A DNA stretch of 64,000 bases, from the NCBI RefSeq assembly GCF_016903815.1, contig NZ_CP069973.1; one strand, given 5' to 3'. Position 1 is the stretch's first letter, and the number at the start of each line of letters is the position of its first letter. Below are positions 1-64,000 of this stretch, in pieces. The notes below the pieces were generated by a model, which was given only the letters and a program-made list of their open reading frames with translations, was not told the DNA's origin and searched no databases. Position numbers and translations under genes: made by a program. The DNA is from Escherichia coli (GTDB lineage: Bacteria > Pseudomonadota > Gammaproteobacteria > Enterobacterales > Enterobacteriaceae).

Positions 1-641
1 GCACTCGCACCTTTTCGCTGGGCCTGGCGGGGAGCTTTGCCGGACGTATTGGCAGTGGTATGTTGCCCTTTATGACGCCGGTTTTCCTGCAAATTGGCCT
101 TGGCTTCTCACCGTTTCATGCCGGACTGATGATGATCCCGATGGTGCTTGGCAGCATGGGGATGAAGCGGATTGTTGTACAGGTGGTGAATCGCTTTGGT
201 TATCGTCGGGTACTGATAGCGACCACGCTGGGTCTGTCGCTGGTCACCCTGTTGTTTATGACTACCGCTCTGTTGGGCTGGTACTACGTTTTGCCGTTCG
301 TCCTGTTTTTACAAGGGATGGTCAACTCGACCCGTTTCTCCTCCATGAACACCCTGACGCTGAAAGATCTCCCGGACAATCTGGCGAGCAGCGGCAATAG
401 TCTGCTGTCGATGATTATGCAATTGTCGATGAGTATCGGCGTCACCATCGCCGGGCTGTTGCTGGGACTTTTTGGTTCGCAGCATGTCAGCGTCGACAGC
501 GGCACCACACAAACCGTCTTTATGTACACCTGGCTTAGCATGGCGTTTATCATCGCCCTTCCGGCGTTCATCTTTGCCAGAGTGCCGAACGATACGCATC
601 AAAATGTAGCTATTTCGCGGCGAAAAAGGAGCGCGCAATGA
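1..641 (+). CDS. mdtD: MFS efflux transporter MdtD, C-terminal part (5' end upstream of window)
   Basis: Reading frame is open to the window start. Hydrophobic multi-TM sequence ending ...[20 protein letters not shown]. Stop overlaps the baeS start (ATGA at 638-641). mdtD-baeS-baeR synteny as in E. coli K-12. Confidence 0.9.
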
Positions 642-2041
642 AGTTCTGGCGACCCGGTATTACCGGCAAACTGTTTCTGGCGATTTTCGCCACCTGCATT
701 GTCTTGCTGATCAGTATGCACTGGGCGGTGCGTATCAGTTTTGAGCGTGGCTTTATTGATTACATCAAGCATGGTAATGAACAGCGATTACAACTGTTAA
801 GTGATGCGCTTGGCGAGCAGTATGCGCAGCATGGCAACTGGCGCTTCCTGCGCAACAATGATCGCTTTGTCTTTCAGATCTTGCGTTCATTTGAACACGA
901 TAATTCGGAAGATAAACCCGGCCCGGGTATGCCGCCGCACGGCTGGCGTACCCAGTTCTGGGTGGTCGATCAAAACAACAAAGTGCTGGTTGGTCCGCGA
1001 GCGCCGATTCCACCTGACGGTACACGGCGACCCATTCTGGTCAACGGTGCGGAAGTGGGTGCGGTGATTGCCTCCCCTGTTGAGCGACTGACCCGCAATA
1101 CTGATATCAATTTCGATAAACAACAGCGGCAAACCAGCTGGCTGATTGTTGCTCTGGCAACGTTACTCGCGGCACTCGCTACCTTTCTGCTGGCGCGTGG
1201 TTTGCTGGCACCGGTAAAACGGCTGGTGGACGGCACGCACAAACTGGCGGCGGGCGATTTCACTACCCGCGTAACGCCCACCAGTGAAGATGAACTGGGC
1301 AAACTGGCGCAAGACTTCAACCAGCTTGCCAGCACGCTGGAGAAAAACCAGCAAATGCGGCGCGATTTTATGGCCGATATTTCTCACGAACTGCGTACGC
1401 CATTAGCGGTGCTGCGCGGTGAACTGGAAGCCATTCAGGATGGCGTGCGTAAATTCACGCCGGAGACGGTGGCGTCTTTACAGGCGGAGGTCGGTACACT
1501 GACCAAACTGGTTGACGATCTCCATCAGTTGTCGATGTCTGATGAAGGCGCTCTCGCCTATCAAAAAGCACCGGTAGATTTGATCCCACTGCTGGAAGTG
1601 GCGGGCGGCGCATTTCGCGAACGATTCGCCAGCCGTGGCCTGAAACTGCAATTTTCCCTGCCAGACAGTATTACCGTATTTGGCGATCGCGACCGTTTAA
1701 TGCAGTTATTCAATAACTTACTGGAAAACAGCCTGCGCTACACTGACAGCGGCGGTAGCCTGAAAATCTCTGCCGGGCAGCACGACAAAACGGTGCGACT
1801 GACCTTTGCCGACAGCGCGCCGGGCGTCAGTGACGATCAGCTACAAAAATTGTTTGAACGTTTTTATCGCACCGAAGGTTCCCGCAACCGAGCCAGCGGC
1901 GGTTCCGGGCTGGGGCTGGCGATTTGCCTGAACATTGTTGAAGCACATAATGGTCGCATTATTGCTGCCCATTCGCCTTTTGGCGGGGTAAGCATTACAG
2001 TAGAGTTACCGCTGGAACGGGATTTACAGAGAGAAGTATGA
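638..2041 (+). CDS. baeS: Envelope-stress sensor histidine kinase BaeS
   Basis: 467 aa. N-terminal TM segments, H-box '[13 protein letters not shown]', and C-terminal HATPase boxes ('[10 protein letters not shown]', 'GGSGLGLAI'). Coupled to baeR. Confidence 0.95.
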
Positions 2042-2760
2042 CCGAGTTACCAATCGACGAAAACACACCGCGTATTTTGATCGTGGAAGATGAACCGAAG
2101 CTGGGACAGTTGCTCATTGATTATCTGCGTGCTGCGAGCTATGCGCCGACGCTTATCAGCCACGGCGATCAGGTACTGCCGTATGTGCGCCAGACACCAC
2201 CGGATCTGATCCTGTTGGATCTGATGCTCCCTGGCACCGATGGCTTGACGCTGTGCCGGGAAATTCGTCGTTTTTCTGACATTCCTATCGTGATGGTGAC
2301 GGCAAAAATAGAAGAGATCGACCGCCTGCTCGGACTGGAGATTGGCGCAGATGATTATATCTGTAAGCCGTACAGCCCACGGGAAGTGGTAGCGCGCGTC
2401 AAAACCATTTTGCGCCGTTGCAAACCGCAGCGTGAGTTGCAGCAACAGGATGCTGAAAGCCCGTTGATTATCGACGAAGGTCGTTTTCAGGCTTCATGGC
2501 GCGGTAAAATGCTTGACCTGACGCCTGCGGAATTTCGTCTGCTGAAAACGCTCTCTCATGAACCAGGAAAAGTGTTCTCCCGCGAGCAATTGCTCAATCA
2601 TCTTTATGACGACTACCGCGTAGTAACCGACCGCACCATCGACAGCCACATTAAAAACCTGCGCCGCAAGCTGGAATCTCTCGACGCCGAACAGTCCTTT
2701 ATCCGTGCCGTTTACGGCGTCGGTTACCGCTGGGAAGCCGACGCCTGCCGCATCGTTTAA
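2038..2760 (+). CDS. baeR: OmpR-family response regulator BaeR
   Basis: 240 aa. Receiver domain ('[10 protein letters not shown]', '[11 protein letters not shown]') plus winged-helix C-terminus ('GVGYRW'). Start overlaps the baeS stop. Confidence 0.95.
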
Positions 2761-2770
2761 CATTTTTACC

Positions 2771-2806
2771 TGCCGGAGAAGGCATTCACGCCGCATCCGG
2801 CAACAT
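2771..2806. repeat. REP-like palindromic unit downstream of baeR
   Basis: The reverse complement reads GCCGGATGCGGCGTGAATGCC, the typical E. coli REP core. Confidence 0.4.
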
Positions 2807-2939
2807 AATCCCACGCATGGTCAGCAAACTGACATTATCTCTCCGCCCTGGCAGGCACCAGAAAATCGCTCATACTTTAATCGGTAAACAGTCCTTTTAG
2901 ATGCTGTTTTCGATACGCAATTTCAATCAAGGAGTCATT

Positions 2940-3272
2940 ATGGCTGGTTGGTTTGAACTCAGTAAAAGCAGTGATAATCAATTTCGGTTTGTGCTAAAAG
3001 CGGGCAATGGTGAGACTATCCTTACCAGCGAGCTGTATACCTCAAAAGCCTCTGCGGAAAAGGGCATCGCGTCGGTGCGTAGCAACAGCCCGCAAGAAGA
3101 ACGCTATGAGAAAAAAACGGCAAGCAACGGCAAATTCTATTTCAATCTGAAAGCCGCTAATCATCAAATTATCGGCTCCAGCCAGATGTACGCCACCGCG
3201 CAATCTCGTGAAACCGGAATTGCCTCCGTTAAAGCCAATGGCACAAGCCAGACGGTGAAAGACAATACGTAA
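2940..3272 (+). CDS. yegP: YegP (UPF0339/DUF1508 tandem-repeat protein)
   Basis: ATG at 2940 is preceded by AAGGAG. The 110-aa product 'MAGWFELSKSSDNQFRFVLKAGNGE...' has an internal repeat ('FRFVLKAGNGE' / 'FYFNLKAANHQ'). The track ORF starts 13 codons earlier, which is probably too far upstream. Confidence 0.88.
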   Translation: MAGWFELSKSSDNQFRFVLKAGNGETILTSELYTSKASAEKGIASVRSNSPQEERYEKKTASNGKFYFNLKAANHQIIGSSQMYATAQSRETGIASVKANGTSQTVKDNT

Positions 3273-3419
3273 TTACGATGCCGGGCGTGGGTTGTTGGCG
3301 TCCGGCGCTTTACCAGCTCCCCCCTACAGCGCTACAATGCCCGCCCTTAAAGTGGGGGCACTCCCCTGGCCGCTTCATCAGGTGAAGCGGATCTGACCTG
3401 TCATCAGAACGAGAGAATT

Positions 3420-4781
3420 ATGTTTAAACCGGAACTCCTTTCCCCGGCGGGAACGCTGAAAAATATGCGTTACGCTTTCGCTTATGGCGCAGATGCTGTT
3501 TATGCGGGCCAGCCGCGTTACTCCCTGCGTGTGCGCAACAACGAATTTAACCACGAAAATCTTCAGCTCGGCATCAATGAAGCCCACGCGCTGGGGAAAA
3601 AGTTTTATGTCGTGGTCAACATTGCACCGCACAACGCCAAGCTGAAAACCTTTATCCGTGACCTGAAACCGGTGGTGGAAATGGGGCCGGATGCGCTGAT
3701 TATGTCTGATCCAGGGCTGATTATGCTGGTGCGCGAGCACTTCCCTGAAATGCCGATCCATCTCTCAGTACAGGCTAACGCCGTGAACTGGGCGACGGTG
3801 AAATTCTGGCAGCAAATGGGTCTGACCCGCGTGATCCTCTCTCGCGAACTGTCACTGGAAGAGATTGAAGAGATCCGCAATCAGGTGCCAGATATGGAGA
3901 TCGAAATCTTCGTTCACGGCGCGCTGTGCATGGCCTACTCCGGTCGCTGCCTGCTCTCTGGCTATATCAACAAGCGCGACCCGAACCAGGGCACCTGCAC
4001 CAACGCCTGCCGCTGGGAGTATAACGTCCAGGAAGGGAAAGAAGATGACGTCGGCAACATCGTACACAAGTACGAACCGATTCCGGTGCAAAACGTTGAA
4101 CCGACGCTGGGGATCGGCGCACCAACCGACAAAGTGTTTATGATCGAAGAAGCCCAGCGTCCGGGCGAGTATATGACCGCGTTTGAAGATGAGCACGGCA
4201 CTTACATCATGAACTCGAAAGATCTGCGCGCCATCGCCCATGTTGAACGCCTGACCAAAATGGGCGTGCATTCGCTGAAAATCGAAGGCCGTACCAAATC
4301 TTTCTACTATTGCGCACGCACCGCGCAGGTTTACCGTAAAGCTATCGATGACGCAGCTGCGGGAAAACCATTCGATACCAGCCTGCTGGAAACCCTGGAA
4401 GGTCTGGCGCATCGTGGCTATACCGAAGGTTTCCTGCGTCGTCATACTCACGACGATTATCAGAACTACGAATACGGTTATTCAGTTTCTGACCGCCAGC
4501 AGTTTGTTGGTGAGTTTACCAGTGAGCGCAAGGGCGACCTCGCGGCGGTAGCGGTGAAAAATAAATTCTCCGTTGGCGACAGCCTTGAGCTGATGACGCC
4601 GCAAGGGAACATTAACTTTACCCTTGAGCACATGGAAAACGCCAAAGGCGAAGCAATGCCGGTCGCACCGGGCGATGGTTATACTGTGTGGATCCCGGTG
4701 CCGCAGGATCTTGAGCTAAATTACGCGCTGCTGATGCGTAATTTCTCCGGGGAAACCACGCGTAACCCCCACGGTAAGTGA
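3420..4781 (+). CDS. yegQ: U32-family peptidase-like protein YegQ (TrhP)
   Basis: 453 aa. N-terminus 'MFKPELLSPAGTLKNMRYAFAYGADAVYAG' is typical of the U32 family. Synteny with yegP. Confidence 0.93.
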   Translation: MFKPELLSPAGTLKNMRYAFAYGADAVYAGQPRYSLRVRNNEFNHENLQLGINEAHALGKKFYVVVNIAPHNAKLKTFIRDLKPVVEMGPDALIMSDPGLIMLVREHFPEMPIHLSVQANAVNWATVKFWQQMGLTRVILSRELSLEEIEEIRNQVPDMEIEIFVHGALCMAYSGRCLLSGYINKRDPNQGTCTNACRWEYNVQEGKEDDVGNIVHKYEPIPVQNVEPTLGIGAPTDKVFMIEEAQRPGEYMTAFEDEHGTYIMNSKDLRAIAHVERLTKMGVHSLKIEGRTKSFYYCARTAQVYRKAIDDAAAGKPFDTSLLETLEGLAHRGYTEGFLRRHTHDDYQNYEYGYSVSDRQQFVGEFTSERKGDLAAVAVKNKFSVGDSLELMTPQGNINFTLEHMENAKGEAMPVAPGDGYTVWIPVPQDLELNYALLMRNFSGETTRNPHGK

Positions 4782-4865
4782 TTAATTTCGATTATTTTTC
4801 CCGGATGGAAAATTCTTAGAAACCGATCACATACAGCTGCATTTATTAAGGTTATCATCTGTTTC

Positions 4866-4952
4866 GCTGAAAAACATAACCCATAAAATGCTAGCTGTAC
4901 CAGGAACCACCTCCTTAGCCTGTGTAATCTCCCTTACACGGGCTTATTTTTT
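4866..4952 (+). ncRNA. cyaR: Hfq-dependent sRNA CyaR (RyeE)
   Basis: The 87-nt GCTGAAAAACATAACCCATAAAATGCTAGCTGTACCAGGAACCACCTCCTTAGCCTGTGTAATCTCCCTTACACGGGCTTATTTTTT matches CyaR as I recall it. It ends in a hairpin (CCCTTACACGGG) plus a T6 intrinsic terminator. Its last 27 nt are the prophage att core. Confidence 0.9.
4926..4952. repeat. att core copy, ogr-proximal (attR in P2 convention)
   Basis: AATCTCCCTTACACGGGCTTATTTTTT is identical to 38117-38143. Confidence 0.92.
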
Positions 4953-4992
4953 ACGCGTAACACAATGAAATAAAAGGATTTATTTCTGGTCA

Positions 4993-5011
4993 CGTCCACA
5001 CATTGACCACA
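4993..5011. promoter_or_regulatory. Candidate Int arm-type sites (CGTCCACA / TGACCACA, 11-bp spacing)
   Basis: Two related 8-mers are spaced one helical turn apart in the att arm. The same (T/C)G(T/A)CCACA pattern and spacing occur at 38010-38028 in the other arm. Confidence 0.35.
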
Positions 5012-5015
5012 TCGA

Positions 5016-5040
5016 CAAAAAAGCCCCTCGACTGAGGGGC
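5016..5040 (-). terminator. Intrinsic terminator downstream of ogr
   Basis: On the minus strand: GCCCCTCAGTCGAGGGGC hairpin followed by TTTTTT. Confidence 0.75.
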
Positions 5041-5053
5041 TTCCTGTTTGTAA

Positions 5054-5272
5054 TTACATCCACATAATTTGCTGCCCTGACGGCAACGGGTGCGGTCTTA
5101 CGGCGTGGACTTCTCCCGGCTTCACGATGTATCGCTGTACCGACTCATAAGTGATGAATGTGGCGCTGCAATTCACGTTCTGACACTGGTGATAACGCTC
5201 TTTTGTCGTGTCAGTGATATAGCGGCTTGTACGCGCATGTGCGGCATGCTGGCATAAAGGACAATGAAACAT
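5054..5272 (-). CDS. ogr: Late-gene transcription activator Ogr (zinc finger)
   Basis: 72 aa from 'MFHCPLCQHAAHARTSRYITDTTKERYHQCQNVNC...' with the CxxC...CxxxxC motif. Matches P2 Ogr/OgrK. The track ORF carries an unlikely N-terminal extension. Confidence 0.92.
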   Translation of the reverse strand: MFHCPLCQHAAHARTSRYITDTTKERYHQCQNVNCSATFITYESVQRYIVKPGEVHAVRPHPLPSGQQIMWM

Positions 5273-5353
5273 CGCGAGCACCTCTTCCGGTTTTGTTGAT
5301 GGTGCCATTTTAGTTAATTTATCCTTATAAAACAAACAGATAAATAAATTACA

Positions 5354-6517
5354 TCACTCATCATCTTCTGTTTCGTACTCCACATCAGAAAGCCTGACCT
5401 CAAGCTCTAAGGACGTCGTGAAGCCGCTATTATTCAGAAAATGTGTCACCTTAGTGATTGTCCAGTCCTGCTCGTCTATGACGCGCTTAAAGCCTGATAC
5501 TTTAACCGGTGTTTCCGTGTAAATATCAGCACGACCGGTAGCCAGGCTGATGGAGAACTCCGCAACGCCCCGTTGCAGTTTATCCCACTTCGCCTGAGCG
5601 GCACGCATGGCCTGTGCTTTCGTGGCATATACCGTGGTCAGGGCAAAAACGTTGTCAGCCTCACCGGCCATGTATTCACCTTCGCGCGCTTCCGGTACTT
5701 TTGGCGCTTTCTTCTGCCTGACCGGTTTTGCTTTCGGGTGCTCCAGTGCGCGCAGGTGTTTTTCTTTCTTTTTGCGTTTCAGTTTTACCTTCTGCTTTTG
5801 CGGCTTCGGGTCTTTGGTGTGTAACCACTTTGCCGTTACGCCGGTATAGGCTCCACGGTCAGCAATCGCAAAATGATGGCGGTCGCCGTCGCTGCGGGTG
5901 ATGGTAATCTGCGGGATTTTTTTACCGCTGGCCGTCACCCCCTGCCCCGCTTTGAGAAACAGCAGTTTTCCCATTTTTACCGACACCTCACCGCCGTTGC
6001 GTTCTGCAAGACGGGTCAGGAATTTCGCATCAGACTCCTGCGACTGGTCGATGTGCGGGATTTTAATTCCGGCCAGTGACGGAGCGACACTGGCTTCCAG
6101 CCTGTTACGGGAGGCTATCGCCTCAACAATCGCACCGAGCGTGGTGTCATGCCAGGAGCCTTCCCGGCGGGAATTGAGCGTCCCGCGGAAATCTGCACTC
6201 CGGGCGCGGATGGTGACCACATCCGGCGCGCCCCGGTGTTCAACCTCATCAACGGTGAATTTCCCTTTGCATACCAGGGCAAAACCTTTCCAGCCGATAT
6301 ACACCGTCAGGACAGCGCCACGAACCGGCAGCCCGACCTGCCCGTCGGCATCGTTCAGTTCAATATCAAGCTGGTCAGCTTCAAAGCCCCGGTTATCCGT
6401 CAGAGTCATGCTCATCAGACGGTCGCTGATATTGCCGGTAATATCCCTGCTGTCGAGCATCAGCATGTAATCCGGCGTCAGCGTACTGCCTGCATCAAAT
6501 GTCAGCGCATCCAGCAT
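5354..6517 (-). CDS. D: Tail protein D (late control/tail assembly)
   Basis: 387 aa, 'MLDALTFDAGSTLTPDYMLMLDSRDITGNISDRLMSMTLTDNRGFEADQL' as in P2 gpD. Lies in the P2 position. Confidence 0.92.
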   Translation of the reverse strand: MLDALTFDAGSTLTPDYMLMLDSRDITGNISDRLMSMTLTDNRGFEADQLDIELNDADGQVGLPVRGAVLTVYIGWKGFALVCKGKFTVDEVEHRGAPDVVTIRARSADFRGTLNSRREGSWHDTTLGAIVEAIASRNRLEASVAPSLAGIKIPHIDQSQESDAKFLTRLAERNGGEVSVKMGKLLFLKAGQGVTASGKKIPQITITRSDGDRHHFAIADRGAYTGVTAKWLHTKDPKPQKQKVKLKRKKKEKHLRALEHPKAKPVRQKKAPKVPEAREGEYMAGEADNVFALTTVYATKAQAMRAAQAKWDKLQRGVAEFSISLATGRADIYTETPVKVSGFKRVIDEQDWTITKVTHFLNNSGFTTSLELEVRLSDVEYETEDDE

Positions 6518-6996
6518 TATCCCGCCCCCATCATACCTGTGAATCTGGTCGCCAGACTGCCGGCCTTACCGATGAGCGACTCCGCCTGTTTACCGATATC
6601 GCCATAAAGCGCGGCCAGTGATTCATCAACGCGGGTGAGCGACAGCGTAAAATCAATTTTCCGGGGTGTGCCGTCTGCAAAGAAAATACTCCCTGTTTCA
6701 CTCACCTTGCTGATGACATACATACCGTAAATCATGCCGGTGCCATCCAGCAACGGCCACGCCCGGCCTTCCTCTGCCATCAGTCTGAGCGTGGTCATCG
6801 TCAGCTTGCCGCCGGTCAGTTCGGGATAAAGCACACCGGCAAGCGTGATGTTTTCCTCGCCCACACCGAGAAACTGAAAGGCATCCCGTTTACCGATACG
6901 GGAATTTGACGGCCAGCGATAATCTGATTCACGCTGCATGGTCTGGTGTGGCAGCGTCTGGCGCATAAAAACAAACATACCTAACGCGAGCATCAT
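6517..6996 (-). CDS. U: Tail protein U
   Basis: 159 aa. P2 gpU position, with a stop/start overlap onto D. Confidence 0.9.
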   Translation of the reverse strand: MMLALGMFVFMRQTLPHQTMQRESDYRWPSNSRIGKRDAFQFLGVGEENITLAGVLYPELTGGKLTMTTLRLMAEEGRAWPLLDGTGMIYGMYVISKVSETGSIFFADGTPRKIDFTLSLTRVDESLAALYGDIGKQAESLIGKAGSLATRFTGMMGAG

Positions 6997-7010
6997 TTTT
7001 CGTCACCTCC

Positions 7011-9458
7011 TTAACCGTCATGCATCATGCTGGCACGGGCGCGCGCACGTTTATCCCGCTCGTATTTTTCGAGCGCATCCTGTAACTGGCGGTCGAGCTG
7101 AGTCCCCGGCGCAGTACCGCCCGTCAGACTGATGTGATATTCGTTTTTACTCTGGTCCACATAAGAGCGGCCAGCCGGTGCCGTAACCGGCTGATAAGCC
7201 TGATAGCCTGCATAAGAGCTGGTCGCCGGAATATAACCACCGGTGCCATACGTGGCGGCATGAGTTCTGGCGGCGGTCTGGTCAAGCGTGCCTGACTCTT
7301 TGTTGATAACACCGAGTTTTTCCAGTACCCAGTCAATACCGCTGCGCAGTTTGTTGAACGCATTAAGCGGCAGCATCAACGCGTCAGCCAGTGCCTGCCC
7401 GAACATGACGCCCGTATCACGGCAACGGTTCAGGGTGTCCCGGGTGGCTTTGACCGGGGCAATCAGGTTTTTAAACCACTGCCACGCGGCCTGTAACTTT
7501 TCGCCCAGCCAGTCAAACACCGGCTTAAGTGGCGTGAACAGTTCCCCCACCGGCGCAAATGCCGCTTTCAGCCCTTCAACCACACCGCCAAAGAATGCGC
7601 TGACAGGCTCCCAGTATTTACGGATAAGTAACGCCCCGGCGACAATGGCGGCCACCACGGCCACAACCGGCCAGCTAATCGCCCCGATGGCCGTCATAAC
7701 AGCACTGCCAACCGTCGTGAAGATTGCTCCCATTGCGCCTGCTGCCGCGATGATGGCATTGATGCCGGTGATAACCGGCCAGGCTACGAGGCCAATGGCA
7801 CCGATGACACCAATCAGTGCCAGTGCACCACCGACAATGATGCCGATGGTTAACGCCAGTGATTTGTTTTTCTGTATCCAGCCGTCGAGTTTTAACACAT
7901 ACTTTGTGGCCGTCTGCGTGAGCTTACGCAGTGCGCCTTCCTGCTGGTCAAACAGGTCAGTCCCCACCGCCTCATAAGCGGACTGAAACTCCTTAAAGTC
8001 ACCGCCGAGGTTGTCCTGCATGATATTTACCAGCTCGGCGGTCTTCCCGTCTGAGGCTTTAAACGCAGCGGTCAGTTTGTCCAGCTTTCCAGTTGAGGCG
8101 GCAGTCATCAGCACGGCGGCGGCTGAGCTGGCCTCCTCCCCGAAAATAGTTTTCATGTATTCAGCCTGCTGGGCAGTACCGAGCCGGTTTTTCTCAAAAC
8201 TGGCCTGCATTTCTTTCAGAATGGTAAATACTGGTCGAGTATTCCCTTTACTGTCTGAGGTTTTCACGCCAAGCTCTTTCAGTGCATCCCATGCTTTTCC
8301 CGTCGGTGCCTGCAGGCGGCTTAACACGGCACGGCTTCCCGTCCCCGCCATTGAACCGGTAATTTTTGCATCATGCAGCGCCCCGACCATTGCGGCGGTT
8401 TCTTCAATGCTGACACCAGCATTTTTTGCCACAGGTGCGGCATAGGTCAGCGCATCGCTCATGCCATCAAAATCGGCGGCGGTTTTGTTCATCGTCATGG
8501 AGAGAACATCCCCGATATGAGCGACCTTATCGTTTGAAAGCTGAAAGGCGGATTTCATCCCCATCAGCAGGGCGGCGTTTTCTTCCATCGTGCGACGGTT
8601 CGCCAGCGCCATATTCAGCGTGACCGGCGTTGCCGCCTGAATGGCATCAACATCCCCACCGGCTTTCGCAATAATAATCTGCGCACCGGCTGCATCATCT
8701 GCCGAGGCTGCGGTATTGTTGCCGAGCTGGCGCGCCTGCTTGCGTAGTGCAGCCATTTCGGCGGAGTCTTTTGCCACACCGAGCACAGCCTGCAATTCTG
8801 AGTTTTTCTGCGCAAACTCATAACCGGGCATCAGCAACTTAACTCCGGCCATCGTTCCCGCAGCAGCAATCCCCACACCGGCAGCGCCCACCGAGGCCAT
8901 ATTTCCGGCCAGTTCCTTTCCGGCCTGATAACGCTGTTTTACTGCGTTAAGTTTTGCCTGTTGTGCACTGACACGCGCCAGCGCGTCACGCTGACGGTTA
9001 AGCTGTGCGGTGGTTTCACTGATACGGTTTTTCAGTCCCTGCTCATCATGTGCAAGATTGCGGGTATTAATTCCCACAGCGGCCAGTTCCCGCTGCTGGC
9101 GTTTAATGGAATCTGTCAGGCGGTTATATTTCGCCTGTAAGTCCTCCGCCGCACGCTTTGCGGATTCCAGCACTTTCGCCTGAGCACGGGTCGGACGTTC
9201 GGTATTTTTAAACTGTGTGGCAAGGGCTTCGGCCTCCTGCCGAGCCTTTTCAAGTGCATGACCAGTCACGGCGAGCTGTGCACTGGTCTTGCGGAATCCC
9301 TCAATACGGGATGCCTGACCGTTCAGCTCGCGCAGTGATTTTTGTGTTTCCCGGATATCCCCCGACAGCGATTTGCTCGCTGTGCGGATGGATTTAAACG
9401 GGCGGGATGCCTGGTCAACAGCCCTGAGCAATACCTGTAATTTTACATTGTTACTCAT
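7011..9458 (-). CDS. T: Tail tape-measure protein T
   Basis: 815 aa. Coiled-coil N-terminus, a central Gly/Ala-rich hydrophobic segment, and the P2 gpT position. Confidence 0.93.
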   Translation of the reverse strand: MSNNVKLQVLLRAVDQASRPFKSIRTASKSLSGDIRETQKSLRELNGQASRIEGFRKTSAQLAVTGHALEKARQEAEALATQFKNTERPTRAQAKVLESAKRAAEDLQAKYNRLTDSIKRQQRELAAVGINTRNLAHDEQGLKNRISETTAQLNRQRDALARVSAQQAKLNAVKQRYQAGKELAGNMASVGAAGVGIAAAGTMAGVKLLMPGYEFAQKNSELQAVLGVAKDSAEMAALRKQARQLGNNTAASADDAAGAQIIIAKAGGDVDAIQAATPVTLNMALANRRTMEENAALLMGMKSAFQLSNDKVAHIGDVLSMTMNKTAADFDGMSDALTYAAPVAKNAGVSIEETAAMVGALHDAKITGSMAGTGSRAVLSRLQAPTGKAWDALKELGVKTSDSKGNTRPVFTILKEMQASFEKNRLGTAQQAEYMKTIFGEEASSAAAVLMTAASTGKLDKLTAAFKASDGKTAELVNIMQDNLGGDFKEFQSAYEAVGTDLFDQQEGALRKLTQTATKYVLKLDGWIQKNKSLALTIGIIVGGALALIGVIGAIGLVAWPVITGINAIIAAAGAMGAIFTTVGSAVMTAIGAISWPVVAVVAAIVAGALLIRKYWEPVSAFFGGVVEGLKAAFAPVGELFTPLKPVFDWLGEKLQAAWQWFKNLIAPVKATRDTLNRCRDTGVMFGQALADALMLPLNAFNKLRSGIDWVLEKLGVINKESGTLDQTAARTHAATYGTGGYIPATSSYAGYQAYQPVTAPAGRSYVDQSKNEYHISLTGGTAPGTQLDRQLQDALEKYERDKRARARASMMHDG

Positions 9459-9878
9459 TCGTGTTTCCGCTTCGCCGGAGCGCCTTTTCGCGCCATGTGA
9501 TGAGTTCGGTCAGGCTCATGGGATACAGTTCTGATGGCGGCCAGTGAAATATCACTGCCACATCCGCCATCAGGTCATCGACCGACAGATTTTTTGGAAA
9601 CGTCACTGCACCGAGTTCGGCGACAAAAAACCGACCACCTTACCGGCCAGCGCCACAAGGTCAGGCAGTTCCAGCGCGGCGACTTCCTGCTCGGTCAGCA
9701 TCGGTGCCGTCATGCGCGGCAGCACCTTAATCAGTGCATCGACTTCAGAGTTCGCGACCGCTGCCAGACTGACACCGCGCAGCGTCCCGGCATTGGGTTT
9801 CATCAGCGTGACCTGTTCGATAACCTGCTCACCACGCTTGACCGGATTGTCCAGGGTAATCACATTTTCTTTGTTCAT
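9451..9878 (-). CDS. E+E': Tail assembly chaperone E+E' made by programmed -1 frameshift
   Basis: Slippery heptamer G TTT TTT G on the minus strand (9624-9631). I translated the -1 frame by hand: ...VAELGAVTFPKNLSVDDLMADVAVIFHWPPSELYPMSLTELITWREKALRRSGNTNE, with stop TAA at 9453-9451 overlapping the T start. This is the conserved P2 E/E+E' arrangement. Confidence 0.85.
9603..9878 (-). CDS. E: Tail assembly chaperone E
   Basis: 91 aa ending ...GKVVGFLSPNSVQ. Lies between FII and T. Confidence 0.9.
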   Translation of the reverse strand: MNKENVITLDNPVKRGEQVIEQVTLMKPNAGTLRGVSLAAVANSEVDALIKVLPRMTAPMLTEQEVAALELPDLVALAGKVVGFLSPNSVQ

Positions 9879-9934
9879 GGTTTTCTCACTTCTGAATCGG
9901 GGTTAACCGGTCAGCCAGGCTGACCGGATGAAAA

Positions 9935-10453
9935 TCACAGGCCGATATTGCGGCGGTGTTGCTCCAGCCGGTCGACGCCGTTCACCTTCTCAATCATGTT
10001 GATGGTGTCGATTTCGACCAGCTCCTTACCGTCCATCGTCAGCCGGAAATAGGTGCAGACCACGGAGATTTTCGACTCGGTATCTTCTCCCTGTTTGCCC
10101 TCGCCGGTGTCGATTTCTTTCTGACGTCCACGCATGACCACCTCGACGGCCACCGTTTCGCCGGTATCGTCGCGCTGGTAAGAGCCTGCAAAACGAATCG
10201 GTACGGAATCCACACCGGTTGCGGCGTAAAGCTCCCAGATAACCGAATCCGGGAAGCCACCGAGCGACCACTCCATTGACAGCGCATCGTCATCAAGGCC
10301 GAGGTCTACCGGTGCGCTGCCGTTCATCCCCGCACCGCGATAGTTTTCGAGCTTACGGGTCAGTTTTGGTAGCGTGACGGACTTCGCGACGCCCTGATAG
10401 CTGTAGCCGTTCAGAAAGACGTTCATTAACTTGAGTTTGCGCGGCATTGCCAT
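9935..10453 (-). CDS. FII: Tail tube protein FII
   Basis: 172 aa. P2 gpFII position and sequence. Confidence 0.92.
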   Translation of the reverse strand: MAMPRKLKLMNVFLNGYSYQGVAKSVTLPKLTRKLENYRGAGMNGSAPVDLGLDDDALSMEWSLGGFPDSVIWELYAATGVDSVPIRFAGSYQRDDTGETVAVEVVMRGRQKEIDTGEGKQGEDTESKISVVCTYFRLTMDGKELVEIDTINMIEKVNGVDRLEQHRRNIGL

Positions 10454-10465
10454 CGGTCAGGCTCC

Positions 10466-11656
10466 TTAATTGCTGTTAACCGAGGTGACCAGATTTGCCA
10501 GGTATTTATCGGTAATACGCTGGCGCAGGGTCAGGTTTTCAAGAGGAGGCACCGGTGTATAGTCGTAGTCGATATACAGTTTTCCGGCCTTGAGGGTTTC
10601 CGCATCGTTGGATTCTTCGCTGAACCAGCAGGTCGCATCCACGATATAGCCGTTTGTTTTCAGCTCACGGAATTTGGCATTGATGCCGTCAACGATGTCG
10701 CGAATCAGCGTTGCGGTGATGGGCTTGTCCACCGCCCACATGTGCGCCTCAGCCATCGTGTCGGCCATCACCTGCGCGGTGCGGGTGTAGTTTTCAAAGA
10801 GGAACAGCGGGTCATCAGAGCAGGTACGGTTACCCCAGAATCGGAAACCGTCGCGGCGAATCAGCGTAGTGACGCCTGACTCGTTAAGCAGGTCAGCATC
10901 GGTGCCGGACTCCTGCAAATCCCAGAATACAGATGCGCTGATGCCGGTAACACCGTTTACCCCGACGTTGGACAGCGTTTTATGCCAGCCCTGCTCCTGG
11001 TCGATTTTAGCGCGCAGACCCAGCGCACGGGCGGTGGCATACGCGGTGGCGGTGGTACTGGTGACCGTATCCCATGCGAGGAAATCCGGCCAGATGACCA
11101 TCAGCTCACGCTGGCTGAAATTCTGGCGGTAGGCTTTCACCTCGGAAATGGTCTTACAGCTCCATGCGCTGATATATCCGAAAGCGCGCAGCTTCTGACA
11201 GACGGATGCCAGTGCAACTGCCACCTCTTTGGTATCCAGTCCCGGCACACCGAGAATACGCGGTTTAACACCGGTTACCGACTCCGCCGCCAGCAGGGCT
11301 TTTAGTCCGGTGTACTGACCGTTTTCGTCGGTGGTGCCGATGATATTGGAAACGGTCTGCGCGAGTTTCGTTTCCTCGTCGTCGCCGGTGCCGTCTTCCA
11401 CACGCACGACTACGGTGACCGGTTTTGACTGGTCAGCGATGGCCTGCAACGACGCCGCCAGCGTGCCTTTTTTACCGGCCTTTGCAATTGCGCTCTGCAC
11501 ATTGGTAATCAGCACCGGTTTATTGAGGGGGAAGATTTCCGCATCCGCATCGCTGGCCGTGCAGACCATGCCGACAATGGCGGTGGATACGGTGGAAATG
11601 ACGCGGGTGCCGTCGTTAATCTCCAGCACCTGCACGCCATGATGATAGTCGCTCAT
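10466..11656 (-). CDS. FI: Contractile tail sheath protein FI
   Basis: 396 aa starting 'MSDYHHGVQVLEINDGTRVISTVSTAIVGMVCTA...', as in P2 gpFI. Confidence 0.94.
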   Translation of the reverse strand: MSDYHHGVQVLEINDGTRVISTVSTAIVGMVCTASDADAEIFPLNKPVLITNVQSAIAKAGKKGTLAASLQAIADQSKPVTVVVRVEDGTGDDEETKLAQTVSNIIGTTDENGQYTGLKALLAAESVTGVKPRILGVPGLDTKEVAVALASVCQKLRAFGYISAWSCKTISEVKAYRQNFSQRELMVIWPDFLAWDTVTSTTATAYATARALGLRAKIDQEQGWHKTLSNVGVNGVTGISASVFWDLQESGTDADLLNESGVTTLIRRDGFRFWGNRTCSDDPLFLFENYTRTAQVMADTMAEAHMWAVDKPITATLIRDIVDGINAKFRELKTNGYIVDATCWFSEESNDAETLKAGKLYIDYDYTPVPPLENLTLRQRITDKYLANLVTSVNSN

Positions 11657-11761
11657 CCGTTTAACTCCGTGGTTAATGGGTGCAACTATTTTCTGTTGGG
11701 CAGTGCATGAGACGCCATTTGACCTGGCTGGTCAGTGGATGAAACAACAGATAAAGAAAAT

Positions 11762-11784
11762 GCGGGCAATTCGCCCGCCTGTCC
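11762..11784 (-). terminator. Intrinsic terminator after the Z/fun-position cargo gene
   Basis: On the minus strand: GCGGGCGAATTGCCCGC hairpin followed by ATTTTCTTT. Confidence 0.55.
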
Positions 11785-11985
11785 TGATTTGCACACACTC
11801 ATTTTCCGACTGACAGTTTACATAGCCCAAAAGTTATCAAATCTGACAGTCTGCTTTGAGCAAGAAGCGGACATTTGCCTGTCAGGGTATATGCCGCTCT
11901 GTGGTTATTATCCAGAATCAATAATTCATCTGAGTTGGATGACATATAAAACATAGTTACTCCATGAATAACCATTAGCAGATTA

Positions 11986-12579
11986 TCAATTATGTAAATC
12001 TTTTGTTTTATGTTCTTTAGCGTATTGTGACAACAAATGGCTATAGCGTTTAAGCAAAATATTAGAAAGATTAAGCTCATTCATGAAGTGTTCTTCTAAT
12101 AAGTAACCATCAATATCAACTTTAATATCATTACCACTTTTCATCTTCTGTAACGTAGATTTCACACGCTCCAGCAGGATGCTTTGCTCATGGTAATAGT
12201 CCATAAGAAGAGTAACATCCTCTTTATCAAGCTTACTTAATTCGCTGAAGTAGGATTTAAACACTTTATCAGTCTGGTTTAATGCAATCTGTAAGCGAGG
12301 CCCCCCTAATGATTTGACATTAATGGCAAAAGGCTCGCCAACAAAATGCTCCGAATTTTCGTCAAAGCCAATATATCTCGTTTTATCAAGAAAAGTGAGA
12401 GCGCGATGGTTATTAGCGATTTCATATGCAAACATTGTTCTGATACTGTCCCTCTCAGCCTCCATGCTTATATCATCACGGTGATTTGTATAAAATATAT
12501 TTCCAACAAAGAGAACCATAGCAAGAATCACTGAACTTGCCTCCCAGTTAATATTTTTAAATCGTCGCTTAGTAAACAT
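11986..12579 (-). CDS. Unknown membrane-anchored protein, cargo at the P2 Z/fun position
   Basis: 197 aa. ATG is preceded by AAGGTG. One N-terminal hydrophobic helix ('SSVILAMVLFVGNIFY'); the rest is soluble and Lys/Glu-rich. AT-rich (22 G+C in 12121-12180). I recognise no family. Confidence 0.7.
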   Translation of the reverse strand: MFTKRRFKNINWEASSVILAMVLFVGNIFYTNHRDDISMEAERDSIRTMFAYEIANNHRALTFLDKTRYIGFDENSEHFVGEPFAINVKSLGGPRLQIALNQTDKVFKSYFSELSKLDKEDVTLLMDYYHEQSILLERVKSTLQKMKSGNDIKVDIDGYLLEEHFMNELNLSNILLKRYSHLLSQYAKEHKTKDLHN

Positions 12580-12800
12580 ACCGCACCTTAATTATCAAAA
12601 ATATTCCTTCAGTGTTATCTGGTTAGCCTAAACCAAGTCATTAAAGTCCGCAGGATATCATATACATAAAATGTATTGATTAGAATTTGCACTAATAAAA
12701 TAATGCTTTACTGAAATCTACTCCAGACATAGAGCGGCCTGTCAGATTAGGCTTTACTCTGTGCCATAGATATGTAATCTCACACCAGAGCTTATACAAC

Positions 12801-13328
12801 TTATTGCGGCATTTCCGGCCATTCAGGATTTACAGGATCCACACGGCTGACCAGAACGCTGTAGCGTTCCCATGACTCCAGTCGTGCACGTTCCTCATCC
12901 GTCGCCATATTCAGCCTGACAGCGCGTTCCAGTGGCTGAATAACGCTTTCCGCTTCGGAAAGTAATGCGGCCTTTTGTGATTCTGCCTGTTGTTGCTGTT
13001 CATCTGCCGTATAAATCCGTTTAACCACAGCACCATCCTTAAACATCCATTTACCTGAGTCGTCAGCACGTCGGTTGGAGGTAATATCAGGAACCTCAAC
13101 AACGCTAAAACCTTCAGGGTTAAGCGTTGAAGCATCTCTGGTGATAGCGACAATAATATTATTTTCATCGTAAACAATCTTTATTGTGTCTGGCTGAAAG
13201 TTCTTCACTTCCTCATACCAGTTTTTTCCATCCTCAGAGTAAAGCCAGATAACTCCGTGTTTCTTTGTTAACTCATACTGTTCCAGTGTTTTAGCGTTAC
13301 CCGCTTTTATGTTCTTTAAGTGCATCAT
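12801..13328 (-). CDS. G: Tail fibre assembly chaperone G
   Basis: 175 aa, immediately downstream of H. P2 gpG-like. Confidence 0.88.
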
Positions 13329-13329
13329 A

Positions 13330-15351
13330 TTAAACGCTCGCTACATTATACCAGGTGCCATTTATATACTTTTGAACGGGTCTGTAATAAACGCCCGCTA
13401 TATTATCGGCAGAGTTGGACCCTGTATCCTGAACATTAATACCAGACAATACATGACCTGACGGGCACTGGAAATTCCATGTTTGCCAGTTGTTCACTCC
13501 ATAATATTGCTGTGAACCAAGTCGAACATCTTTCACATATCTGGAATCAAAATTGCCATAGTTGCCAGGAATAACTTGCGAGCCACAAAGCCAGTTACCG
13601 TTATTATCCATGTACGCCTGACCATCGGTGCCATTGGCTGTCCTTGAGTTATTAATCATGTAGATGCCAAATTGCTTGTTCCCCAGTCCACCTATCATGA
13701 ACTTGCGGTCAGCGTGATTCTGGCGAAGCAACGCCTGAGCGCTATCAGTGTTAACTATATTTTTCCCAAAGATAGCGTTGTTATCGCGCATCTGAATCCA
13801 CATACCATTACTGCTGTTAATAGCAAAACGGTCTGAAAGCGTCTCCCCTGAAACATTAAGGCCACGCCCCATCGAAACAGCGCCAGTAGCGTTATTAATC
13901 CATAATGGCCTTAATCCGTTATAAGTCCCCATGTTGTCACCGGAGTTTGTCAACATGAAGTATGTATTTGAACCATCATTACGAATAAAGAATCCGTAAT
14001 TACCATAAGCAATACGTAGGCCGTTTGCTGATTTTGATATGACTTCGCCATTTACAATGGCATTGACAAGAACATACAAAGCATCCCATTTAAGATTCAT
14101 CAGGTCTTTTGTTGTAGTACTCTGGCGGCTTCTCCATTTGAAATATTCATTGCCGTTATCCCCCGTTTCAAACCACATGAATGAATCAGTGTCACCATCG
14201 GCATCATTTTTAAATCCAATCTTCGCCCAGTCAGTATTTCGAATCCAGGCAAGGATTGAGTCGTTTTCAAAAGTAAGTCCACCGGACAAGGTATCGCCAT
14301 TTTTTTGCACGGCGTTCCCGGCTCGGTTTACCGTTTCCTGTAAACCGAGATATTCGATAACGGCGGCAACGGTCGATTTAGCCAGAATATCCCGCCCGAC
14401 TTTTGTCAGGGTTGCCAGGCTGGCAACATCATTCCCCATAAAATACGGAAACCTGTCTGCCGCAGTAGCAAGCCCCGCCAGTGCCGTCAGGGTGGCATCT
14501 TTCGGTTGCTTCCCCGCAAGCGCATTAGTCATGGTGGTAGCAAAATTCGGGTCATTGCCCAGCGCCGCCGCCAGCTCGTTCAGCGTATTCAGTGCGTCAG
14601 GCGACGAGTCTACAAGGGCGGCAATCGCGGCCATAACGAAAGCCGTGTTTGCGATCTGAGTATTATTCGTTCCCTGTCGCGCAGTTGGCGTCGTTGGCGT
14701 TCCGGTCAGTGCAGGGCTGTTTAATGGCGCTTTCTTGTTCGTTTCATCCATTACCGTCTTAACGGCTTTCGGCGTTGCAGCCAGTGTTTCAGACGTGCTG
14801 TTGGTCGCACTGCTTAACTGAGTAAAACCTTTTGCGGTCAGCGAGGCGTCAGGGTGACGTCGTGACTGTTCATGTTCTGCAATTTTGTCATCAACGTAAT
14901 CCTGCGTCGCCATCACCGTTGTGGTGTCGATGGTCAGATCCACTGAGGCCACACTGCTGACGATAATGACCATGCGGCAGGTCTGCGAACGTCCTGAGCC
15001 TTCGGCAAGGGCTGGCTTATAACTTTCGGCCATGTTCGCCACGGCAATTAACGTTCCTGCATCATCGTACAGGCCAAGCTCACGCATCCAGAAACCGCCC
15101 ACCTCCGGCGGAATAACCAGCTCTGCGATAATATAATTACTGTTTCGTTTGTCCTGGCTGATTTTGTTCAGCGCATGTCGCCAGACTTCGTGGATAAGCC
15201 CGGTCTGTCCGGCATCCGGGACAGGCAATTTACCACCGCCATCCCCGACGGCCATCGTGGTAATGTTGACCTTCCGCCCTCCCGGCGCGGTTGCCGCTGC
15301 CAGCTTTGCTGCACCGGCAGTGGTGATAACGGTTTTGAATTTTGTGCTCAT
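13330..15351 (-). CDS. H: Tail fibre protein H
   Basis: 673 aa. The N-terminus '[28 protein letters not shown]...' and the C-terminal '[14 protein letters not shown]' are P2 gpH-like. The central-distal part differs from P2 as I recall it. Confidence 0.92.
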
Positions 15352-15361
15352 TATTCCTCAC

Positions 15362-15892
15362 TTATCCGGGGTAAACCGTAATTACATCGCCGTCATAAGC
15401 CACACCACCGGCAAACAGGTAGCCGGGAATGTCCCGGGTAATGTTCAGACCAATAAGGTGGCGGCTTGCAGGTTTGGCATCAGCAATCAGCCGTTCCATT
15501 TCCTGATACATTGCCTCTGTGATGCCGCTTTCCAGTACACCAATATCAAGCCGGAAGGTGCCGGGCGGGTCACTGTTTTCCCACCACTCCGTCACGTTGA
15601 TGAGATAGCCGAGCGGCTCCACCACACGCCGGATTGCACCTATTGTGCCTTTATGACAGTGGATGAAATACGCATCGCGGATAACGGCGCGTTTTGTCGC
15701 TTCCGGCCACTTTTCATCCCACCTGTCGACCGAAAACGCCCACGCCAGCCACGGCAGCAGATTTGCCGGACAGGTGTCCGGGTTCCACAGCTCACGAATA
15801 CTGACCGGCGTTTTTTCAATTTCCGCACAGGCTTTTGCGGCGGCGACCTCAAGCGGTGATGAGCCGGTCGGCAGCAGTCGCGAATCACTCAT
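15362..15892 (-). CDS. I: Baseplate protein I
   Basis: 176 aa. P2 gpI position and sequence. Confidence 0.9.
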   Translation of the reverse strand: MSDSRLLPTGSSPLEVAAAKACAEIEKTPVSIRELWNPDTCPANLLPWLAWAFSVDRWDEKWPEATKRAVIRDAYFIHCHKGTIGAIRRVVEPLGYLINVTEWWENSDPPGTFRLDIGVLESGITEAMYQEMERLIADAKPASRHLIGLNITRDIPGYLFAGGVAYDGDVITVYPG

Positions 15893-16793
15893 CCGAGCCT
15901 CCGGTCACGACGCGGTATTCGGTACAGAAAGACGCCTGCGTACTGTTGAGCACGATGTCGGCCAGTGGTGCAGCCAGTTCGACACGCTGCACACCTTCCA
16001 CATGCAAAGCGGCATAAATGGCAGACAGACGGATGTCGCGCCCCAGCCGGTGCTGTGCCGTGATATACGCTTCCAGCTTTTTCACAGCGGCAGCGCGGAT
16101 GGGTTCGCTTTCGGGACCAGGGTAAAGGTAAAGCGTGGCGTTTATCTGGTATTCAACGATGGCGGCAGACTGCACGGTCACGCGGTCGGCCACCGGCCTG
16201 ACGTCCTCGCCATTAAGGGCGTTACGCACCACAGCCAGCAGGTCTTCGGATGCGACGCCGTTATTTTCACGTGACAGCACAGAGATGGTGACACAGGCAG
16301 GAGACGGACTGGTGACAGAAATATCCGCGACACGCCCGTCAGCACTGCGACCATGATACTGATAGGCTCCCACTGACCCGGCGACGCTTAAGCCCTCAAA
16401 AGCCTGCTGAATACGCAGACGATAATCGGTGTCAGATTCCATCACTGCCGGTGTCGGTGGAATGGTCGAATCATCTGCCGGGGTGATAGTCAGGCGCGTG
16501 GTGTTGTAATTGGCACCAATCACATCAAGGTCATTACCGGCGGCACAGGCCAGCATCACCGCCCGTGCGGCCTCATTCACACGCTGACGCCAGATAAGCT
16601 CACGATAAGCATTTTCTTCCAGCAGTTTGACGAGAGGCTCAGATTCCAGTGTCAGGGTACGGGCGACCGCCTCCTGCTGATCTTCCGGGTAAAGGGAAAT
16701 CAGTGTCGCCTTGCGTTCAGCGAGAATGCTTTCAAAGTCCAGCTCCTCGACCACATCTGGTGCGGGTAGCTGGTTCAGGTCGATAATCGGCAT
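15885..16793 (-). CDS. J: Baseplate wedge protein J
   Basis: 302 aa. P2 gpJ position. Overlaps the I start. Confidence 0.9.
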   Translation of the reverse strand: MPIIDLNQLPAPDVVEELDFESILAERKATLISLYPEDQQEAVARTLTLESEPLVKLLEENAYRELIWRQRVNEAARAVMLACAAGNDLDVIGANYNTTRLTITPADDSTIPPTPAVMESDTDYRLRIQQAFEGLSVAGSVGAYQYHGRSADGRVADISVTSPSPACVTISVLSRENNGVASEDLLAVVRNALNGEDVRPVADRVTVQSAAIVEYQINATLYLYPGPESEPIRAAAVKKLEAYITAQHRLGRDIRLSAIYAALHVEGVQRVELAAPLADIVLNSTQASFCTEYRVVTGGSDE

Positions 16794-16797
16794 GGTT

Positions 16798-17145
16798 TCA
16801 ACTCACAGGGATGGTTAATGAAAGTGGCTGGCCGGTGTCGTTGTGCTGGCCGGTTAACGTGACCGTCATTCGCCCGTCAAAACTGCGCTCAGTGGTGACG
16901 GATGACAGGGTGACGCGGGGTTCCCATTTCAGCACCGCCATGTAACAGGCGACCTTAATCTGCAACTCAAGCGCCGGGGTCTGCGGCTGGTCAATCATTG
17001 ATGCCAGCAACGAGCCGTAATCACGACGCATCACCCGTGAGCCGACCGGTGTGCGCAGGATATCGCCGATACTCTGGCTGATATGCTCAAGGTCAGTGAC
17101 AGTCAGGCCATCACTGCGATTCATTCCGAGATAACGCGCTGTCAT
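16798..17145 (-). CDS. W: Baseplate protein W (gp25-like)
   Basis: 115 aa. P2 gpW position. Confidence 0.9.
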   Translation of the reverse strand: MTARYLGMNRSDGLTVTDLEHISQSIGDILRTPVGSRVMRRDYGSLLASMIDQPQTPALELQIKVACYMAVLKWEPRVTLSSVTTERSFDGRMTVTLTGQHNDTGQPLSLTIPVS

Positions 17146-17771
17146 AAAGGACTCCCGGTTGTGCCGCCGCTGTCGCCGGGGTGTTTGTGGGTATGCAGTA
17201 CCTTACCGTTTGATGAGAGTTCACCGCCGGTGTGTTCAATGTTGCCGCGCATCGTCCCGCCCTTCTGCACTTCCAGCGTGCCGGTAGTCAGTTTGTTAGT
17301 GCAGACCACTTCTGGTGTGTCCAGGGTGACGCGGGTTGATGCTTTCACCGTGACCACTGGTACCGTGGCAGTAACAGAATCAGAAGCCGTCACGCTGGCC
17401 GTTTTAATTCCGCTTACCGTGAGTGCACTGGTTTCAGGTTCATACTCAATCACCGCCCCGTCAGGGAAACGGATATGCAGGGCATCCGCCGACGCAGACG
17501 GCGCAGGGTTATCGCCGGAATAAATCCCCGGCAGAACGAACGCCGTGTCGAGTTCACCGCCCACGGCCAGAATCAGCACCTGTTCCCCCACGGAAGGTGC
17601 CCACCATGTGCGCGAACGCCCAGCGCGATGGGTCAGCCACTGAAGCCAGTCGGTGCACATGCCGCCAGTCTGCACACGGCAGCGACCGGCATTAAGGTCG
17701 GTTTCGACGATAATGCCAGTGCGAATCATATTGCGTATAAAGCGAAGAATTTCATTGTATTGTGCATTCAT
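17142..17771 (-). CDS. V: Baseplate central spike protein V
   Basis: 209 aa from 'MNAQYNEILRFIRNMIRTGIIVETDLNAGRCRVQTGG...', P2 gpV-like. The track ORF has a 26-codon upstream extension that I reject. Confidence 0.88.
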   Translation of the reverse strand: MNAQYNEILRFIRNMIRTGIIVETDLNAGRCRVQTGGMCTDWLQWLTHRAGRSRTWWAPSVGEQVLILAVGGELDTAFVLPGIYSGDNPAPSASADALHIRFPDGAVIEYEPETSALTVSGIKTASVTASDSVTATVPVVTVKASTRVTLDTPEVVCTNKLTTGTLEVQKGGTMRGNIEHTGGELSSNGKVLHTHKHPGDSGGTTGSPL

Positions 17772-17795
17772 TCGATAATAATGATTCTGTACAAT
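17767..17795 (+). promoter_or_regulatory. Candidate sigma70 promoter for the orf30-position cargo gene
   Basis: TTCATT-N17-TACAAT, about 60 nt upstream of the ATG at 17858. Pattern match only. Confidence 0.3.
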
Positions 17796-17857
17796 CTCGA
17801 AGTAAATCACACCACGATTTCTGGTGCACAGAACAACAAGGGACAACAAAATCCATT

Positions 17858-18931
17858 ATGAGTACTTACTTTTTCTCGTCAGAAACAATGAAAGAATTGT
17901 TCAAAGATTATCTGGTCTTTTTGAACACGCTGACTCCCAGCACAAACTTTGAATCAAACAGAAACAAAATAATTGCTCAAGCAATAAACTTCATTTCCGA
18001 AAACCCTGAAGATTGGGACAAAAAATCCCAGTACAACATTGCTATGATTGGCGACACCTTTAAAAGTTTCTTAAGAGAAAAGGGGGAAGATAACAACAGC
18101 ATCAACCTTATATTCACTTGCTTTTTTAGATTTATCATTGAACCAAGCATTCTCTCTCCGGAAATAGAGTCTCACTTTTCACCACTAAGAACCATCAAGG
18201 ATTTTGCTCTGTATAACTATAATGAATTCGATGAGCGGAGCAGAGCACAGATAGACTTTTCTCTTAGAGAACTGCCATTAGCAATGGTTAAAGAAGTTTT
18301 AAGCTCCAGCAATGTTGACACATATAAAAAATACATTGATAGTTTAAACGAAGGGCGTCAATTTTTCGAAAAGTGCGACTCCTTCTTAAAGGAGCAACAT
18401 GCCAAAATAGAGTCAATTAAAGAGTCATTAAAAGGGTATGAGGTCGCATTTAATTTTGTTGGATTGTTTGATGGCTTTAATTCACTTGGCAAAAAGAAAG
18501 AAAGTGAAATCATGCTATCAAGAATAATTCTTATCATCTTGGCTATAATCATTCCCTCCCCGCTGATATACTATGGAATGCATAAATTACCAACTCTCGA
18601 AACGACAAATGCTGCCACATATTTTATGTCAGCACTACCTTTTGCATCAGTTACATTGATTTTCATGTATTACTTTAGAGTTGTACTGATAAATCATATA
18701 TCGTTACGAACTCAGATTATGCAAATAGAACTCAGAAAGAGCCTTTGTCAGTTCATTCAGAGTTATAGCGACTATTCCTCAGAGATAAGGAAAAACAATC
18801 CGGAAGCGCTTTCAAAATTCGAAGACGTAGTATTTTCAAACATCATGCTATCCGATGATAAGATACCATCTACATTTGATGGCATTGAGCAAATAGCATC
18901 GTTAATCAATTCATTAAAAAATGGAAAGTAA
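17858..18931 (+). CDS. Unknown protein with two C-terminal TM helices, cargo at the P2 orf30 position (antisense to the late operon)
   Basis: 357 aa from ATG 17858 (the track ORF begins at an upstream GTG inside V). Hydrophobic helices 'IMLSRIILIILAIIIPSPLIYYGM' and 'AATYFMSALPFASVTLIFMYYFRVVLI'. AT-rich (20 G+C in 18421-18480). Has its own terminator. Confidence 0.75.
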   Translation: MSTYFFSSETMKELFKDYLVFLNTLTPSTNFESNRNKIIAQAINFISENPEDWDKKSQYNIAMIGDTFKSFLREKGEDNNSINLIFTCFFRFIIEPSILSPEIESHFSPLRTIKDFALYNYNEFDERSRAQIDFSLRELPLAMVKEVLSSSNVDTYKKYIDSLNEGRQFFEKCDSFLKEQHAKIESIKESLKGYEVAFNFVGLFDGFNSLGKKKESEIMLSRIILIILAIIIPSPLIYYGMHKLPTLETTNAATYFMSALPFASVTLIFMYYFRVVLINHISLRTQIMQIELRKSLCQFIQSYSDYSSEIRKNNPEALSKFEDVVFSNIMLSDDKIPSTFDGIEQIASLINSLKNGK

Positions 18932-18936
18932 TGATA

Positions 18937-18965
18937 AAAGGCCAATAACTGGCCTTTTATTTATT
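18937..18965 (+). terminator. Intrinsic terminator of the orf30-position cargo gene
   Basis: AAAAGGCCAATAACTGGCCTTTTATTTATT: GGCC stem, loop, then a T-rich tail. Confidence 0.7.
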
Positions 18966-19033
18966 AACATGAAAATTCAAAATAAATTATGCTAATCAAT
19001 TGATTTCTATCTTATATTCTCAGATGATTAAAT

Positions 19034-19486
19034 CTAACGATTCAGGTGAGCCAGGATAATCTCTTCAATCATCTGCACATCCTCACCGGTAAAGCCAAGC
19101 AGAGGACGCGCCGGATAATCAATTTTCTTACCGTCTTTCCGGGTTTCTTCCGACAGACCGAACTGATGCACACTGGCGATTTTCGGTGACTTCCCGCCGT
19201 AAAACTCCATTGATGCCTGTTCAGGGCTGGCGCGGATATGCAAAAAACGACTGGTGATAAGTTTCGCAAACATTTTTCGCTTAACGCGACCGGTCTTTTT
19301 TCTGGCGCTCTGCTGCTGGCGTGGTGCGTAGGGTGTGCCGTCCGGGGCTTTCTGTGCCATCACCCGACGCTGCTGACTCTGCCGCAGACGTTTCGCCAGT
19401 TCTGCACTCAGTCGCCGACGCCCAGACGGTGACAGCGATTCAATCAGTCCGGTCAGCCGGTCTTCAAAACGCTTAAACTCATTCAT
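19034..19486 (-). CDS. S: Tail completion protein S
   Basis: 150 aa. P2 gpS position and sequence. Confidence 0.9.
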   Translation of the reverse strand: MNEFKRFEDRLTGLIESLSPSGRRRLSAELAKRLRQSQQRRVMAQKAPDGTPYAPRQQQSARKKTGRVKRKMFAKLITSRFLHIRASPEQASMEFYGGKSPKIASVHQFGLSEETRKDGKKIDYPARPLLGFTGEDVQMIEEIILAHLNR

Positions 19487-19946
19487 CCCACTTGCTCACC
19501 AGTTCACCATTGATATAAAGCTCCATCGGGCGATTGACTGGCTCCGGCGGCGGAGGTTCCGGGATATTCTTCACATGCAGCGCACCGTCAACCTCACTGA
19601 CCAGCGTTCGCTCGGTCAGCATCAGGCTGATGCTGATATCAAAGCTGCTGTCATTGTTGATGTCTGCATAAAACGTGAAACCTTTTTTCTGACCTTCGTC
19701 GGTGGTCATGATGTCGGGCTGATTTTCCCGCAGCCACGCCAGCACCGGCACGATGAGCAGGTCAAAATCACCGGTAAAGTCGGTCACAATCACATTGAGC
19801 GTGTAACGCTTTTCGAACGACAGCGACGTCGCCAGCGTGGAGGCAATACTCCCGTTATCCACGAATATCCGCAGCATCTCTGGACTGGTTTTCAGCACCG
19901 TGACGGCATCAGTCAGCGCCCTGCGCAGGCTGTCGGGTTTGAGCAT
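19479..19946 (-). CDS. R: Tail completion protein R
   Basis: 155 aa. P2 gpR position. Overlaps the S start. Confidence 0.9.
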   Translation of the reverse strand: MLKPDSLRRALTDAVTVLKTSPEMLRIFVDNGSIASTLATSLSFEKRYTLNVIVTDFTGDFDLLIVPVLAWLRENQPDIMTTDEGQKKGFTFYADINNDSSFDISISLMLTERTLVSEVDGALHVKNIPEPPPPEPVNRPMELYINGELVSKWDE

Positions 19947-20199
19947 CGTTTTCGTCCTGACAGTGTTTAATCATTTTTACCTGGCTGGCACAACGTGCCA
20001 GCGCGTTCTCAAGCTGCCGGATATCGGCACTTAAATCGCCGTTCGTCTCCGGGTCACTGCCCGGCATCGGGCAAAGGCTCACTTTCGGGCAGGCGTTGGC
20101 GACAATCACTGGCGTCGGTGCAGGCGGGGCGCTGGTGCAACCGGCGCACAGCATCAGGCAGGTCAGCACCATACCAGCGGCGAAAATCTTCGTTTTCAT
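19909..20199 (-). CDS. lysC: o-spanin (Rz1-like lipoprotein) LysC, partly embedded in lysB in another frame
   Basis: 96 aa from 'MKTKIFAAGMVLTCLMLCAGCTSAPPAPTP...' with lipobox LCAG|C and a Pro-rich mature part. Overlaps the lysB 3' half. Confidence 0.85.
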   Translation of the reverse strand: MKTKIFAAGMVLTCLMLCAGCTSAPPAPTPVIVANACPKVSLCPMPGSDPETNGDLSADIRQLENALARCASQVKMIKHCQDENDAQTRQPAQGAD

Positions 20200-20479
20200 T
20201 AAGTAACCTCGTGATGGTTTTCTCGCGCTGTGCTTCACGCTTCGCGGCGTTCTCCAGTTCCTGACGCAGTGCCACCTGCGCCAGCTCGTTTTTGTCTGCC
20301 CTGGTGATGGCAACATGAAGCTGATTTTTCAGCATGGTGATGGTCGTCTGCTGTTCACTGGCGACGTTATTCGCCCTGTCCAGCGAGGCGCGCAGGCTGG
20401 CATTTTTGTGTTTCACCAGAAACAGACCGGTCACCGCCAGCGATAACAACACGACCAGCACAATCATCAGCTTTGACAT
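20054..20479 (-). CDS. lysB: i-spanin (Rz-like) LysB
   Basis: 141 aa. N-terminal TM helix 'LMIVLVVLLSLAVTGLFLV' followed by coiled-coil. Confidence 0.88.
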   Translation of the reverse strand: MSKLMIVLVVLLSLAVTGLFLVKHKNASLRASLDRANNVASEQQTTITMLKNQLHVAITRADKNELAQVALRQELENAAKREAQREKTITRLLNENEDFRRWYGADLPDAVRRLHQRPACTDASDCRQRLPESEPLPDAGQ

Positions 20480-20892
20480 AGTTCCCGCCCCTCAAAACGC
20501 TGACGGCAGGCCGTACGTATCAGCCGGAAGAACACCGATACCACGAGATAAATCAGCGCGGTAAAAATCCACCCGGCAGCGACCAGCGAGATAAACGTCG
20601 CCACCATCACCACCAGAGCCGCCGCCCGTCTGCGCCACGGCACCGGCTGCAAAAACAGCGACGTGACGATCTTCACGGCCAGCGATTCCGGCGGCAGCTC
20701 CCGCCCGTAGCGTTCCAGCACATACTCCGTGGCATACACGCCGACACCACCGGCAACCACACAGATAACCGTCGCCAGAATCGCCCATGCAGCGACAAAA
20801 CTGACGGCCACGCTCTGCGGGTAAATCAGGGACAGTGCCAGCATCAGCGCCAGCGACACGTTCAGCATCAGTGAAAGGGATAATTTCTTCAT
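20467..20892 (-). CDS. lysA: Lysis-timing membrane protein LysA
   Basis: 141 aa. Multi-TM. P2 lysA position. Confidence 0.85.
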   Translation of the reverse strand: MKKLSLSLMLNVSLALMLALSLIYPQSVAVSFVAAWAILATVICVVAGGVGVYATEYVLERYGRELPPESLAVKIVTSLFLQPVPWRRRAAALVVMVATFISLVAAGWIFTALIYLVVSVFFRLIRTACRQRFEGRELCQS

Positions 20893-20906
20893 GGTGTTTA
20901 CTCCGT

Positions 20907-21404
20907 TTAAGCCGGTACGCCGCCAGCGGTACGCCAGACGGTGACCAGTTTTTCCAGTGAATGCTCACGCTGACCGTAACCGGCACCCGGCAGGGACGCC
21001 CAGATATTGCGACAGCGTAAAATGGCGCGCTCAATGCGTCCCGCCCGGATGTCATCCAGTGCACCGCGTTCGCGGATCAACTGAATGGCGAGCCTGTCCT
21101 GTGACAACGGACTGAAATCCGGCAGGGCAAGCTGTTTGCGGTAGTGCGGCCAGAACAGGTAAAGCTGCTGATAGCGACCGGAGGCCGTGGATTTTTCACC
21201 GCGACGGTTAAACACCTTCGCCGGTCGGCCATGCGCGAACGGGTGGTCACTGTAGTCGGTGAAAATTTCCGGCTTCCCGTCCAGTCCGGTGACTATCACG
21301 TCATAGCCCCGGTTTTTCGTCAGCGGATGATTCGCCGTCCCTTCGGACACCGCCAGCATGTCGAGAAAGGCAGCGATATTCTGATGCGTGTTAATTACCG
21401 GCAT
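20907..21404 (-). CDS. K: Endolysin K (lysozyme/transglycosylase family)
   Basis: 165 aa starting 'MPVINTHQNIAAFLDMLAVSEGT...', as in P2 gpK. Confidence 0.92.
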   Translation of the reverse strand: MPVINTHQNIAAFLDMLAVSEGTANHPLTKNRGYDVIVTGLDGKPEIFTDYSDHPFAHGRPAKVFNRRGEKSTASGRYQQLYLFWPHYRKQLALPDFSPLSQDRLAIQLIRERGALDDIRAGRIERAILRCRNIWASLPGAGYGQREHSLEKLVTVWRTAGGVPA

Positions 21405-21685
21405 TACGGTTTCCCCCTGCCCTTAAAGCGGCGCTGAATGGCAATCTCAATCACCTGATAACCGGCGATACCCAGCATGGAGCCGATGCCGCACACCGCA
21501 GGCAGTGACAGGTCAGGAAACTGCACCAGAACAACACCGGCAACCATCGAGACAAAACCACCGAGCAACATGCGCCCGATAAACAGACGCGGGGTGATGG
21601 GTTCACCACCGGCAAGCACCTTGCCGACAACAATCAGCACCCCAATCATGAAAAGCGACAGGACGCTTTTTTCTTCTGCTGTCAT
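21404..21685 (-). CDS. Y: Holin Y
   Basis: 93 aa. Three hydrophobic segments. Immediately upstream of K. Confidence 0.9.
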   Translation of the reverse strand: MTAEEKSVLSLFMIGVLIVVGKVLAGGEPITPRLFIGRMLLGGFVSMVAGVVLVQFPDLSLPAVCGIGSMLGIAGYQVIEIAIQRRFKGRGKP

Positions 21686-21688
21686 GCG

Positions 21689-21892
21689 TTACTCCCACAG
21701 ATTGACAGTTTCAGCCACGGGCGCGGTCTGAACGTCGGGCAGTTCGACGGCGGTGCCGTGTGGCAGCACCGCACCCAGTTCAGCCAGTCCCGGATTTGCG
21801 GCGAGCACGGTCTCAACCACGCCCTCAGTGCGCCCGTAATACCGGACACAAATGGCGTCGAGCGTGTCGCCCTGTAGCGCAAAGGTCTTCAT
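21689..21892 (-). CDS. X: Tail protein X (LysM-like)
   Basis: 67 aa from 'MKTFALQGDTLDAICVRYYGRTEGVVETVLAANPGLAELG...'. Its ATG overlaps the L stop (TGATG). Confidence 0.88.
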   Translation of the reverse strand: MKTFALQGDTLDAICVRYYGRTEGVVETVLAANPGLAELGAVLPHGTAVELPDVQTAPVAETVNLWE

Positions 21893-22401
21893 CAGATTTG
21901 ACTCACGATGCAGCGCGGCTTGTCCTGGATGCGCGCCACTGCCCAGCGCATATCCCGCCACAGTTCATCAATGGTGCTGTCAATGCTGTCGGCCTTCTTG
22001 TCGCCTTTCGCACTGGCATCCACGCCGCGATAACGCTCATAAAGCGACGCGGTCGCCATCGCACACACGGCGCGCTCGTAGTAAAAAACTTTGATGCTTT
22101 CACCGTCGATGTCGTCCGCCGGGACGTCAGCCAGACGCGAAAAACCGGCAGCAATTTTCTGTTCGCGGTACTCGTACAGCTCCGCATTCGTCTCCGCCAT
22201 GCCTGACTTGACGGCCTCACGCAGACGGGCGGGGGCGACAGTCTGCTCAAGGCGCATACGTTCCCGGACGCGCTTCGGGTCGATATCGGGAAAAAAGAAC
22301 GTGTTTTTAATCACCGGCTCGTCGCCTGCCGGTTGCGGGATGACCACCGTACCCTCACCGGACACGGGAGCCTCCTTTCGCGGAATAATCAGCGTCATCA
22401 T
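21892..22401 (-). CDS. L: Head completion protein L
   Basis: 169 aa from 'MMTLIIPRKEAPVSGEG...'. P2 gpL position. Confidence 0.88.
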   Translation of the reverse strand: MMTLIIPRKEAPVSGEGTVVIPQPAGDEPVIKNTFFFPDIDPKRVRERMRLEQTVAPARLREAVKSGMAETNAELYEYREQKIAAGFSRLADVPADDIDGESIKVFYYERAVCAMATASLYERYRGVDASAKGDKKADSIDSTIDELWRDMRWAVARIQDKPRCIVSQI

Positions 22402-22500
22402 GACTACCTCTGAAAAGTCGGGCGGTGGACGCCGGTGCAGTGTCAGGTGATTCACCCTCACTGACCGGCGTGCCGCCCTGGCGCGGGGCGCATTCGGTTG

Positions 22501-23244
22501 TTAACTGGCTTTCTTTTTCGGGCGTCCACGTTTTGCCGGTGTCGCACTCCGGGTCTTACGCGGGGCGCGGGTGGCCGCTTTTGGCTGTGGCTCCGGCTTC
22601 GGTTTCAGCTCCCGCTCCAGTCGTTCAATCTCTTTTTTGACGCCTGCCTGACAGTCGAGCTGTGTCGCACGTTGCAGGTGCGCCAGCGCACCGGCGGCAT
22701 CACCAGCGTCACGCAGAAACAGACCGGTGATTTTGTGCAGCTTTGCGCGCACTTCATCAGGCATGTCTGCCGTGGCGGTCAGTTCAAGGGTGTCCGTCAG
22801 CAGGCGGGTATCCACAGACTCACCGGCAGCGTGAGCGCGCATGGCCGCGAGCGCCACCTCCTCGGTGAACATGTACGGCGGGGTGCGGCGGTGTTTACCC
22901 GGCATGGTCAGACCGTACTTCAGGGCATAACGGGCAATCTCCAGCGCACCGGCAATATCGCCGGTATCCAGACGCCACAGCATGACCGTCATCAGAATGT
23001 CATCCTGTGCACCTTTGCCCTGCTCCAGCACGCCGTTCACCCACGGCAACCAGAACGGCAGCAGTTCGCGCTTTTTCGCGGCCTTAAGCTCTTTTGAATA
23101 AATCGCTTTCAGTGTGCGCTGGTCTGCGGCCAGCTTGACCAGCATCTGCTCATAGACAGTTGCATGTCGCAGCGGGGCGGCTTCCCGCTGCGCGGTCATC
23201 GCTGCCGAGACCCGCATCATGTGGCGCTGTGCGGGACTCGTCAT
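22501..23244 (-). CDS. M: Terminase small (endonuclease) subunit M
   Basis: 247 aa. P2 gpM position. Basic C-terminal tail. Confidence 0.9.
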   Translation of the reverse strand: MTSPAQRHMMRVSAAMTAQREAAPLRHATVYEQMLVKLAADQRTLKAIYSKELKAAKKRELLPFWLPWVNGVLEQGKGAQDDILMTVMLWRLDTGDIAGALEIARYALKYGLTMPGKHRRTPPYMFTEEVALAAMRAHAAGESVDTRLLTDTLELTATADMPDEVRAKLHKITGLFLRDAGDAAGALAHLQRATQLDCQAGVKKEIERLERELKPKPEPQPKAATRAPRKTRSATPAKRGRPKKKAS

Positions 23245-23247
23245 CGG

Positions 23248-24321
23248 TTACGCTCCCGGCTCTGCGGTCGCCTTAGCCGGTGTGGAGAAATCACCGACCT
23301 TAATTTTTTCCACCAGACAACCGGCGGCGTAGTCCTCCACCACGTAATCAATGTTCATTGACTCGTAGTTCTCCACGCGGTCGAGTTTCGGGTTTTCCTC
23401 AATCACGCGGCGATGGCTGTCATCCATGTAGTAGATGGACAGGTTTTCCAGCTTCGTGATGAGCATTGCATCCGCCGGGAAGTACGGGACGCGTACCGCT
23501 GGCAGGTTGCCGATGCGTTTCTGGCTGATGATGACGTCAGCGGCCAGCGTTTCGCTGTTGTCCTGCTCCTTGTTGACGATGGGAAAATACTTGTCCGCCA
23601 GTAGCTGACGTCCCACAATCACCACAAGGTCAGGGTCTTCCTGATACCACGGCTCAATCAGGTTGTTGGTCGCATCCATCACCAGTGCATCAAGGCTGGC
23701 ATAATCACCGCCCTTACCCACGCGGATAACCTCAGAGGTGGTGCGGCCTTCCTCGTCAGTGACCTTGCTCATCACGCGCGCCGGGGCTTCATTGCGGTAT
23801 TTCTGCAGCCAGCCGACCGCCACATCCTGCAGCATCGGATTACTGTTGCGGTCAGAGGTTTCGGCACGCTTCACGCCGTTAAAACCGGCCATGATGAAAT
23901 CAAGGGACTGGCGTTTGATAATGGCGTTACGGACACGGAGCTGGAAATCCTGATAACGCGCCCACAGGTCCAGCGTTTTGTAGCGGATATAAAAATCGAA
24001 GTTAATCTGGTCGCATTCGTACTTGTTTGACGCCAGCTTCGAGAAGTCCTTCGGCTGACGCTCGGTGCCACCGGCGGTATCGGTGGTGCTGGCGATGGAG
24101 CCGGTGACACCGATGCCAATTTTTTCCCCTTTCATTTCGCTGACCGGCACAATGTTGATGCGGGTCAGGAAATCAGAGGACTCCTGCATGGTGTTCATCA
24201 GGGTCTGGGTGACCGAAGGTTCAACGGTGAATTTTTTCGACACATCACCGGCGTCGATGCCGTTCAGTTCGGCAACACGGGACAGGTAGGCATTAAATTT
24301 AAAGCGGGTTTCCTGGCGCAT
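23248..24321 (-). CDS. N: Major capsid protein N
   Basis: 357 aa starting 'MRQETRFKFNAYLSRVAELNGIDAGDVSKKFTVEPSVTQ...', as in P2 gpN. Confidence 0.94.
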   Translation of the reverse strand: MRQETRFKFNAYLSRVAELNGIDAGDVSKKFTVEPSVTQTLMNTMQESSDFLTRINIVPVSEMKGEKIGIGVTGSIASTTDTAGGTERQPKDFSKLASNKYECDQINFDFYIRYKTLDLWARYQDFQLRVRNAIIKRQSLDFIMAGFNGVKRAETSDRNSNPMLQDVAVGWLQKYRNEAPARVMSKVTDEEGRTTSEVIRVGKGGDYASLDALVMDATNNLIEPWYQEDPDLVVIVGRQLLADKYFPIVNKEQDNSETLAADVIISQKRIGNLPAVRVPYFPADAMLITKLENLSIYYMDDSHRRVIEENPKLDRVENYESMNIDYVVEDYAAGCLVEKIKVGDFSTPAKATAEPGA

Positions 24322-24375
24322 AGTTATTCCTGAAATTAAGGGTTAATCGTGAAGGTTTTCCCGGACTGCCCCCGG

Positions 24376-25230
24376 TCAGCAGTTCGTCATCAGGGCGTCA
24401 CCGCCACCGCCGGTGGCCTTGCTGCGGCGCTGCTGGGTCAGACTTTCGGTGTGGTCGAGACTGTTTTTCAGGCGGCTGAATGCCTGACTGGTTTCATCCG
24501 CCCTGTCAGTCACCTCCTGCTTAAGAGCGGAAAAGGCAGTTTCCATCTCAGCGAGGCGCTGCTCAGTGGCGCTCAGTTTTTCCTGCACATGTTCAGCAAC
24601 AGCGGTCACCGCTTCATGCACGTCATTCAGACGGGCGTCATCGCTGGCCTGTTTGCGGCCAAAAATGGATTTCACCTTTTCGGTCAGGGCGGTAAACACG
24701 GTTTCAGGCAGGTCTTCAAATTCCAGCTCAACAGGCGTTGCCACTGAAATCAGGTTTTCAGGGCTTAATTTGAAGCGGTTCAGGGGGTTGTGTTTTGCCG
24801 TGCGGCAGAATTCCAGGTATTCCGTGCCGAGGCTTGCCGGGTCATCGGTGACGGCCAGACCCACCAGATAACATTTGCCGGTGTTGGCAAAGTTCGGCTG
24901 AATTTCCATTGAGGTATAGACCTTCTGCGCGGCCTTGTTCATCGCGATAAGGTCATCGGTCGGGGTGATTTTCGCAAACAGCGCCCATTTGCCTTTCAGC
25001 GCCGAATCATCGTCAATCTTTTCGGCCTTCAGTTCGGCCACATCGCCATAACGTTTAAAAATACCGTCAGGCAGGATGCCGCGCAGATGTTCCAGGTTAA
25101 TGCGGCAACCATAGACACGCGGGTCAAAGGTTTCGGCCATTTCCTGAATATCCTGCGCACTGATGACACGCCCGTCACAGGTGTCACCCTCAACGCCGAT
25201 ACGAAAGAATTTTGAGACTTTTTTTGCCAT
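24376..25230 (-). CDS. O: Capsid scaffolding protein/protease O
   Basis: 284 aa from 'MAKKVSKFFRIGVEGDTCDGRVISAQDIQEMAETFDP...'. P2 gpO. Confidence 0.92.
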   Translation of the reverse strand: MAKKVSKFFRIGVEGDTCDGRVISAQDIQEMAETFDPRVYGCRINLEHLRGILPDGIFKRYGDVAELKAEKIDDDSALKGKWALFAKITPTDDLIAMNKAAQKVYTSMEIQPNFANTGKCYLVGLAVTDDPASLGTEYLEFCRTAKHNPLNRFKLSPENLISVATPVELEFEDLPETVFTALTEKVKSIFGRKQASDDARLNDVHEAVTAVAEHVQEKLSATEQRLAEMETAFSALKQEVTDRADETSQAFSRLKNSLDHTESLTQQRRSKATGGGGDALMTNC

Positions 25231-25403
25231 TGTCAGGAGTCCTGAATAGTGATTAGAGGAGTCACATGTCGGCATCAGTTTCCCGACGATGCGCATCCTC
25301 CGCCATCAGTCCCGGATGGCTTATCACTGACACAACAGCACCTTAGCGAATCGCGGGGCGCGACTCAGTAGCCTTGCCGTGTATTCATCACGGCGAGGTA
25401 TTC

Positions 25404-27176
25404 ATGACCATCACCACAGACACCACTCTTTTACACGACCCGCGTCGTCAGGCGGCGCTGCTGTACTGGCAGGGGTTTTCCGTGCCGCAGATTGCCGCCA
25501 TGTTGCAGATGAAACGCCCGACGGTGCAGAGCTGGAAACAGCGCGACGGCTGGGACAGCGTTGCCCCCATCAGCCGTGTCGAAATGAGTCTGGAAGCGCG
25601 GCTGACCCAGCTCATCATCAAACCGCAGAAAACCGGCGGTGACTTCAAGGAAATTGACCTGCTGGGACGCCAGATTGAACGACTGGCACGGGTCAACCGT
25701 TACAGCCAGACCGGCAACGAGGCAGACCTTAATCCGAACGTCGCTAACCGCAACAAAGGCGGGCGGCGCAAACCGAAAAAGAATTTTTTCAGTGACGAGG
25801 CCATCGAAAAGCTGGAGCAGATTTTCTTTGAGCAGTCTTTCGACTATCAGTTGCACTGGTATCGCGCCGGGCTTGAGCACCGCATCCGCGATATCCTGAA
25901 ATCCCGCCAGATTGGCGCAACGTTTTATTTTTCCCGCGAGGCGCTGCTGCGCGCCCTGAAAACCGGTCATAACCAGATTTTTCTGTCGGCCAGTAAAACG
26001 CAGGCGTATGTGTTCCGCGAATACATCATCGCCTTTGCCCGGCTGGTTGACGTTGACCTGACCGGTGACCCGATTGTCCTGGGCAATAACGGCGCAAAAC
26101 TGATTTTTCTCGGCACCAACTCCAACACCGCACAGAGCCATAACGGCGACCTGTACGTCGACGAGATTTTCTGGATCCCGAATTTTCAGGTACTGCGTAA
26201 GGTGGCATCAGGTATGGCCTCACAGAGTCACCTGCGCTCGACCTATTTCTCCACCCCGTCCACGCTGGCGCACGACGCCTACCCGTTCTGGTCGGGTGAA
26301 CTGTTCAACCGGGGACGCGCCAGCGCCGCCGAACGCGTGGAAATCGACGTCAGTCATAACGCCCTTGCCGGTGGGCTTCTCTGTGCGGACGGCCAGTGGC
26401 GACAGATTGTCACCATTGAGGACGCCCTGAAAGGCGGCTGCACGCTGTTCGACATTGAGCAGCTCAAACGCGAAAACAGCGCCGACGATTTTAAAAACCT
26501 GTTCATGTGTGAATTTGTTGACGACAAGGCATCGGTGTTCCCGTTCGAGGAGCTGCAACGCTGCATGGTCGACACGCTGGAAGAATGGGAAGACTATGCA
26601 CCGTTTGCCGCCAATCCGTTCGGCTCCCGCCCGGTATGGATTGGTTACGACCCGTCACACCGTGGCGACAGCGCCGGATGCGTGGTGCTGGCACCGCCGG
26701 TGGTGGCCGGTGGCAAATTCAGAATACTTGAGCGTCACCAGTGGAAAGGCATGGACTTTGCCACCCAGGCTGAATCCATCCGCAAACTCACCGAAAAATA
26801 CAACGTCGAATACATCGGAATTGATGCCACCGGCCTCGGTGTCGGCGTGTTCCAGCTCGTGCGCTCGTTCTATCCCGCCGCGCGCGACATCCGCTACACG
26901 CCGGAAATGAAAACCGCAATGGTGCTCAAGGCCAAAGACGTTATCCGCCGTGGCTGTCTGGAATATGACGTCAGCGCCACCGACATCACCAGCTCGTTTA
27001 TGGCTATCCGCAAGACCATGACCAGCAGCGGACGCAGTGCCACCTATGAAGCCAGCCGCAGCGAGGAAGCCAGCCACGCCGACCTCGCCTGGGCGACCAT
27101 GCACGCCCTGTTAAATGAGCCACTCACCGCCGGTATCAGCACCCCGCTGACATCCACCATTCTGGAGTTTTACTGA
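25404..27176 (+). CDS. P: Terminase large (ATPase) subunit P
   Basis: 590 aa from 'MTITTDTTLLHDPRRQAALLYWQGFSVPQIA...'. Divergent from O, as in P2. Confidence 0.94.
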   Translation: MTITTDTTLLHDPRRQAALLYWQGFSVPQIAAMLQMKRPTVQSWKQRDGWDSVAPISRVEMSLEARLTQLIIKPQKTGGDFKEIDLLGRQIERLARVNRYSQTGNEADLNPNVANRNKGGRRKPKKNFFSDEAIEKLEQIFFEQSFDYQLHWYRAGLEHRIRDILKSRQIGATFYFSREALLRALKTGHNQIFLSASKTQAYVFREYIIAFARLVDVDLTGDPIVLGNNGAKLIFLGTNSNTAQSHNGDLYVDEIFWIPNFQVLRKVASGMASQSHLRSTYFSTPSTLAHDAYPFWSGELFNRGRASAAERVEIDVSHNALAGGLLCADGQWRQIVTIEDALKGGCTLFDIEQLKRENSADDFKNLFMCEFVDDKASVFPFEELQRCMVDTLEEWEDYAPFAANPFGSRPVWIGYDPSHRGDSAGCVVLAPPVVAGGKFRILERHQWKGMDFATQAESIRKLTEKYNVEYIGIDATGLGVGVFQLVRSFYPAARDIRYTPEMKTAMVLKAKDVIRRGCLEYDVSATDITSSFMAIRKTMTSSGRSATYEASRSEEASHADLAWATMHALLNEPLTAGISTPLTSTILEFY

Positions 27177-28210
27177 TGAGCAAGAAAAAAGGGAAAACAC
27201 CGCAACCTGCGGCAAAAACAATGACCGCCAGCGCCCCGAAAATGGAGGCATTCACCTTTGGTGAGCCGGTGCCGGTACTCGACCGCCGTGACATTCTGGA
27301 TTACGTTGAGTGCATCAGTAACGGCAGATGGTATGAGCCACCGGTCAGCTTTACCGGTCTGGCAAAAAGCCTGCGTGCTGCCGTGCATCACAGCTCACCG
27401 ATTTACGTCAAACGTAATATTCTGGCCTCGACATTTATCCCGCATCCGTGGCTTTCCCAGCAGGATTTCAGCCGCTTTGTGCTGGATTTTCTGGTGTTCG
27501 GTAATGCATTTCTGGAAAAGCGTTACAGCACCACCGGTAAGGTCATCAGACTGGAAATCTCACCGGCAAAATATACCCGCCGTGGCGTGGAGGAGGATGT
27601 TTACTGGTGGGTGCCGTCCTTCAACGAGCCGACAGCCTTCGCGCCCGGTTCCGTGTTTCACCTGCTGGAGCCGGATATTAATCAGGAGCTGTACGGCCTG
27701 CCGGAATATCTCAGCGCCCTTAACTCTGCCTGGCTGAATGAGTCGGCCACGCTGTTCCGCCGCAAGTATTACGAAAACGGCGCTCATGCCGGATACATCA
27801 TGTACGTCACTGATGCCGTGCAGGATCGCAACGATATCGAAATGCTTCGCGAAAACATGGTTAAGTCGAAAGGCCGCAATAACTTTAAAAATCTGTTTCT
27901 CTATGCCCCGCAGGGGAAAGCCGACGGCATTAAAATTATCCCGCTCAGTGAAGTGGCGACGAAGGACGATTTTTTTAATATCAAAAAAGCCAGCGCCGCA
28001 GACCTGCTGGACGCGCACCGCATCCCCTTTCAGTTGATGGGCGGCAAGCCGGAGAACGTCGGGTCGCTGGGTGATATTGAGAAAGTGGCAAAGGTCTTTG
28101 TCCGCAATGAGCTTATCCCGCTACAGGACAGGATCCGCGAGATAAACGGCTGGCTCGGTCAGGAGGTCATCCGCTTTAAAAACTACTCACTGGACACTGA
28201 CAACGACTGA
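27176..28210 (+). CDS. Q: Portal protein Q
   Basis: 344 aa. Start overlaps the P stop. P2 gpQ. Confidence 0.94.
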   Translation: MSKKKGKTPQPAAKTMTASAPKMEAFTFGEPVPVLDRRDILDYVECISNGRWYEPPVSFTGLAKSLRAAVHHSSPIYVKRNILASTFIPHPWLSQQDFSRFVLDFLVFGNAFLEKRYSTTGKVIRLEISPAKYTRRGVEEDVYWWVPSFNEPTAFAPGSVFHLLEPDINQELYGLPEYLSALNSAWLNESATLFRRKYYENGAHAGYIMYVTDAVQDRNDIEMLRENMVKSKGRNNFKNLFLYAPQGKADGIKIIPLSEVATKDDFFNIKKASAADLLDAHRIPFQLMGGKPENVGSLGDIEKVAKVFVRNELIPLQDRIREINGWLGQEVIRFKNYSLDTDND

Positions 28211-28215
28211 ACATC

Positions 28216-28237
28216 GCCGCCTGCGGGCGGCTTTTTT
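28216..28237 (+). terminator. Intrinsic terminator after Q
   Basis: GCCGCCTGCGGGCGGC hairpin followed by TTTTTT. Confidence 0.85.
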
Positions 28238-28379
28238 ACATCCCGTCATCACGCCCTCACACGCTCACCACCGCACAAAACACCCCTTAGACACACCAAC
28301 GCCCCGACGCACAATCTAAACGCCATCACGACGCGCTCAGACGCTGAAAAAATAAAATCAGCACCACCGCCAGCGCGCA

Positions 28380-28398
28380 GTGCTTTCCCCGCCTCGCC
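28380..28398 (-). other. cos site (19-nt cohesive end of P2/186 type)
   Basis: The minus strand reads GGCGAGGCGGGGAAAGCAC, the P2 cohesive-end sequence as I recall it. The flanking 170 nt towards Q also resemble the start of the P2 genome. Confidence 0.8.
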
Positions 28399-28596
28399 CG
28401 CCCGCTTCATGAGACGGTTTTGATGCAGTCGCATTTGTCTTGAAAACCAAGTAACTAGACGGCTATCAGTCATAGACAGGCAGCTTTTTTTTTCATACAT
28501 TTTGTATGCAAAATCATGCACGCCTAATCAAGACGAATCTTCGTTCACAGCCATTATGCATGAATGCGAAAATTACTGTTCGAAAAAGGATAATTT

Positions 28597-30021
28597 ATGG
28601 TTTCGTCAAACGTCAAAATAGCAGCATTTCCAGCAAAAAGATTCTTTGTTGAGATGCTCACCCGAGATATTGAGTTGTCTGACTCAATTCTAGATTTACT
28701 AGATAACTGCCTAGATGGTGTATTAAGAAAAAACAATTTCACTCCAGAGCAAACCTTCGGTAAATCAGACGTTTACAAGGGTTACTATGCTCATATTGAA
28801 TTTGATGAGAATAGTTTCAGAATAACTGATAATTGCGGAGGTATTCCAGCAAAACTTGCGGAAAGCTATGCGTTTAGGTTGGGTAGACCTGCAGAACGTG
28901 AGGCGGATGATCTCCCGACAATTGGTGTATATGGTATCGGAATGAAACGAGCGATTTTCAAAATGGGGACATCTGCTCAGATTTTAAGCAAAACTGAAAA
29001 CGAACAATTTTCAGTTACCATTTCTCCTGAATGGATGGCTGATGATGAAAACTGGTCTTTGGAGTTAGAGCGAAATAATGTTGACTTAAACGAAACAGGC
29101 GTCAGCATCCAAATTAACAATTTAAGGAAAGATATTAAAGCATCCCTATCAAAGGATCGTGGCTTTGAAGAAGTTTTGATTAATATCATAGCAAATCATT
29201 ATAGTTTAATCATTAAAAAAGGGTTTGAGGTTAAAGTAAATGGATGTATTGTTAAGCCAAATAGCACCAATTTAATATTTGATGAAGAAGCCATTAAAGG
29301 CAATACCGACGGCATTGCTCCTTATGTATATAAAAATAATTCAAATGGAGTTTCAATTAAAGTTGCAGTTGGATTTTATCGTAACTTGCCTAGTGAGGAA
29401 GAAGAAGAGAATTTATTATCAGGCCGTTCCACAACAGAAAAAGCTGGTTGGACAATTATATGCAATGATCGTGTAGTCCTACATGCGGATAAAACCAAGC
29501 TTACAGGTTGGGGAGAAGCTGGAGTTCCACAATATCATACTCAATTCATCGGAATTTCTGGTGTTGTTATTTTCACATCATCAAATGCTGAATTACTACC
29601 TATCACTACAACTAAACGAGGTGTTGATGGTAACTCTGAGCTATATCTTTCTACTAAAGATTTTATGCGCGAGGGTTTAAAATTCTTCACGGACTTTACC
29701 AACAAATGGAAAAGTAACGCAGAGGAAAGAAAGCAAATTATTAATACTGCATCCAATATGGTTTCAACAACTGAGGTCGACTTTACTAAATCAATTCCTA
29801 GAGAAAACTGGTCGAACGTTCGACGTTCAATAGGAGGAGAAGTTTTCAAACCGAAGCTACCAATGCCTCGGGATTCGGATCCATTACGTCAGATAAAATT
29901 TAGCCGTAGACATAGTGAAATAAAACTGGTGTCAGAGTTTCTCTTTGATGATGCAACTCAACCACCAACAGAGGTTGGTCAATATTGTTTTGATGAATTT
30001 CTAAAAAAGGCTAAACAATGA
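28597..30021 (+). CDS. GHKL-superfamily (MORC/MutL-like, HATPase_c_3-type) ATPase, cargo gene 1
   Basis: 474 aa. ATG is preceded by AAGGA. Bergerat-fold motifs occur in order: N-box 'ILDLLDNCLDG', G1 'RITDNCGGIP', G2 'IGVYGIGMKRAIFKMG'. The C-terminal ~330 aa is unassigned. AT-rich. Confidence 0.8.
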   Translation: MVSSNVKIAAFPAKRFFVEMLTRDIELSDSILDLLDNCLDGVLRKNNFTPEQTFGKSDVYKGYYAHIEFDENSFRITDNCGGIPAKLAESYAFRLGRPAEREADDLPTIGVYGIGMKRAIFKMGTSAQILSKTENEQFSVTISPEWMADDENWSLELERNNVDLNETGVSIQINNLRKDIKASLSKDRGFEEVLINIIANHYSLIIKKGFEVKVNGCIVKPNSTNLIFDEEAIKGNTDGIAPYVYKNNSNGVSIKVAVGFYRNLPSEEEEENLLSGRSTTEKAGWTIICNDRVVLHADKTKLTGWGEAGVPQYHTQFIGISGVVIFTSSNAELLPITTTKRGVDGNSELYLSTKDFMREGLKFFTDFTNKWKSNAEERKQIINTASNMVSTTEVDFTKSIPRENWSNVRRSIGGEVFKPKLPMPRDSDPLRQIKFSRRHSEIKLVSEFLFDDATQPPTEVGQYCFDEFLKKAKQ

Positions 30022-31010
30022 GTACTGGCGGAAGCATCCCATATCATTTGCGGCAAAACAAAGCCATTGAAAGGAATCTATTTATAGAATCCCTAAGAAG
30101 GTTAAACAATTATACAAACATATCCGAATATGTATATATAGGATTCGGGGGGCCTTTCCTCGAAGATTTCAAACAAATTCATAATTTGTTAAAAGTGACT
30201 AAAATGATATCTATCGAAGGAGATAAAAATGTCCATTGCCGACAACAGTTTAACAAACCATTATCTTGCATAAATTTGGGTGATACCCCAGAAATGAGCG
30301 GAGACTTCATCAATCGCTATAACTTTGACGATAAAACGATCATATGGTTAGATTATGCAACGCCTTCAGACTTAAATGCTCAGTTAAATGAAATAGTTAA
30401 TTTGGTTACAAAGCTAAAACCCAAAGACATTTTTAAGATCACTTTAAATGCAAACCCTGAAGCCTTGGGAAAAAACCCGAGCGAACGAGATCCAAGAGCA
30501 TATAGATTTCAAAAGATAAACGATATTTTGACTCAAGATTTTTTACCACCGAATGCAGTAGTCGAAGATGTCGGATTTAAAAAATACCCTATGCTCCTAG
30601 TTAATGCTATGAGACGCGCAATAGGGCATGGATTAAAAGGTCGAAATGACATAAGAATACATCCATTAACTTCTTTCGTTTATAAAGATGGCCAACAGAT
30701 GGTTACTTTAACAGCTATCGTTCTTGAAAACACTGATACAGAAGAAGCTAAATTTATTGATAATTCCAGAATCAAGAATTGGCCATTTTATGATGGGAAG
30801 TGGAGTAATCCTAAAAATATAAACGTCCCTGCTATGTCTTTAAAAGAAAGGATACATATTGAATCTTTATTACCCGAAGCTTCAGTAGAAAACATCCATG
30901 AAACTCTAGGGTTTTACATTGGCTCCACTCCTTCTGGAGCCAACTCCGATCTAAGTAATTTTATCGAATACTACAAGGTCGTTCCATGGTATTCAAAGAT
31001 TCTTTTTTAA
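30018..31010 (+). CDS. Unknown 330-aa partner protein, translationally coupled to the GHKL ATPase, cargo gene 2
   Basis: ATGA start/stop overlap at 30018-30021. Glycine-rich 'VYIGFGGPF', then 'ISIEGD' and 'IIWLDYATP', loosely Rossmann/methyltransferase-fold-like. I see no nuclease motif. Confidence 0.7.
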   Translation: MSTGGSIPYHLRQNKAIERNLFIESLRRLNNYTNISEYVYIGFGGPFLEDFKQIHNLLKVTKMISIEGDKNVHCRQQFNKPLSCINLGDTPEMSGDFINRYNFDDKTIIWLDYATPSDLNAQLNEIVNLVTKLKPKDIFKITLNANPEALGKNPSERDPRAYRFQKINDILTQDFLPPNAVVEDVGFKKYPMLLVNAMRRAIGHGLKGRNDIRIHPLTSFVYKDGQQMVTLTAIVLENTDTEEAKFIDNSRIKNWPFYDGKWSNPKNINVPAMSLKERIHIESLLPEASVENIHETLGFYIGSTPSGANSDLSNFIEYYKVVPWYSKILF

Positions 31011-32112
31011 CTTTTAAACAGTAATCGTATAAAGGTAATAGCATAGCCTCAGCCACAAGCGGACTAACGCTATTACCTATCTGTCTAAAACTGTGCCACT
31101 TTGTAGGATGAAAACGGAACCAATCAGGAAACCCTTGTAACCTAGCTGCTTCACGAGGAGTTATCACCCTAGCTTGAGTAGGGTGAATTGGCCTAACGGC
31201 CTGATAACTCCCCTTGTCACTTCCTGTACCTGCTCTCAAAGTTGGACAAAAACCGTTAGGATTGAGTCGTTGTGATCTCGAAATCTTATCAGTTTCACCG
31301 AATGAAAGTTGTCTATATCTCCTGAGCACTTCCTCCGAATGAGCTGTACCTAAAAAGCCAGATACCAATCCTTTCTTTAAATTTTGAATGGATTCTGCAT
31401 CACCTACACCATTTGGTATATGTCCCCAAAGTCGCTCATAATAGTAACCATCTTTATCCATTTTTACTGAACGCCAGCCTTGCTCCTCTGTCTGCCACTC
31501 TTTTCTTATAGTTCGCGGTAATCCGTAGAGTGCATCTTTGACAAGAGTCTGCTCTATTATATTTTTAGGAAAAAAATCAGATTCTTTTAACTGATTAATA
31601 AAACCTCTTTTAAAACCCATGAAAAATATTCGTGTCCGTGTCGTAGGTGCTCCATAATTTGAAGCATTAACCCTTATTGGATGTAATAAACAATAGCCAT
31701 CTCTAACTAAAGAAAATGCTTCTTCTCTTACTGGATTATATTTCTCACCCATAATTCCTGGAACATTCTCTGCCAAAAAACAAATTGGAGATAACTCACT
31801 TACCAACCTAAAAAAATGAATATACAATTCATTTCTTGTATCATTGGCATTCCTTTTTCCAATGGTGCTAAATCCTTGGCAAGGTGGACCACCAATAACG
31901 CAATCAATGTCCTTTACAGCACATGCAGACAAAATATCTTTTGCTGTAAGCGAGCAGACATCCCGATGCAAATGTGTTGATTTTGGGAAGTTTAACTCAT
32001 GTGAAAAAATAGCATGTTTATCCAGTTCAACAGCTCCAACCAAGTTGAAACCGGCTCGAGTTGCCCCTAAGCTTAAACCGCCAACTCCAGAGAATAAATC
32101 AACTACATTCAT
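30961..32112 (-). CDS. C5 cytosine-specific DNA methyltransferase, cargo gene 3
   Basis: 383 aa from ATG 32112 (the track ORF begins at a TTG two codons upstream). Motifs I 'DLFSGVGGLS', IV 'GGPPCQGFS', VI 'ENVPG', VIII 'TRTRIFF', X 'QIGNSVSP'. A long variable region lies between VIII and IX. Confidence 0.9.
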   Translation of the reverse strand: MNVVDLFSGVGGLSLGATRAGFNLVGAVELDKHAIFSHELNFPKSTHLHRDVCSLTAKDILSACAVKDIDCVIGGPPCQGFSTIGKRNANDTRNELYIHFFRLVSELSPICFLAENVPGIMGEKYNPVREEAFSLVRDGYCLLHPIRVNASNYGAPTTRTRIFFMGFKRGFINQLKESDFFPKNIIEQTLVKDALYGLPRTIRKEWQTEEQGWRSVKMDKDGYYYERLWGHIPNGVGDAESIQNLKKGLVSGFLGTAHSEEVLRRYRQLSFGETDKISRSQRLNPNGFCPTLRAGTGSDKGSYQAVRPIHPTQARVITPREAARLQGFPDWFRFHPTKWHSFRQIGNSVSPLVAEAMLLPLYDYCLKVKKESLNTMERPCSIR

Positions 32113-32152
32113 ATTCAAATAACCATGCTAAAGATTCAACTAACGATCATGT

Positions 32153-32180
32153 ATTCTATCATGACATCAGTCATTGTCTA
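32153..32180 (-). promoter_or_regulatory. Candidate sigma70 promoter for the C5 methyltransferase, overlapping a small palindrome
   Basis: Minus strand TAGACA-N16-TAGAAT, about 35-40 nt upstream of the ATG. The spacer contains ATGACTGATGTCAT (inverted ATGAC/GTCAT). Pattern match only. Confidence 0.35.
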
Positions 32181-32394
32181 AAGCCATAGTTGCTTTAAAA
32201 GTTGAATCAAACTAACAATCCCTTAATGTGAGAAAGTGATTTTTCGGATGATTAATAGCCACGCTCCAGCCCCCTGAAGTTCCCAATTTGCTGCTGATGG
32301 TCATTTTGAAAAACTCAAAGCAAGTGAACGACAGTTACTCTCTCCAAGCTCCGACCATCCAAACGAACAATGTAATCCTATGCAATTATATCAG

Positions 32395-34458
32395 CTAGCC
32401 ACTTATCTTCTCTTGCCGAGTAAACATTGGCAAATAATGCTTTAATGTGTTTCTAAACACTCTGACGACCTCTGGGTCACTCCATTCGATAACACCGTCA
32501 TCAACCAGATTAAGCACTGCTGCGGCGTGCTCAGAAGGTGTGGGAGCCGGTAACGAAGTATCACCACCAGTGAGCTTTCCACAGTTATTGACAGGACTCC
32601 GAGGCGCGGCGATGCCGCTTTTTAAAGTCAAAGGCTCAACGACCGGAACTTTCGGCACAATGCGCCAGTCCGTCGTTCTGGTGATATGAATATGACGCGC
32701 GCCGAGATGCGGCGCGTAAATGCCGACCACTCTCTCGACTTCTTCCTCGTACTCGTTAACGTCATCCGACGGGCTACGGGCAACCCTGACAGTCTGACAA
32801 TCGCGCGGGACATTTGCCCCACCCTGCGCGCTGATATACAACGCAAAATCACCACTGTCTGCGGCAGCGCGAGCAGCCTCGACGCGTTCGTCAAACTCAT
32901 CAGCAATACTGACGCCGCGAGGCAATTTGCGTAGTTCACGGTAAGCCCCCATTGTCGGCAGTCCAACCGTTTTAAATTGCGGGATGCGCCACGTTGACGC
33001 CCATGCAGTAACAGCCGCGGCAGTATCTTTCAGAGGTCTGCCGGTATCGTTATCGAGCTGACCATCCAGTGCATAGCCGTCGATGTTTTTTGAGATGTAT
33101 TTCGCGATATACCCCGCAGCACCGCCCCGGTTAAGGTGTTTTGCCTGAAAACGGTTTCGCGCGGCTCCTCTTTCGTCGCCATCCTCTTTGAGCGCATAGC
33201 GACGCATGATTTCGATAATCTGGTTACGCTGGCGCGGATTACAAAAAAGCATCATATGCCAGTGCGGCGTTCCGTCGTGGTGTGGCTCGACGACACGCAA
33301 ACCGTAGACCTGTAAATCATTATCCTTGAATGCCGTGCGCATCAGGCTCCAGATACGGCAGAGATAACGCTGCGCATCCTTTGGATTAAATGCCTCATCG
33401 TTCCAGCCGTGATTTAGCTGGACGGTTTTACTTTCGCCTTTTCTGACCTGACGTGTCGGGTGATACTTTGACGGCGCGGTCAGCGTGATAAACATCCCCA
33501 CATCACCCTCTGCTGCGGCGTAACGCTCAATACCGGCAATGGTGTTCATCAGCTCCATCCGGCGAATTTCAGGATTAGAAATACTGCCCATCACCTTACT
33601 GATAAGGTCGATGCGCTCGCCGGTTTCCCTGTTTTCGAGATCACACGATTTAAGAAATTCCAGATTTGCCTGGCGGCGTGCACGCACATCACGAATGGCA
33701 TGTTTACTGGCATAAGGAGAACGGTCTTTATTGACCTCCCCGACAGCAATCAGTAACGCCTCATGCCAGCGCATACGCTGGCCTTTAAGCTGATGAGTCC
33801 ACCACTCATCGTTAAACAGACGGGCAATGGCAGAATATGCCTGCCTCGTGGTCATCTGCCCTTTACGGTATTTTTTCCAGTAGAGAGGGGATATATTGAA
33901 AGCACGTGCAGCGCCAGCAACATGACCATAGAGGTGAGCCTGCGCCTCATCCGTAAACAGCGATTCTTTTTCGCCATGCGCATCCACCCAGGCATCGCTG
34001 AGTTCCTCATACATCATGAAAAGCTGCGATGAGATACGGGCAGCAAACTTTTTCAGCTCCTTGTCATTCATTCCCGGCAGGCGCGCATAGTGGTCACGCT
34101 CTGCCAGAAACAGTAACGACGCGTCGGTGTTCATTTCATGGCGCTGATTCACACGCTCAATGCGCGGCCATAAACGGCGCTGAAAAGTGGATGTGAGGAA
34201 ATAAAACCCGTGCACCGGGCTTTTATTGCGCCGGATGTAGTCATAGCGTGAAGTAAACAGCGAACGCAAAAAGTAAGGCAGGCGGTTAATCGTGGATAAA
34301 ACACCTTGCACCTGACGCATCTCGTCACGTGTAAGGGGTCTTTCGCGCCCGACAGCCTCGCGTGGCGCGCTCCATGCATAAGCACCGGTAAACGTCTTAC
34401 CGGTGCCTGCAGCAAATGCTGACGGAGGGACAAAACGCCCGGAGGCTTTAATGGCCAT
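32395..34458 (-). CDS. A: Rolling-circle replication initiator endonuclease A
   Basis: 687 aa from 'MAIKASGRFVPPSAFAAGTGK...'. Conserved 'HHDGTPHWHMMLF' and 'YIAKYISKN' (HUH / active-Tyr motifs). The C-terminus is shorter and different from P2 A as I recall it. Confidence 0.92.
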   Translation of the reverse strand: MAIKASGRFVPPSAFAAGTGKTFTGAYAWSAPREAVGRERPLTRDEMRQVQGVLSTINRLPYFLRSLFTSRYDYIRRNKSPVHGFYFLTSTFQRRLWPRIERVNQRHEMNTDASLLFLAERDHYARLPGMNDKELKKFAARISSQLFMMYEELSDAWVDAHGEKESLFTDEAQAHLYGHVAGAARAFNISPLYWKKYRKGQMTTRQAYSAIARLFNDEWWTHQLKGQRMRWHEALLIAVGEVNKDRSPYASKHAIRDVRARRQANLEFLKSCDLENRETGERIDLISKVMGSISNPEIRRMELMNTIAGIERYAAAEGDVGMFITLTAPSKYHPTRQVRKGESKTVQLNHGWNDEAFNPKDAQRYLCRIWSLMRTAFKDNDLQVYGLRVVEPHHDGTPHWHMMLFCNPRQRNQIIEIMRRYALKEDGDERGAARNRFQAKHLNRGGAAGYIAKYISKNIDGYALDGQLDNDTGRPLKDTAAAVTAWASTWRIPQFKTVGLPTMGAYRELRKLPRGVSIADEFDERVEAARAAADSGDFALYISAQGGANVPRDCQTVRVARSPSDDVNEYEEEVERVVGIYAPHLGARHIHITRTTDWRIVPKVPVVEPLTLKSGIAAPRSPVNNCGKLTGGDTSLPAPTPSEHAAAVLNLVDDGVIEWSDPEVVRVFRNTLKHYLPMFTRQEKISG

Positions 34459-34723
34459 ATGAGCCAAAAGCCTCTGAACAACGCTTGCTGAGTTGCTCAA
34501 CCTGCGCGTTTAAATCAGCAAAAGACTTTGCGCTTCCGGTCAGAATATCGTGATGCATCAGGCCGGAAACGAGCTGGCTTAATTTCGGGTAATAACCAAC
34601 CACCGCCAGCCACTCCTGACCGGCGTTTTTACCGCTTTCCGCTCTCTTTTTCTCATGGAGAATAAACTGAAAGCTGTCACTGGTAACGACATAACGTTCG
34701 CCAATTTCTATACGAATGCTCAT
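34448..34723 (-). CDS. P2 early-operon small protein (orf83-like)
   Basis: 91 aa, immediately upstream of A in the early operon. Function unknown. Confidence 0.7.
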   Translation of the reverse strand: MSIRIEIGERYVVTSDSFQFILHEKKRAESGKNAGQEWLAVVGYYPKLSQLVSGLMHHDILTGSAKSFADLNAQVEQLSKRCSEAFGSYGH

Positions 34724-34944
34724 GCCATTCTCCGGTAATGTTTGTTTTTTGCTTCAAAGACTGACTGACAGGAAACACAACGCGTGGCTGACGGATAAGC
34801 CGCACGACGGGCAGCAGGTATTGGCACGTCACACTCTTCACAAACCAGCGCAGAAGCACCGCAATGTTTTACCCTTGCCGCGTTAATCTGGCGCTCCAGT
34901 AATTCAGCCTGCTGTTCCTGAATAAAATCCACGTTGTCCGGCAT
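34720..34944 (-). CDS. TraR/DksA-family C4 zinc-finger protein (P2 orf82-like)
   Basis: 74 aa with 'CEECDVPIPAARRAAYPSATRCVSCQ', a CxxC-N17-CxxC motif. Confidence 0.8.
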   Translation of the reverse strand: MPDNVDFIQEQQAELLERQINAARVKHCGASALVCEECDVPIPAARRAAYPSATRCVSCQSVFEAKNKHYRRMA

Positions 34945-35249
34945 TACCAGCTCCTTTTGTCGTTCAGCTTCTTAAATTCATCAGCGCAATAGCTGGCGAT
35001 TTCTGTCGTTAATTTCGTCAGTTCATCCACGGAGGAGATTTGCTTATGAAATACAGCGCGTTTAACAAGTAAATTGACCACATCAGACAGGAGGTTTAAT
35101 TCGTTCTGATAAATCGCGATAACAGATTCAGTTATTTCGCGTTTTTCTTTATCAAGACCAAGTTGAATAAGAGACAAATCGCCATTTTTCATAACGGCGA
35201 TTTTTAAGGCATTGTTCAGTAATACAACTGAATGAGAACAGGACATCAA
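34944..35249 (-). CDS. P2 early-operon small protein (orf81-like)
   Basis: 101 aa. Overlapping stop/start with its neighbours. Confidence 0.65.
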
Positions 35250-35470
35250 AGCACCTCCCCGCGAGACAACCCGATATTGTGAAATTTTTCCGACTCCTGA
35301 CTGAGCAGCTCGACTATCTCCACGCGGGATAACTCCGCCTTTGTGATATGGCGAATCATGGCGTCAAGATGAGAAGAAAAGCGCGTCGCTGCGTCGGCCT
35401 GTGCTTCGGTTCTGGCCTGTTGCAGCAGTAATGCGTATTTACCGCACTGATTTTCAGAAACTGTATGCAT
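35246..35470 (-). CDS. P2 early-operon small protein (orf80-like)
   Basis: 74 aa from '[18 protein letters not shown]...'. The upstream start in the track ORF is less likely. Confidence 0.6.
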
Positions 35471-35533
35471 GACTTTCTCCAGGCAAAAAGAAGCCCCGCA
35501 CAATTAAGTGCGTTAAAAACTCTGGTTAATTAC

Positions 35534-36034
35534 TTAATGCAGATATTGCTCTGGTTTTACCGATGTCAGAATTGTCGGTGCATACTCAAACAGACTGAAT
35601 AATTCACGTAATGCACGGAATAAAGCTTCACGCCAGTAACATGATTCTTCATTAATTCGCCAGTATGGCTGGTTAAATTCTTTTTCTGTCAGTCGTGCGT
35701 GCATAAATAAAGTGCGGCGCTGACTGACAGTTAAAAAGCTAATATATGCATACTCACTTGCACCGACCTGACGGCGTTTTGAGAATGCCCCACGCAATTC
35801 ATCAATTGCACAAACCAGCCGTTCACGTTCGACGTCGTTCATTTCTTCAAAACGCATCGTTGCGTGACGTTGTTTTAACTGCGCATGAAAGCAAACTGTT
35901 AGCCGTTCGCGCTCCATCATCTGATTATAATAATCACATGTCTCCTGCCAGCGAGGAACGGCAAGATGCTTACCAATTATCCGGCGCATAGTTGCTGGCT
36001 GTTTTTCAACGAGATTGAGCGTCATCACTGTCAT
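35534..36034 (-). CDS. B: Replication protein B (DnaB helicase loader)
   Basis: 166 aa. P2 gpB position and sequence. Confidence 0.88.
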   Translation of the reverse strand: MTVMTLNLVEKQPATMRRIIGKHLAVPRWQETCDYYNQMMERERLTVCFHAQLKQRHATMRFEEMNDVERERLVCAIDELRGAFSKRRQVGASEYAYISFLTVSQRRTLFMHARLTEKEFNQPYWRINEESCYWREALFRALRELFSLFEYAPTILTSVKPEQYLH

Positions 36035-36201
36035 TTCCAGCCCCTCCGGCTTTTCAGAAAGGTCAGAGCCTTCTTTAACGGACTCTGTTTTTTGGTGCGG
36101 ATAATGATTCCCTTGCGTCCCTTCCCGTGGGTGATGGTGAAGTCAATCGCCCTGGGGCTTTCGTTACGCAATAACTGAGCAATACAACGAGGCTCATTCA
36201 T
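36031..36201 (-). CDS. P2 early-operon small basic protein (orf78-like)
   Basis: 56 aa from 'MNEPRCIAQLLRNESPRAIDF...'. Lies between cox and B. Confidence 0.65.
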   Translation of the reverse strand: MNEPRCIAQLLRNESPRAIDFTITHGKGRKGIIIRTKKQSPLKKALTFLKSRRGWK

Positions 36202-36211
36202 ACGGTTCTCC

Positions 36212-36487
36212 TTAACGTGGTTCACCGAGACCTAACCACATCAACCAGCCGTCACGAATCTCTTTAGGACGGCTTTCATAAGCCAGTTTTAGTCCGTTAT
36301 TCCATGCCGGAATGTATACCCAATATTCACCAGCACGCCCCGATACTGACTGAGGGTCAGTAATCTCAATAACTGGTAATTTCCCTTTCTCAATCATGCC
36401 CCTTACAGCTCTTGGAGTTTTACCAATGAGTTTTGCAAACTCCTGATAAGGCACGGCATCAGTCACGCTTACAAGCTGTCTATTCAT
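36212..36487 (-). CDS. cox: Cox (excisionase / repressor of Pc)
   Basis: 91 aa. First gene of the early operon, divergent from C. P2 Cox-like C-terminal half. Confidence 0.88.
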   Translation of the reverse strand: MNRQLVSVTDAVPYQEFAKLIGKTPRAVRGMIEKGKLPVIEITDPQSVSGRAGEYWVYIPAWNNGLKLAYESRPKEIRDGWLMWLGLGEPR

Positions 36488-36512
36488 CTGCTACGATTCT
36501 CCCTTAGTGCTT

Positions 36513-36531
36513 CTAATGGCTCCTAATGGCT
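36513..36531. promoter_or_regulatory. Candidate immunity operator: 9-bp direct repeat CTAATGGCT x2 (10-bp period) in the cox/C divergent promoter region
   Basis: Exact tandem-phased repeat 26-44 nt upstream of the cox ATG. P2-type C repressors bind directly repeated half-sites flanking Pe. Confidence 0.45.
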
Positions 36532-36608
36532 AATTATTGCCTAAAAGGATAACTCCAGAAGCACAACATTTCACACCATCAGCAAGAAATTACGCAATCG
36601 GAGTAATT

Positions 36609-36908
36609 ATGTCAATAGACGTTTCGGAGAAGTTGAAGCTAATCCGTGAATCTGAAAGGTTAAACCGTAAAGAATTCAGTGAATTAACTGGTGTAGCCTA
36701 CAGCTCACTTTCGAGCTATGAGAGCCGGTCAAAAAACGCTGGAGTTGAAGCCATAATGAAGGTCTTACAACATCCCAGATTTACTAAATATACTTTGTGG
36801 TTCATGACTGATCAGGTAGCTCCAGAAGCCGGGCAAATTGCGCCCGCTCTCGCACACTTTGGGCAAAACGAAACAACGTCGCCCCACTCCGGTCAAAAGA
36901 CTGGTTAA
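36609..36908 (+). CDS. C: Immunity repressor C
   Basis: 99 aa from 'MSIDVSEKLKLIRESERLNRKEFSELTGVAYSSLSSYESR...' (HTH). The C-terminal 'FTKYTLWFMTDQVAPEAGQIAPALAHFGQNETTSPHSGQKTG' is P2 C-like. Confidence 0.88.
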   Translation: MSIDVSEKLKLIRESERLNRKEFSELTGVAYSSLSSYESRSKNAGVEAIMKVLQHPRFTKYTLWFMTDQVAPEAGQIAPALAHFGQNETTSPHSGQKTG

Positions 36909-37023
36909 CAATTTATCGTGAATATATTCATCACAAGTGCCTACTATTGGTGGCTAAATTTCAGCCACCACGAAAAAAGCGATTAGTAGTAGCAAAAAAA
37001 AGTACCACTCGGAGGGTTTTCTG

Positions 37024-38037
37024 ATGGCAATCAAAAAACTCGATGATGGTCGATATGAAGTGGACATTCGCCCTACTGGACGTAACGGAAAACGCATCCG
37101 TAGGAAGTTTGATAAGAAAAGCGAAGCTGTCGCTTTCGAAAAATACACGTTGTACAACCACCACAATAAAGAATGGCTATCAAAACCAACAGACAAACGA
37201 CGTCTGTCGGAACTGACACAGATCTGGTGGGATTTAAAGGGTAAACACGAAGAGCATGGGAAATCTAATCTTGGAAAAATTGAAATCTTCACAAAAATAA
37301 CGAATGACCCATGCGCATTTCAAATCACGAAATCCCTTATCAGCCAGTACTGCGCCACCCGAAGAAGTCAGGGTATTAAACCTTCGAGTATCAATCGTGA
37401 TTTAACATGTATTAGCGGCATGTTTACAGCCCTGATTGAAGCGGAGTTATTCTTTGGTGAGCACCCTATCAGAGGGACAAAGAGGCTTAAGGAGGAAAAA
37501 CCAGAAACAGGCTATCTCACACAGGAAGAAATTGCCTTACTGCTTGCAGCACTTGACGGCGACAATAAAAAGATTGCGATTCTTTGCCTGAGTACAGGAG
37601 CACGTTGGGGAGAAGCAGCTCGTTTGAAAGCAGAAAATATCATCCATAACCGCGTCACGTTTGTTAAAACGAAAACAAACAAACCACGCACCGTCCCGAT
37701 CTCAGAGGCTGTTGCCAAAATGATCGCGGATAACAAACGAGGTTTTTTATTCCCTGATGCTGATTACCCTCGCTTCAGACGAACAATGAAAGCAATAAAA
37801 CCGGATTTGCCAACGGGGCAAGCCACACATGCACTAAGGCACAGCTTTGCCACTCATTTCATGATTAATGGAGGAAGTATTATCACGCTACAACGGATAC
37901 TAGGTCACACGCGGATTGAGCAAACTATGGTTTACGCTCATTTTGCGCCAGAGTACCTTCAGGACGCCATTTCTCTTAATCCGCTAAGAGGTGGTACTGA
38001 AGCCGAGAGTGTCCACACAGTGTCCACAGTAGAGTAA
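37024..38037 (+). CDS. int: Tyrosine integrase
   Basis: 337 aa. Catalytic-region motifs 'TGARWGEA', 'HALRHSFATHF', 'LGHTRIEQTMVYAH'. Adjacent to att. Confidence 0.95.
   Translation: MAIKKLDDGRYEVDIRPTGRNGKRIRRKFDKKSEAVAFEKYTLYNHHNKEWLSKPTDKRRLSELTQIWWDLKGKHEEHGKSNLGKIEIFTKITNDPCAFQITKSLISQYCATRRSQGIKPSSINRDLTCISGMFTALIEAELFFGEHPIRGTKRLKEEKPETGYLTQEEIALLLAALDGDNKKIAILCLSTGARWGEAARLKAENIIHNRVTFVKTKTNKPRTVPISEAVAKMIADNKRGFLFPDADYPRFRRTMKAIKPDLPTGQATHALRHSFATHFMINGGSIITLQRILGHTRIEQTMVYAHFAPEYLQDAISLNPLRGGTEAESVHTVSTVE
38010..38028. promoter_or_regulatory. Candidate Int arm-type sites (TGTCCACA x2, 11-bp spacing)
   Basis: Exact 8-mer direct repeat one helical turn apart, within the last codons of int. 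Matches the pattern at 4993-5011. Confidence 0.4.
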
Positions 38038-38116
38038 CGTTTAAGGGCTTTCAGTGGTAATTTATGCCGCTCAAACCCGCATTGTACCGTTGAAAGCCCC
38101 TACTGGTGACACCCTA

Positions 38117-38143
38117 AATCTCCCTTACACGGGCTTATTTTTT
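38117..38143. repeat. att core copy, int-proximal (attL in P2 convention)
   Basis: AATCTCCCTTACACGGGCTTATTTTTT is identical to 4926-4952. Confidence 0.92.
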
Positions 38144-38313
38144 GTGCATAAACCATAGAGACGGATTGATCCCAGGTGACCGTCTTCCATTGACCACATC
38201 GATAGAATCTCCCTTCATAGCACGATGCCTTTCACGTAACGGCATCGTGCTCGCACAGGTTCCGGCTAAGCACAACCAGAACGCGCATGTTTGACGCTTA
38301 CCAAAAAATATTC

Positions 38314-38631
38314 TCACTCTCCACATTTGAATGTCAGACGAGCGACGCCATGTAATCCTGCACCTTCTGTCTTCAGGTCAACTATCTGCATTTTTTTGCC
38401 CTGAGTAACACAGAAATGAGCTGCATCATTTTTTACTATATTTTCTGCACCAGATATTCTGCCCCTGGCTAAAGAAGCTTCGGCTTCGGTGTAGTATTGG
38501 TTATCGAGTTTACGCTGAATATTACTTTTATATGCAAGACCAAATTTACCGATACTTGTCTCATCATTATGTACAGCACACCCAGACATAAGAAAAACAC
38601 TAATTAATGATATAGCAGCTATCTTTTTCAT
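38314..38631 (-). CDS. yegR: Lipoprotein YegR
   Basis: 105 aa from 'MKKIAAISLISVFLMSGCAVHND...' (lipobox LMSG|C). K-12 synteny next to yegS. Confidence 0.85.
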   Translation of the reverse strand: MKKIAAISLISVFLMSGCAVHNDETSIGKFGLAYKSNIQRKLDNQYYTEAEASLARGRISGAENIVKNDAAHFCVTQGKKMQIVDLKTEGAGLHGVARLTFKCGE

Positions 38632-39045
38632 CTTACCTTCCCCCATTAAATACCAACGACACGCTCTGGTGTTAAAATATAATAATGGCATGATTATTAT
38701 AATTGAATAGGATTATAATAAATGTTCTGTACAACATTTCCTACATAAGTAGGAATTACAAACATGAAGCCCTGCCCAGGTATCCCCATGAGGGCTTTAA
38801 TATATTTAGAATAAGATAGTGAAGATGCCACTGTTTAGTTGAATATTAGGTATATGCTCTTTTTTGAAATTTACCGGTGGCTACCGTTAACATTCACTGT
38901 CCCCATTGCAAGCTCCTGGTGGTAACCACTGAATCCTCCATACTTGAACTGATTTTTTATCCTCCGACTTTCATCCTGTTCTGACTCCACCTTTTCTTTT
39001 CTGCTCTACACTATCTACAGACCAATCATAAAGGCACATACGATC

Positions 39046-39945
39046 ATGGCAGAATTTCCCGCCAGCTTACTGATTCTTAATGGCAAAAGTACTGACAATT
39101 TACCATTGCGCGAAGCAATTATGCTGTTGCGTGAGGAAGGAATGACGATCCATGTGCGGGTCACCTGGGAGAAAGGCGATGCCGCACGATATGTAGAGGA
39201 GGCCCGGAAGTTGGGCGTCGCAACGGTGATTGCCGGTGGTGGCGATGGCACCATTAATGAAGTTTCTACGGCGTTGATTCAGTGTGAGGGGGATGACATA
39301 CCCGCGCTAGGAATTTTGCCATTAGGAACCGCCAATGATTTTGCCACCAGTGTAAGGATTCCTGAGGCACTGGATAAGGCGCTGAAACTGGCAATTGCCG
39401 GTGACGCCATTGCGATAGATATGGCGCAGGTCAACAAACAAACCTGTTTTATTAATATGGCGACAGGCGGATTTGGGACGCGTATTACCACAGAAACGCC
39501 GGAAAAATTAAAAGCCGCGCTGGGTGGCGTCTCTTACATCATTCATGGCTTAATGCGCATGGATACTCTGCAACCGGACCGTTGTGAGATCCGCGGTGAA
39601 AACTTTCACTGGCAAGGTGACGCCCTGGTCATTGGTATTGGTAACGGGCGTCAGGCCGGTGGCGGTCAGCAATTGTGCCCGAACGCGTTAATTAACGATG
39701 GCTTGCTGCAACTGCGCATTTTTACCGGCGATGAAATTCTTCCGGCTCTCGTATCAACATTAAAATCTGACGAAGATAACCCGAATATTATCGAAGGCGC
39801 TTCGTCGTGGTTTGATATACAAGCCCCACACGAAATCACTTTTAATCTTGATGGCGAACCGTTGAGCGGACAAAACTTTCATATTGAAATACTTCCGGCG
39901 GCGTTGCGTTGTCGATTACCACCAGATTGCCCATTGTTGCGTTAA
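39046..39945 (+). CDS. yegS: Lipid kinase YegS (DAGK-like)
   Basis: 299 aa starting '[15 protein letters not shown]...', with '[10 protein letters not shown]'. Confidence 0.93.
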
Positions 39946-39983
39946 TCACACTATTCTCTCTTGAACCAGGGAGAATCCGTAAT

Positions 39984-40017
39984 GCCGGATGCGGTGTAAA
40001 AACTTTATCCGGCATAC
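39984..40017. repeat. REP element
   Basis: GCCGGATGCGGTGTAAAAACTTTATCCGGCATAC, a canonical REP-type imperfect palindrome. Confidence 0.6.
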
Positions 40018-40026
40018 AGAGCAATA

Positions 40027-40806
40027 CTACACCGTAATTAATTTCACCCGTGTCTTCTGCAATGCCAGTTTATCCACCTCTGACACGGCATCATCGGTAA
40101 TAATAATGTCAATTTTTTCGATTGGCAGTACCTGATTAAAACCGCGACGATTAAATTTCGATGAATCGAGAACGGCAATCACTTTATTTGCGGCTGTAAC
40201 CATCGCCCCGCTAATCGAATAACCTTCATTAAAGGTCGTAATACCATTAACCGCATCAATACCATCAGCACCGACAAACATTAAATCGGCATTAATATCC
40301 TGCAATGAACGCTCGGCAATGGAACCATGCATCGAGCGTGTTTTATGGCGGACGGTCCCACCACAGACGACCAGAGTAATGTCTTTATTTTCGGAAAGGG
40401 CAAATGCTGCCGGGAGACTGTTGGTAATCACCGTGATATTTTTGGCGGTCATTAATCCTTCGGCGATAAGCATTGTCGTACTTCCGCTGTCGAGAATAAC
40501 GGTCATCCCTTCGTGGATCATTTTGACTGCCGCCTGCGCTATTCTGTTTTTTGGCGCGCTGGCGAGCTGAAATCGCTCTTTAAACCCAACTTCCTGGGTC
40601 TCGGTTTCACTATTACCGGACATTATTTTCGCCGCACCGCCATGAAAGCGCGTAACCACGCCTTTTTGTTCGAGAAAGCGCAAATCGGCACGGATTGTCG
40701 CTTCCGAGGCAGCAAATACTCCCGCCAGATCCTGAACAAGCACGGTTCCCTGTTCATTCACTAATTGGATGATCTTATTCCTTCGCTCGAATGAATTCAT
40801 CGTCAT
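40027..40806 (-). CDS. gatR: DeoR-family repressor of the galactitol operon GatR (intact)
   Basis: 259 aa. N-terminal HTH 'RRNKIIQLVNEQGTVLVQDLAGVFAASEATIRADLRFLE' plus a sugar-binding DeoR C-domain. Uninterrupted here. Confidence 0.92.
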   Translation of the reverse strand: MTMNSFERRNKIIQLVNEQGTVLVQDLAGVFAASEATIRADLRFLEQKGVVTRFHGGAAKIMSGNSETETQEVGFKERFQLASAPKNRIAQAAVKMIHEGMTVILDSGSTTMLIAEGLMTAKNITVITNSLPAAFALSENKDITLVVCGGTVRHKTRSMHGSIAERSLQDINADLMFVGADGIDAVNGITTFNEGYSISGAMVTAANKVIAVLDSSKFNRRGFNQVLPIEKIDIIITDDAVSEVDKLALQKTRVKLITV

Positions 40807-40905
40807 TTACCCATATTCAATTGTGGCTAGTGTAAACGAAGGGGGACCATTGGTGAATGATCTGTTTTGCACAATACCGGGCCAGCATCACGCTGGCCCG
40901 CGGTT

Positions 40906-41946
40906 TCAGGGAATGAGCAACACTTTGCCCGGCATAGCATTACGAGCGATGTCACGCACCGCCTGGGCGAAGCTTTCAAAGCTTCCACGGTGAGCGATTA
41001 ATGGCTCCAGGCTTAACTTACGTTCTGTCAGCAACCGGCTCGCCGTTTCCCACTCCTGCCCCGGCCAAGGGCTGGAGTAGTTCATCCAGCTGCCGATAAC
41101 CGTCAGCTCTTTACGTAATATTTTGCCAAACGTTGTCGATGTTAAATGCAGATCCTGATGCAACGTGCCCACCAGCGCCAGCTGGGCATGAGGCCCGGCA
41201 ATCTCTACCGCCAGTTCGACGGTTTTCGGGACACCAGCCGTCTCGAGGATAAGCTGATTAAAGCGCAGCTCGCGTAAAACGCCCTGCATTTGCGGCGCGC
41301 TCATTTCAAGGCTGTTAAATGTTAGCATCGCCCCGAAAGATTTTGCCAGAGCCAGTTTTTCTGAGCTAATGTCGATAGCCGTCACACTCTTTGCTCCCAG
41401 CGCGACAGCGCACTGAATTGCCAGCAGGCCAATGGTTCCGGCACCAATAATAATAACGTTTTTATTCTCACAACCTTGCGCTAAATGAAAAGCATGCAGG
41501 CCAACGGTAATCGGCTCAATAAAAGCCCCATCCTCAATAGACATATCCGTGGGTAGAGCAAAGACATTTTTTCGCTTAACGACAATATATTCAGCAAATC
41601 CACCATCACGCCGCGAGCCAATAAAATCATATTTTGCGCACTGGGAATAAAACCCTTTCAAACACTCTGGACAAGTAAAACAGGGTAATAACGGCACACA
41701 GGCAACCGCATCGCCAGGGTGTAAATCATCAACACCGGATCCCACCGCATCAATATAGCCGCTAAATTCATGGCCTAACGTTATTGGATAATAATGTGCA
41801 CCATTTTTAAATATCCTGGGTAAATCGGAACCACATAAGCCCGAGCTGGCAATTTTTACCCGCACCTGATCCTGATGTTTAATTTCAGGAATGACGCTTT
41901 CTGCAATGCGCACGATACCATCAGTATCATTCACCACTGATTTCAT
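40906..41946 (-). CDS. gatD: Galactitol-1-phosphate 5-dehydrogenase
   Basis: 346 aa Zn-dependent MDR dehydrogenase ('GHEFSG', 'GAGTIGL'). Confidence 0.94.
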   Translation of the reverse strand: MKSVVNDTDGIVRIAESVIPEIKHQDQVRVKIASSGLCGSDLPRIFKNGAHYYPITLGHEFSGYIDAVGSGVDDLHPGDAVACVPLLPCFTCPECLKGFYSQCAKYDFIGSRRDGGFAEYIVVKRKNVFALPTDMSIEDGAFIEPITVGLHAFHLAQGCENKNVIIIGAGTIGLLAIQCAVALGAKSVTAIDISSEKLALAKSFGAMLTFNSLEMSAPQMQGVLRELRFNQLILETAGVPKTVELAVEIAGPHAQLALVGTLHQDLHLTSTTFGKILRKELTVIGSWMNYSSPWPGQEWETASRLLTERKLSLEPLIAHRGSFESFAQAVRDIARNAMPGKVLLIP

Positions 41947-41993
41947 AAAAACTCCTGATTGTTAAGGGGGATTACCTCCCCCTCAGGTAAAAA

Positions 41994-43349
41994 TTATTCT
42001 GCGAGAACGGCTTTCTCTTGTTTAATAAAACCACGCGCTCTACGCCAGGTCATGAAAATACCGGTCAGATAAATTGCGCCGATAATAATGAAACCGGGAA
42101 TATTTTGCGGGGAGAAAACCTGAATCAGTAACCAGGTAATGGGAGAACCGCCCTGATCCATTGAAGCCACCATACCTCCGGCTTTTAACGCCCCAGCATT
42201 GGCCGCCAGTTGGGTGTGCAAACCAATAGTTTGCGTCGCGATCCACAGGGTGATGCTCATAATGATGACACCCGAGATTAAGGTGCGGAACAGATTTCCA
42301 CGATGCACGGCGACCGCCATCGCCACGAAGAAGCCGATAGTTGCAAGATCGCCAAACGGCAGCACCTGATTACCCGGCACACAAACAGCAATTAAAATGG
42401 TGAGTGGAATAAAAATCAGGCTTGCCGATACCACCGCCGTATGCCCCAGCAGCAACGCCGGATCAAGGCCAATCAGGAACTCCTGACCGCCGAACTTCGC
42501 CTGTAAACGACTACGGGCCTGCTTAGCGATGGGCGTTAAACCATCCATGATGGGTTTAATCACCCGTGGCATCAGCAGCATAACTGCCGCCGTTTTTACC
42601 GCCAGCTGCAATACACCTTTGACATCGTAACCCGCGAGGATGCCGATAATTAGCCCCATCACAAAACCCACGGTGACAGGCTCGCCAAATGGGCCAAATT
42701 TGCGCTGAATATCGTCGGCGCTAAATTTAATACGGTTAACGCCTGGGATTTTCTCGATGATAGCATCCACCAGCACCGCAATTGGCCCCAGATACGCCGA
42801 CGTACCGTGCGGAATGGCAATGCCTTCCAGCTCAAAGAAATTTCGGGTATCGCGGGCAAACCAGTCGCCGAGCTTATAAACAAACGCCGCGTGAATTACC
42901 ACACCCGCCATCCCTATCATCCATGAACCGGTTGCCAGATGCAGCAATGCGCCGGTGAAGGTCATATGCCAGATATTCCAGATATCAACATTTACCACCC
43001 GCGTCATACGGGTCAGTAGCATCGCCACGTTAACCAGAATCGCAATCGGAATCGCCACCAGCGCAATTTGCGACGCCCAGGTCATTGGTGAAGAGCCCGG
43101 CCAACCGACATCGACCACATGCAGATTCAGGTCGAAATTTTCCGCCATCGCTTTCGCCGCCGGGCCAATGGAATCCAGCATTAAGCCAATCACAAGGCCA
43201 ATGCCAACAAAGCCAATCCCGATATGCAGACCCGCTTTAAAGCAATCGCCTGCCTTCATGCCTAATATTTTAGAAAAAATAATGATGACAATCGGCAGCA
43301 TCACCGTAGGGCCGAGGTCGAGAATATAACGCATGACTTCTGAAAACAT
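41994..43349 (-). CDS. gatC: Galactitol PTS EIIC
   Basis: 451 aa polytopic membrane protein. gat synteny. Confidence 0.94.
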   Translation of the reverse strand: MFSEVMRYILDLGPTVMLPIVIIIFSKILGMKAGDCFKAGLHIGIGFVGIGLVIGLMLDSIGPAAKAMAENFDLNLHVVDVGWPGSSPMTWASQIALVAIPIAILVNVAMLLTRMTRVVNVDIWNIWHMTFTGALLHLATGSWMIGMAGVVIHAAFVYKLGDWFARDTRNFFELEGIAIPHGTSAYLGPIAVLVDAIIEKIPGVNRIKFSADDIQRKFGPFGEPVTVGFVMGLIIGILAGYDVKGVLQLAVKTAAVMLLMPRVIKPIMDGLTPIAKQARSRLQAKFGGQEFLIGLDPALLLGHTAVVSASLIFIPLTILIAVCVPGNQVLPFGDLATIGFFVAMAVAVHRGNLFRTLISGVIIMSITLWIATQTIGLHTQLAANAGALKAGGMVASMDQGGSPITWLLIQVFSPQNIPGFIIIGAIYLTGIFMTWRRARGFIKQEKAVLAE

Positions 43350-43352
43350 AGG

Positions 43353-43637
43353 TCACCCCTGTAAGATAGTCAGAATTTTATTTTGTAATGCTTCGATACC
43401 GACACCAGAAACAAAAGGCATGCCGTGAACTAACGGAATATCGCCAAAACTACGGTCAACTTTGGCGGTAGTACATATCAAATGCACGCCATCCATATAG
43501 GTTTCTATTTCATTAACCCGACACTGGATTAATTCAACAGGAATATTATGACTCTGACACAACTCTTTAATTTCTTCCGCCGCCATCGTGGAGGTCGCAA
43601 CCGCGCCTCCGCAAGCGACAATAATCTTGCGTTTCAT
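43353..43637 (-). CDS. gatB: Galactitol PTS EIIB
   Basis: 94 aa starting '[17 protein letters not shown]' (active-site Cys loop). Confidence 0.93.
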
Positions 43638-43667
43638 AAATAGTCCTTTTTATTGTTACAGAGGGAT

Positions 43668-44120
43668 TTATTCGTCTGAATCTAAAACATACTTTGTGAA
43701 GTATTCCTTTAACTGGGTTTCAGGAAGAGTGATTAGTGTCTCGACGATCTCGGGCTGTTGTAACTTGCCAAATAAACAGCGTAAAAGTTTCAATTGCTGC
43801 TGCGGATTTTCCACAATTAACGCAATAACCAACGATACCGCCACGTCGTTATCATCATCCGCTTGCTGAAAATGAACTTTATTTGTTGGCCTTAACAGAT
43901 AAATGGCTGACGACTTAGCATGAATCGCCTCACAATGCGGTATTGCAATGGCGTGCTGCTCAAGCATTATCCCGGTAGGGAATTCTGCTTCTCTGGCAAT
44001 TAATGCCTGTGGCCAGGTATCATGAACCACACCTTTCGCGAGCATCTCATTACCGATATGGGTTAAAACTTCGCTACGATCGACAAAAGAAATTCCGCTA
44101 CGAACAAACAGGTTAGTCAT
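43668..44120 (-). CDS. gatA: Galactitol PTS EIIA
   Basis: 150 aa. gat synteny. Confidence 0.93.
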   Translation of the reverse strand: MTNLFVRSGISFVDRSEVLTHIGNEMLAKGVVHDTWPQALIAREAEFPTGIMLEQHAIAIPHCEAIHAKSSAIYLLRPTNKVHFQQADDDNDVAVSLVIALIVENPQQQLKLLRCLFGKLQQPEIVETLITLPETQLKEYFTKYVLDSDE

Positions 44121-44129
44121 ATACCGTCC

Positions 44130-46324
<2,195 letters not shown>

Positions 46325-46386
46325 TTAAATGTCGAGATAACGATCACAAAAACGACAATATGAAAATTGTTCGAGGAGTGAAAGGC

Positions 46387-46415
46387 AAAAAAACGGCCTC
46401 CCGATAGGGAAGCCG
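46387..46415 (-). terminator. Intrinsic terminator of fbaB
   Basis: On the minus strand: CGGCTTCCCTATCGGGAGGCCG hairpin followed by TTTTTTT. Confidence 0.75.
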
Positions 46416-46437
46416 TAGCAAAGTGCGCGTTATTTTA

Positions 46438-46472
46438 TGCCGGATGCAGTGTAAACGCCTTATCCGTCATAC
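46438..46472. repeat. REP element
   Basis: GCCGGATGCAGTGTAAACGCCTTATCCGTCATACG. Confidence 0.55.
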
Positions 46473-46499
46473 GTGGCAGTGCTGGTCGTACAAAGCACA

Positions 46500-47552
46500 T
46501 CAGGCGATAGTAATTTTGCTATCGAGATAAACGTCCTGCACGGCGTTAATCAGTTTCACGCCGTCAGCCATCGATTTCTTGAACGCCTTACGTCCAAGAA
46601 TCAGCCCCATTCCGCCAGCGCGTTTGTTGATGACCGCAGTACGCACTGCATCGCTGAGGTCAGTTTCACCGCCTGCAGCACCGCCGGAGTTTATCAACCC
46701 TGCCCGGCCCATATAGCAGTTAGCTAACTGATAACGCACCAGATCAATCGGGTTTTCGCTGGTTAACTTGCTGTACACGCGATCGTCGGTATAACCGTAA
46801 TTAATCGCTTTATAGCCGCCGTTATTTTCCGCCATTTTTTGTTTAACGATATCTGCACCTATGGTCGCCGCCAGATGGTTTGCCTGACCGGTCAGGTCGG
46901 CGGAAACATGGTAATCAACGCCATCTTTCTTAAAGGCGGAGTTACGCAAATAGGCCCACAGCACTGTCACCATGCCCAGCTCGTGCGCACGTTCAAAAGC
47001 CGCAGAAATTTCTTCAATCTGGCGACGTGACTCTTCCGAACCAAAATAGATAGTCGCACCAACCGCCACCGCGCCCATGTTGAAGGCCTGCTCCACGCTG
47101 GCATACAGCGTTTGATCGTAGGTATTCGGGTAACTTAGCGTCTCGTTGTGATTAAGTTTGACGAGGAATGGAATGCGATGCGCGTAACGCCGCGATACCG
47201 ATGCCAGCACACCGTAAGTTGACGCCACACAGTTACAGCCCGCTTCGATCGCCAGTTCAACAATGTTTTTCGGGTCAAAGTAGAGCGGGTTAGCGGCAAA
47301 TGAAGCTCCGGCAGAGTGCTCAACGCCCTGGTCAACCGGCAGAATAGAAAGATATCCTGTGCCAGCCAGACGCCCAGTGTTGTACAACGTCTGCATATTA
47401 CGTAACACCGCTGGCGGGCGATTATTGTCAATCATCACGCGGTCTACGTAGTCATGCCCGGGGAGATAAAGCTGGTCAGAAGGAATAGTCATACAACGGT
47501 GCTGTAAAAGGTTGTCGGCGTCTTTGCCAAGCAACTGCGCAATATCTGTCAT
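46500..47552 (-). CDS. fbaB: Class I fructose-bisphosphate aldolase FbaB
   Basis: 350 aa from '[32 protein letters not shown]...'. I reject the 24-codon upstream extension in the track ORF. Confidence 0.92.
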
Positions 47553-47808
47553 TACTATGCTCCCGTAAATTCCGATTGGATATCGGCTATGGATTGTCCT
47601 GGCCCGCCTTTTGCGGGCAATCATAATCCTGGTCGTTACAGGCGAGTTTTTCCATCTTTTGGATGTTTTTTCAGCGTTTTCTGTTGGCTCGATTCATCAG
47701 AAAAAATGTTACCGCGGTCAAGTTTTCACCGCAAAGGTATTTAAAAGGTATTATTAAATGGTATTGTCATCGCGTACCTTACATTACCTGTCATGAAGGA
47801 ATTAAAAG

Positions 47809-49086
47809 ATGAAAACAACAGCAAAGCTGTCGTTCATGATGTTTGTTGAATGGTTTATCTGGGGCGCGTGGTTTGTGCCATTGTGGTTGTGGTTAAGTAA
47901 AAGCGGTTTTAGTGCCGGAGAAATTGGCTGGTCGTATGCCTGTACCGCCATTGCGGCGATCCTGTCGCCAATTCTGGTTGGCTCCATCACTGACCGCTTT
48001 TTCTCGGCGCAGAAAGTGCTGGCGGTATTGATGTTCGCTGGTGCGGCGCTGATGTATTTCGCTGCGCAACAGACCACTTTTGCCGGGTTCTTCCCGTTAC
48101 TGCTGGCCTACTCGCTAACCTATATGCCGACCATTGCGCTGACTAACAGTATCGCTTTTGCCAACGTGCCGGATGTGGAGCGTGATTTCCCACGCATTCG
48201 TGTGATGGGCACTATCGGCTGGATTGCCTCCGGTCTGGCATGTGGATTTTTGCCGCAAATGCTGGGTTATGCCGATATCTCTCCGACTAACATCCCGCTA
48301 CTGATTACCGCCGGAAGTTCTGCTCTGCTCGGTGTGTTTGCGTTTTTCCTGCCCGACACGCCGCCAAAAAGCACCGGCAAAATGGACATTAAAGTCATGC
48401 TCGGCCTGGATGCGCTGATCCTGCTGCGCGATAAAAACTTCCTCGTCTTTTTCTTCTGTTCATTCCTGTTTGCGATGCCACTGGCGTTCTATTACATCTT
48501 TGCCAACGGTTATCTGACAGAAGTCGGCATGAAAAACGCCACCGGCTGGATGACGCTCGGCCAGTTCTCTGAAATCTTCTTTATGCTGGCATTGCCGTTT
48601 TTTACCAAACGCTTTGGTATCAAAAAGGTATTATTACTTGGTCTGGTCACCGCTGCGATCCGCTATGGCTTCTTTATTTACGGTAGTGCGGATGAATATT
48701 TCACCTACGCGTTACTGTTCCTCGGCATTTTGCTGCATGGAGTAAGTTACGATTTTTACTACGTTACCGCTTACATCTATGTCGATAAAAAAGCCCCCGT
48801 GCATATGCGTACCGCTGCGCAGGGGCTGATCACGCTCTGCTGCCAGGGCTTCGGCAGTTTGCTCGGCTATCGTCTTGGCGGTGTGATGATGGAAAAGATG
48901 TTCGCTTATCAGGAACCGGTAAACGGACTGACTTTCAACTGGTCCGGGATGTGGACTTTCGGCGCGGTGATGATTGCCATTATCGCCGTGCTGTTCATGA
49001 TTTTTTTCCGCGAATCCGACAACGAAATTACGGCTATCAAGGTCGATGATCGCGATATTGCGTTGACACAAGGGGAAGTTAAATGA
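47809..49086 (+). CDS. yegT: MFS nucleoside-type transporter YegT
   Basis: 425 aa, 12-TM-like. NupG/XapB family by recall. Confidence 0.9.
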   Translation: MKTTAKLSFMMFVEWFIWGAWFVPLWLWLSKSGFSAGEIGWSYACTAIAAILSPILVGSITDRFFSAQKVLAVLMFAGAALMYFAAQQTTFAGFFPLLLAYSLTYMPTIALTNSIAFANVPDVERDFPRIRVMGTIGWIASGLACGFLPQMLGYADISPTNIPLLITAGSSALLGVFAFFLPDTPPKSTGKMDIKVMLGLDALILLRDKNFLVFFFCSFLFAMPLAFYYIFANGYLTEVGMKNATGWMTLGQFSEIFFMLALPFFTKRFGIKKVLLLGLVTAAIRYGFFIYGSADEYFTYALLFLGILLHGVSYDFYYVTAYIYVDKKAPVHMRTAAQGLITLCCQGFGSLLGYRLGGVMMEKMFAYQEPVNGLTFNWSGMWTFGAVMIAIIAVLFMIFFRESDNEITAIKVDDRDIALTQGEVK

Positions 49087-50087
49087 AAACAGAACGTATT
49101 CTCGGTGCTCTTTATGGGCAGGCGTTAGGGGATGCGATGGGGATGCCCTCCGAGCTTTGGCCACGCAGCCGCGTTAAAGCACACTTTGGCTGGATTGACC
49201 GTTTTCTGCCTGGACCAAAGGAGAATAACGCGGCCTGTTATTTTAACCGCGCCGAATTCACCGACGATACCTCGATGGCGCTGTGTCTGGCGGATGCGTT
49301 ACTGGAACGTAAAGGCAAGATCGATCCGGATCTGATTGGGCGTAATATTCTCGACTGGGCGCTGCGTTTCGACGCCTTTAACAAAAACGTACTAGGTCCG
49401 ACCTCGAAGATTGCTCTCAACGCCATTCGCGACGGTAAACCCGTTGCTGAACTGGAAAACAACGGCGTGACCAACGGCGCAGCGATGCGCGTCTCGCCAT
49501 TAGGTTGTTTGCTTCCGGCGCGTGATGTTGATTCCTTTATTGATGATGTGGCGCTGGCGTCCAGCCCGACCCATAAATCCGATCTGGCGGTTGCAGGTGC
49601 GGTAGTCATCGCATGGGCGATTTCCCGTGCCATTGACGGAGAAAGCTGGTCAGCGATTGTTGATTCACTACCCTCGATTGCGCGACATGCACAGCAAAAA
49701 CGCATCACCACCTTCAGCGCCTCACTGGCGGCGCGCCTGGAGATTGCGCTGAAAATTGTGCGCAATGCCGACGGCACTGAATCCGCCAGCGAACAGCTTT
49801 ACCAGGTCGTTGGCGCAGGTACCAGCACTATTGAGTCCGTTCCGTGCGCCATTGCGCTGGTTGAACTGGCACAAACCGACCCGAACCGTTGCGCCGTCCT
49901 CTGCGCTAACCTTGGCGGCGATACAGACACCATCGGTGCTATGGCGACGGCAATCTGCGGCGCGTTGCATGGCATTAACGCTATCGATCCTGCGTTAAAG
50001 GTGGAGCTGGATGCGGTAAATCAGCTTGATTTCAACCGCTATGCCACAGCGCTGGCGAAATATCGTCAACAACGGGAGGCGGTATGA
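49083..50087 (+). CDS. yegU: ADP-ribosylglycohydrolase-family protein YegU
   Basis: 334 aa with 'GALYGQALGDAMGMPSE' (the family N-terminal motif). ATGA overlap with yegT. Confidence 0.9.
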   Translation: MKTERILGALYGQALGDAMGMPSELWPRSRVKAHFGWIDRFLPGPKENNAACYFNRAEFTDDTSMALCLADALLERKGKIDPDLIGRNILDWALRFDAFNKNVLGPTSKIALNAIRDGKPVAELENNGVTNGAAMRVSPLGCLLPARDVDSFIDDVALASSPTHKSDLAVAGAVVIAWAISRAIDGESWSAIVDSLPSIARHAQQKRITTFSASLAARLEIALKIVRNADGTESASEQLYQVVGAGTSTIESVPCAIALVELAQTDPNRCAVLCANLGGDTDTIGAMATAICGALHGINAIDPALKVELDAVNQLDFNRYATALAKYRQQREAV

Positions 50088-51049
50088 GCGGCGCTCGATT
50101 ACACACGCTGCTGCCTGAATTAACCACGCGTCAGTCGGTGATGGTCGTCGGCGCGGCGGTCATTGACGTGATCGCCGACGCTTATGCCCTCCCCTGGCGT
50201 GGGTGCGATATCGAACTGAAACAGCAGAGCGTTAACGTTGGCGGCTGCGCACTGAATATTGCCGTGGCGTTAAAGCGCCTCGGCATCGAAGCGGGTAACG
50301 CCTTGCCGCTCGGTCAGGGCGTGTGGGCGGAGATTATTCGCAACCGGATGGCAAAAGAGGGCTTAATCAGCCTGATCGATAACGCCGAAGGTGATAACGG
50401 CTGGTGTCTGGCGCTGGTTGAGCCGGATGGCGAACGCACTTTTATGTCATTCAGCGGTGTGGAAAATCAGTGGAATCGCCAGTGGCTGGCGCGATTAACC
50501 GTTGCGCCTGGCAGCCTGCTCTATTTTTCCGGTTATCAACTGGCCTCGCCCTGCGGCGAATTATTAGTGGAATGGCTGGAAAAGCTGCAAGACGTGACGC
50601 CGTTTATCGATTTTGGCCCACGTATTGGCGATATCCCGGATGCATTGCTGGCGCGGATCATGGCCTGTCGACCTTTAGTGTCACTCAATCGTCAGGAGGC
50701 TGAGATTGCCGCCGAACGTTTTGCTTTATCCGCAGAGATAACAACACTTGGCAAGCAATGGCAGGAGAAATTTGCCGCGCCGTTGATCATTCGTCTCGAT
50801 AAAGAGGGCGCATGGTATTTCAGCAACGACGCTTCTGGCTGCATTCCGGCATTTCCAACGCAAGTAGTAGACACCATTGGGGCGGGCGACAGTCATGCAG
50901 GTGGCGTACTTGCCGGGCTAGCCTCTGGTCTGCCACTGGCGGATGCCGTATTACTGGGCAATGCAGTGGCGTCGTGGGTTGTCGGGCATCGGGGCGGTGA
51001 TTGTGCGCCAACGCGCGAGGAACTACTCCTCGCACACAAAAACGTATAG
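50084..51049 (+). CDS. yegV: PfkB-family sugar/nucleoside kinase YegV
   Basis: 321 aa with the C-terminal 'DTIGAGDSHAGG' PfkB signature. ATGA overlap with yegU. Confidence 0.9.
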   Translation: MSGARLHTLLPELTTRQSVMVVGAAVIDVIADAYALPWRGCDIELKQQSVNVGGCALNIAVALKRLGIEAGNALPLGQGVWAEIIRNRMAKEGLISLIDNAEGDNGWCLALVEPDGERTFMSFSGVENQWNRQWLARLTVAPGSLLYFSGYQLASPCGELLVEWLEKLQDVTPFIDFGPRIGDIPDALLARIMACRPLVSLNRQEAEIAAERFALSAEITTLGKQWQEKFAAPLIIRLDKEGAWYFSNDASGCIPAFPTQVVDTIGAGDSHAGGVLAGLASGLPLADAVLLGNAVASWVVGHRGGDCAPTREELLLAHKNV

Positions 51050-51769
51050 ATCGCTGCGACAGTGGCTGATGCTGTACTCAATAGGCCGTTGCTGTTGGTC
51101 AAGCGCCACTTGCTTGATCACCAGCACCGGTATTTTGCTATCTAACTGAATATGTGACTGAAACTCGGCATCCGGCATCCGGGCGCTAACGCGGGAACGC
51201 GTACGTTGTGGGTAAATGTGCTGGCTGCGGAAGTAGTCATAAAGAGAAATTCCGATGGCATCAACATCATGAATTAAATGCGCAGGAACCCACGATTCCT
51301 CAATTGATACCGCTTCTTCATCGACATAGCGAATACGCTTAAGCAAAAAGACATTACTTCCTGCTTCGACCGCTAGCTGCTGCGCGACTTCTTCGGGACA
51401 TTTCACGACACGCTTGTTAACCCATAGTGTATCGGGCTTTTTCCCGCGCAATACCACCTGCTGAGAAAAACCTCGCGCTTCTTTCAACGAGTATTCGAAG
51501 ATGTTGTTGATCTGCGTACCGTAACCACGCGAACGCGTCACCACGCCCTCTTCTTCCAGCGCCTGCATCGCCTTGCGCACCGTAATGCGCGAAACGCCGG
51601 TTAACTGACTTAAATCACGCTCACCGGGCAAAATATTGCCATGCTCCAGCACCCCGCTGCGCACGGCATTTTTTACCGTTTCGGCAAACTTAATATAAAG
51701 CGGCGTGTTATCCGCCGCTAAAATACGTTCGTTCAGTTGGGCAATCAGCTGGGTATGCGCTTGTTCCAT
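51023..51769 (-). CDS. yegW: GntR/HutC-family transcriptional regulator YegW
   Basis: 248 aa with the HTH 'LPGERDLSQLTGVSRITVRKAMQALEEEG'. Convergent with yegV, with a 27-nt overlap. Confidence 0.9.
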   Translation of the reverse strand: MEQAHTQLIAQLNERILAADNTPLYIKFAETVKNAVRSGVLEHGNILPGERDLSQLTGVSRITVRKAMQALEEEGVVTRSRGYGTQINNIFEYSLKEARGFSQQVVLRGKKPDTLWVNKRVVKCPEEVAQQLAVEAGSNVFLLKRIRYVDEEAVSIEESWVPAHLIHDVDAIGISLYDYFRSQHIYPQRTRSRVSARMPDAEFQSHIQLDSKIPVLVIKQVALDQQQRPIEYSISHCRSDLYVFVCEE

Positions 51770-51820
51770 TTGTCTTTTTCCTGCCAGGGAGTCTGGTGGG
51801 AGTATATCACTGCTTCTTAT

Positions 51821-52648
51821 TTAAGGCGTTTCTTTAATCCCATCAACGAATGCCTGCAACTCCTCCACCGTGCCATTAAATACATTAAAATCCACCGGAC
51901 CATTGATGCCATCTACCTGTCCACGGTCGGAATGCTGCCAGAAGCGCCAGGCCATTCCGTCATTGTCCGGACGACGTTGATAGTAATGAGCCACCCACCA
52001 CGGATATTCATTGAAATAGCCCGCCAGATTCGTGTGATAAAAAACGGCTCCTGAGTAAATAATCGGCTTTTTCCCCGTACTTTTTTCGACCATTTTTAGC
52101 CACTGACTTACCCACTTGCGTAATTCTTTTGCCGATAATTTTCCCCGTTCTTCTACGTCCAGCACGGCAGGGAAATCGCCTTGTGAGAAATCCACCGTTT
52201 GCAGAAATAATCTCGCCTGAACTGAAGCGGATACCGACGGGGAAAAATAATGATACGCCCCGCGCAGCAGGCCATTTTCGCGGCTTAGTTGCCAGTTACG
52301 CGAAAAATAGGGGTCCACCAGCTTTTCGCCTTCCGTCGCCTTGATAAAGGCAAATTGCAAGCGAATACCGTTATCGCGCATTTTTGCCACCCGCTGCCAG
52401 TCGATTCGCTCCTGCCAGCGCGAAACATCTATTCCGTGAATGGTGTAACTGGCAGGAATGCGAATAGCGAAAGATTTAACCGGGCGATAACCGTAGAAGT
52501 GGATGTAGTCTTTAATCTGAATTGCTGTCGAATAGAAAAAATTCACCGTCTGACGCGGATGAATCGCAACGATGGAAATTAGCCCAAGAGCGCATAATAA
52601 AGCGGTGAGTTTTTTTCGACTGGTGATTCTTAGCTGCATTGGTTTCAT
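51821..52648 (-). CDS. yegX: GH25-family lysozyme-like protein YegX
   Basis: 275-aa ORF (the K-12 annotation starts 3 codons later, at MQLRIT). 'GIDVSRWQ' and 'FAFIKATEG' are GH25 motifs. Confidence 0.88.
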   Translation of the reverse strand: MKPMQLRITSRKKLTALLCALGLISIVAIHPRQTVNFFYSTAIQIKDYIHFYGYRPVKSFAIRIPASYTIHGIDVSRWQERIDWQRVAKMRDNGIRLQFAFIKATEGEKLVDPYFSRNWQLSRENGLLRGAYHYFSPSVSASVQARLFLQTVDFSQGDFPAVLDVEERGKLSAKELRKWVSQWLKMVEKSTGKKPIIYSGAVFYHTNLAGYFNEYPWWVAHYYQRRPDNDGMAWRFWQHSDRGQVDGINGPVDFNVFNGTVEELQAFVDGIKETP

Positions 52649-52703
52649 CCCTGAATGTCAGTGCCAAAGGCTGACAATAACCAAAGCAGCTATAGTACGG
52701 TGC

Positions 52704-53504
52704 TCACCACCAGGCGTGGAAGTGGTGAACCGGACCAATACCGTGACCAACTTCCAGCGTGTCGGCCTGGGCTAACGCCGATGAAAGCCAGCTTTTTGCC
52801 TCCTGTACGGTGTCAGCCCAGTTTGTATGGCGCGGGCGTAGTGCAGCCAACGCCGCAGAGAGCGTACAACCAGTGCCGTGGGTGTTTTGGGTCATAATGC
52901 GCGGTGCAGTAAATCGTTGTTCCCCCTCACGAGTAAACAGCCAGTCAGGGCTTTGCTCATCATCCAGATGACCACCTTTCATTAGCACTGCGCCACAGCC
53001 CATCGCCAACAGCGATCGCCCTTGTTCCAGCATTTCCTGTTCGGTGCGCGCGTGTGGCGCGTCGAGCAAGGCAGCAGCTTCGGGCAAGTTTGGCGTTATT
53101 AATGAAACCTGTGGCAATAATCGACTGCGCAGCGTAGCAACCGCCGAAGGTGAAAGCAGCGGGTCGCCGCTTTTTGCCAGCATAACGGTGTCGAGTACCA
53201 CGTTTTGGATCTGATAACGTTGCAACCGTTCTGCCACCGCTTCAACAATATCGGTTTCCGCCAACATACCGATTTTAGTGGTGTCGATTCGCACATCGCT
53301 GAACACCGAATCGAGCTGGGCGGCGACAAAATCAGGCTCAATGCGATACACCGACTGTACGCCACGGGTATTTTGCGCCACCAGTGCAGTAATCACTGAG
53401 CAACCATAAGCGCCAAGTGCCGAGAAGGTTTTAAGATCGGCCTGAATCCCCGCACCACCACTCGGATCAGTACCGGCAATCGTCAGAGCGTTAATTCGTT
53501 TCAT
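52704..53504 (-). CDS. thiD: Hydroxymethylpyrimidine/phosphomethylpyrimidine kinase ThiD
   Basis: 266 aa starting '[31 protein letters not shown]'. Confidence 0.95.
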
Positions 53505-54289
53505 GCCTGCACCTCCGGCGTCAATTGCCAGAGCGCATCAAGGAAATGTGGAACAAAACTGCCTGGCCCCTCGCTACTGGCGACTGCGCGTTCTCCGGCT
53601 TGTTTCATCCAGTGACAGGCAGATGCGATATTTTCCAGCGTATCGCCTGGTAGCGCACAACAGGCAGCGACAACCGCCGATAATGCACAGCCAGTTCCTA
53701 CCACTTTGGTCATTAACGGATCGCCACCGTGAATACCAATGATACGATGTCCATCGGTAACATAATCCATCTCGCCAGTGACCACGACGATTGCGCCAGT
53801 TTCCCGTGCCAGTGTTTGTGCAGCGGGTATCGCATTAGCTGCGGCGTCAGTGGTATCCACTCCCCGTCCACCATTAGCAACGCCAGCTAATGCCATGATT
53901 TCCGAAGCATTACCACGTATGGCGGTTGGCTTATGAGACAGAAGTTCCAGACAAAAACGGCGGCGATAATCGAGTGCACCCACCGCTACTGGATCAAGCG
54001 TCCAGGGTGTTTGAGAGCGTTTTGCCTGTTCAATGGCGGCACGCATCGCCTGTGCGCGTGGCTGCGTCAGCGTGCCAACGTTAATCAGCAACGCACTGGC
54101 GATAGCCGCAAACTGACTGGCCTCTTCGGTTTCGATAACCATCGCTGGGGATGCACCGAGCGCCAGCAAGGTATTGGCAGTAAAGGTTTGCACCACATCG
54201 TTGGTCATGCAGTGCACAAGAGGGGAATGTTGGTGAAAAAGATGTAACGCGTGCGCAGATTGCGCGGAACTCAGCAGGTCGACTTGCAT
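53501..54289 (-). CDS. thiM: Hydroxyethylthiazole kinase ThiM
   Basis: 262 aa. Overlaps the thiD start. Confidence 0.95.
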
Positions 54290-54329
54290 AGTTTGCTCCT
54301 GCCATAACGTGAAGAAGCAATGACCTGGT

Positions 54330-54415
54330 GGTCCGTGACTTCCCTACGCTGGCATTATCCAGATCAGGTGATACGGGTATTTCTCAGCCTTCACGCAGAA
54401 GGGCACCCCGAGTCG
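54330..54415 (-). promoter_or_regulatory. TPP (THI-box) riboswitch in the thiMD leader
   Basis: The minus strand reads CTCGGGGTGCCCTTCTGCGTGAAGGCTGAGAAATACCCGTATCACCTGATCTGGATAATGCCAGCGTAGGGAAGTCACGG. It contains the conserved CTGAGA and ACCTGATCTGGATAATGCCAGCG THI-box elements. Confidence 0.92.
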
Positions 54416-54511
54416 TTTGATTGCGATGATAAATCGCAGAGGAGGATGGTAATGTCCAGCGCACGCGTTGTAAACGAGTAAAAACCGCAGTTTTACAATC
54501 GCGTTAATAAA

Positions 54512-54784
54512 TTATTTGATATAAGAATCCAGCACCTTCAGAACGACATCCAGATCTTCTTCACGTTTTAGCTCATCCCCCTGGTGAACGATGTGTTCCG
54601 TCAGATGACCTTTAATCACTTCCCGCATCAGACCGTTTACCGCGCCACGGATAGCAGCAATCTGTTGTAAAACTGCAGCGCATTCGTGCGGCTCGTCGAG
54701 CATTTTCTTGAGCGCCACGACCTGGCCCTGAATCTTACTGGCACGCGCTTTCAGTTTCTGTTTATCACGGATGGTATGAGACAT
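54512..54784 (-). CDS. rcnR: Ni/Co-responsive repressor RcnR (CsoR/RcnR family)
   Basis: 90 aa starting '[21 protein letters not shown]...'. Confidence 0.94.
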
Positions 54785-54832
54785 GGCAACACCTGGTTAA
54801 TAAGAATATGAAAAATCATAGCACTATTAATC

Positions 54833-54867
54833 TACTGGGGGGTAGTATCAGGTACTGGGGGGGAGTA
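54833..54867. promoter_or_regulatory. Two RcnR operator sites (TACT-G6/7-N-AGTA)
   Basis: TACTGGGGGGTAGTA (54833-54847) and TACTGGGGGGGAGTA (54853-54867) lie in the rcnR-rcnA divergent region. They match the published G-tract inverted-repeat operator. Confidence 0.85.
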
Positions 54868-54904
54868 GAATCAGATTGCCGAATTAATACTAAGAATTAT
54901 TATC

Positions 54905-55729
54905 ATGACCGAATTTACAACTCTTCTTCAGCAAGGAAACGCCTGGTTCTTCATCCCCAGCGCCATCTTACTTGGTGCGCTTCATGGCCTGGAACCAGGG
55001 CACTCAAAAACGATGATGGCGGCGTTTATCATCGCCATCAAAGGCACCATTAAACAGGCGGTGATGCTCGGACTGGCAGCAACCATTTCGCATACCGCAG
55101 TGGTCTGGTTGATTGCCTTTGGCGGGATGGTGATCAGCAAGCGCTTTACTGCTCAATCAGCAGAACCGTGGCTCCAGTTGATTTCCGCAGTGATCATTAT
55201 TGGCACCGCGTTCTGGATGTTCTGGCGTACCTGGCGCGGCGAACGAAACTGGCTGGAGAATATGCACGAGCATGATCATGAGCATCATCACCACGATCAC
55301 GAAGATCACCACGACCATGGACATCATCACCATCACGAACATGGCGAGTATCAGGATGCCCATGCACGAGCCCATGCCAATGACATTAAACGACGCTTTG
55401 ATGGTAGAGAGGTCACCAACTGGCAAATTTTGCTATTTGGCTTAACCGGTGGCCTTATCCCCTGCCCGGCAGCAATTACCGTGCTGTTGATATGCATTCA
55501 GTTGAAAGCCCTGACACTGGGCGCAACACTGGTCGTCAGTTTCAGCATTGGCCTGGCGTTAACGCTTGTCACCGTAGGCGTTGGCGCAGCAATCAGCGTT
55601 CAGCAGGTCGCAAAACGCTGGAGCGGATTTAACACTCTCGCTAAACGCGCCCCCTATTTTTCCAGTCTGTTGATTGGCTTAGTTGGTGTGTATATGGGCG
55701 TACATGGCTTCATGGGCATAATGCGATAA
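54905..55729 (+). CDS. rcnA: Ni/Co efflux pump RcnA
   Basis: 274 aa, 6 TM, with a central His-rich loop 'HEHDHEHHHHDHEDHHDHGHHHHHEHGEYQDAH'. Confidence 0.94.
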   Translation: MTEFTTLLQQGNAWFFIPSAILLGALHGLEPGHSKTMMAAFIIAIKGTIKQAVMLGLAATISHTAVVWLIAFGGMVISKRFTAQSAEPWLQLISAVIIIGTAFWMFWRTWRGERNWLENMHEHDHEHHHHDHEDHHDHGHHHHHEHGEYQDAHARAHANDIKRRFDGREVTNWQILLFGLTGGLIPCPAAITVLLICIQLKALTLGATLVVSFSIGLALTLVTVGVGAAISVQQVAKRWSGFNTLAKRAPYFSSLLIGLVGVYMGVHGFMGIMR

Positions 55730-55947
55730 CTCAATCCTTTAGGCTTGCATGTTATCTTCAGCCCAGGATGATTCTTAAATCAGCTATTTCCGCTGACTCT
55801 CTGCTCGCTAAGGATGCTTTTAGGGCATCCTTTCATTTACACTTTTTACGAAATCATGGGATCACTAACAAAATATCGCTTGCCAGTTATATTGTATGGC
55901 AGGAAAGATATGCGACTGATATTACAGATCCCCAAAGTGGAGAGTTT

Positions 55948-56286
55948 ATGACCATTAAAAATAAGATGTTGCTGGGTGCGCTTTTGCTGGTTACCAGTGC
56001 CGCCTGGGCCGCACCAGCCACCGCGGGTTCGACCAATACCTCGGGAATTTCTAAGTATGAGTTAAGCAGTTTCATTGCTGACTTTAAGCATTTCAAACCA
56101 GGCGATACCGTCCCAGAGATGTACCGCACCGATGAGTACAACATTAAGCAGTGGCAGTTACGTAACCTGCCCGCGCCTGATGCCGGGACGCACTGGACCT
56201 ATATGGGTGGCGCGTACGTGTTGATCAGCGACACCGACGGTAAAATCATTAAAGCCTACGACGGTGAGATTTTTTATCATCGCTAA
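55948..56286 (+). CDS. rcnB: Periplasmic Ni/Co homeostasis protein RcnB (YohN)
   Basis: 112 aa from 'MTIKNKMLLGALLLVTSAAWA|AP...' (signal peptide). The track ORF is over-extended upstream. Confidence 0.9.
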   Translation: MTIKNKMLLGALLLVTSAAWAAPATAGSTNTSGISKYELSSFIADFKHFKPGDTVPEMYRTDEYNIKQWQLRNLPAPDAGTHWTYMGGAYVLISDTDGKIIKAYDGEIFYHR

Positions 56287-56311
56287 AAAAAGCCCCCTCA
56301 TCATGAGGGGG
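56285..56311. terminator. Hairpin between convergent rcnB and yehA, a canonical terminator on the minus strand
   Basis: AAAAAAAGCCCCCTCATCATGAGGGGG. On the minus strand the hairpin is followed by T7. Confidence 0.65.
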
Positions 56312-56367
56312 AAATGCAGACACCTTGTTATTTTTTATTATTAGCCACTTGCTCGTCTTGCTTGTTA

Positions 56368-57402
56368 TTAGTCGTATTTCACGTTGATTAATGCGGTTGC
56401 CTCCAGTGCGCCAGATTTAACTTTGTTTGTATCGTAGACGTAGTAACTGGCAGTTATCGGAATTGAAACCGTTGTATCTGTAAGTTTTGACTTCGCAGCA
56501 ACTTCCTTTAAATTTGTATATCCTTTACTGCTGTTAGTGATATTTAAAAGTGTGACTGGCGAACCATTACTTTCAAGAATAAACCCTACGCCATTATCTT
56601 CCGCACCTTTCAGGATCGTGTTACTACTGCCCCACAAATCAGAACTTGATAAATACACCTGCATTTTTCGTGATGTTTGATTTTGTTGACCTAATAAATT
56701 TTTACAACGCAGAATAATATCTCCTTTTTTACTATTTATTGTTGCTTTGTTACCTGTGGCTGGTAATTGTGAAACGGGAGTACTCTCTAAAGTAATTAAT
56801 AAATCGTCCGGTTTGCAGGTCGTTGTTATCGGGTTATATGACAATGCCAGATTAAAGGAATAGACACCTGCATTTTGTGCCAATGCATTTCTGTAGCTAT
56901 TTACACATGCATCCCATGACTTGCCACCTAATAAACACAGTAGAAATTGTACTGCGGCACTCCCGCGTGTCGATGATGAAGCACTGGATAATGTCGCAAC
57001 TCCATTAATCATCACTGAACCGCCGCCCCCCGCAGAAACATTCACTTTTGCATTACTGGCTGCAGGTGTCACCGTTACCGAATAACCATTGGTGAAACTG
57101 GTCTGATTATTTGACAACGTGATGTTATTTTTATTGGTCCATTCAAAATGTAAATTTAATTTAATGGTATCGTTATAAAGTCCAACAATAATATCCGACG
57201 GGCTCATAGGGGTGATAGTATTTGTACTCACGCATGACGAATCATTAAAATTATGCTCATAGGTCGCCATTTGTGTTTGAGTAAGTGCAAAATCCCCCTG
57301 AACAACCAAATTGTGCTGAACAGATAACTCACTATAACATGCTGCATAGCTCACTGGCATAACCATCATCATTAATATAAATAGCATTATGCGAATTTTC
57401 AT
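56368..57402 (-). CDS. yehA: Fimbrial adhesin-like subunit YehA
   Basis: 344 aa. Signal peptide. Last gene of the yeh chaperone-usher operon. Confidence 0.88.
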   Translation of the reverse strand: MKIRIMLFILMMMVMPVSYAACYSELSVQHNLVVQGDFALTQTQMATYEHNFNDSSCVSTNTITPMSPSDIIVGLYNDTIKLNLHFEWTNKNNITLSNNQTSFTNGYSVTVTPAASNAKVNVSAGGGGSVMINGVATLSSASSSTRGSAAVQFLLCLLGGKSWDACVNSYRNALAQNAGVYSFNLALSYNPITTTCKPDDLLITLESTPVSQLPATGNKATINSKKGDIILRCKNLLGQQNQTSRKMQVYLSSSDLWGSSNTILKGAEDNGVGFILESNGSPVTLLNITNSSKGYTNLKEVAAKSKLTDTTVSIPITASYYVYDTNKVKSGALEATALINVKYD

Positions 57403-57417
57403 AGAACCACCTGACTA

Positions 57418-59898
57418 TTACTGGCAAATATAATTTCTACTTTCATCAATCTCTTTACCGAAGGTGATTGTGCATGAAAGTCCTTGTTGCTTATTAATTG
57501 CCACATTAACCGACGGCGGTACTTCATTGGTGCGAATAAATAACTGGCTTCCCTGGCCGACAACGCCAATATTATGACCATGGATATCATTGACTTCATA
57601 ACCAAACGTTAATGGTTGCCCATCCGTTCTTAACGCTTTTATAAACCAGGGCTTGCGCTGATCGGTATCAAAATTAACCAGTACAACCGCGCCGCGATAA
57701 GGTGCGGCAATTTTCCGGTTACCGCGCAATTCTGCTTCGCTATCGCTTTGCGACACATCCAGCATCAGGTGATTTTCCCGATAAGGTGTCATTCCGTCGT
57801 ATACCACCACTCCATTACGGTTTGTTGTGCGATATTTTTGCCCATTGACATAAGCATCTTTAATTCCTGGCGCATTCATCACTGCAAACGTTTCGGAAAG
57901 ACGGTTCGCCAGATTAACGCCCTCCGACCAGGCGACAATGCCCCCTGAAACACTGGCTCCAGCCTGTAGATAAGTACTCGACTGACTATAACTGCCATTC
58001 ACTGTCGCAACCGGCGCGTTCCAGGTTAAATTCGCTCCAGCTGTCGTTTCATTTCCCTGATGCTGATGACTCAGGTTGACCCCATAGTTAAATTGATCCC
58101 GGCTTCCAACGGTTCCCGATAATCCCGTATTATTTGAGGCAAAACCCTGATCATCAAACGTCGTTGAGTTAGACATATATATTTGCCGACGAGGCGTCGT
58201 AACGTCATCACCCCAATCAAAGGGAATCGATATAAAAATATTAAAACGTTTCTCTTCATGATGATTCTCGTCATAAGCCTGGCTTGCCGCGAGGGTATAG
58301 CTTATCCGTCGCAGGTTGTTGGAATAACTCAACTGATAATCCTTACTGCTGCCGCTACGCCCCCAGTAATCTCGCCATAACGTACTTAAGGACACAGAAC
58401 CCCAGCCTTCTGGCAATGACTGGCTCATATTGGCAGAAAAGCTATTTTTACGGCCAAAATCGTTCTGGTAATAATCGGCAATGTCATAGATATCGTTTTC
58501 ATCACGGCGATAATTATCTTTATTGTTTGCCCAAACATGATCGTTAAATGTCCGGTAATCACGCGACGAATAACGCCAGGCCGCCAGACCAAAACGCGTC
58601 GACGTTTGGCTCACAAATTTGTTGTAGGCAATTTGATAACTTTGCCCGTCAAACACATCGCCGTTGTCTTGTTTACTATGCGACTTCGTGGCATCGACGG
58701 AAATGGCACCAATGCGTGTATTCCAGCCAGTCCCCAAAGTGAACGCGTAATAATTATTCGCGACCATCGATCCGCCATACAGCGTCAATAAGTTATTAAA
58801 ACCATACTGATAACCCGCCTGGACAAAATCACTTTGTTTGCTCGCCCCTTCAATATGGCTACGACCCGCCGCAAAATCATATTTCGACACGCCAGGTTGC
58901 AGCATATTCGGCACCGCTGCATAAGGCACCAGATAGGTGGTTACCGAACCGTCCGCCTCTTTCACGCTGACATCAAGATCTGCTCCACCACCGGCCAACT
59001 GCAAATCTGTAATCGCAAACGGGCCAGGAGGAACCTCTTTCTGATAAACCACAAAACCGTTCTGTTCAATAGTTACCAGCGCGTTACTCTGAGCAATCCC
59101 CTGCACCCGTGGAGTAAAATTCTGTTTCGAGTTAGGCAACATCTGCATATCACGAAACAACCGCACACCGCTGAAGCGAACAGAATCAAAAATATCGCTT
59201 GATGTGTACATATCACCCACGCGAAGCGTGCCGAGAAGTTGGGCAAATCCACGTTCCAGATACAGGGTATTGCTTTTCCACCCCCCTGGATTGCTATTTG
59301 TTTTACTGAAACTGGCATCAGAATGCAGTTGCCACCCCAGTAAGTTTAACCCGCTGTTAAAACGTACATATGTACTCTTGCTATTACCCGACGCTTTATA
59401 GTCGCTGTAATACTGACTCACATAATAAGAGGTATAAAACGCATTAATACCCCGCTCCCAGTTTTCCGGTGGAACATAGCCACTTTCCAGTTCTTCCACC
59501 CACGCCTGCGGGACACTGAAATCGAGACGAAAAACTCCGATATCCCAGGTATAGCTCCCACCCTGAACAAGTTGCTCAAATGTTAAACATTGCTTACCGC
59601 TGGCAAAGTTATCGGTATTAATGCCTAACCGCTTGATAATTTCCCTTGATATACATGTTTCTTGCGGGTTGTCTTTAACAATGATCTCATATTTCCCGCG
59701 CCATTGCTTATTGACATAAATATCGATGTCATACTGCCCCGGCAAGGGTTGATTATCATCAAGACGAATATTTGCAACCTGCTGGTCTTTCATTCCACCT
59801 ATCATAAAATGGGTATCAAAGGTTTCTTCAGCTGCATAAGCTTCAATGCCGAGCAATAACGCTACGATTGCTGATGCAAGTGGGGTCATTCTCAACAT
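57418..59898 (-). CDS. yehB: Fimbrial outer-membrane usher YehB
   Basis: 826 aa from 'MLRMTPLASAIVALLLGIEAYA...'. Usher-family size and beta-rich composition. Confidence 0.92.
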   Translation of the reverse strand: MLRMTPLASAIVALLLGIEAYAAEETFDTHFMIGGMKDQQVANIRLDDNQPLPGQYDIDIYVNKQWRGKYEIIVKDNPQETCISREIIKRLGINTDNFASGKQCLTFEQLVQGGSYTWDIGVFRLDFSVPQAWVEELESGYVPPENWERGINAFYTSYYVSQYYSDYKASGNSKSTYVRFNSGLNLLGWQLHSDASFSKTNSNPGGWKSNTLYLERGFAQLLGTLRVGDMYTSSDIFDSVRFSGVRLFRDMQMLPNSKQNFTPRVQGIAQSNALVTIEQNGFVVYQKEVPPGPFAITDLQLAGGGADLDVSVKEADGSVTTYLVPYAAVPNMLQPGVSKYDFAAGRSHIEGASKQSDFVQAGYQYGFNNLLTLYGGSMVANNYYAFTLGTGWNTRIGAISVDATKSHSKQDNGDVFDGQSYQIAYNKFVSQTSTRFGLAAWRYSSRDYRTFNDHVWANNKDNYRRDENDIYDIADYYQNDFGRKNSFSANMSQSLPEGWGSVSLSTLWRDYWGRSGSSKDYQLSYSNNLRRISYTLAASQAYDENHHEEKRFNIFISIPFDWGDDVTTPRRQIYMSNSTTFDDQGFASNNTGLSGTVGSRDQFNYGVNLSHQHQGNETTAGANLTWNAPVATVNGSYSQSSTYLQAGASVSGGIVAWSEGVNLANRLSETFAVMNAPGIKDAYVNGQKYRTTNRNGVVVYDGMTPYRENHLMLDVSQSDSEAELRGNRKIAAPYRGAVVLVNFDTDQRKPWFIKALRTDGQPLTFGYEVNDIHGHNIGVVGQGSQLFIRTNEVPPSVNVAINKQQGLSCTITFGKEIDESRNYICQ

Positions 59899-59913
59899 AG
59901 GCAGCTCCTGCAA

Positions 59914-60588
59914 TTAAATTTTGTCACTAATATAGTTGCCATGGTCATCGATAATGGTCAGATACCAGTTATTCGCATTATTACTTTTGACATTAATACT
60001 CTGACTTTCTAAGGGGGCAATCATAATAGTTTCATAATTGACTTTGACATTATTAGCTTTGACATCCGAAATCGTTACCCAATTTGCTGAGTCATTTTTT
60101 ATCACCAATCCATTGCCACTGCGATTTACCAGTAACTTTTTAAATGTCGCTTTATTTACTGGCGCAATACCCGCAGGCCGGTAAAACAATTTAATTCTGT
60201 TTTGCATTGCAAATTTCAGTGCATTCTTGCCCTCTTGCTCTGGACTATTTGGTGGAATATCCAGAACATTCAGATAAAAAATGCTCTCTTTATTAGTGGG
60301 CAGTTTATTCGGCATAATTTTGATTTTTACTTGCTGCCCGGAATTTGCCCCTATTTTTGCCACTGGTGGCGTTAACATGAAAGGAACCTGAATTTTTTCT
60401 GGTGGTAACGACGTATCGCCATCATCAATCCACGCCTGCAGCAGCGAAGAACGGTTTCCCTGATTCATCAACTGCACCATCACTTCTTTATTTTCTGCCG
60501 GGTAAATAATACGCGTCCCGTAGATAACAATACCGGCATGTGCAGGAAGGACCATAGAAGAAATGAGTAAAGCTAATAATCCTTTCAT
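59914..60588 (-). CDS. yehC: Periplasmic fimbrial chaperone YehC
   Basis: 224 aa from 'MKGLLALLISSMVLPAHAGIVIYGTRIIYP' (PapD-like N-terminus). Confidence 0.9.
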   Translation of the reverse strand: MKGLLALLISSMVLPAHAGIVIYGTRIIYPAENKEVMVQLMNQGNRSSLLQAWIDDGDTSLPPEKIQVPFMLTPPVAKIGANSGQQVKIKIMPNKLPTNKESIFYLNVLDIPPNSPEQEGKNALKFAMQNRIKLFYRPAGIAPVNKATFKKLLVNRSGNGLVIKNDSANWVTISDVKANNVKVNYETIMIAPLESQSINVKSNNANNWYLTIIDDHGNYISDKI

Positions 60589-60606
60589 CTTAATGCCTCT
60601 TAAATT

Positions 60607-60632
60607 AAAAGGCCGCCATGGGGATAGCGGCC
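60607..60632 (-). terminator. Intra-operon stem-loop/attenuator after the major subunit gene yehD
   Basis: On the minus strand: GGCCGC..GCGGCC hairpin followed by TTTT. A hairpin after the major pilin gene is typical of chaperone-usher operons. Confidence 0.45.
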
Positions 60633-60668
60633 ATGTTTATTACCTGGAGAAACTTGAAGTTTTATTTA

Positions 60669-61211
60669 TTAATCCTGCGCCACACGCATAACCAGAGAAG
60701 ATAACACATCACCTGATTGCACTGAATTATCTGTCAGCTTCAGGTATTTTGCTTTAAACGGAATAGCATATTGACCTTCCGCTGTTTTATAACTCTCAAT
60801 GTTAAAAGGTGCAGAAACATCCAGGACATCGCTGTTATCACCTAAATAGAGATAGTACCCCACGGTATCGTTGCTACTGGCTATCGCCTTATCGTTTCCG
60901 GTTATTTTATCGTTGGTAATCAACGAGAGTTTTACACCAGCAACTTCTTTCGGACAGCTAATTTTTAACATGCTGCTGGTTACACCGACTGCATCATCAT
61001 AGGTCGAGTATTTAGCTTTACCTTCAAAGACAGTGGTTGGTACAGTTGGCATATTAATACTTACTGAATCGCCACCCGCTTCGAATTTACACGGAGATTC
61101 TGCAATATTCCCTTTAATGGTTAATGTTCCGGTATCAACGTCTGCGGCAAATACCCCAGCGCTCATAAAAAAAGAAGAAAAGACAGCGGCAGCAATAATT
61201 GAACGTTTCAT
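60669..61211 (-). CDS. yehD: Major fimbrial subunit YehD
   Basis: 180 aa. Signal peptide 'MKRSIIAAAVFSSFFMSAGVFA'. Fimbrial subunit fold pattern. Confidence 0.9.
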   Translation of the reverse strand: MKRSIIAAAVFSSFFMSAGVFAADVDTGTLTIKGNIAESPCKFEAGGDSVSINMPTVPTTVFEGKAKYSTYDDAVGVTSSMLKISCPKEVAGVKLSLITNDKITGNDKAIASSNDTVGYYLYLGDNSDVLDVSAPFNIESYKTAEGQYAIPFKAKYLKLTDNSVQSGDVLSSLVMRVAQD

Positions 61212-61506
61212 AATATGTTCCTTAATAAAATTTATTTTTTGGTTGTTAAGAGTCTGTATCTCTTGGAAACAAATTTCTCACATCAAAAAAGTTGCCGAAA
61301 TGTAAACATATTGTTTTATTGATTTAAAACAAATTAACTATTGCAATATAAACACAACAAATACTTAAGCATATTAAATATTTATCACATCTATTAATTA
61401 ATGCAGATTTTTGTAAGTGGTATTATTGATATAAATAAAAAAGCTGAAATCATTCACACGAATGATTTCAGCTTTCTAAATCCGATTAAAAAACCAGGGT
61501 GGCAAA

Positions 61507-61788
61507 TTAATCGTAGCGATTTAACACGATTCGACGTTTGCTATCGCTACCTGCAACAACCACTTCTGTCGTTACACCTTTGACTGGCGAAGAAACCTGA
61601 TGACGGGTATCAACATCATACGTTAACTGACCACAATACTGTTGAGGTTGACCATTAACCATAGCCATACTGCATGTTGGGGGACTGATCCTGCCATTAA
61701 TCGTTAATGTGGCAGTCTGTGAAGAGAACGCGGGAGAAGCCATTCCATAGGCAAGAAAAATAATTCCTGACAGCCAGTACTTATTCAT
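61507..61788 (-). CDS. yehE: Small secreted protein YehE
   Basis: 93 aa with a signal peptide. Upstream of yehD, as in K-12. Confidence 0.8.
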   Translation of the reverse strand: MNKYWLSGIIFLAYGMASPAFSSQTATLTINGRISPPTCSMAMVNGQPQQYCGQLTYDVDTRHQVSSPVKGVTTEVVVAGSDSKRRIVLNRYD

Positions 61789-62050
61789 TGAACGTTATCC
61801 CTGTAGTAAAGGTTATGCCTGGATAGAATGAGTGCATAACAAACTATAGCTGTACATCCACTACACAGCCACGAAGGATGATAATGAAGCATTGCCTGTA
61901 CGATCAATCGACTTTATAGAGTTTCGGACGAAGGTCCGCAGAATATTTGCAGCATTAAATAAGTGTTCATTAATGCGGCAAAAACAAATACACCGCATCA
62001 ATGTAACATCTCTGCGGTGTATGAAAAACAACCAAAAAGGTTAATACGCG

Positions 62051-63160
62051 TTAGACCGCGCGGAAGGAAATCTCGCCAGGAATGACTTCTCCCTGCCAAT
62101 AAAGCTGGGCTGCAACGCGGTCAGCCAGCTGGCGGTAGATAGCGGTAAATTCGCTCTCCGGACGGCTGATAACCGTTGGCGTGCCTTTATCGAGATCTTC
62201 ACGTAAGGAGATGTGTAACGGCATCTGCCCCAGCAACTGCGTGTGATATTTCTCGGCCAGTTTCTCTGCACCACCGGTACCGAAAATCGGTTCATGGTGA
62301 CCACAGTTACTGCAAATATGCACACTCATGTTCTCGACAATACCGAGCACCGGAACCTCGACTTTCTCGAACATCACAATGCCTTTTTTCGCATCGATCA
62401 ACGCAATGTCCTGCGGAGTGGTGACCACTACCGCGCCAGTTACTGGTATGTTTTGTGCCAGTGTCAATTGAATGTCACCGGTGCCTGGCGGCATATCAAG
62501 CACCAGATAGTCGAGATCCGGCCACAAGGTTTCCTGCAACATCTGCATTAACGCCTTGCTCGCCATCGGACCACGCCACACCATCGCATTGTCGTCAGTG
62601 ACCAGATAACCAATTGAATTGGTTGCCAGTCCATGAGACATAATCGGTGCCATATGGGTACCGTCCGGCGAAGTTGGACGCTGATTTTCTGCACCCAGCA
62701 TGGTGGGTATTGATGGGCCGTAGATATCGGCGTCCAGAATGCCGACTTTCGCCCCTTCCGCCGCCAGTGCCAGCGCCAGGTTTACCGCCGTGGAGGATTT
62801 ACCCACGCCGCCTTTACCGGAGCTGACCGCAATGATGTTCTTCACGCCGTTAATTCCCGGCTGATTCTTCACGCGTTTTAAGGTGGCGATATTGTGCGAC
62901 AGTTTCCAGTCGATAGCTTTCGCCCCGGTGATGCGCAGCAGTTCGGCGCTACATTGCTCTTTTAACTCTTCGAACGCGCTATGCCAGACGAATGGCATAA
63001 CCAGTTCCACATGCAACGTGTCGTCCATCCAGGCGACATGGTGCAACGCTTTCAGCGTGGTGAGGTTATGCTTCAGGGTTGGGTGCTGAAAATTGGCCAG
63101 TGTCCCGGCGACCATTGCGCGCAAGGCTTCTGGTGATTTGGCCTGGGATTGTTCGTTCAT
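62051..63160 (-). CDS. mrp: Fe-S cluster carrier ATPase Mrp/ApbC
   Basis: 369 aa from 'MNEQSQAKSPEALRAMVAG...'. Deviant Walker A 'SGKGGVGKSS' and a CxxC motif 'CSNCGH'. Confidence 0.94.
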   Translation of the reverse strand: MNEQSQAKSPEALRAMVAGTLANFQHPTLKHNLTTLKALHHVAWMDDTLHVELVMPFVWHSAFEELKEQCSAELLRITGAKAIDWKLSHNIATLKRVKNQPGINGVKNIIAVSSGKGGVGKSSTAVNLALALAAEGAKVGILDADIYGPSIPTMLGAENQRPTSPDGTHMAPIMSHGLATNSIGYLVTDDNAMVWRGPMASKALMQMLQETLWPDLDYLVLDMPPGTGDIQLTLAQNIPVTGAVVVTTPQDIALIDAKKGIVMFEKVEVPVLGIVENMSVHICSNCGHHEPIFGTGGAEKLAEKYHTQLLGQMPLHISLREDLDKGTPTVISRPESEFTAIYRQLADRVAAQLYWQGEVIPGEISFRAV

Positions 63161-63291
63161 CCCGACTCCTTTTTTGTATAGATAAACCATCAGCTGATAG
63201 TTTACCTGAAGAATATAGAGAAGTACTTACTTAACATTTTTCCATTTGGTACTATCTAACCCCTTTTCACTATTAAGAAGTAATGCCTACT

Positions 63292-64000
63292 ATGACTCAA
63301 GTCGCGAAGAAAATTCTGGTGACGTGCGCACTGCCGTACGCTAACGGCTCAATCCACCTCGGCCATATGCTGGAGCACATCCAGGCTGATGTCTGGGTCC
63401 GTTACCAGCGAATGCGCGGCCACGAGGTCAACTTCATCTGCGCCGACGATGCCCACGGCACACCGATCATGCTGAAAGCTCAGCAGCTCGGTATCACCCC
63501 GGAGCAGATGATTGGCGAAATGAGTCAGGAGCATCAGACTGATTTCGCAGGCTTTAACATCAGCTATGACAACTATCACTCGACGCACAGCGAAGAGAAC
63601 CGCCAGTTGTCAGAACTTATCTACTCTCGCCTGAAAGAAAACGGTTTTATTAAAAACCGCACCATCTCTCAGCTTTACGATCCGGAAAAAGGCATGTTCC
63701 TGCCGGACCGTTTTGTAAAAGGCACCTGCCCGAAATGTAAATCCCCGGATCAATACGGCGATAACTGCGAAGTCTGCGGTGCGACCTACAGCCCGACTGA
63801 ACTGATCGAGCCGAAATCGGTGGTTTCTGGCGCTACCCCGGTAATGCGTGATTCTGAACACTTCTTCTTTGATCTGCCCTCTTTCAGCGAAATGTTGCAG
63901 GCATGGACCCGCAGCGGTGCGTTGCAGGAGCAGGTGGCAAACAAAATGCAGGAGTGGTTTGAATCCGGCCTGCAACAGTGGGATATCTCCCGCGACGCCC
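63292..64000 (+). CDS. metG: Methionyl-tRNA synthetase, N-terminal part (continues beyond the window)
   Basis: Not in the ORF track because it has no stop codon in the window. My translation from ATG 63292: [46 protein letters not shown]..., with the HIGH-type 'SIHLGH' motif and the zinc knuckle '[18 protein letters not shown]'. Confidence 0.95.

Follow-up and report, generated by a model that had tools for sequence, protein, structure and literature searches.

Prophage morons with membrane-acting exclusion roles are a known kind of gene, and the variability of the S|V junction in P2-like phages has been recognized since the description of orf30, a non-essential gene of P2. Two sets of described membrane proteins bear comparison with the locus reported here. 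P22 SieA, T4 Imm, and HK97 gp15 block genome injection without killing the cell. Two-transmembrane (two-TM) suicide effectors, which include SLATT-type proteins, the two-TM proteins of CBASS and retrons, and RexB-type partners, have a working principle that resembles the architecture of the protein described below, and they normally pair with a separate sensor or with a signal-making enzyme.

In P2, the morons old, tin, and fun function in exclusion, and its hotspots are rich in defense systems (PMC9122126, PMC9519451, PMC13586616). The publications on these hotspots cover the old/tin and Z/fun sites, and one of them pools everything found downstream of gpL (PMC9122126, PMC9519451, 10.1101/2024.10.15.618418, PMC13586616). 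SieA has been described as an inner-membrane exclusion protein that is expressed independently of the lytic genes (PMC10883804).

Here we describe a gene, referred to below as the moron, that occupies the gpS|gpV slot of an apparently complete P2-like prophage located at roughly 5.3-38 kb of the window (the 64,000-nucleotide stretch of Escherichia coli chromosome that was analyzed). The moron is a well-defined, broadly distributed, and experimentally tractable candidate, for which we infer a function from genomic context and protein architecture.

Organization of the moron locus

The moron and its flanking tail genes are arranged as follows:

17142-17771, minus strand: gpV, one flank of the moron
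17727-17771, minus strand: AT-rich 5' end of gpV, its first ~13-15 codons, part of the swapped cassette as judged from the G+C step and the V N-termini
17772-17857, no strand assigned: divergent control region of 86 bp, from the gpV start to the moron start (from the sequence)
17858-18931, plus strand: moron coding sequence, 357 aa, stop included (from the ORF list, PHROG 9373, homologs, and dN/dS)
18937-18965, no strand assigned: bidirectional intrinsic terminator of the moron (plus) and, probably, of the gpS end of the O late operon (minus), from fold energy, a terminator scan, and the P2 annotation
18966-19033, no strand assigned: AT-rich spacer between the terminator and the gpS stop codon, forming the left cassette edge (from the divergence point and the GC profile)
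19034-19486, minus strand: gpS, the other flank of the moron

The open reading frame runs from an ATG at 17858 to a stop codon at 18929-18931 and encodes 357 aa (ORF list and translation). Its longest variant begins with a GTG at 17762, and RefSeq/PGAP places the start ten codons downstream of 17858, at 17888 (347 aa). We prefer 17858 over the RefSeq start because the phenylalanine at residue 6 is invariant in the family alignment and the alignments of homologs begin at residues 1-5. RefSeq annotates the flanking genes as baseplate assembly protein V and virion morphogenesis protein S, and the 1.4-kb stretch that contains the moron is 100% identical in many RefSeq E. coli chromosomes; the gene is found in 59 of 5426 complete E. 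coli genomes (~1%).

A sequence-only reading of this DNA had described an AT-rich insert placed between tail genes V and S, transcribed against the late operon, at the position held by orf30 in P2. Each of these points holds. The G+C content is 0.34 over 17772-19033 versus 0.57 in gpV and 0.53 in gpS, and the segment 18421-18480 contains exactly the 20 G+C that had been counted; gpV and gpS both lie on the minus strand and the moron on the plus strand, antisense to the late operons; and, when the P2 annotation is set beside the window and the RefSeq genome, orf30 is found in the same slot with the same orientation.

The intrinsic terminator proposed for 18937-18965 (AAAGGCCAATAACTGGCCTTTTATTTATT) is likewise borne out by a strong hairpin, with folding energies of -16.2 kcal/mol on the plus strand and -14.3 on the minus strand (z = -5.7 and -4.3, respectively, with no shuffled sequence equaling either value). 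A terminator scan also returns a match at this site on the minus strand, and P2 has an annotated O-operon terminator at the equivalent place after orf30; as in the P2 annotation, the hairpin probably terminates the O operon beyond gpS as well. The 86-bp region between the divergent genes (17772-17857), which is poorly conserved in an alignment of control regions from homolog-bearing phages, must contain both the putative late V promoter on the minus strand and the putative moron promoter on the plus strand. The proposal that the moron has a recognizable promoter of its own did not fare as well, as a sigma-70 consensus scan returned no plus-strand site upstream of 17858. Inspection by eye gives only weak candidates, such as TTCATT-17 nt-TACAAT at 17767-17795. 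E. coli often silences AT-rich foreign genes.

Cassette exchange at the gpS|gpV slot

From IMG/VR we took 79 close relatives, in all of which gpS is at least 99% identical, and surveyed their junctions. The junction is empty in 53 of them (81 bp), holds orf30 in 13 (956 bp, with a single case of 1015 bp), holds the moron in 9 (1266 bp), and in 2 carries a third gene that encodes a soluble protein of 268-278 aa. Every cargo in this set is antisense and has a G+C content of 33-37%, and the gpS|gpV slot behaves like a small hotspot. Because 53 of the 79 close P2 relatives have no slot gene at all, the moron is dispensable to the phage. Several features of a moron are present here: the gene has its own terminator, a deviant G+C content (0.34 versus 0.53-0.57), and a presence/absence pattern among close relatives.

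Divergence from the empty junctions and from P2 starts directly past the gpS stop codon, and the other edge is reached only within gpV, where the first 45 nt have a G+C content of 0.31 versus 0.59 in the following 90 nt. Five other phages with the moron were compared, and in four of them (two from Citrobacter, one from Yersinia, and one from Cronobacter) the N-terminus of V resembles MNAQYNEILRFIRN, the one seen here; the corresponding sequence is MNTLANIQELARALRN in P2 and MNIPANINELARALRN in Kosakonia L006, which is the P2-like exception. Given these divergence points, the exchanged unit comprises the terminator, the gene, the 86-bp control region, and the 5' end of V (~13 codons). The orf30 cassette differs in this respect, as it keeps the gpV start intact, whereas the moron cassette replaces those first ~13 codons. 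The sequence comparisons point to allelic replacement, through recombination in the flanking tail genes, as the mode of cassette exchange, rather than to site-specific insertion.

A protein family newly described

The moron protein has a full-length match to PHROG 9373 (E=2.6e-134 and 449 bits, with residues 13-356 aligned to positions 7-387 of the 388-position profile), which places the two in the same family; PHROG 9373 carries no functional annotation. A word-indexed protein search returned 349 homologs, all of them named hypothetical. When a profile was run against 1.84 billion cluster representatives (clustered at 50% identity), 928 clusters were matched at E<=0.001, 665 of which are retained at E<=1e-30, and nearly all are ~350-370 aa long and matched end to end. 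Across a set with one genome per GTDB species, homologs occur in Gammaproteobacteria, Betaproteobacteria, Campylobacterota, Desulfobacterota, Nitrospirales, and Bacteroidota.

Pfam and NCBIfam scans of the moron protein gave nothing above noise, and 132 diverse family members scanned against Pfam showed nothing beyond coiled-coil and TM noise (DUF5367 in 10 of them, DUF2207_C in 8, and DUF6161 in 2, the last at E=0.0018). Searches of PDB sequences with the protein and with the family profile found nothing significant. PADLOC and Foldseek, both suggested along with the sequence-only reading, were run: none of the 5027 profiles of PADLOC-DB v2.0 was matched at E<=10 in this search of defense databases up to 2023, and Foldseek searches of PDB and BFVD with the first AlphaFold model as query gave no match at E<0.01, returning only generic helical hairpins. 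A mention of the family was not found in the literature. As far as the databases and literature searched extend, the moron family is newly described here: none of its members has a name or a structure, and Pfam, NCBIfam, and PADLOC contain no model of it. The earlier statement that no family could be recognized is correct in that no characterized family is matched, but the protein does have relatives, being a member of PHROG 9373 and of a family of ~900 clusters in several phyla.

Two alleles that differ at 78 nucleotides give a dN/dS of 0.13, with 0.15 in the N-terminal half and 0.07 in the C-terminal half; no positive selection is seen in the N-domain in this pair (dN/dS 0.15). Judged from sequence comparison, 17858-18931 is a real gene under purifying selection.

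Predicted structure and conservation of the protein

The coding sequence is divided into four parts:

17858-18307, plus strand: residues 1-150, cytoplasmic all-helical N-domain, the variable part of the family (from AlphaFold and identity)
18308-18505, plus strand: residues 151-216, long stalk helix and juxtamembrane motif AFNFVGLxxGFxxLxxxK (from the model and the alignment)
18506-18691, plus strand: residues 217-278, membrane hairpin, predicted N-in/C-in (from hydropathy, charges, and AlphaFold)
18692-18928, plus strand: residues 279-357, cytoplasmic C-terminal region, the best conserved part (from identity and invariant residues)

Hydropathy places TM1 at ~217-240 and TM2 at ~253-278 (Kyte-Doolittle peaks of 2.4 and 1.8), joined by a 12-aa loop and followed by a C-terminal tail of 79 aa. 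Both large parts are predicted to be cytoplasmic (N-in/C-in) because basic residues lie next to each cytoplasmic end and the loop has only 12 aa (positive-inside rule); the predicted exposure is ~12 residues in the periplasm and 215 + 79 in the cytoplasm. The AlphaFold model, built from a deep alignment, is all-alpha (mean pLDDT 89.6, pTM 0.59). Its N-domain consists of helices spanning residues 9-149, with a pLDDT of 85-98 per 10-residue block and of at least 94 in 13 of the 15 blocks. A continuous helix of 81 residues (151-231) follows, the last third of which is the first membrane helix, and a helix at 233-246 and a short loop lie between this stalk helix and a 62-residue return helix (252-313) that starts as the second membrane helix. 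Beyond residue 313 there are two more helices and a lower-confidence linker around the invariant KIPSTFDG. Overall, the model has a helical head, a long helical hairpin, and a hydrophobic tip. The helical soluble N-terminal region and the two hydrophobic helices proposed in the sequence-only reading are both recovered, the former by the all-alpha model and the latter, together with the C-tail, by the hydropathy segments.

Pairwise identity is 23-30% in the N-domain, 22-25% in the stalk, 34-42% in the juxtamembrane and membrane part, and 55-67% in the cytoplasmic C-region (279-345), the conserved sequence of which reads QIELRKSLCQFIQSY...KFEDVIFSNIM...KIPSTFDGIEQ. Across 132 sequences, N199, F200, V201, L203, G206, F207, and K214 are invariant or nearly so; Y271, F273, R274, and L277 are conserved in the hairpin, and Q289, R293, F299, Y303, F321, F326, and G342 are invariant in the C-region. 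Neither a catalytic signature nor a known pore motif is found among the conserved residues. Distant homologs from Acinetobacter, Moraxella, Pasteurella, and Providencia show similarity only from about residue 110-180 on, with length and build kept, and no informative domain fusions were found among distant homologs, which have the same build or are truncated remnants. We show in this way that the family has a fixed build of a variable N-domain, a stalk helix, a two-helix hairpin, and a highly conserved C-tail.

Distribution and genomic context of homologs

The enterobacterial homologs that we looked up lie in the gpS|gpV slot, in antisense orientation, in all cases but one, with the following identities to the moron protein:

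Citrobacter homologs, gpS|gpV slot, antisense: 50% and 36%
Kosakonia homolog, gpS|gpV slot, antisense: 40%
Yersinia homolog, gpS|gpV slot, antisense: 37%
Cronobacter homolog, gpS|gpV slot, antisense: 36%
Erwinia homologs, gpS|gpV slot, antisense: 35-39%
Pectobacterium homolog, gpS|gpV slot, antisense: 36%

The exception is the Buttiauxella homolog, which is a lone chromosomal insertion. Two isolated, viable P2-like phages of Yersinia carry the moron in the gpS|gpV slot. The moron alleles have diverged much further than the gpV (63-83% identical) and gpJ (70-85%) of the phages that carry them.

A full-length homolog is also present in the Klebsiella phage pJN2-26, a circular record of 110 kb (hhalign 99.8%, E=3.7e-30), where it stands alone on the strand opposite to all its neighbors amid replication genes and has a G+C content of 34% versus 47%. 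Three further Klebsiella phage records contain a copy by tblastn, as do 223 Klebsiella plasmid records of ~110 kb that look like SSU5-type phage-plasmids. When an SSU5-like Klebsiella plasmid (p2) was cured, phage plated 10-100 fold better, an effect of the whole 110-kb plasmid that is not assignable to one gene (PMC8969562).

Elsewhere, a Sedimenticola homolog lies within an integrase/AlpA/primase island, and another lies in a D5-primase/resolvase element, adjoining a putAbiC gene; hhalign finds no relation between the moron family and this neighboring putAbiC protein. In most non-enteric genomes, the homolog is a solitary insertion, with mainly housekeeping genes two and three positions away. 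Clustering of the four genes on either side at 67 loci revealed no conserved partner gene, and only two neighbor clusters recur outside P2-like prophages, one at 9 loci and the other at 6. Among the immediate neighbors, the Pfam families seen most often are response regulators, histidine kinases, and ABC transporters. Strong defense matches among 98 immediate neighbors (PDC-S20, HEC-06, PDC-S35, dGTPase, and a type I S subunit) are scattered over a heterogeneous set, and these raw counts give no signal of defense-island enrichment. Classical guilt by association fails, because the neighbors are mainly housekeeping genes and the defense matches are scattered. The G+C content of the homolog is below that of its flanks at 46 of 50 non-P2 loci (mean gap 0.13, up to 0.26), from which it follows that the moron is foreign almost everywhere. 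Overall, our survey shows the moron to be an autonomous mobile single-gene unit that resides preferentially in temperate phages and other integrative elements.

Possible functions of the moron

We regard the moron as plausibly a stand-alone anti-phage protein of abortive infection or exclusion at the inner membrane; the case is circumstantial, and we rate it at a little short of an even chance. Under this reading, a prophage or other mobile element would express the protein, to the benefit of both the element and its host, and the variable N-domain would sense an infection cue that is either cytoplasmic or located on the membrane's inner face. The module formed by the juxtamembrane segment, hairpin, and C-tail would then switch state, probably by oligomerizing, and would in turn permeabilize or depolarize the membrane, or halt infection in another way. 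The effector mechanism is a guess from the architecture, because the conserved residues carry no catalytic signature. The sequence-only reading had named a single-gene, membrane-acting defense or exclusion factor, and the part of this claim that stands is the lone two-TM moron without a partner gene; the defense role is not established and rests on context.

On the side of defense are the known roles of the other P2 morons together with the defense-rich hotspots of P2 (PMC9122126, PMC9519451, PMC13586616), the recurrence of the moron signature in two unrelated temperate phage types, and a conservation split that resembles that of a sensor and effector (23-30% in the N-domain versus 55-67% in the C-tail). 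On the other side are the lack of a database match, of a defense-island signal, of a detected promoter, and of positive selection.

A membrane function outside defense appears somewhat unlikely and could take the form of lysogenic conversion (envelope or stress), interference with plasmids, conjugation, or colicins, or control of phage lysis or lysogeny. The zero matches in defense databases would fit such a role, as would the chromosomal copies, which have ordinary genes around them, such as those of two-component systems and ABC transporters. The moron also adjoins lysis and tail genes in P2-like phages, but its antisense orientation and own terminator speak against a late or lysis role, and the 53 of 79 close P2 relatives without a slot gene mark it as dispensable to the phage. 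Patchy, low-GC, single-gene spread in unrelated mobile elements is, moreover, typical of conflict genes.

Returning to an anti-phage role, the two-TM suicide effectors share with the moron a cytoplasmic domain joined to a two-helix hairpin and a location on mobile elements. The SLATT-type arrangement of two adjacent TM helices with a short loop is present in the moron (hydropathy; AlphaFold helices 217-246 and 252-278). The moron differs from these effectors in that it has no partner gene and in that its best-conserved part is the cytoplasmic C-tail. The moron protein has no match to Pfam SLATT_1-6 at E<=10, and SLATT and other effector profiles are absent from the 25 most-hit Pfam families at E<=1 among the 132 members. 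ClyA/Yax-type pore-forming toxin subunits (PaxB, SmhB, AhlC, and XaxA) recur as weak matches in three methods, and these alpha-pore-forming toxins have in common with the moron a build of head, stalk, and hydrophobic tip; as neither the structural nor the sequence similarity is significant, the resemblance is a lead only. We consider it improbable that the moron is an unrecognized single-protein immune effector of several phyla, in which an alpha-pore-toxin-like build would act from inside the cell, with the head sensing the phage and the hairpin and C-tail opening the inner membrane, and which P2-like phages would have long kept in a dedicated slot together with the V promoter region.

Superinfection exclusion at entry, in which an inner-membrane protein of the lysogen would block injection of an incoming genome without killing the cell, is rather doubtful. 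Like SieA, Imm, and gp15, the moron is a single prophage gene for a predicted inner-membrane protein; its position suits expression separate from the late operons, and both viable temperate phages and phage-plasmid-like records carry it. It shows no detectable homology to these three proteins, however, nor any sequence similarity to a solved or curated protein, and it is far larger and almost wholly cytoplasmic, with only ~12 periplasmic residues against 215 + 79 in the cytoplasm. Its family spans several phyla and lies mostly outside recognizable prophages, whereas known superinfection exclusion proteins are narrow in distribution and phage-bound.

The resemblance to P2 orf30 extends to an identical slot, antisense orientation, a single AT-rich gene (~34-35% G+C) with the O-operon terminator next to it, and hydrophobic segments in both products. 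That the moron is a divergent allele of orf30 is nevertheless highly improbable and is rejected at the sequence level, as Orf30 has 261 aa versus 357 aa, its hydrophobic segments are placed differently, and neither sequence nor profile similarity is found (BLASTP E=1.4; hhalign probability 0.1%). That the locus is a spurious ORF or a gene in decay within AT-rich junk DNA, a reading for which the premature stop in one of ten close alleles (E138* in L125) and the lack of a detected promoter could be cited, is scarcely credible and is rejected on the dN/dS of 0.13 over 78 differences, the length and architecture kept in hundreds of clusters, and the confident model.

If the moron is anti-phage, the known repertoire would gain a compact one-gene system whose fold and conserved module are not yet described, and the reach of the moron would extend from ~1% of complete E. 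coli genomes and many ~110-kb Klebsiella plasmid records to a range of bacteria from Proteobacteria to Bacteroidota. The gpS|gpV junction would then be a third functional accessory slot of P2-like phages, alongside old/tin and Z/fun, and the moron would provide a first hint of what orf30-type genes do, a question that is 30 years old. If it is non-defensive, the family would still be among the larger unannotated membrane-protein families of temperate phages.

A minor observation concerns variation among the alleles: in allele L151, 22 of the 27 substitutions fall within residues 1-197.

Start codon, alleles, and the 5′ boundary of the moron cassette

The RefSeq/PGAP entry for the moron protein, WP_223479977.1, begins at the second ATG (window 17888) and is 347 aa long; alignment of the family supports the first ATG (window 17858, 357 aa) as the probable start instead. 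In one of the ten close alleles, that of the IMG/VR locus L125, codon 138 has mutated to a stop (E138*), which is an instance of occasional pseudogenization.

The first ≈13 codons of the neighboring tail gene gpV (window 17727-17771, − strand) are AT-rich, and the encoded N terminus reads MNAQYNEILRFIRN in the window prophage versus MNTLANIQELARALRN in P2. Five other phages with the moron were compared, and four of them have a similar start, the exception being a Kosakonia phage (L006) with a P2-like V N terminus. It follows that the accessory cassette brings with it its own 5′ end of V, together with the promoter region of that gene. The poorly conserved control region between V and the moron includes an inverted repeat, TGCACCAGAAATCGTGGTGTG (window 17808-17828, − strand), that was flagged as terminator-like and that, judged by its position, might be part of the V late promoter.

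Other cargoes of the gpS-gpV junction

A third alternative cargo occupies the gpS-gpV junction (1065 bp) in two IMG/VR loci, L095 and L104, where an antisense, AT-rich gene (33-34% G+C) encodes a soluble protein of 268-278 aa without a match in Pfam or PADLOC. The slot is also able to hold two genes, since a Pectobacterium prophage (L017) has an additional 210-aa ORF (7097-7729, − strand) on the late-gene strand between the moron and gpS. Three P2-like Yersinia prophages (L008-L010) contain a further insertion of ≈2.7 kb between gpW and gpV (about 2500-5230), which comprises a RelB/YafQ-ParE-type toxin-antitoxin pair and several small ORFs.

A homolog in Klebsiella phage pJN2-26 and in plasmids

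The moron protein has a full-length homolog in the 110-kb Klebsiella phage pJN2-26, encoded by a lone, low-GC, antisense gene that is flanked by replication genes:

L159 5572-6738: full-length homolog, 388 aa

A tblastn search also detects a copy in each of 223 records of Klebsiella plasmids; these are about 110 kb in size and resemble SSU5-type phage-plasmids.

Other accessory slots of the window prophage

Accessory genes at the Z/fun slot and the old/tin hotspot of the window prophage
11986-12579, −: 197-aa ORF, Z/fun slot
Within 28597-32118: GHKL-type ATPase, 474 aa (HATPase_c_3, E = 2.6e-8)
Within 28597-32118: PF20553 "putative O-methyltransferase," 330 aa (E = 4.6e-85)
Within 28597-32118, strand opposite to the other two hotspot genes: C5 cytosine DNA methylase (PADLOC MTase_II, E = 7.5e-100)

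At the Z/fun slot, a tail-fiber assembly gene (12801-13328) is followed by the 197-aa ORF, for which neither Pfam nor PADLOC returned a match. The three genes of the old/tin hotspot lie between portal Q and gpA; the GHKL-type ATPase and the PF20553 protein have no match in PADLOC, and the methylase is assigned there to MTase_II.

Follow-up and report, generated by a model that had tools for sequence, protein, structure and literature searches.

The closest described counterparts of the locus reported here are the prokaryotic MORC/paraMORC operons (Iyer 2008), Hma (Payne 2021), and Mza (Gao 2020), in which an ATPase with GHKL and S5 domains adjoins a C5 cytosine methyltransferase, often together with Vsr. 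Iyer, Abhiman and Aravind (2008) predicted that MORC ATPases arose in bacterial systems resembling restriction-modification (R-M) operons. Hma, a candidate system in PADLOC, consists of the helicase HmaA, the m5C methyltransferase HmaB, and the ATPase HmaC. BREX, MANTIS (Gao_RL), and DISARM are methylation-based defense systems that join an ATPase to a self-marking methyltransferase; in MANTIS, which depends on ATPases, the methyltransferase needs one for loading on DNA. PD-lambda-5 (Vassallo 2022) is a validated, compact prophage system of the “RM+Abi” kind, and a GHKL domain occurs in the validated defense protein VcSduA, the authors of which hypothesize that the domain controls the nuclease.

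The stretch of DNA analyzed here, called the window, comprises 64,000 nucleotides of an Escherichia coli genome (GCF_016903815.1, NZ_CP069973.1). It contains a cassette of three ORFs, at 28597-30021 (+), 30018-31010 (+), and 30961-32118 (-), all of which a first-pass annotation made from the sequence had claimed and all of which were found in place. The features of the cassette and its surroundings are as follows.

27176-28210, plus strand: P2-type portal gene gpQ, an ORF to which RefSeq gives the label “phage portal protein” at the identical locus
28380-28398, strand not applicable: cos 19-mer GTGCTTTCCCCGCCTCGCC, read directly from the sequence
28435-32437: variable AT-rich cargo block of about 4.0 kb in the gpQ-gpA hotspot, from GC content and homology breakpoints
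28544-28573, plus strand: weak candidate sigma-70 promoter of the ATPase-partner operon from a consensus scan (TTCACA, 18-nt spacer, GAAAAT, TG extension)
28597-30021, plus strand: MORC-like GHKL + S5 ATPase, 474 aa
30018-31010, plus strand: PF20553 (Methyltransf_35) partner with a class-I SAM-methyltransferase fold, 330 aa
30961-32112, minus strand: C5 cytosine DNA methyltransferase (Dcm), 383 aa, from ATG 32112 (the PGAP/RefSeq start)
32153-32180, minus strand: candidate Dcm promoter from a consensus scan (TAGACA, 16-nt spacer, TAGAAT, TG extension; 10/12 consensus positions)
32395-34458, minus strand: replication gene A, an ORF truncated at its 3′ end, 687 aa, the right flank of the hotspot

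Position of the cassette in the prophage

The cassette lies in a block whose limits were set by homology breakpoints, at 28434 and 32438, against the P2-like prophages L083 and L098. The portal gene gpQ is the left conserved flank of the hotspot, and backbone homology with other P2-like prophages reaches 28434 on that side and resumes at 32438 on the right. The block had been placed between cos/gpQ and gpA; the position stands, but the right-hand junction falls inside gene A, not outside it. PGAP treats gene A as a pseudogene “missing C-terminus,” with 687 aa versus 755 to 768 aa in other prophages. The proposed cos site at 28380-28398 was borne out, its reverse complement agreeing with the cos region printed for P4 clones by Rousset et al. 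Variable genes thus stand between Q/cos and A with both flanks identified, as in the cos-proximal hotspot of P2, and the gpQ-gpA slot, cited by the first-pass annotation as a documented defense hotspot, is indeed an experimentally supported one (Rousset et al.).

The AT richness of the block had been illustrated by two counts, 18 G+C in 29221-29280 and 32 in 8401-8460, both of which are exact. Over longer distances, the cassette has 37.1% G+C, compared with 57.0% in 20000-28200 and 49.7% across the window; the fraction runs from 0.34 to 0.42 along the block versus 0.52 to 0.58 in the flanks. The two promoter candidates come from a scan that found 17 promoter-like sites, against 12.2 ± 3.3 expected in shuffled sequence, a number that does not amount to clear enrichment.

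Proteins of the cassette and their relation to named systems

The GHKL motifs reported earlier for gene 1 (ILDLLDNCLDG, RITDNCGGIP, and IGVYGIGMKRAIFKMG) are present in its translation. The hallmarks of the superfamily stand in order, with N-box LDLLDNCLDG, G1 DNCGGI, and G2 GVYGIGMKR, all retained by 93% or more of 69 orthologues, and the Pfam model HATPase_c_3 matches with 34.4 bits (cutoff, 25). Directly after the GHKL domain comes an S5-fold domain, of the kind that supplies a conserved basic residue to the ATP site; this is the arrangement of MORC/paraMORC-type proteins. The predicted structure is nearest to those of the eukaryotic proteins MORC3, MORC2, and SMCHD1, to which identity is just 15 to 18%. 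Unlike eukaryotic MORCs, the window protein has no CW zinc finger and no coiled coil, and its C-terminal 130 aa or so are unrelated to theirs and match no assigned family. We call the ATPase MORC-like rather than MORC because MORC3, although ranked first in a profile search against PDB sequences, matched with a weak E value of 0.29.

The ATPase gene ends in an ATGA stop/start overlap with gene 2, seen as ACAATGAGTA at 30015-30024, through which the partner is predicted to be translationally coupled to the ATPase. The partner had been regarded as unassignable, a view that must be abandoned: it matches Pfam PF20553 over its full length (E = 4.6e-85; 286.1 bits, cutoff 27; residues 3-328 of 330). 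Its fold was confidently assigned to the class-I SAM-dependent methyltransferases, which are marked by a Rossmann-like fold, a motif I rich in Gly, an acidic residue ending strand 2, and an acidic/aromatic pair in motif IV, and none of the hallmarks of an active methyltransferase is missing from it. With the partner counted by its modeled fold, the cassette holds two methyltransferases plus an ATPase. The top structural neighbors of the partner are methyltransferases of nucleic acid bases (N2-G, m5C), not O-methyltransferases, and an RlmJ-like protein of the N6-A type ranks 21st; the name “putative O-methyltransferase” given to PF20553 by Pfam and PGAP should be taken as provisional. The family falls into some 2,000 clusters when grouped at 50% identity, and no publication mentioning it was found in the literature searched. 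At least 93% of 69 to 78 orthologues, drawn from many phyla, retain the ATP- and SAM-binding motifs, and the partner is the fastest evolving of the three proteins (mean pairwise identity of 0.35 versus 0.44 to 0.45).

Gene 3 is a complete C5 methyltransferase, as proposed. Its ORF extends beyond the annotated start to TTG 32118, which would give 385 aa, and it shares the 50 bp at its 3′ end with the convergent partner gene. The translation contains FSGVGG, GGPPCQGFS, ENV, TRTRIFF, and GNSV, with motifs I, IV, VI, VIII, and X all represented, and it matches Pfam DNA_methylase (PF00145; E = 1.7e-59), TIGR00675 (E = 2.5e-51; 175 bits, cutoff 100.65), and PDB entry 3g7u (E = 3.8e-155), whose protein we take to be the methyltransferase of prophage CP-933R.

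The earlier report of no recognizable nuclease agrees with searches of Pfam, NCBIfam, and PADLOC, which returned none and, more broadly, no effector domain of known toxic or nuclease type. Vsr is not present in this window, and no nuclease is a conserved neighbor across 80 homologous loci. A type II R-M system was rejected, the plus-strand proteins having no nuclease domain and the block no further ORF with a family match. The cassette resembles orphan or type II Dcm-Vsr modules in its Dcm with a 3g7u match and in the frequency of Vsr beside its homologues; it differs in having no restriction endonuclease and in the ATPase-partner pair that accompanies Dcm.

With paraMORC operons, Hma, and Mza the cassette shares both the juxtaposition of a GHKL + S5 ATPase with a C5 methyltransferase and a patchy, horizontally mobile occurrence across phyla. 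Hma itself was rejected: the block has no helicase gene, and the ATPase has no PADLOC match. The combination of a self-marking methyltransferase with an ATPase recalls BREX, MANTIS, and DISARM, but the window has none of PglZ, BrxC, DrmA, DrmB, DrmC, or MtsD, the ATPase is of the GHKL type rather than AAA+ or helicase, the mark is presumably on C5 of cytosine, and there is no nuclease. DISARM was likewise set aside, since the DrmA helicase, DrmB (DUF1998), and DrmC (PLD) are absent from the window and occur near the pair only in loci L085 and L058. Like PD-lambda-5, which pairs a methyltransferase with a nonclassical effector, the cassette is prophage cargo; unlike in that system, the window ATPase does not have the C-terminal domain of PD-lambda-5_A, and there is no match to the PD-lambda-5 models. 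Neither plus-strand protein matches PADLOC-DB v2 (for the ATPase, at E ≤ 0.1), in agreement with the first-pass annotation, which could place the cassette in no named defense system.

Distribution and gene neighborhoods

Of 5426 complete E. coli genomes, 221 contain versions of the three-gene module, many O157:H7 and O111 strains among them; in O157:H7 genomes the same three genes reside in a lambdoid prophage. The module is also carried by the Pf phage PfAC20, diverged alleles occupy the same slot in 21 P2-like viral contigs, and the pair was found in 17 other viral contigs, 16 of them with Dcm. Among 50,697 deposited phage genomes, one has the module. The module is conserved, mobile, and widespread in bacteria. 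The exact protein trio appears in Table S5A of Rousset et al., and the cassette proteins are absent from the tables of cloned systems in that paper. No functional study of the module, including phage protection, toxicity, or methylome, was found in the literature searched.

Gene neighborhoods had been proposed as a test of a methylation-linked module, which came through it. In 79 of 80 genome loci from many phyla, the partner gene immediately follows the ATPase gene in the same orientation (with a 4-nt start/stop overlap in 47 of the 79). Of the 60 loci whose flanks were complete, 50 have Dcm within 3 kb of the pair and the other 10 show no nearby Dcm by the ORF filter, although one, L043, has a phmmer Dcm match; several cyanobacterial pairs stand between housekeeping genes. 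Pairwise distances of the ATPase correlate with those of the partner at r = 0.76, compared with 0.23 for the ATPase and Dcm. On these sequence comparisons, ATPase and partner appear as one tightly covarying unit, and Dcm as a loosely coupled, swappable element that varies in family, position, and strand. Because Dcm distances barely track the pair and the Dcms near it belong to several subfamilies, the pair cannot read one fixed Dcm target sequence.

Other neighbors vary. Vsr stands beside the module in 28 loci, about a third, and HhH-GPD glycosylases flank 4 more; R-M methyltransferases, HNH, NERD-UvrD, DRT, and integrase genes also flank homologues. In two loci only, on a Microvirga plasmid and in a Myxococcota MAG, the pair lies inside a class-1 DISARM operon, directly upstream of drmA, accompanied by an N6-type MmeI-like methyltransferase in place of Dcm. 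In nine loci, a paralogous GHKL protein with a C-terminal domain common to PD-lambda-5_A adjoins the same Dcm.

Candidate functions of the module

We tentatively favor, at somewhat under an even chance, the reading that the cassette is a nuclease-free, methylation-linked defense module carried as cargo of the P2-like cos-proximal hotspot. Its logic would be closer to that of BREX than to classical restriction. Dcm would put 5-methylcytosine on resident DNA as a self-mark, and ATPase and partner would bind each other in one ATP- and SAM-dependent complex that engages DNA without the mark. With ATP, the ATPase may dimerize into a DNA clamp, as MORC and MutL proteins do, and the methyltransferase-fold subunit may modify the clamped nucleic acid or act as a SAM-dependent reader; the outcome would be a block to replication or expression of the invader, with its DNA left uncut. 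The hotspot slot, the embedding in DISARM, the prophage cargo slots, the R-M and similar genes flanking homologues, and the Abi-type paralogue near the same Dcm speak for defense, as do the precedents of VcSduA and MANTIS; the conserved ATP- and SAM-binding motifs, the unity of the pair, and its frequent linkage to Dcm and Vsr also favor this reading. Against it count the absence of any known toxic or nuclease effector domain and the weak tracking between Dcm and the pair. Pairs without Dcm sit uneasily with an attack by the pair on unmarked self DNA, and the intact core of the partner suits modification no less than effector action.

If the module is defensive, it would be a new methylation-based system whose effector arm combines a MORC-like ATPase with a methyltransferase-fold protein and dispenses with a nuclease. 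The 2008 prediction on MORC origin would become directly testable in E. coli, and the module could account for DNA modifications left unassigned in the methylomes of pathogens. We hold it quite improbable, as a broader idea, that a bacterial MORC-type clamp, its SAM-dependent partner, and Dcm form a nuclease-free epigenetic immunity in which DNA without the 5mC mark is topologically trapped by the clamp and then modified or silenced rather than cut, a counterpart and possibly an ancestor of the eukaryotic silencing of invading elements by MORC proteins and DNA methylation.

It is rather unlikely that the module serves modification alone. The ATPase would then serve the partner, on this view a DNA methyltransferase, as a loader or clamp powered by ATP, and the cassette, Dcm included, would lay down two DNA marks and restrict nothing; the benefit might be shielding of the mobile element from restriction in new hosts or supply of a self-mark to a system such as DISARM. 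The intact SAM-methyltransferase core, its likeness to nucleic acid base methyltransferases, and the lack of a nuclease or toxin domain all fit, as does the precedent of MtsABC in MANTIS for ATPase-dependent loading of a defense methyltransferase. The module is invariably located on mobile elements or close to them, orphan pairs are tolerated without Dcm, and modification and helicase genes surround the pair in both DISARM operons. However, a generally useful antirestriction device would be expected more commonly than once among the deposited phage genomes, the slots are typical of defense cargo expressed in lysogens, the paralogous GHKL protein bears an Abi-type domain, and a simple modification enzyme would not usually evolve as fast as the partner does. 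Should this alternative hold, the module would be the second case after MANTIS of ATPase-dependent DNA methylation, here with a GHKL clamp.

That the pair is a self-contained defense or abortive infection system, with a trigger unrelated to the Dcm mark and with Dcm, or DISARM in two loci, as complementary co-residents in the way that one defense system can be nested within another, we judge unlikely. Tight covariation within the pair, the interchangeability of Dcm, the pairs standing alone in cyanobacteria and at other Dcm-less loci, and the replacement of Dcm by an N6-type enzyme inside DISARM argue for such autonomy. Against it, proximity to Dcm in 83% of loci from very distant phyla is far above what co-residence in islands would give, and the genes often form one co-directional operon, (Vsr-)Dcm-ATPase-partner(-Vsr), with no other neighbor conserved.

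MutL stimulates Vsr in E. coli, and a MutL-like, nonimmune accessory to Dcm/Vsr very-short-patch repair that limits 5mC-driven mutation would suit the Vsr or HhH-GPD genes at about a third of loci, but it is very improbable: Vsr is absent from most loci, this window included, the protein constantly paired with the ATPase has a methyltransferase fold and is no repair nuclease, the window ATPase is clearly nearer to MORC proteins than to MutL, and both the hotspot and the DISARM settings suggest conflict systems. Under the favored defense reading, we propose that Vsr and HhH-GPD genes are frequent at homologous loci because deamination of 5mC creates T:G mismatches, which their products repair.

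Anatomy of the cassette and its place in the prophage

The cargo carried beside cos in this P2-like prophage is a cassette of three genes, and the open reading frames claimed for it in the first-pass annotation, with their GHKL and C5-methyltransferase motifs, were all found in place:

28597-30021, plus strand: gene 1, the ATPase, an open reading frame of 474 aa
30018-31010, plus strand: gene 2, the partner, an open reading frame of 330 aa
30961-32118, minus strand: gene 3, Dcm, 385 aa from a TTG start (the RefSeq start is the ATG at 32112)

Genes 1 and 2 share an ATGA overlap, and genes 2 and 3 converge, their 3' ends overlapping by 50 bp (30961-31010) with no terminator in between; in the O157:H7 allele (L082) they share 33 bp. 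Control by antisense action or transcriptional interference, as seen with some restriction-modification (R-M) systems, would be possible with such an arrangement. The G+C content of the cassette is 37.1%, versus 57.0% in the adjoining structural genes, which bears out the AT-richness first noted from local counts (18 G+C in 29221-29280 and 32 in 8401-8460, both exact).

Positions 28380-28398 carry a 19-mer that agrees with the P2/P4 cos region, and the block is flanked by the portal gene on one side and replication gene A on the other. The position first described for it agrees with these flanking genes and with an alignment to other P2-like prophages, which sets the boundaries of the variable DNA at 28434/28435 and 32437/32438. 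In the definition of Rousset et al., the site is the cos-proximal hotspot of P2, where P2 itself has old and tin. Replication gene A (32395-34458, minus strand) is truncated at its 3' end, encoding 687 aa versus 755-768 aa in other P2-like prophages; the junction lies near 32438, the final ~15 residues are supplied by the AT-rich insert, and PGAP calls the gene a pseudogene. Exchange of the cargo encroached on gene A, and the prophage may therefore be replication defective.

The three proteins

Gene 1 encodes a GHKL ATPase (Pfam HATPase_c_3) that combines the GHKL and S5 transducer domains of MORC-like proteins, followed by ~130 residues that match no assigned family. Across 69 orthologues, all of the ATP-site motifs and a TTKRG loop in the S5 domain are kept in 93% or more. 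When the PDB was searched by sequence and by profile, MORC3 appeared only as a weak match (E = 0.29).

The partner, first described as unassignable, matches Pfam PF20553, Methyltransf_35, over its full length (E = 4.6e-85), and its confidently predicted structure (pLDDT 91.7) identifies it as a putative class-I SAM methyltransferase. The nearest solved structural neighbors include RsmD-like, Trm1, and RlmI-like (m5C-type) enzymes, with an RlmJ-like protein lower in the list; those listed are nucleic acid base methyltransferases. Conservation extends to a Gly-rich motif I, to the acidic residue that follows strand 2, and to a motif IV of the form W-x-D-aromatic. The literature on PF20553 and Methyltransf_35 yielded no support for calling the protein an “O-methyltransferase,” as Pfam and PGAP do, and PDB sequence and profile searches found no significant relative. 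At 50% identity the family falls into 1,997 clusters, of which the best 150 representatives are all stand-alone proteins of ~330 aa, none fused to other domains.

Gene 3 encodes a complete C5 DNA methyltransferase whose closest solved relative is PDB 3g7u (E = 3.8e-155). Its target sequence could not be inferred from the recognition region, where the sole match was 3g7u, a protein without known specificity.

Pfam, NCBIfam, and PADLOC detected no nuclease domain anywhere in the block. The PADLOC search that had been proposed at the outset was run with PADLOC-DB v2: Dcm matched the generic MTase_II, DruM, and DrmMII models, and neither the ATPase nor the partner had a match. These results support the original view of a Dcm-linked, nuclease-free module of MORC type lying outside the named systems. 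NCBIfam offered nothing useful for the ATPase or the partner, PHROGs places both in families of unknown function, and the cassette proteins are absent from the tables of cloned systems of Rousset et al. Two Vibrio cholerae candidates were rejected: WonAB is an ABC ATPase with a PD-(D/E)xK nuclease, and VcSduA is a GHKL-Shedu fusion. We found no experimental work on the module, and literature on PF20553, Methyltransf_35, the WP accessions, bacterial MORC, and GHKL with DISARM held nothing about it.

Conservation of the module and its possible function

Scanning one genome per species yielded a sample of 80 homologous loci, spanning Proteobacteria, Cyanobacteria, Acidobacteria, Verrucomicrobia, Chloroflexi, Planctomycetes, Bacillota, and others. 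In 79 of these loci the PF20553 gene directly follows the ATPase gene on the same strand; the remaining locus is cut by a contig end. The two genes overlap by 4 nt in 47. When all neighbors were clustered, just four families proved to be conserved: the ATPase, the partner, Dcm, and a ~140-aa protein, unmistakably Vsr by sequence, in 28 loci. Other flanking genes were mutually unrelated and included R-M methyltransferases, HNH, NERD-UvrD, DRT, and integrases. Iyer et al. (2008) had described MORC and paraMORC ATPases beside Dcm, Vsr, helicases, and nucleases, and we saw no partner with a methyltransferase fold mentioned in that account. The module is of a kind foreseen in 2008, GHKL ATPases in R-M-like operons, with an architecture that is new and widespread.

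Of the 60 loci whose flanks reach 3 kb or more on each side, 50 carry a Dcm gene within 3 kb, placed upstream on the same strand (21), downstream and convergent (20), or downstream on the same strand (8). In four loci beyond those with Vsr, an HhH-GPD glycosylase adjoins the module, and we read the glycosylase as a functional stand-in for Vsr. The company of such repair genes argues that Dcm really methylates the resident genome. HhH-GPD genes (~220-360 aa), replacing Vsr or additional to it, were seen beside the module in L015, L018, L037, L040, and L051; they match a PADLOC “type II nicking endonuclease” model and probably repair T:G mismatches arising from 5mC.

Pairwise distances of the ATPase and the partner are correlated (r = 0.76), whereas those of Dcm correlate with either at only ~0.2. 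Together with the synteny, these values indicate that the ATPase and partner form one unit and that Dcm is a swappable companion. A single shared Dcm target, read from conserved residues of the recognition region, was dropped as an idea, the distance analysis having shown the Dcms to be heterogeneous. In L031 and L074 the ATPase and partner genes are fragmented beside an intact Dcm, a hint of “R-like” loss that is given little weight because both are metagenome assemblies.

The pair also occurs inside class 1 DISARM operons, immediately upstream of drmA and with an MmeI-like N6 methyltransferase in place of any Dcm:

L085:1-12987, Microvirga terrae plasmid: drmD, MmeI-like methyltransferase, ATPase, partner, drmA, DUF1998, drmC
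L058:239-12323, Myxococcota metagenome-assembled genome: MmeI-like fragment, SNF2 helicase, ATPase, partner, DrmA, DrmB, PLD

A second GHKL protein of 546-610 aa adjoins the same Dcm in nine loci, the five below and four more:

L006:10243-11961, GHKL paralogue
L013:1021-2853, GHKL paralogue
L011:9067-10830, GHKL paralogue
L022:5640-7397, GHKL paralogue
L078:10696-12453, GHKL paralogue

The C-terminal ~200 residues of this paralogue match the C-terminal region of PD-lambda-5_A, from the validated prophage “RM+Abi” system PD-lambda-5, and with its Dcm the paralogue seems to make up a sister system linked to Dcm. PD-lambda-5 itself required deletion of mrr. Several cyanobacteria carry the ATPase-partner pair by itself, flanked by ndhF-like and ndhD-like genes, and have no Dcm within 8 kb of it. 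In three Nostocales loci (L020, L023, and L025, at ~6400-9000 in each) it lies between NADH dehydrogenase subunit genes with a thioredoxin gene adjacent, a pattern suggestive of one old insertion passed on by vertical inheritance.

We tentatively favor the hypothesis that this is a nuclease-free, methylation-linked module for discriminating self from nonself, as supported by its association with Dcm and Vsr, its occurrence in the hotspot and in DISARM operons, and the paralogue with its Abi domain. The mechanistic steps beyond anatomy and synteny are ones that we infer: Dcm would mark resident DNA, and the ATPase-partner complex would be an ATP- and SAM-dependent arm engaging unmarked DNA, in which the MORC-like ATPase might act as an ATP-closed clamp and the PF20553 subunit might modify or read the clamped DNA. 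Precedents exist in validated defense proteins with GHKL ATPase domains and in MANTIS, an ATPase-dependent, methylation-based defense.

The self/nonself hypothesis is weakened because a known effector domain is absent. A module for modification only, in which a GHKL clamp loads a second DNA methyltransferase, would be consistent with the intact methyltransferase motifs and with the MANTIS precedent, and we regard it as somewhat unlikely. The existence of orphan pairs and the loose coupling to any one Dcm lineage also count against the self/nonself hypothesis; that the two genes form an autonomous system, with Dcm a mere frequent neighbor, is a doubtful alternative to which we give a little less credence. 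A MutL-like repair accessory is highly improbable.

Carriage by prophages and phages

The identical cassette is present in 45 complete E. coli genomes. A divergent allele, with 67% nucleotide identity over the ATPase and partner genes, occupies the same slot of another P2-like prophage, and a version at ~49% protein identity lies between replication and nin-type genes in a lambdoid prophage of O157:H7 and O111; all versions together occur in 221 of 5,426 complete E. coli genomes. In E. coli O157:H7 strain 611, the three-gene module of the lambdoid prophage spans L082:6200-9699, and its Dcm appears to correspond to the crystallized protein 3g7u.

IMG/VR contains 21 P2-like contigs whose gpQ-gpA slot is occupied by a diverged allele; a further 17 viral contigs carry the pair, 16 of them with Dcm. 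Deposited phages contained no near-identical DNA, and the module occurs in only 1 of 50,697 deposited phage genomes. In PfAC20, a filamentous Pf phage of Pseudomonas, the accessory genes (L084:280-3711) are ordered ATPase, partner, Dcm, the partner being distant (26.6% identity), and farther along, the same genome has another gene annotated as a DNA cytosine methyltransferase.

What the first reader, a model, noticed from the sequence alone, without database searches (positions are those of the whole stretch)
30018..31010. The 330-aa partner may be a degenerate Rossmann/methyltransferase-fold protein rather than a nuclease
Seen: the sequence contains, in order, a hydrophobic strand plus glycine-rich loop 'YVYIGFGGPFLEDF', a strand ending in acidic residues 'MISIEGD', 'INLGDTPEM', and 'IIWLDYATP'. 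This order resembles motifs I, II, III and IV of class-I SAM-dependent methyltransferases. The motif-IV-like element is reminiscent of the DPxY-type motif of RlmJ/TcmP-like enzymes, but it is not canonical.

Inference (weak): the effector partner of the GHKL ATPase could be a nucleotide- or SAM-binding sensor or a second modification enzyme. That would make the cassette unlike a classical restriction system.
Basis: inference. Interest (0 to 1): 0.5.

Follow-up and report, generated by a model that had tools for sequence, protein, structure and literature searches.

The report
Methyltransferase-fold partner of a MORC-like ATPase
The 330-residue protein has a well-conserved SAM-methyltransferase fold, not a nuclease fold; databases already call it "O-methyltransferase", but its invariable pairing with a MORC-like ATPase in cytosine-methylase and DISARM loci points to an untested, nuclease-free, probably defensive module.

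Summary

The fold is not degenerate. The glycine loop, E67 and W110-x-D112-Y113 are 87-100% conserved in 79 homologues down to 26% identity. The quoted motif III is not conserved. No specific link to RlmJ or TcmP was found.

The context is the new part. In 79 of 80 loci from many phyla the gene directly follows a MORC-like GHKL ATPase, with a median 4-base overlap. A cytosine-5 methylase lies nearby in 66 of 80, and Vsr in 28. The same trio sits in P2 prophages, Tn7 elements and a Pf phage. A strongly conserved clade is embedded in nine-gene class-1 DISARM operons.

No nuclease is present in the E. coli cassette. The pair has no PADLOC model, and I found no paper on it.

Most likely it is the SAM-dependent subunit of an ATP-driven, 5mC-linked defence module. 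Its substrate and mechanism are unknown.

The parts
28544..28573 (+). Promoter-like site (TTCACA-18-GAAAAT, TG extension) 24 nt upstream of the GHKL start; possible promoter of the ghkl-mt35 operon
   Evidence: Consensus scan only. The number of sites in the region is not above the shuffle expectation (17 vs 12.7+/-3.3).
28597..30021 (+). MORC-like GHKL ATPase (474 aa), obligate upstream partner. Its stop overlaps the next start (ATGA).
30018..31010 (+). PF20553 (Methyltransf_35) protein, 330 aa: class-I SAM-methyltransferase fold (about residues 1-240) plus a helical C-terminal domain (about 250-330)
30042..30074 (+). N-terminal conserved motif Y9-H-L-R12-x-N14-K15-A-x-x-R19, ahead of beta1
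   Evidence: Y9, N14, K15 and R19 are 100% conserved; H10, L11 and R12 98%. In the DISARM clade H10 is R. Role not tested.
30129..30170 (+). Motif I: beta1 plus the glycine-rich loop (Y40-I-G42-F-G44-G45-P) and E49-D50
30204..30224 (+). Motif II: end of beta2 with acidic E67 (98% conserved). This position binds the SAM ribose in class-I methyltransferases (established knowledge).
30339..30365 (+). Motif IV: end of beta4, W110-L-D112-Y113 (W and D 100%, Y 87%); non-canonical, not DPPY
30961..32118 (-). DNA cytosine-5 methyltransferase (385 aa), convergent; its 3' end overlaps the PF20553 gene by 50 bp
   Evidence: PF00145 E 1.7e-59 and TIGR00675 E 2.5e-51. PDB 3g7u_A E 3.8e-155. A Dcm lies in 66 of 80 related loci.
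32153..32180 (-). Promoter-like site (TAGACA-16-TAGAAT, TG extension, 10 of 12) upstream of the Dcm start
   Evidence: Consensus scan only.
28597..32118 (.). Low-GC cargo cassette (37.1% GC against 55% and 53% in the flanks) between the P2 portal gene and replication gene A. This is the tin/old accessory position of P2 (established knowledge).
   Evidence: A 65%-identical variant of the trio sits at the same place in other P2-like prophages.

Best explanation
The ORF encodes a true member of Pfam PF20553. It is a class-I SAM-dependent methyltransferase-fold protein with an apparently intact cofactor site, and it is translationally coupled to a MORC-like GHKL ATPase.

The two proteins most likely form one complex. 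This pair is a conserved mobile module that travels with a DNA cytosine-5 methylase, often with Vsr, and in one clade sits inside class-1 DISARM operons.

Proposed mechanism (inferred): Dcm marks resident DNA with 5mC. The MORC-like ATPase acts as an ATP-driven DNA clamp or sensor. The PF20553 subunit supplies SAM-dependent chemistry or SAM-dependent substrate recognition on nucleic acid. The outcome is nuclease-free interference with DNA that lacks the mark.

Shown here: the fold, motif conservation, gene coupling and context. Inferred: complex formation, SAM binding (about 0.75), catalytic activity (about 0.55), a defence role (about 0.6). The substrate is unknown, and 'O-' in the database name has no evidence behind it.

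For: Intact site: G42, G44, G45, E67, W110, D112 and Y113 are 87-100% conserved over 79 sequences and are kept in the DISARM clade, the Pf phage and an archaeal locus.

Coupling: the GHKL gene is directly upstream in 79 of 80 loci, with a median 4-base overlap. Pairwise identities of the two proteins correlate, r = 0.78.

5mC link: Dcm in 66 of 80 loci and Vsr in 28. In all four DISARM-clade operons with upstream sequence (Microvirga, Rhizobium, Laribacter, Archangium) the order is Dcm-Vsr-DrmD-DrmMI-GHKL-PF20553-DrmA-DrmB-DrmC.

Defence and mobile context: P2 accessory locus, Tn7 cargo, the left end of Pf phage PfAC20, DISARM.

The GHKL gene is split into two ORFs in L010, L043 and L092 while Dcm (L010, L043) and the PF20553 gene stay whole. 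This is what restriction-modification logic predicts.

MORC and paraMORC ATPases in restriction-modification-like operons with Dcm and Vsr were predicted by Iyer et al. 2008 (PMC2292703).
Against: There is no biochemical or genetic test of this family in the literature I could search. PADLOC has no model for either protein.

The nearest solved structures share only about 10% identity, so the substrate class cannot be read off. Motif III is not conserved and motif IV is non-canonical.

Without a nuclease the 'restriction' step has no identified effector.

Eight cyanobacterial and Parabeggiatoa loci have the pair with no Dcm within 7 kb.

Dcm partners belong to different clades: 26% identity between the window's Dcm and the DISARM-clade Dcm. 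The pair therefore cannot be tuned to one recognition sequence.

The GHKL protein has Asp where the catalytic Glu normally sits, so ATP turnover may be slow.
Confidence: 0.55

Rival explanations
1. Second modification enzyme. PF20553 is an active DNA methyltransferase, helped by the ATPase, that adds a further protective mark. The cassette would then be a dual-modification, anti-restriction module carried for the benefit of the mobile element, not a defence system.
For: The catalytic-type motifs are conserved. Structural neighbours include base N-methyltransferases with a D/N-P-P-aromatic motif: Trm1, RsmD-like proteins, RlmJ, TrmN, METTL16. No nuclease is present. The cassette is carried by phages and transposons.
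Against: A modification-only enzyme has no obvious need for an obligate MORC-like ATPase. The pair is embedded between DrmMI and DrmA in DISARM operons that already have two methylases. No target-recognition domain was identified. The P2 locus typically holds defence genes (Rousset 2022, PMC9122126).
Confidence: 0.18
2. SAM-sensing or regulatory pseudoenzyme. The fold binds SAM or SAH but does not transfer methyl. It gates the ATPase, for example as a guard against phage enzymes that destroy SAM, or as an allosteric cofactor site like that of Type I and III restriction enzymes.
For: The binding motifs I and II are conserved. The pair is tied to methylation-based systems, which phage SAM-degrading enzymes attack (established knowledge).
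Against: Many invariant residues lie outside the usual cofactor contacts: Y9, R12, N14, K15, R19, R75, Q76, D112, Y113, Y222, D224, E277. That looks like a substrate site. No precedent was found.
Confidence: 0.17
3. RNA-directed effector. Once the ATPase is triggered, PF20553 methylates tRNA or rRNA and stalls translation (abortive infection). This would parallel paraMORC ATPases fused to HEPN RNase domains.
For: The best structural matches are tRNA and rRNA methyltransferases: Trm1, RsmD-like proteins, RlmI, RlmO, RlmJ. A paralogous GHKL protein next to Dcm in 10 loci carries a different C-terminal domain. In L023 it has an RNPKAH motif, which I read, from my own knowledge, as a HEPN-type Rx4-6H signature. 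Such paraMORC-HEPN fusions were proposed as PrrC-like RNases (PMC3710099).
Confidence: 0.1
4. Repair helper. The MutL-like ATPase and its partner assist very-short-patch repair of T:G mismatches created by 5mC deamination. That would lower the mutational cost of a mobile Dcm.
For: Vsr occurs in 28 of 80 loci and an HhH-GPD glycosylase in 5. MutL stimulates Vsr in E. coli (established knowledge; the parallel is noted in PMC2292703).
Against: Most loci, including this window, have no vsr. The pair occurs without Dcm in cyanobacteria. Embedding in DISARM is unexplained. A methyltransferase fold has no role in VSP repair.
Confidence: 0.07
5. Cryptic nuclease: the 330-aa protein or the C-terminus of the ATPase cuts DNA through an unrecognised active site.
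For: Restriction-modification logic needs an effector. There are extra invariant polar motifs in the ATPase (CNDR 289-292, YHxQF 313-317) and in PF20553 (D224, E277, R278).
Confidence: 0.04

Closest known systems
Pfam PF20553, Methyltransf_35 ('Putative O-methyltransferase'); the RefSeq product name 'O-methyltransferase'
   Same: Full-length match far above the curated cut-off. The identical protein carries this name in 45 complete E. coli genomes.
   Different: The family name is a prediction. I found no paper that mentions the family, and nothing supports O- rather than N- or C-methylation.
Class-I SAM methyltransferases acting on RNA bases: Trm1 (3axt/3axs), RsmD-like Rv2966c and HI0767, RlmI/RlmO, RlmJ (6qe5, 2oo3)
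   Different: About 10% identity and no sequence-level relationship. Motif IV is W-[LF]-D-[YF] instead of D/N-P-P-aromatic. It has its own N-terminal motif and C-terminal domain, and it always pairs with a GHKL ATPase.
Prokaryotic MORC/paraMORC restriction-modification-like operons (Iyer, Abhiman and Aravind 2008, PMC2292703)
   Same: A GHKL+S5 ATPase encoded with a cytosine methylase and Vsr on mobile DNA.
   Different: The partners listed there, in the passages read, are helicases and nucleases (restriction-endonuclease fold, HNH, PLD). Here the invariable partner has a methyltransferase fold and the minimal cassette has no nuclease.
Class-1 DISARM (DrmD, DrmMI, DrmA, DrmB, DrmC, with or without DrmMII)
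   Same: A large clade of the pair (at least 76% identical across proteobacterial classes and Myxococcota) sits between DrmMI and DrmA, with Dcm-Vsr at the head of the operon.
   Different: The studied Serratia class-1 system has six genes and no such pair (bioRxiv 10.1101/2021.12.28.474362). The window has no DrmA, DrmB, DrmC or DrmD.
paraMORC-HEPN fusions (Anantharaman et al. 2013, PMC3710099)
   Same: A paralogous GHKL core (E about 1e-50 over residues 20-400) lies next to the same Dcm genes in 10 loci.
   Different: In those proteins the extra module is a fused C-terminal helical domain. It shows no similarity to PF20553.
BREX and Type III restriction-modification (work-alike comparison only)
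   Same: Self-marking by methylation, an ATPase, and a methyltransferase-fold subunit inside the interference machinery. BREX has no known DNA cleavage (established knowledge).
   Different: No homology was tested or claimed. In those systems the same methylase both marks and recognises DNA, whereas here Dcm is a separate protein.

Membership tests
Pfam PF20553 (Methyltransf_35) | Whole-protein HMM score above the curated gathering threshold (27 bits), full-length match | tested here: met
   286.1 bits, E 4.6e-85, residues 3-328 against profile 2-307 of 309. All listed homologues carry PF20553.
Class-I SAM-dependent methyltransferase fold | Seven-stranded Rossmann-like sheet ending in a beta6-beta7 hairpin; structural similarity to solved members | tested here: met
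Class-I SAM-dependent methyltransferase fold | Glycine-rich motif I after beta1 and an acidic residue at the end of beta2 (cofactor binding) | tested here: met
   G42 92%, G44 and G45 96%, E67 98% over 79 sequences.
Class-I SAM-dependent methyltransferase fold | SAM binding and methyl transfer | not testable with these tools
   Needs ITC or thermal shift and activity assays.
O-methyltransferase (the database name) | Methylation of an oxygen atom of a defined substrate | not testable with these tools
   No substrate is known. O-methyltransferases are not enriched among the best structural matches.
RlmJ family (23S rRNA m6A2030) | Match to the RlmJ family model or sequence | tested here: not met
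RlmJ family (23S rRNA m6A2030) | DPPY motif IV | tested here: not met
   RlmJ has LILIDPPYE. This family has W-[LF]-D-[YF]-x-x-x, and P116 is not conserved.
TcmP (three-Cys-motif partner protein, which I recall as NCBIfam TIGR04474) | Match to the NCBIfam model | tested here: not met
   No such match at E<=1.
Restriction endonuclease or other nuclease | A recognisable nuclease fold or family (PD-(D/E)xK, HNH, PLD, GIY-YIG, TOPRIM) | tested here: not met
Classical Type II restriction-modification system | A methylase plus a cognate endonuclease | tested here: not met
   The methylase is present. No endonuclease lies in the 3.5-kb cassette.
MORC/paraMORC restriction-modification-like systems (Iyer 2008) | A GHKL+S5 ATPase with an intact ATP site, encoded with a DNA methylase (often Dcm, Vsr) on mobile DNA | tested here: met
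DISARM class 1 | Core genes drmA, drmB, drmC with drmD and drmMI | tested here: not met
   Absent from the window. Present around homologues of the pair elsewhere.
Known anti-phage systems in PADLOC-DB v2.0.0 | HMM match of the component proteins | tested here: not met
   No families for the ATPase or for PF20553. Only the Dcm matches methylase models.

The most novel reading that the evidence does not exclude
The methyltransferase-fold protein is itself the immune effector. A MORC-like clamp detects DNA that lacks the Dcm mark and directs SAM-dependent methylation, either of the invader's DNA at replication-blocking positions or of host RNA. This would be a restriction-like system that works by methylation instead of cleavage. 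The same two-gene module would have been recruited as a sub-module of class-1 DISARM.
Probability: 0.15. Interest if true: 0.85.

Novelty: new variant of a known kind. Interest (0 to 1): 0.5.

Why it matters
The fold assignment alone adds nothing new, because Pfam and RefSeq already have it.

What matters is the pattern behind it. A two-gene module, a MORC-like ATPase plus a methyltransferase-fold protein, is spread over many bacterial phyla and at least one archaeal MAG. There are about 2,000 clusters at 50% identity.

It almost always sits with a cytosine-5 methylase. It rides on P2 prophages, Tn7 elements and a Pf phage. It is built into a widespread nine-gene DISARM variant.

No nuclease accompanies it in the minimal cassette. 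It is missing from the defence-system model set I could query, and no study of it turned up.

If it defends, it would be another methylation-keyed, nuclease-free system, like BREX and DISARM, whose mechanisms remain open questions. It would also give a tractable bacterial model for how MORC ATPases work together with DNA methylation, a pairing also seen in eukaryotic silencing. The E. coli P2 cassette is only 3.5 kb and easy to clone.

Tried and rejected
- PDB sequence searches with the protein and with a 35-sequence profile found nothing meaningful (best E 0.44).
- NCBIfam and PADLOC gave no match for the 330-aa protein or the ATPase. PHROGs gave only 'unknown function' families, phrog_19983 and phrog_20521.
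- The RlmJ/TcmP lead: hhalign against E. coli RlmJ and RsmJ gave probability below 1%, so it was rejected as a specific relationship.
[quoted passage not shown] An HMM search found no similarity, so this was rejected.
- CapK/CapS (GHKL kinase plus STAS repressor, PMC13373217), Ambrosia (methylase, HATPase, REC and HNH; bioRxiv 10.1101/2025.09.30.679545), ARMADA (PMC13463889), the V. cholerae Shedu-type paraMORC3 (PMC12137116) and the YprA survey (bioRxiv 10.1101/2025.09.15.676423) all have different architectures. None of the text searches in them found this pair.
- The main text of Rousset 2022 on P2 hotspots has no mention of a methyltransferase or GHKL. Its supplementary tables were not read.
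- The afdb50 fold library was unavailable.
- A nucleotide search of the phage collection found nothing. A protein search found one distant homologue, in PfAC20.
- The 1.84-billion-protein profile search showed only stand-alone proteins of about 320-350 aa among the best 150, so no informative fusions.
Full report
**Setting**

The window carries a P2-like prophage. It has a terminase at 25374-27176, a portal gene at 27176-28210, replication gene A at 32395-34500 (- strand) and an integrase at 37024-38037.

Between the portal gene and gene A lies a 3.5-kb cassette of 37.1% GC, against 55% and 53% in the flanks. In P2 itself this position holds the accessory genes tin and old (established knowledge). 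Rousset et al. 2022 describe the P2 accessory loci as hotspots of anti-phage systems (PMC9122126).

The cassette has three genes:
- a 474-aa GHKL ATPase at 28597-30021 (+);
- the 330-aa ORF of the finding at 30018-31010 (+), whose ATG overlaps the ATPase stop (ATGA);
- a convergent cytosine-5 DNA methylase at 30961-32118 (-), whose 3' end overlaps the 330-aa ORF by 50 bp.

The identical cassette is in 45 of 5,426 complete E. coli genomes. There it is annotated 'ATP-binding protein | O-methyltransferase | DNA cytosine methyltransferase'.

**The observation**

All four quoted strings are present at residues 38-51, 63-69, 85-93 and 108-116. The protein matches Pfam PF20553 (Methyltransf_35, 'Putative O-methyltransferase') end to end, with E 4.6e-85 and 286 bits against a cut-off of 27.

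An AlphaFold2 model built on 35 homologues is confident, with pLDDT 91.4 and pTM 0.89. Its strands are at 39-42, 62-65, 85-86, 107-113, 138-144, 212-223 and 227-237. The four strings therefore sit exactly where motifs I to IV of a class-I methyltransferase belong.

**Is the fold degenerate?**

No. I took 79 homologues from one-genome-per-species loci, 26-100% identical to the window protein. The following positions are conserved:
- G42 92%, G44 and G45 96%, E49 97%, D50 98%;
- E67 98%;
- W110 and D112 100%, Y113 87%.

Further conserved residues lie outside the classical cofactor contacts: Y9, H10, R12, N14, K15, R19, R75, Q76, T142, Y222, D224, P271 and E277.

These survive in the most distant members examined: the DISARM-linked clade, a filamentous Pseudomonas phage and an archaeal MAG. 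The exception is H10, which is R in the DISARM clade.

This pattern fits a working SAM site and a defined substrate pocket. It does not fit a decayed fold.

**The RlmJ/TcmP idea**

No RlmJ (Pfam) or TcmP (NCBIfam) match appeared at E<=1. hhalign of the family profile against E. coli RlmJ and RsmJ gives probability below 1%. Motif IV is W-[LF]-D-[YF], not DPPY.

By eye, RlmJ also has a Tyr/His-rich segment before beta1 (YRHSFHAGNHADVLKH). That is a resemblance, not a tested relationship.

**The partner**

Its ATP-site motifs are invariant in 65 of 65 sequences: D33-x3-N37-x2-D40-G41, D78-N-C-G-G, G110-x-x-G113-x-G115 and K340. An Asp sits four residues before the Mg-binding Asn, where GHKL enzymes normally have the catalytic Glu (positional inference). 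No nuclease domain was detected in it.

**Context**

In 80 loci (the window plus 79 species-level loci), the MORC-like gene lies directly upstream of the PF20553 gene in 79. The median overlap is 4 bases. Pairwise identities of the two proteins correlate, r = 0.78.

A Dcm gene lies in the locus in 66 of 80:
- 37 upstream in the same operon;
- 20 convergent, as in the window;
- 7 downstream on the same strand;
- 2 in other arrangements.

Vsr is present in 28 loci. An HhH-GPD glycosylase is in 5, and two HNH-type gene clusters are in 6 and 4 loci; the four-locus cluster matches Pfam HNH_2, while the six-locus cluster has no Pfam match and is HNH-like only by eye.

No other gene is conserved, so the core is the pair plus Dcm. 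Of the 14 loci without Dcm, about five are cut by contig ends, one is a DISARM operon cut upstream, and eight are cyanobacterial or Parabeggiatoa loci where the pair stands alone.

The trio is carried by:
- P2-like prophages, including a 65%-identical variant at the same site;
- Tn7-like transposons in Vibrio cholerae and Aeromonas;
- a site next to gyrB, with Vsr, in Burkholderia;
- the left end of filamentous phage PfAC20.

The ATPase gene is split into two ORFs in three loci (L010, L043, L092) while its neighbours stay intact. Restriction genes typically decay this way.

**A link to DISARM**

A protein search of plasmids led to Microvirga terrae pR24_2, where the pair lies between DrmMI and DrmA. 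A homology search seeded with that protein found 991 relatives. The best 120 are all at least 76% identical and almost all exactly 331 aa, from alpha- and betaproteobacteria and Myxococcota.

All four genomes with enough upstream sequence (Microvirga, Rhizobium, Laribacter, Archangium) show one nine-gene operon: Dcm-Vsr-DrmD-DrmMI-GHKL-PF20553-DrmA-DrmB-DrmC. Laribacter has an extra Mrr gene. Ralstonia has the same core, with an extra helicase gene, but is cut upstream. A Myxococcota MAG has a rearranged version.

The class-1 DISARM system studied experimentally, from Serratia, has six genes and no such pair (bioRxiv 10.1101/2021.12.28.474362).

The Dcm of this clade is only 26% identical to the window's Dcm. 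The ATPases are 36% identical over their full length. In contrast, most three-gene cassettes keep a Dcm 50-56% identical to the window's, even when PF20553 has drifted to 26-30%. The pair is therefore tied to 5mC methylases in general, not to one recognition sequence.

**A paralogous module**

In 10 loci a second GHKL protein lies beside Dcm. Nine of them, about 546-610 aa, share the core (E about 1e-50 over residues 20-400) but carry a different helical C-terminal domain; the tenth (L038) is homologous over its full length. In L023 that C-terminal domain has an RNPKAH motif, which I read as a HEPN-type Rx4-6H signature. Anantharaman et al. 2013 described HEPN domains fused to paraMORC ATPases in restriction-modification neighbourhoods and compared them to PrrC and RloC (PMC3710099). 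PF20553 thus occupies the slot that an effector domain occupies in the paralogue. This is an analogy, not proof.

**What it most likely is**

Shown here:
- a conserved class-I methyltransferase fold with intact cofactor-type motifs;
- obligate genetic coupling to a MORC-like ATPase;
- association with Dcm and Vsr and with DISARM;
- carriage on mobile elements, at sites where defence genes accumulate;
- absence of any recognisable nuclease.

Inferred: the two proteins form a complex. Dcm marks self DNA. The ATPase acts on DNA as an ATP-driven clamp or sensor, as MORC proteins do. PF20553 contributes SAM-dependent catalysis or recognition.

My estimates are: fold 0.97, SAM binding about 0.75, catalytic activity about 0.55, defence role about 0.6. 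The substrate is open. The 'O-' in the database name has no evidence behind it.

Rivals are listed separately: a second protective methylase, a SAM sensor, an RNA-directed effector, a helper of VSP repair, and a cryptic nuclease.

**Novelty**

The system belongs to the MORC/paraMORC restriction-modification-like operons predicted in 2008 (PMC2292703). Neither the methyltransferase-fold partner nor the DISARM-embedded form appeared in any paper I could search. PADLOC v2 has no model for either protein, and PHROGs lists both as unknown.

I rate it a new variant of a known kind, of moderate interest. It is an easy and worthwhile target for experiment.

Noticed in passing
L103 (NZ_CP102847.1 86000-112000); also L098, L100-L102, L104-L105, L069: Nine-gene class-1 DISARM variant: (HTH)-Dcm-Vsr-DrmD-DrmMI-GHKL-PF20553-DrmA-DrmB-DrmC. 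It occurs in alpha- and betaproteobacteria and Myxococcota. Its PF20553 proteins are at least 76% identical and almost all 331 aa. I found it in no DISARM paper I could search.
   Followed up: partly
L096 (Pseudomonas phage PfAC20, PP058144.1) 280-3711: A filamentous Pf phage carries GHKL (280-1605), a PF20553 homologue (1605-2558, 27% identity) and a cytosine methylase (2587-3711) at its left end.
   Followed up: partly
window 28597-30021: The MORC-like ATPase has an invariant Asp (D33) where GHKL ATPases normally have the catalytic Glu, four residues before the Mg-binding Asn (65 of 65 sequences). Extra invariant motifs, CNDR 289-292, TGWG 303-306 and YHxQF 313-317, lie in or near a low-confidence loop of the transducer domain.
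   Followed up: partly
L001:10256-12088; also L019, L023, L024, L026, L028, L034, L042, L046 (L038 is a tenth case, homologous over its full length): A second, larger GHKL paralogue (about 546-610 aa) lies next to the same Dcm. It has a distinct helical C-terminal domain. In L023 this has an RNPKAH motif, which I read as a HEPN-type signature; the domain is unassigned in the others.
   Followed up: partly
L030 5613-12706: A Rhodoferax MAG has two GHKL-PF20553 pairs in opposite orientation flanking one Dcm and an HNH-like gene.
   Followed up: no
L032, L035, L036, L037, L039, L041, L053, L094: Cyanobacterial and Parabeggiatoa loci carry the pair with no Dcm within 7 kb. In Nostoc-type genomes it sits between large, mutually homologous membrane-protein genes that I take, by eye, to be NDH subunit genes.
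   Followed up: no
L010, L043, L092: The GHKL gene is split into two ORFs while the PF20553 gene, and the Dcm in L010 and L043, remain intact. This is consistent with decay of a restriction-like component.
   Followed up: no
window 30961-31010: The 3' ends of the PF20553 gene and the convergent Dcm gene overlap by 50 bp. The same overlap is kept in the 65%-identical and the 82-84%-identical variant cassettes (L011-L016).
   Followed up: no
window 30961-32118: The Dcm is a close relative of the solved but functionally undescribed chain PDB 3g7u_A (E 3.8e-155 over residues 1-366). Its recognition sequence is unknown to me.
   Followed up: no
window 17762-18931 (+) and 11986-12579 (-): Two more prophage ORFs lie in low-GC patches and have no Pfam or PADLOC match. 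One is 389 aa (phrog_9373, unknown function) on the strand opposite to the neighbouring - strand ORFs of this prophage region. The other is 197 aa (phrog_3829, unknown function) between the tail-sheath and tail-fibre-assembly genes, the Z/fun accessory position of P2.
   Followed up: partly
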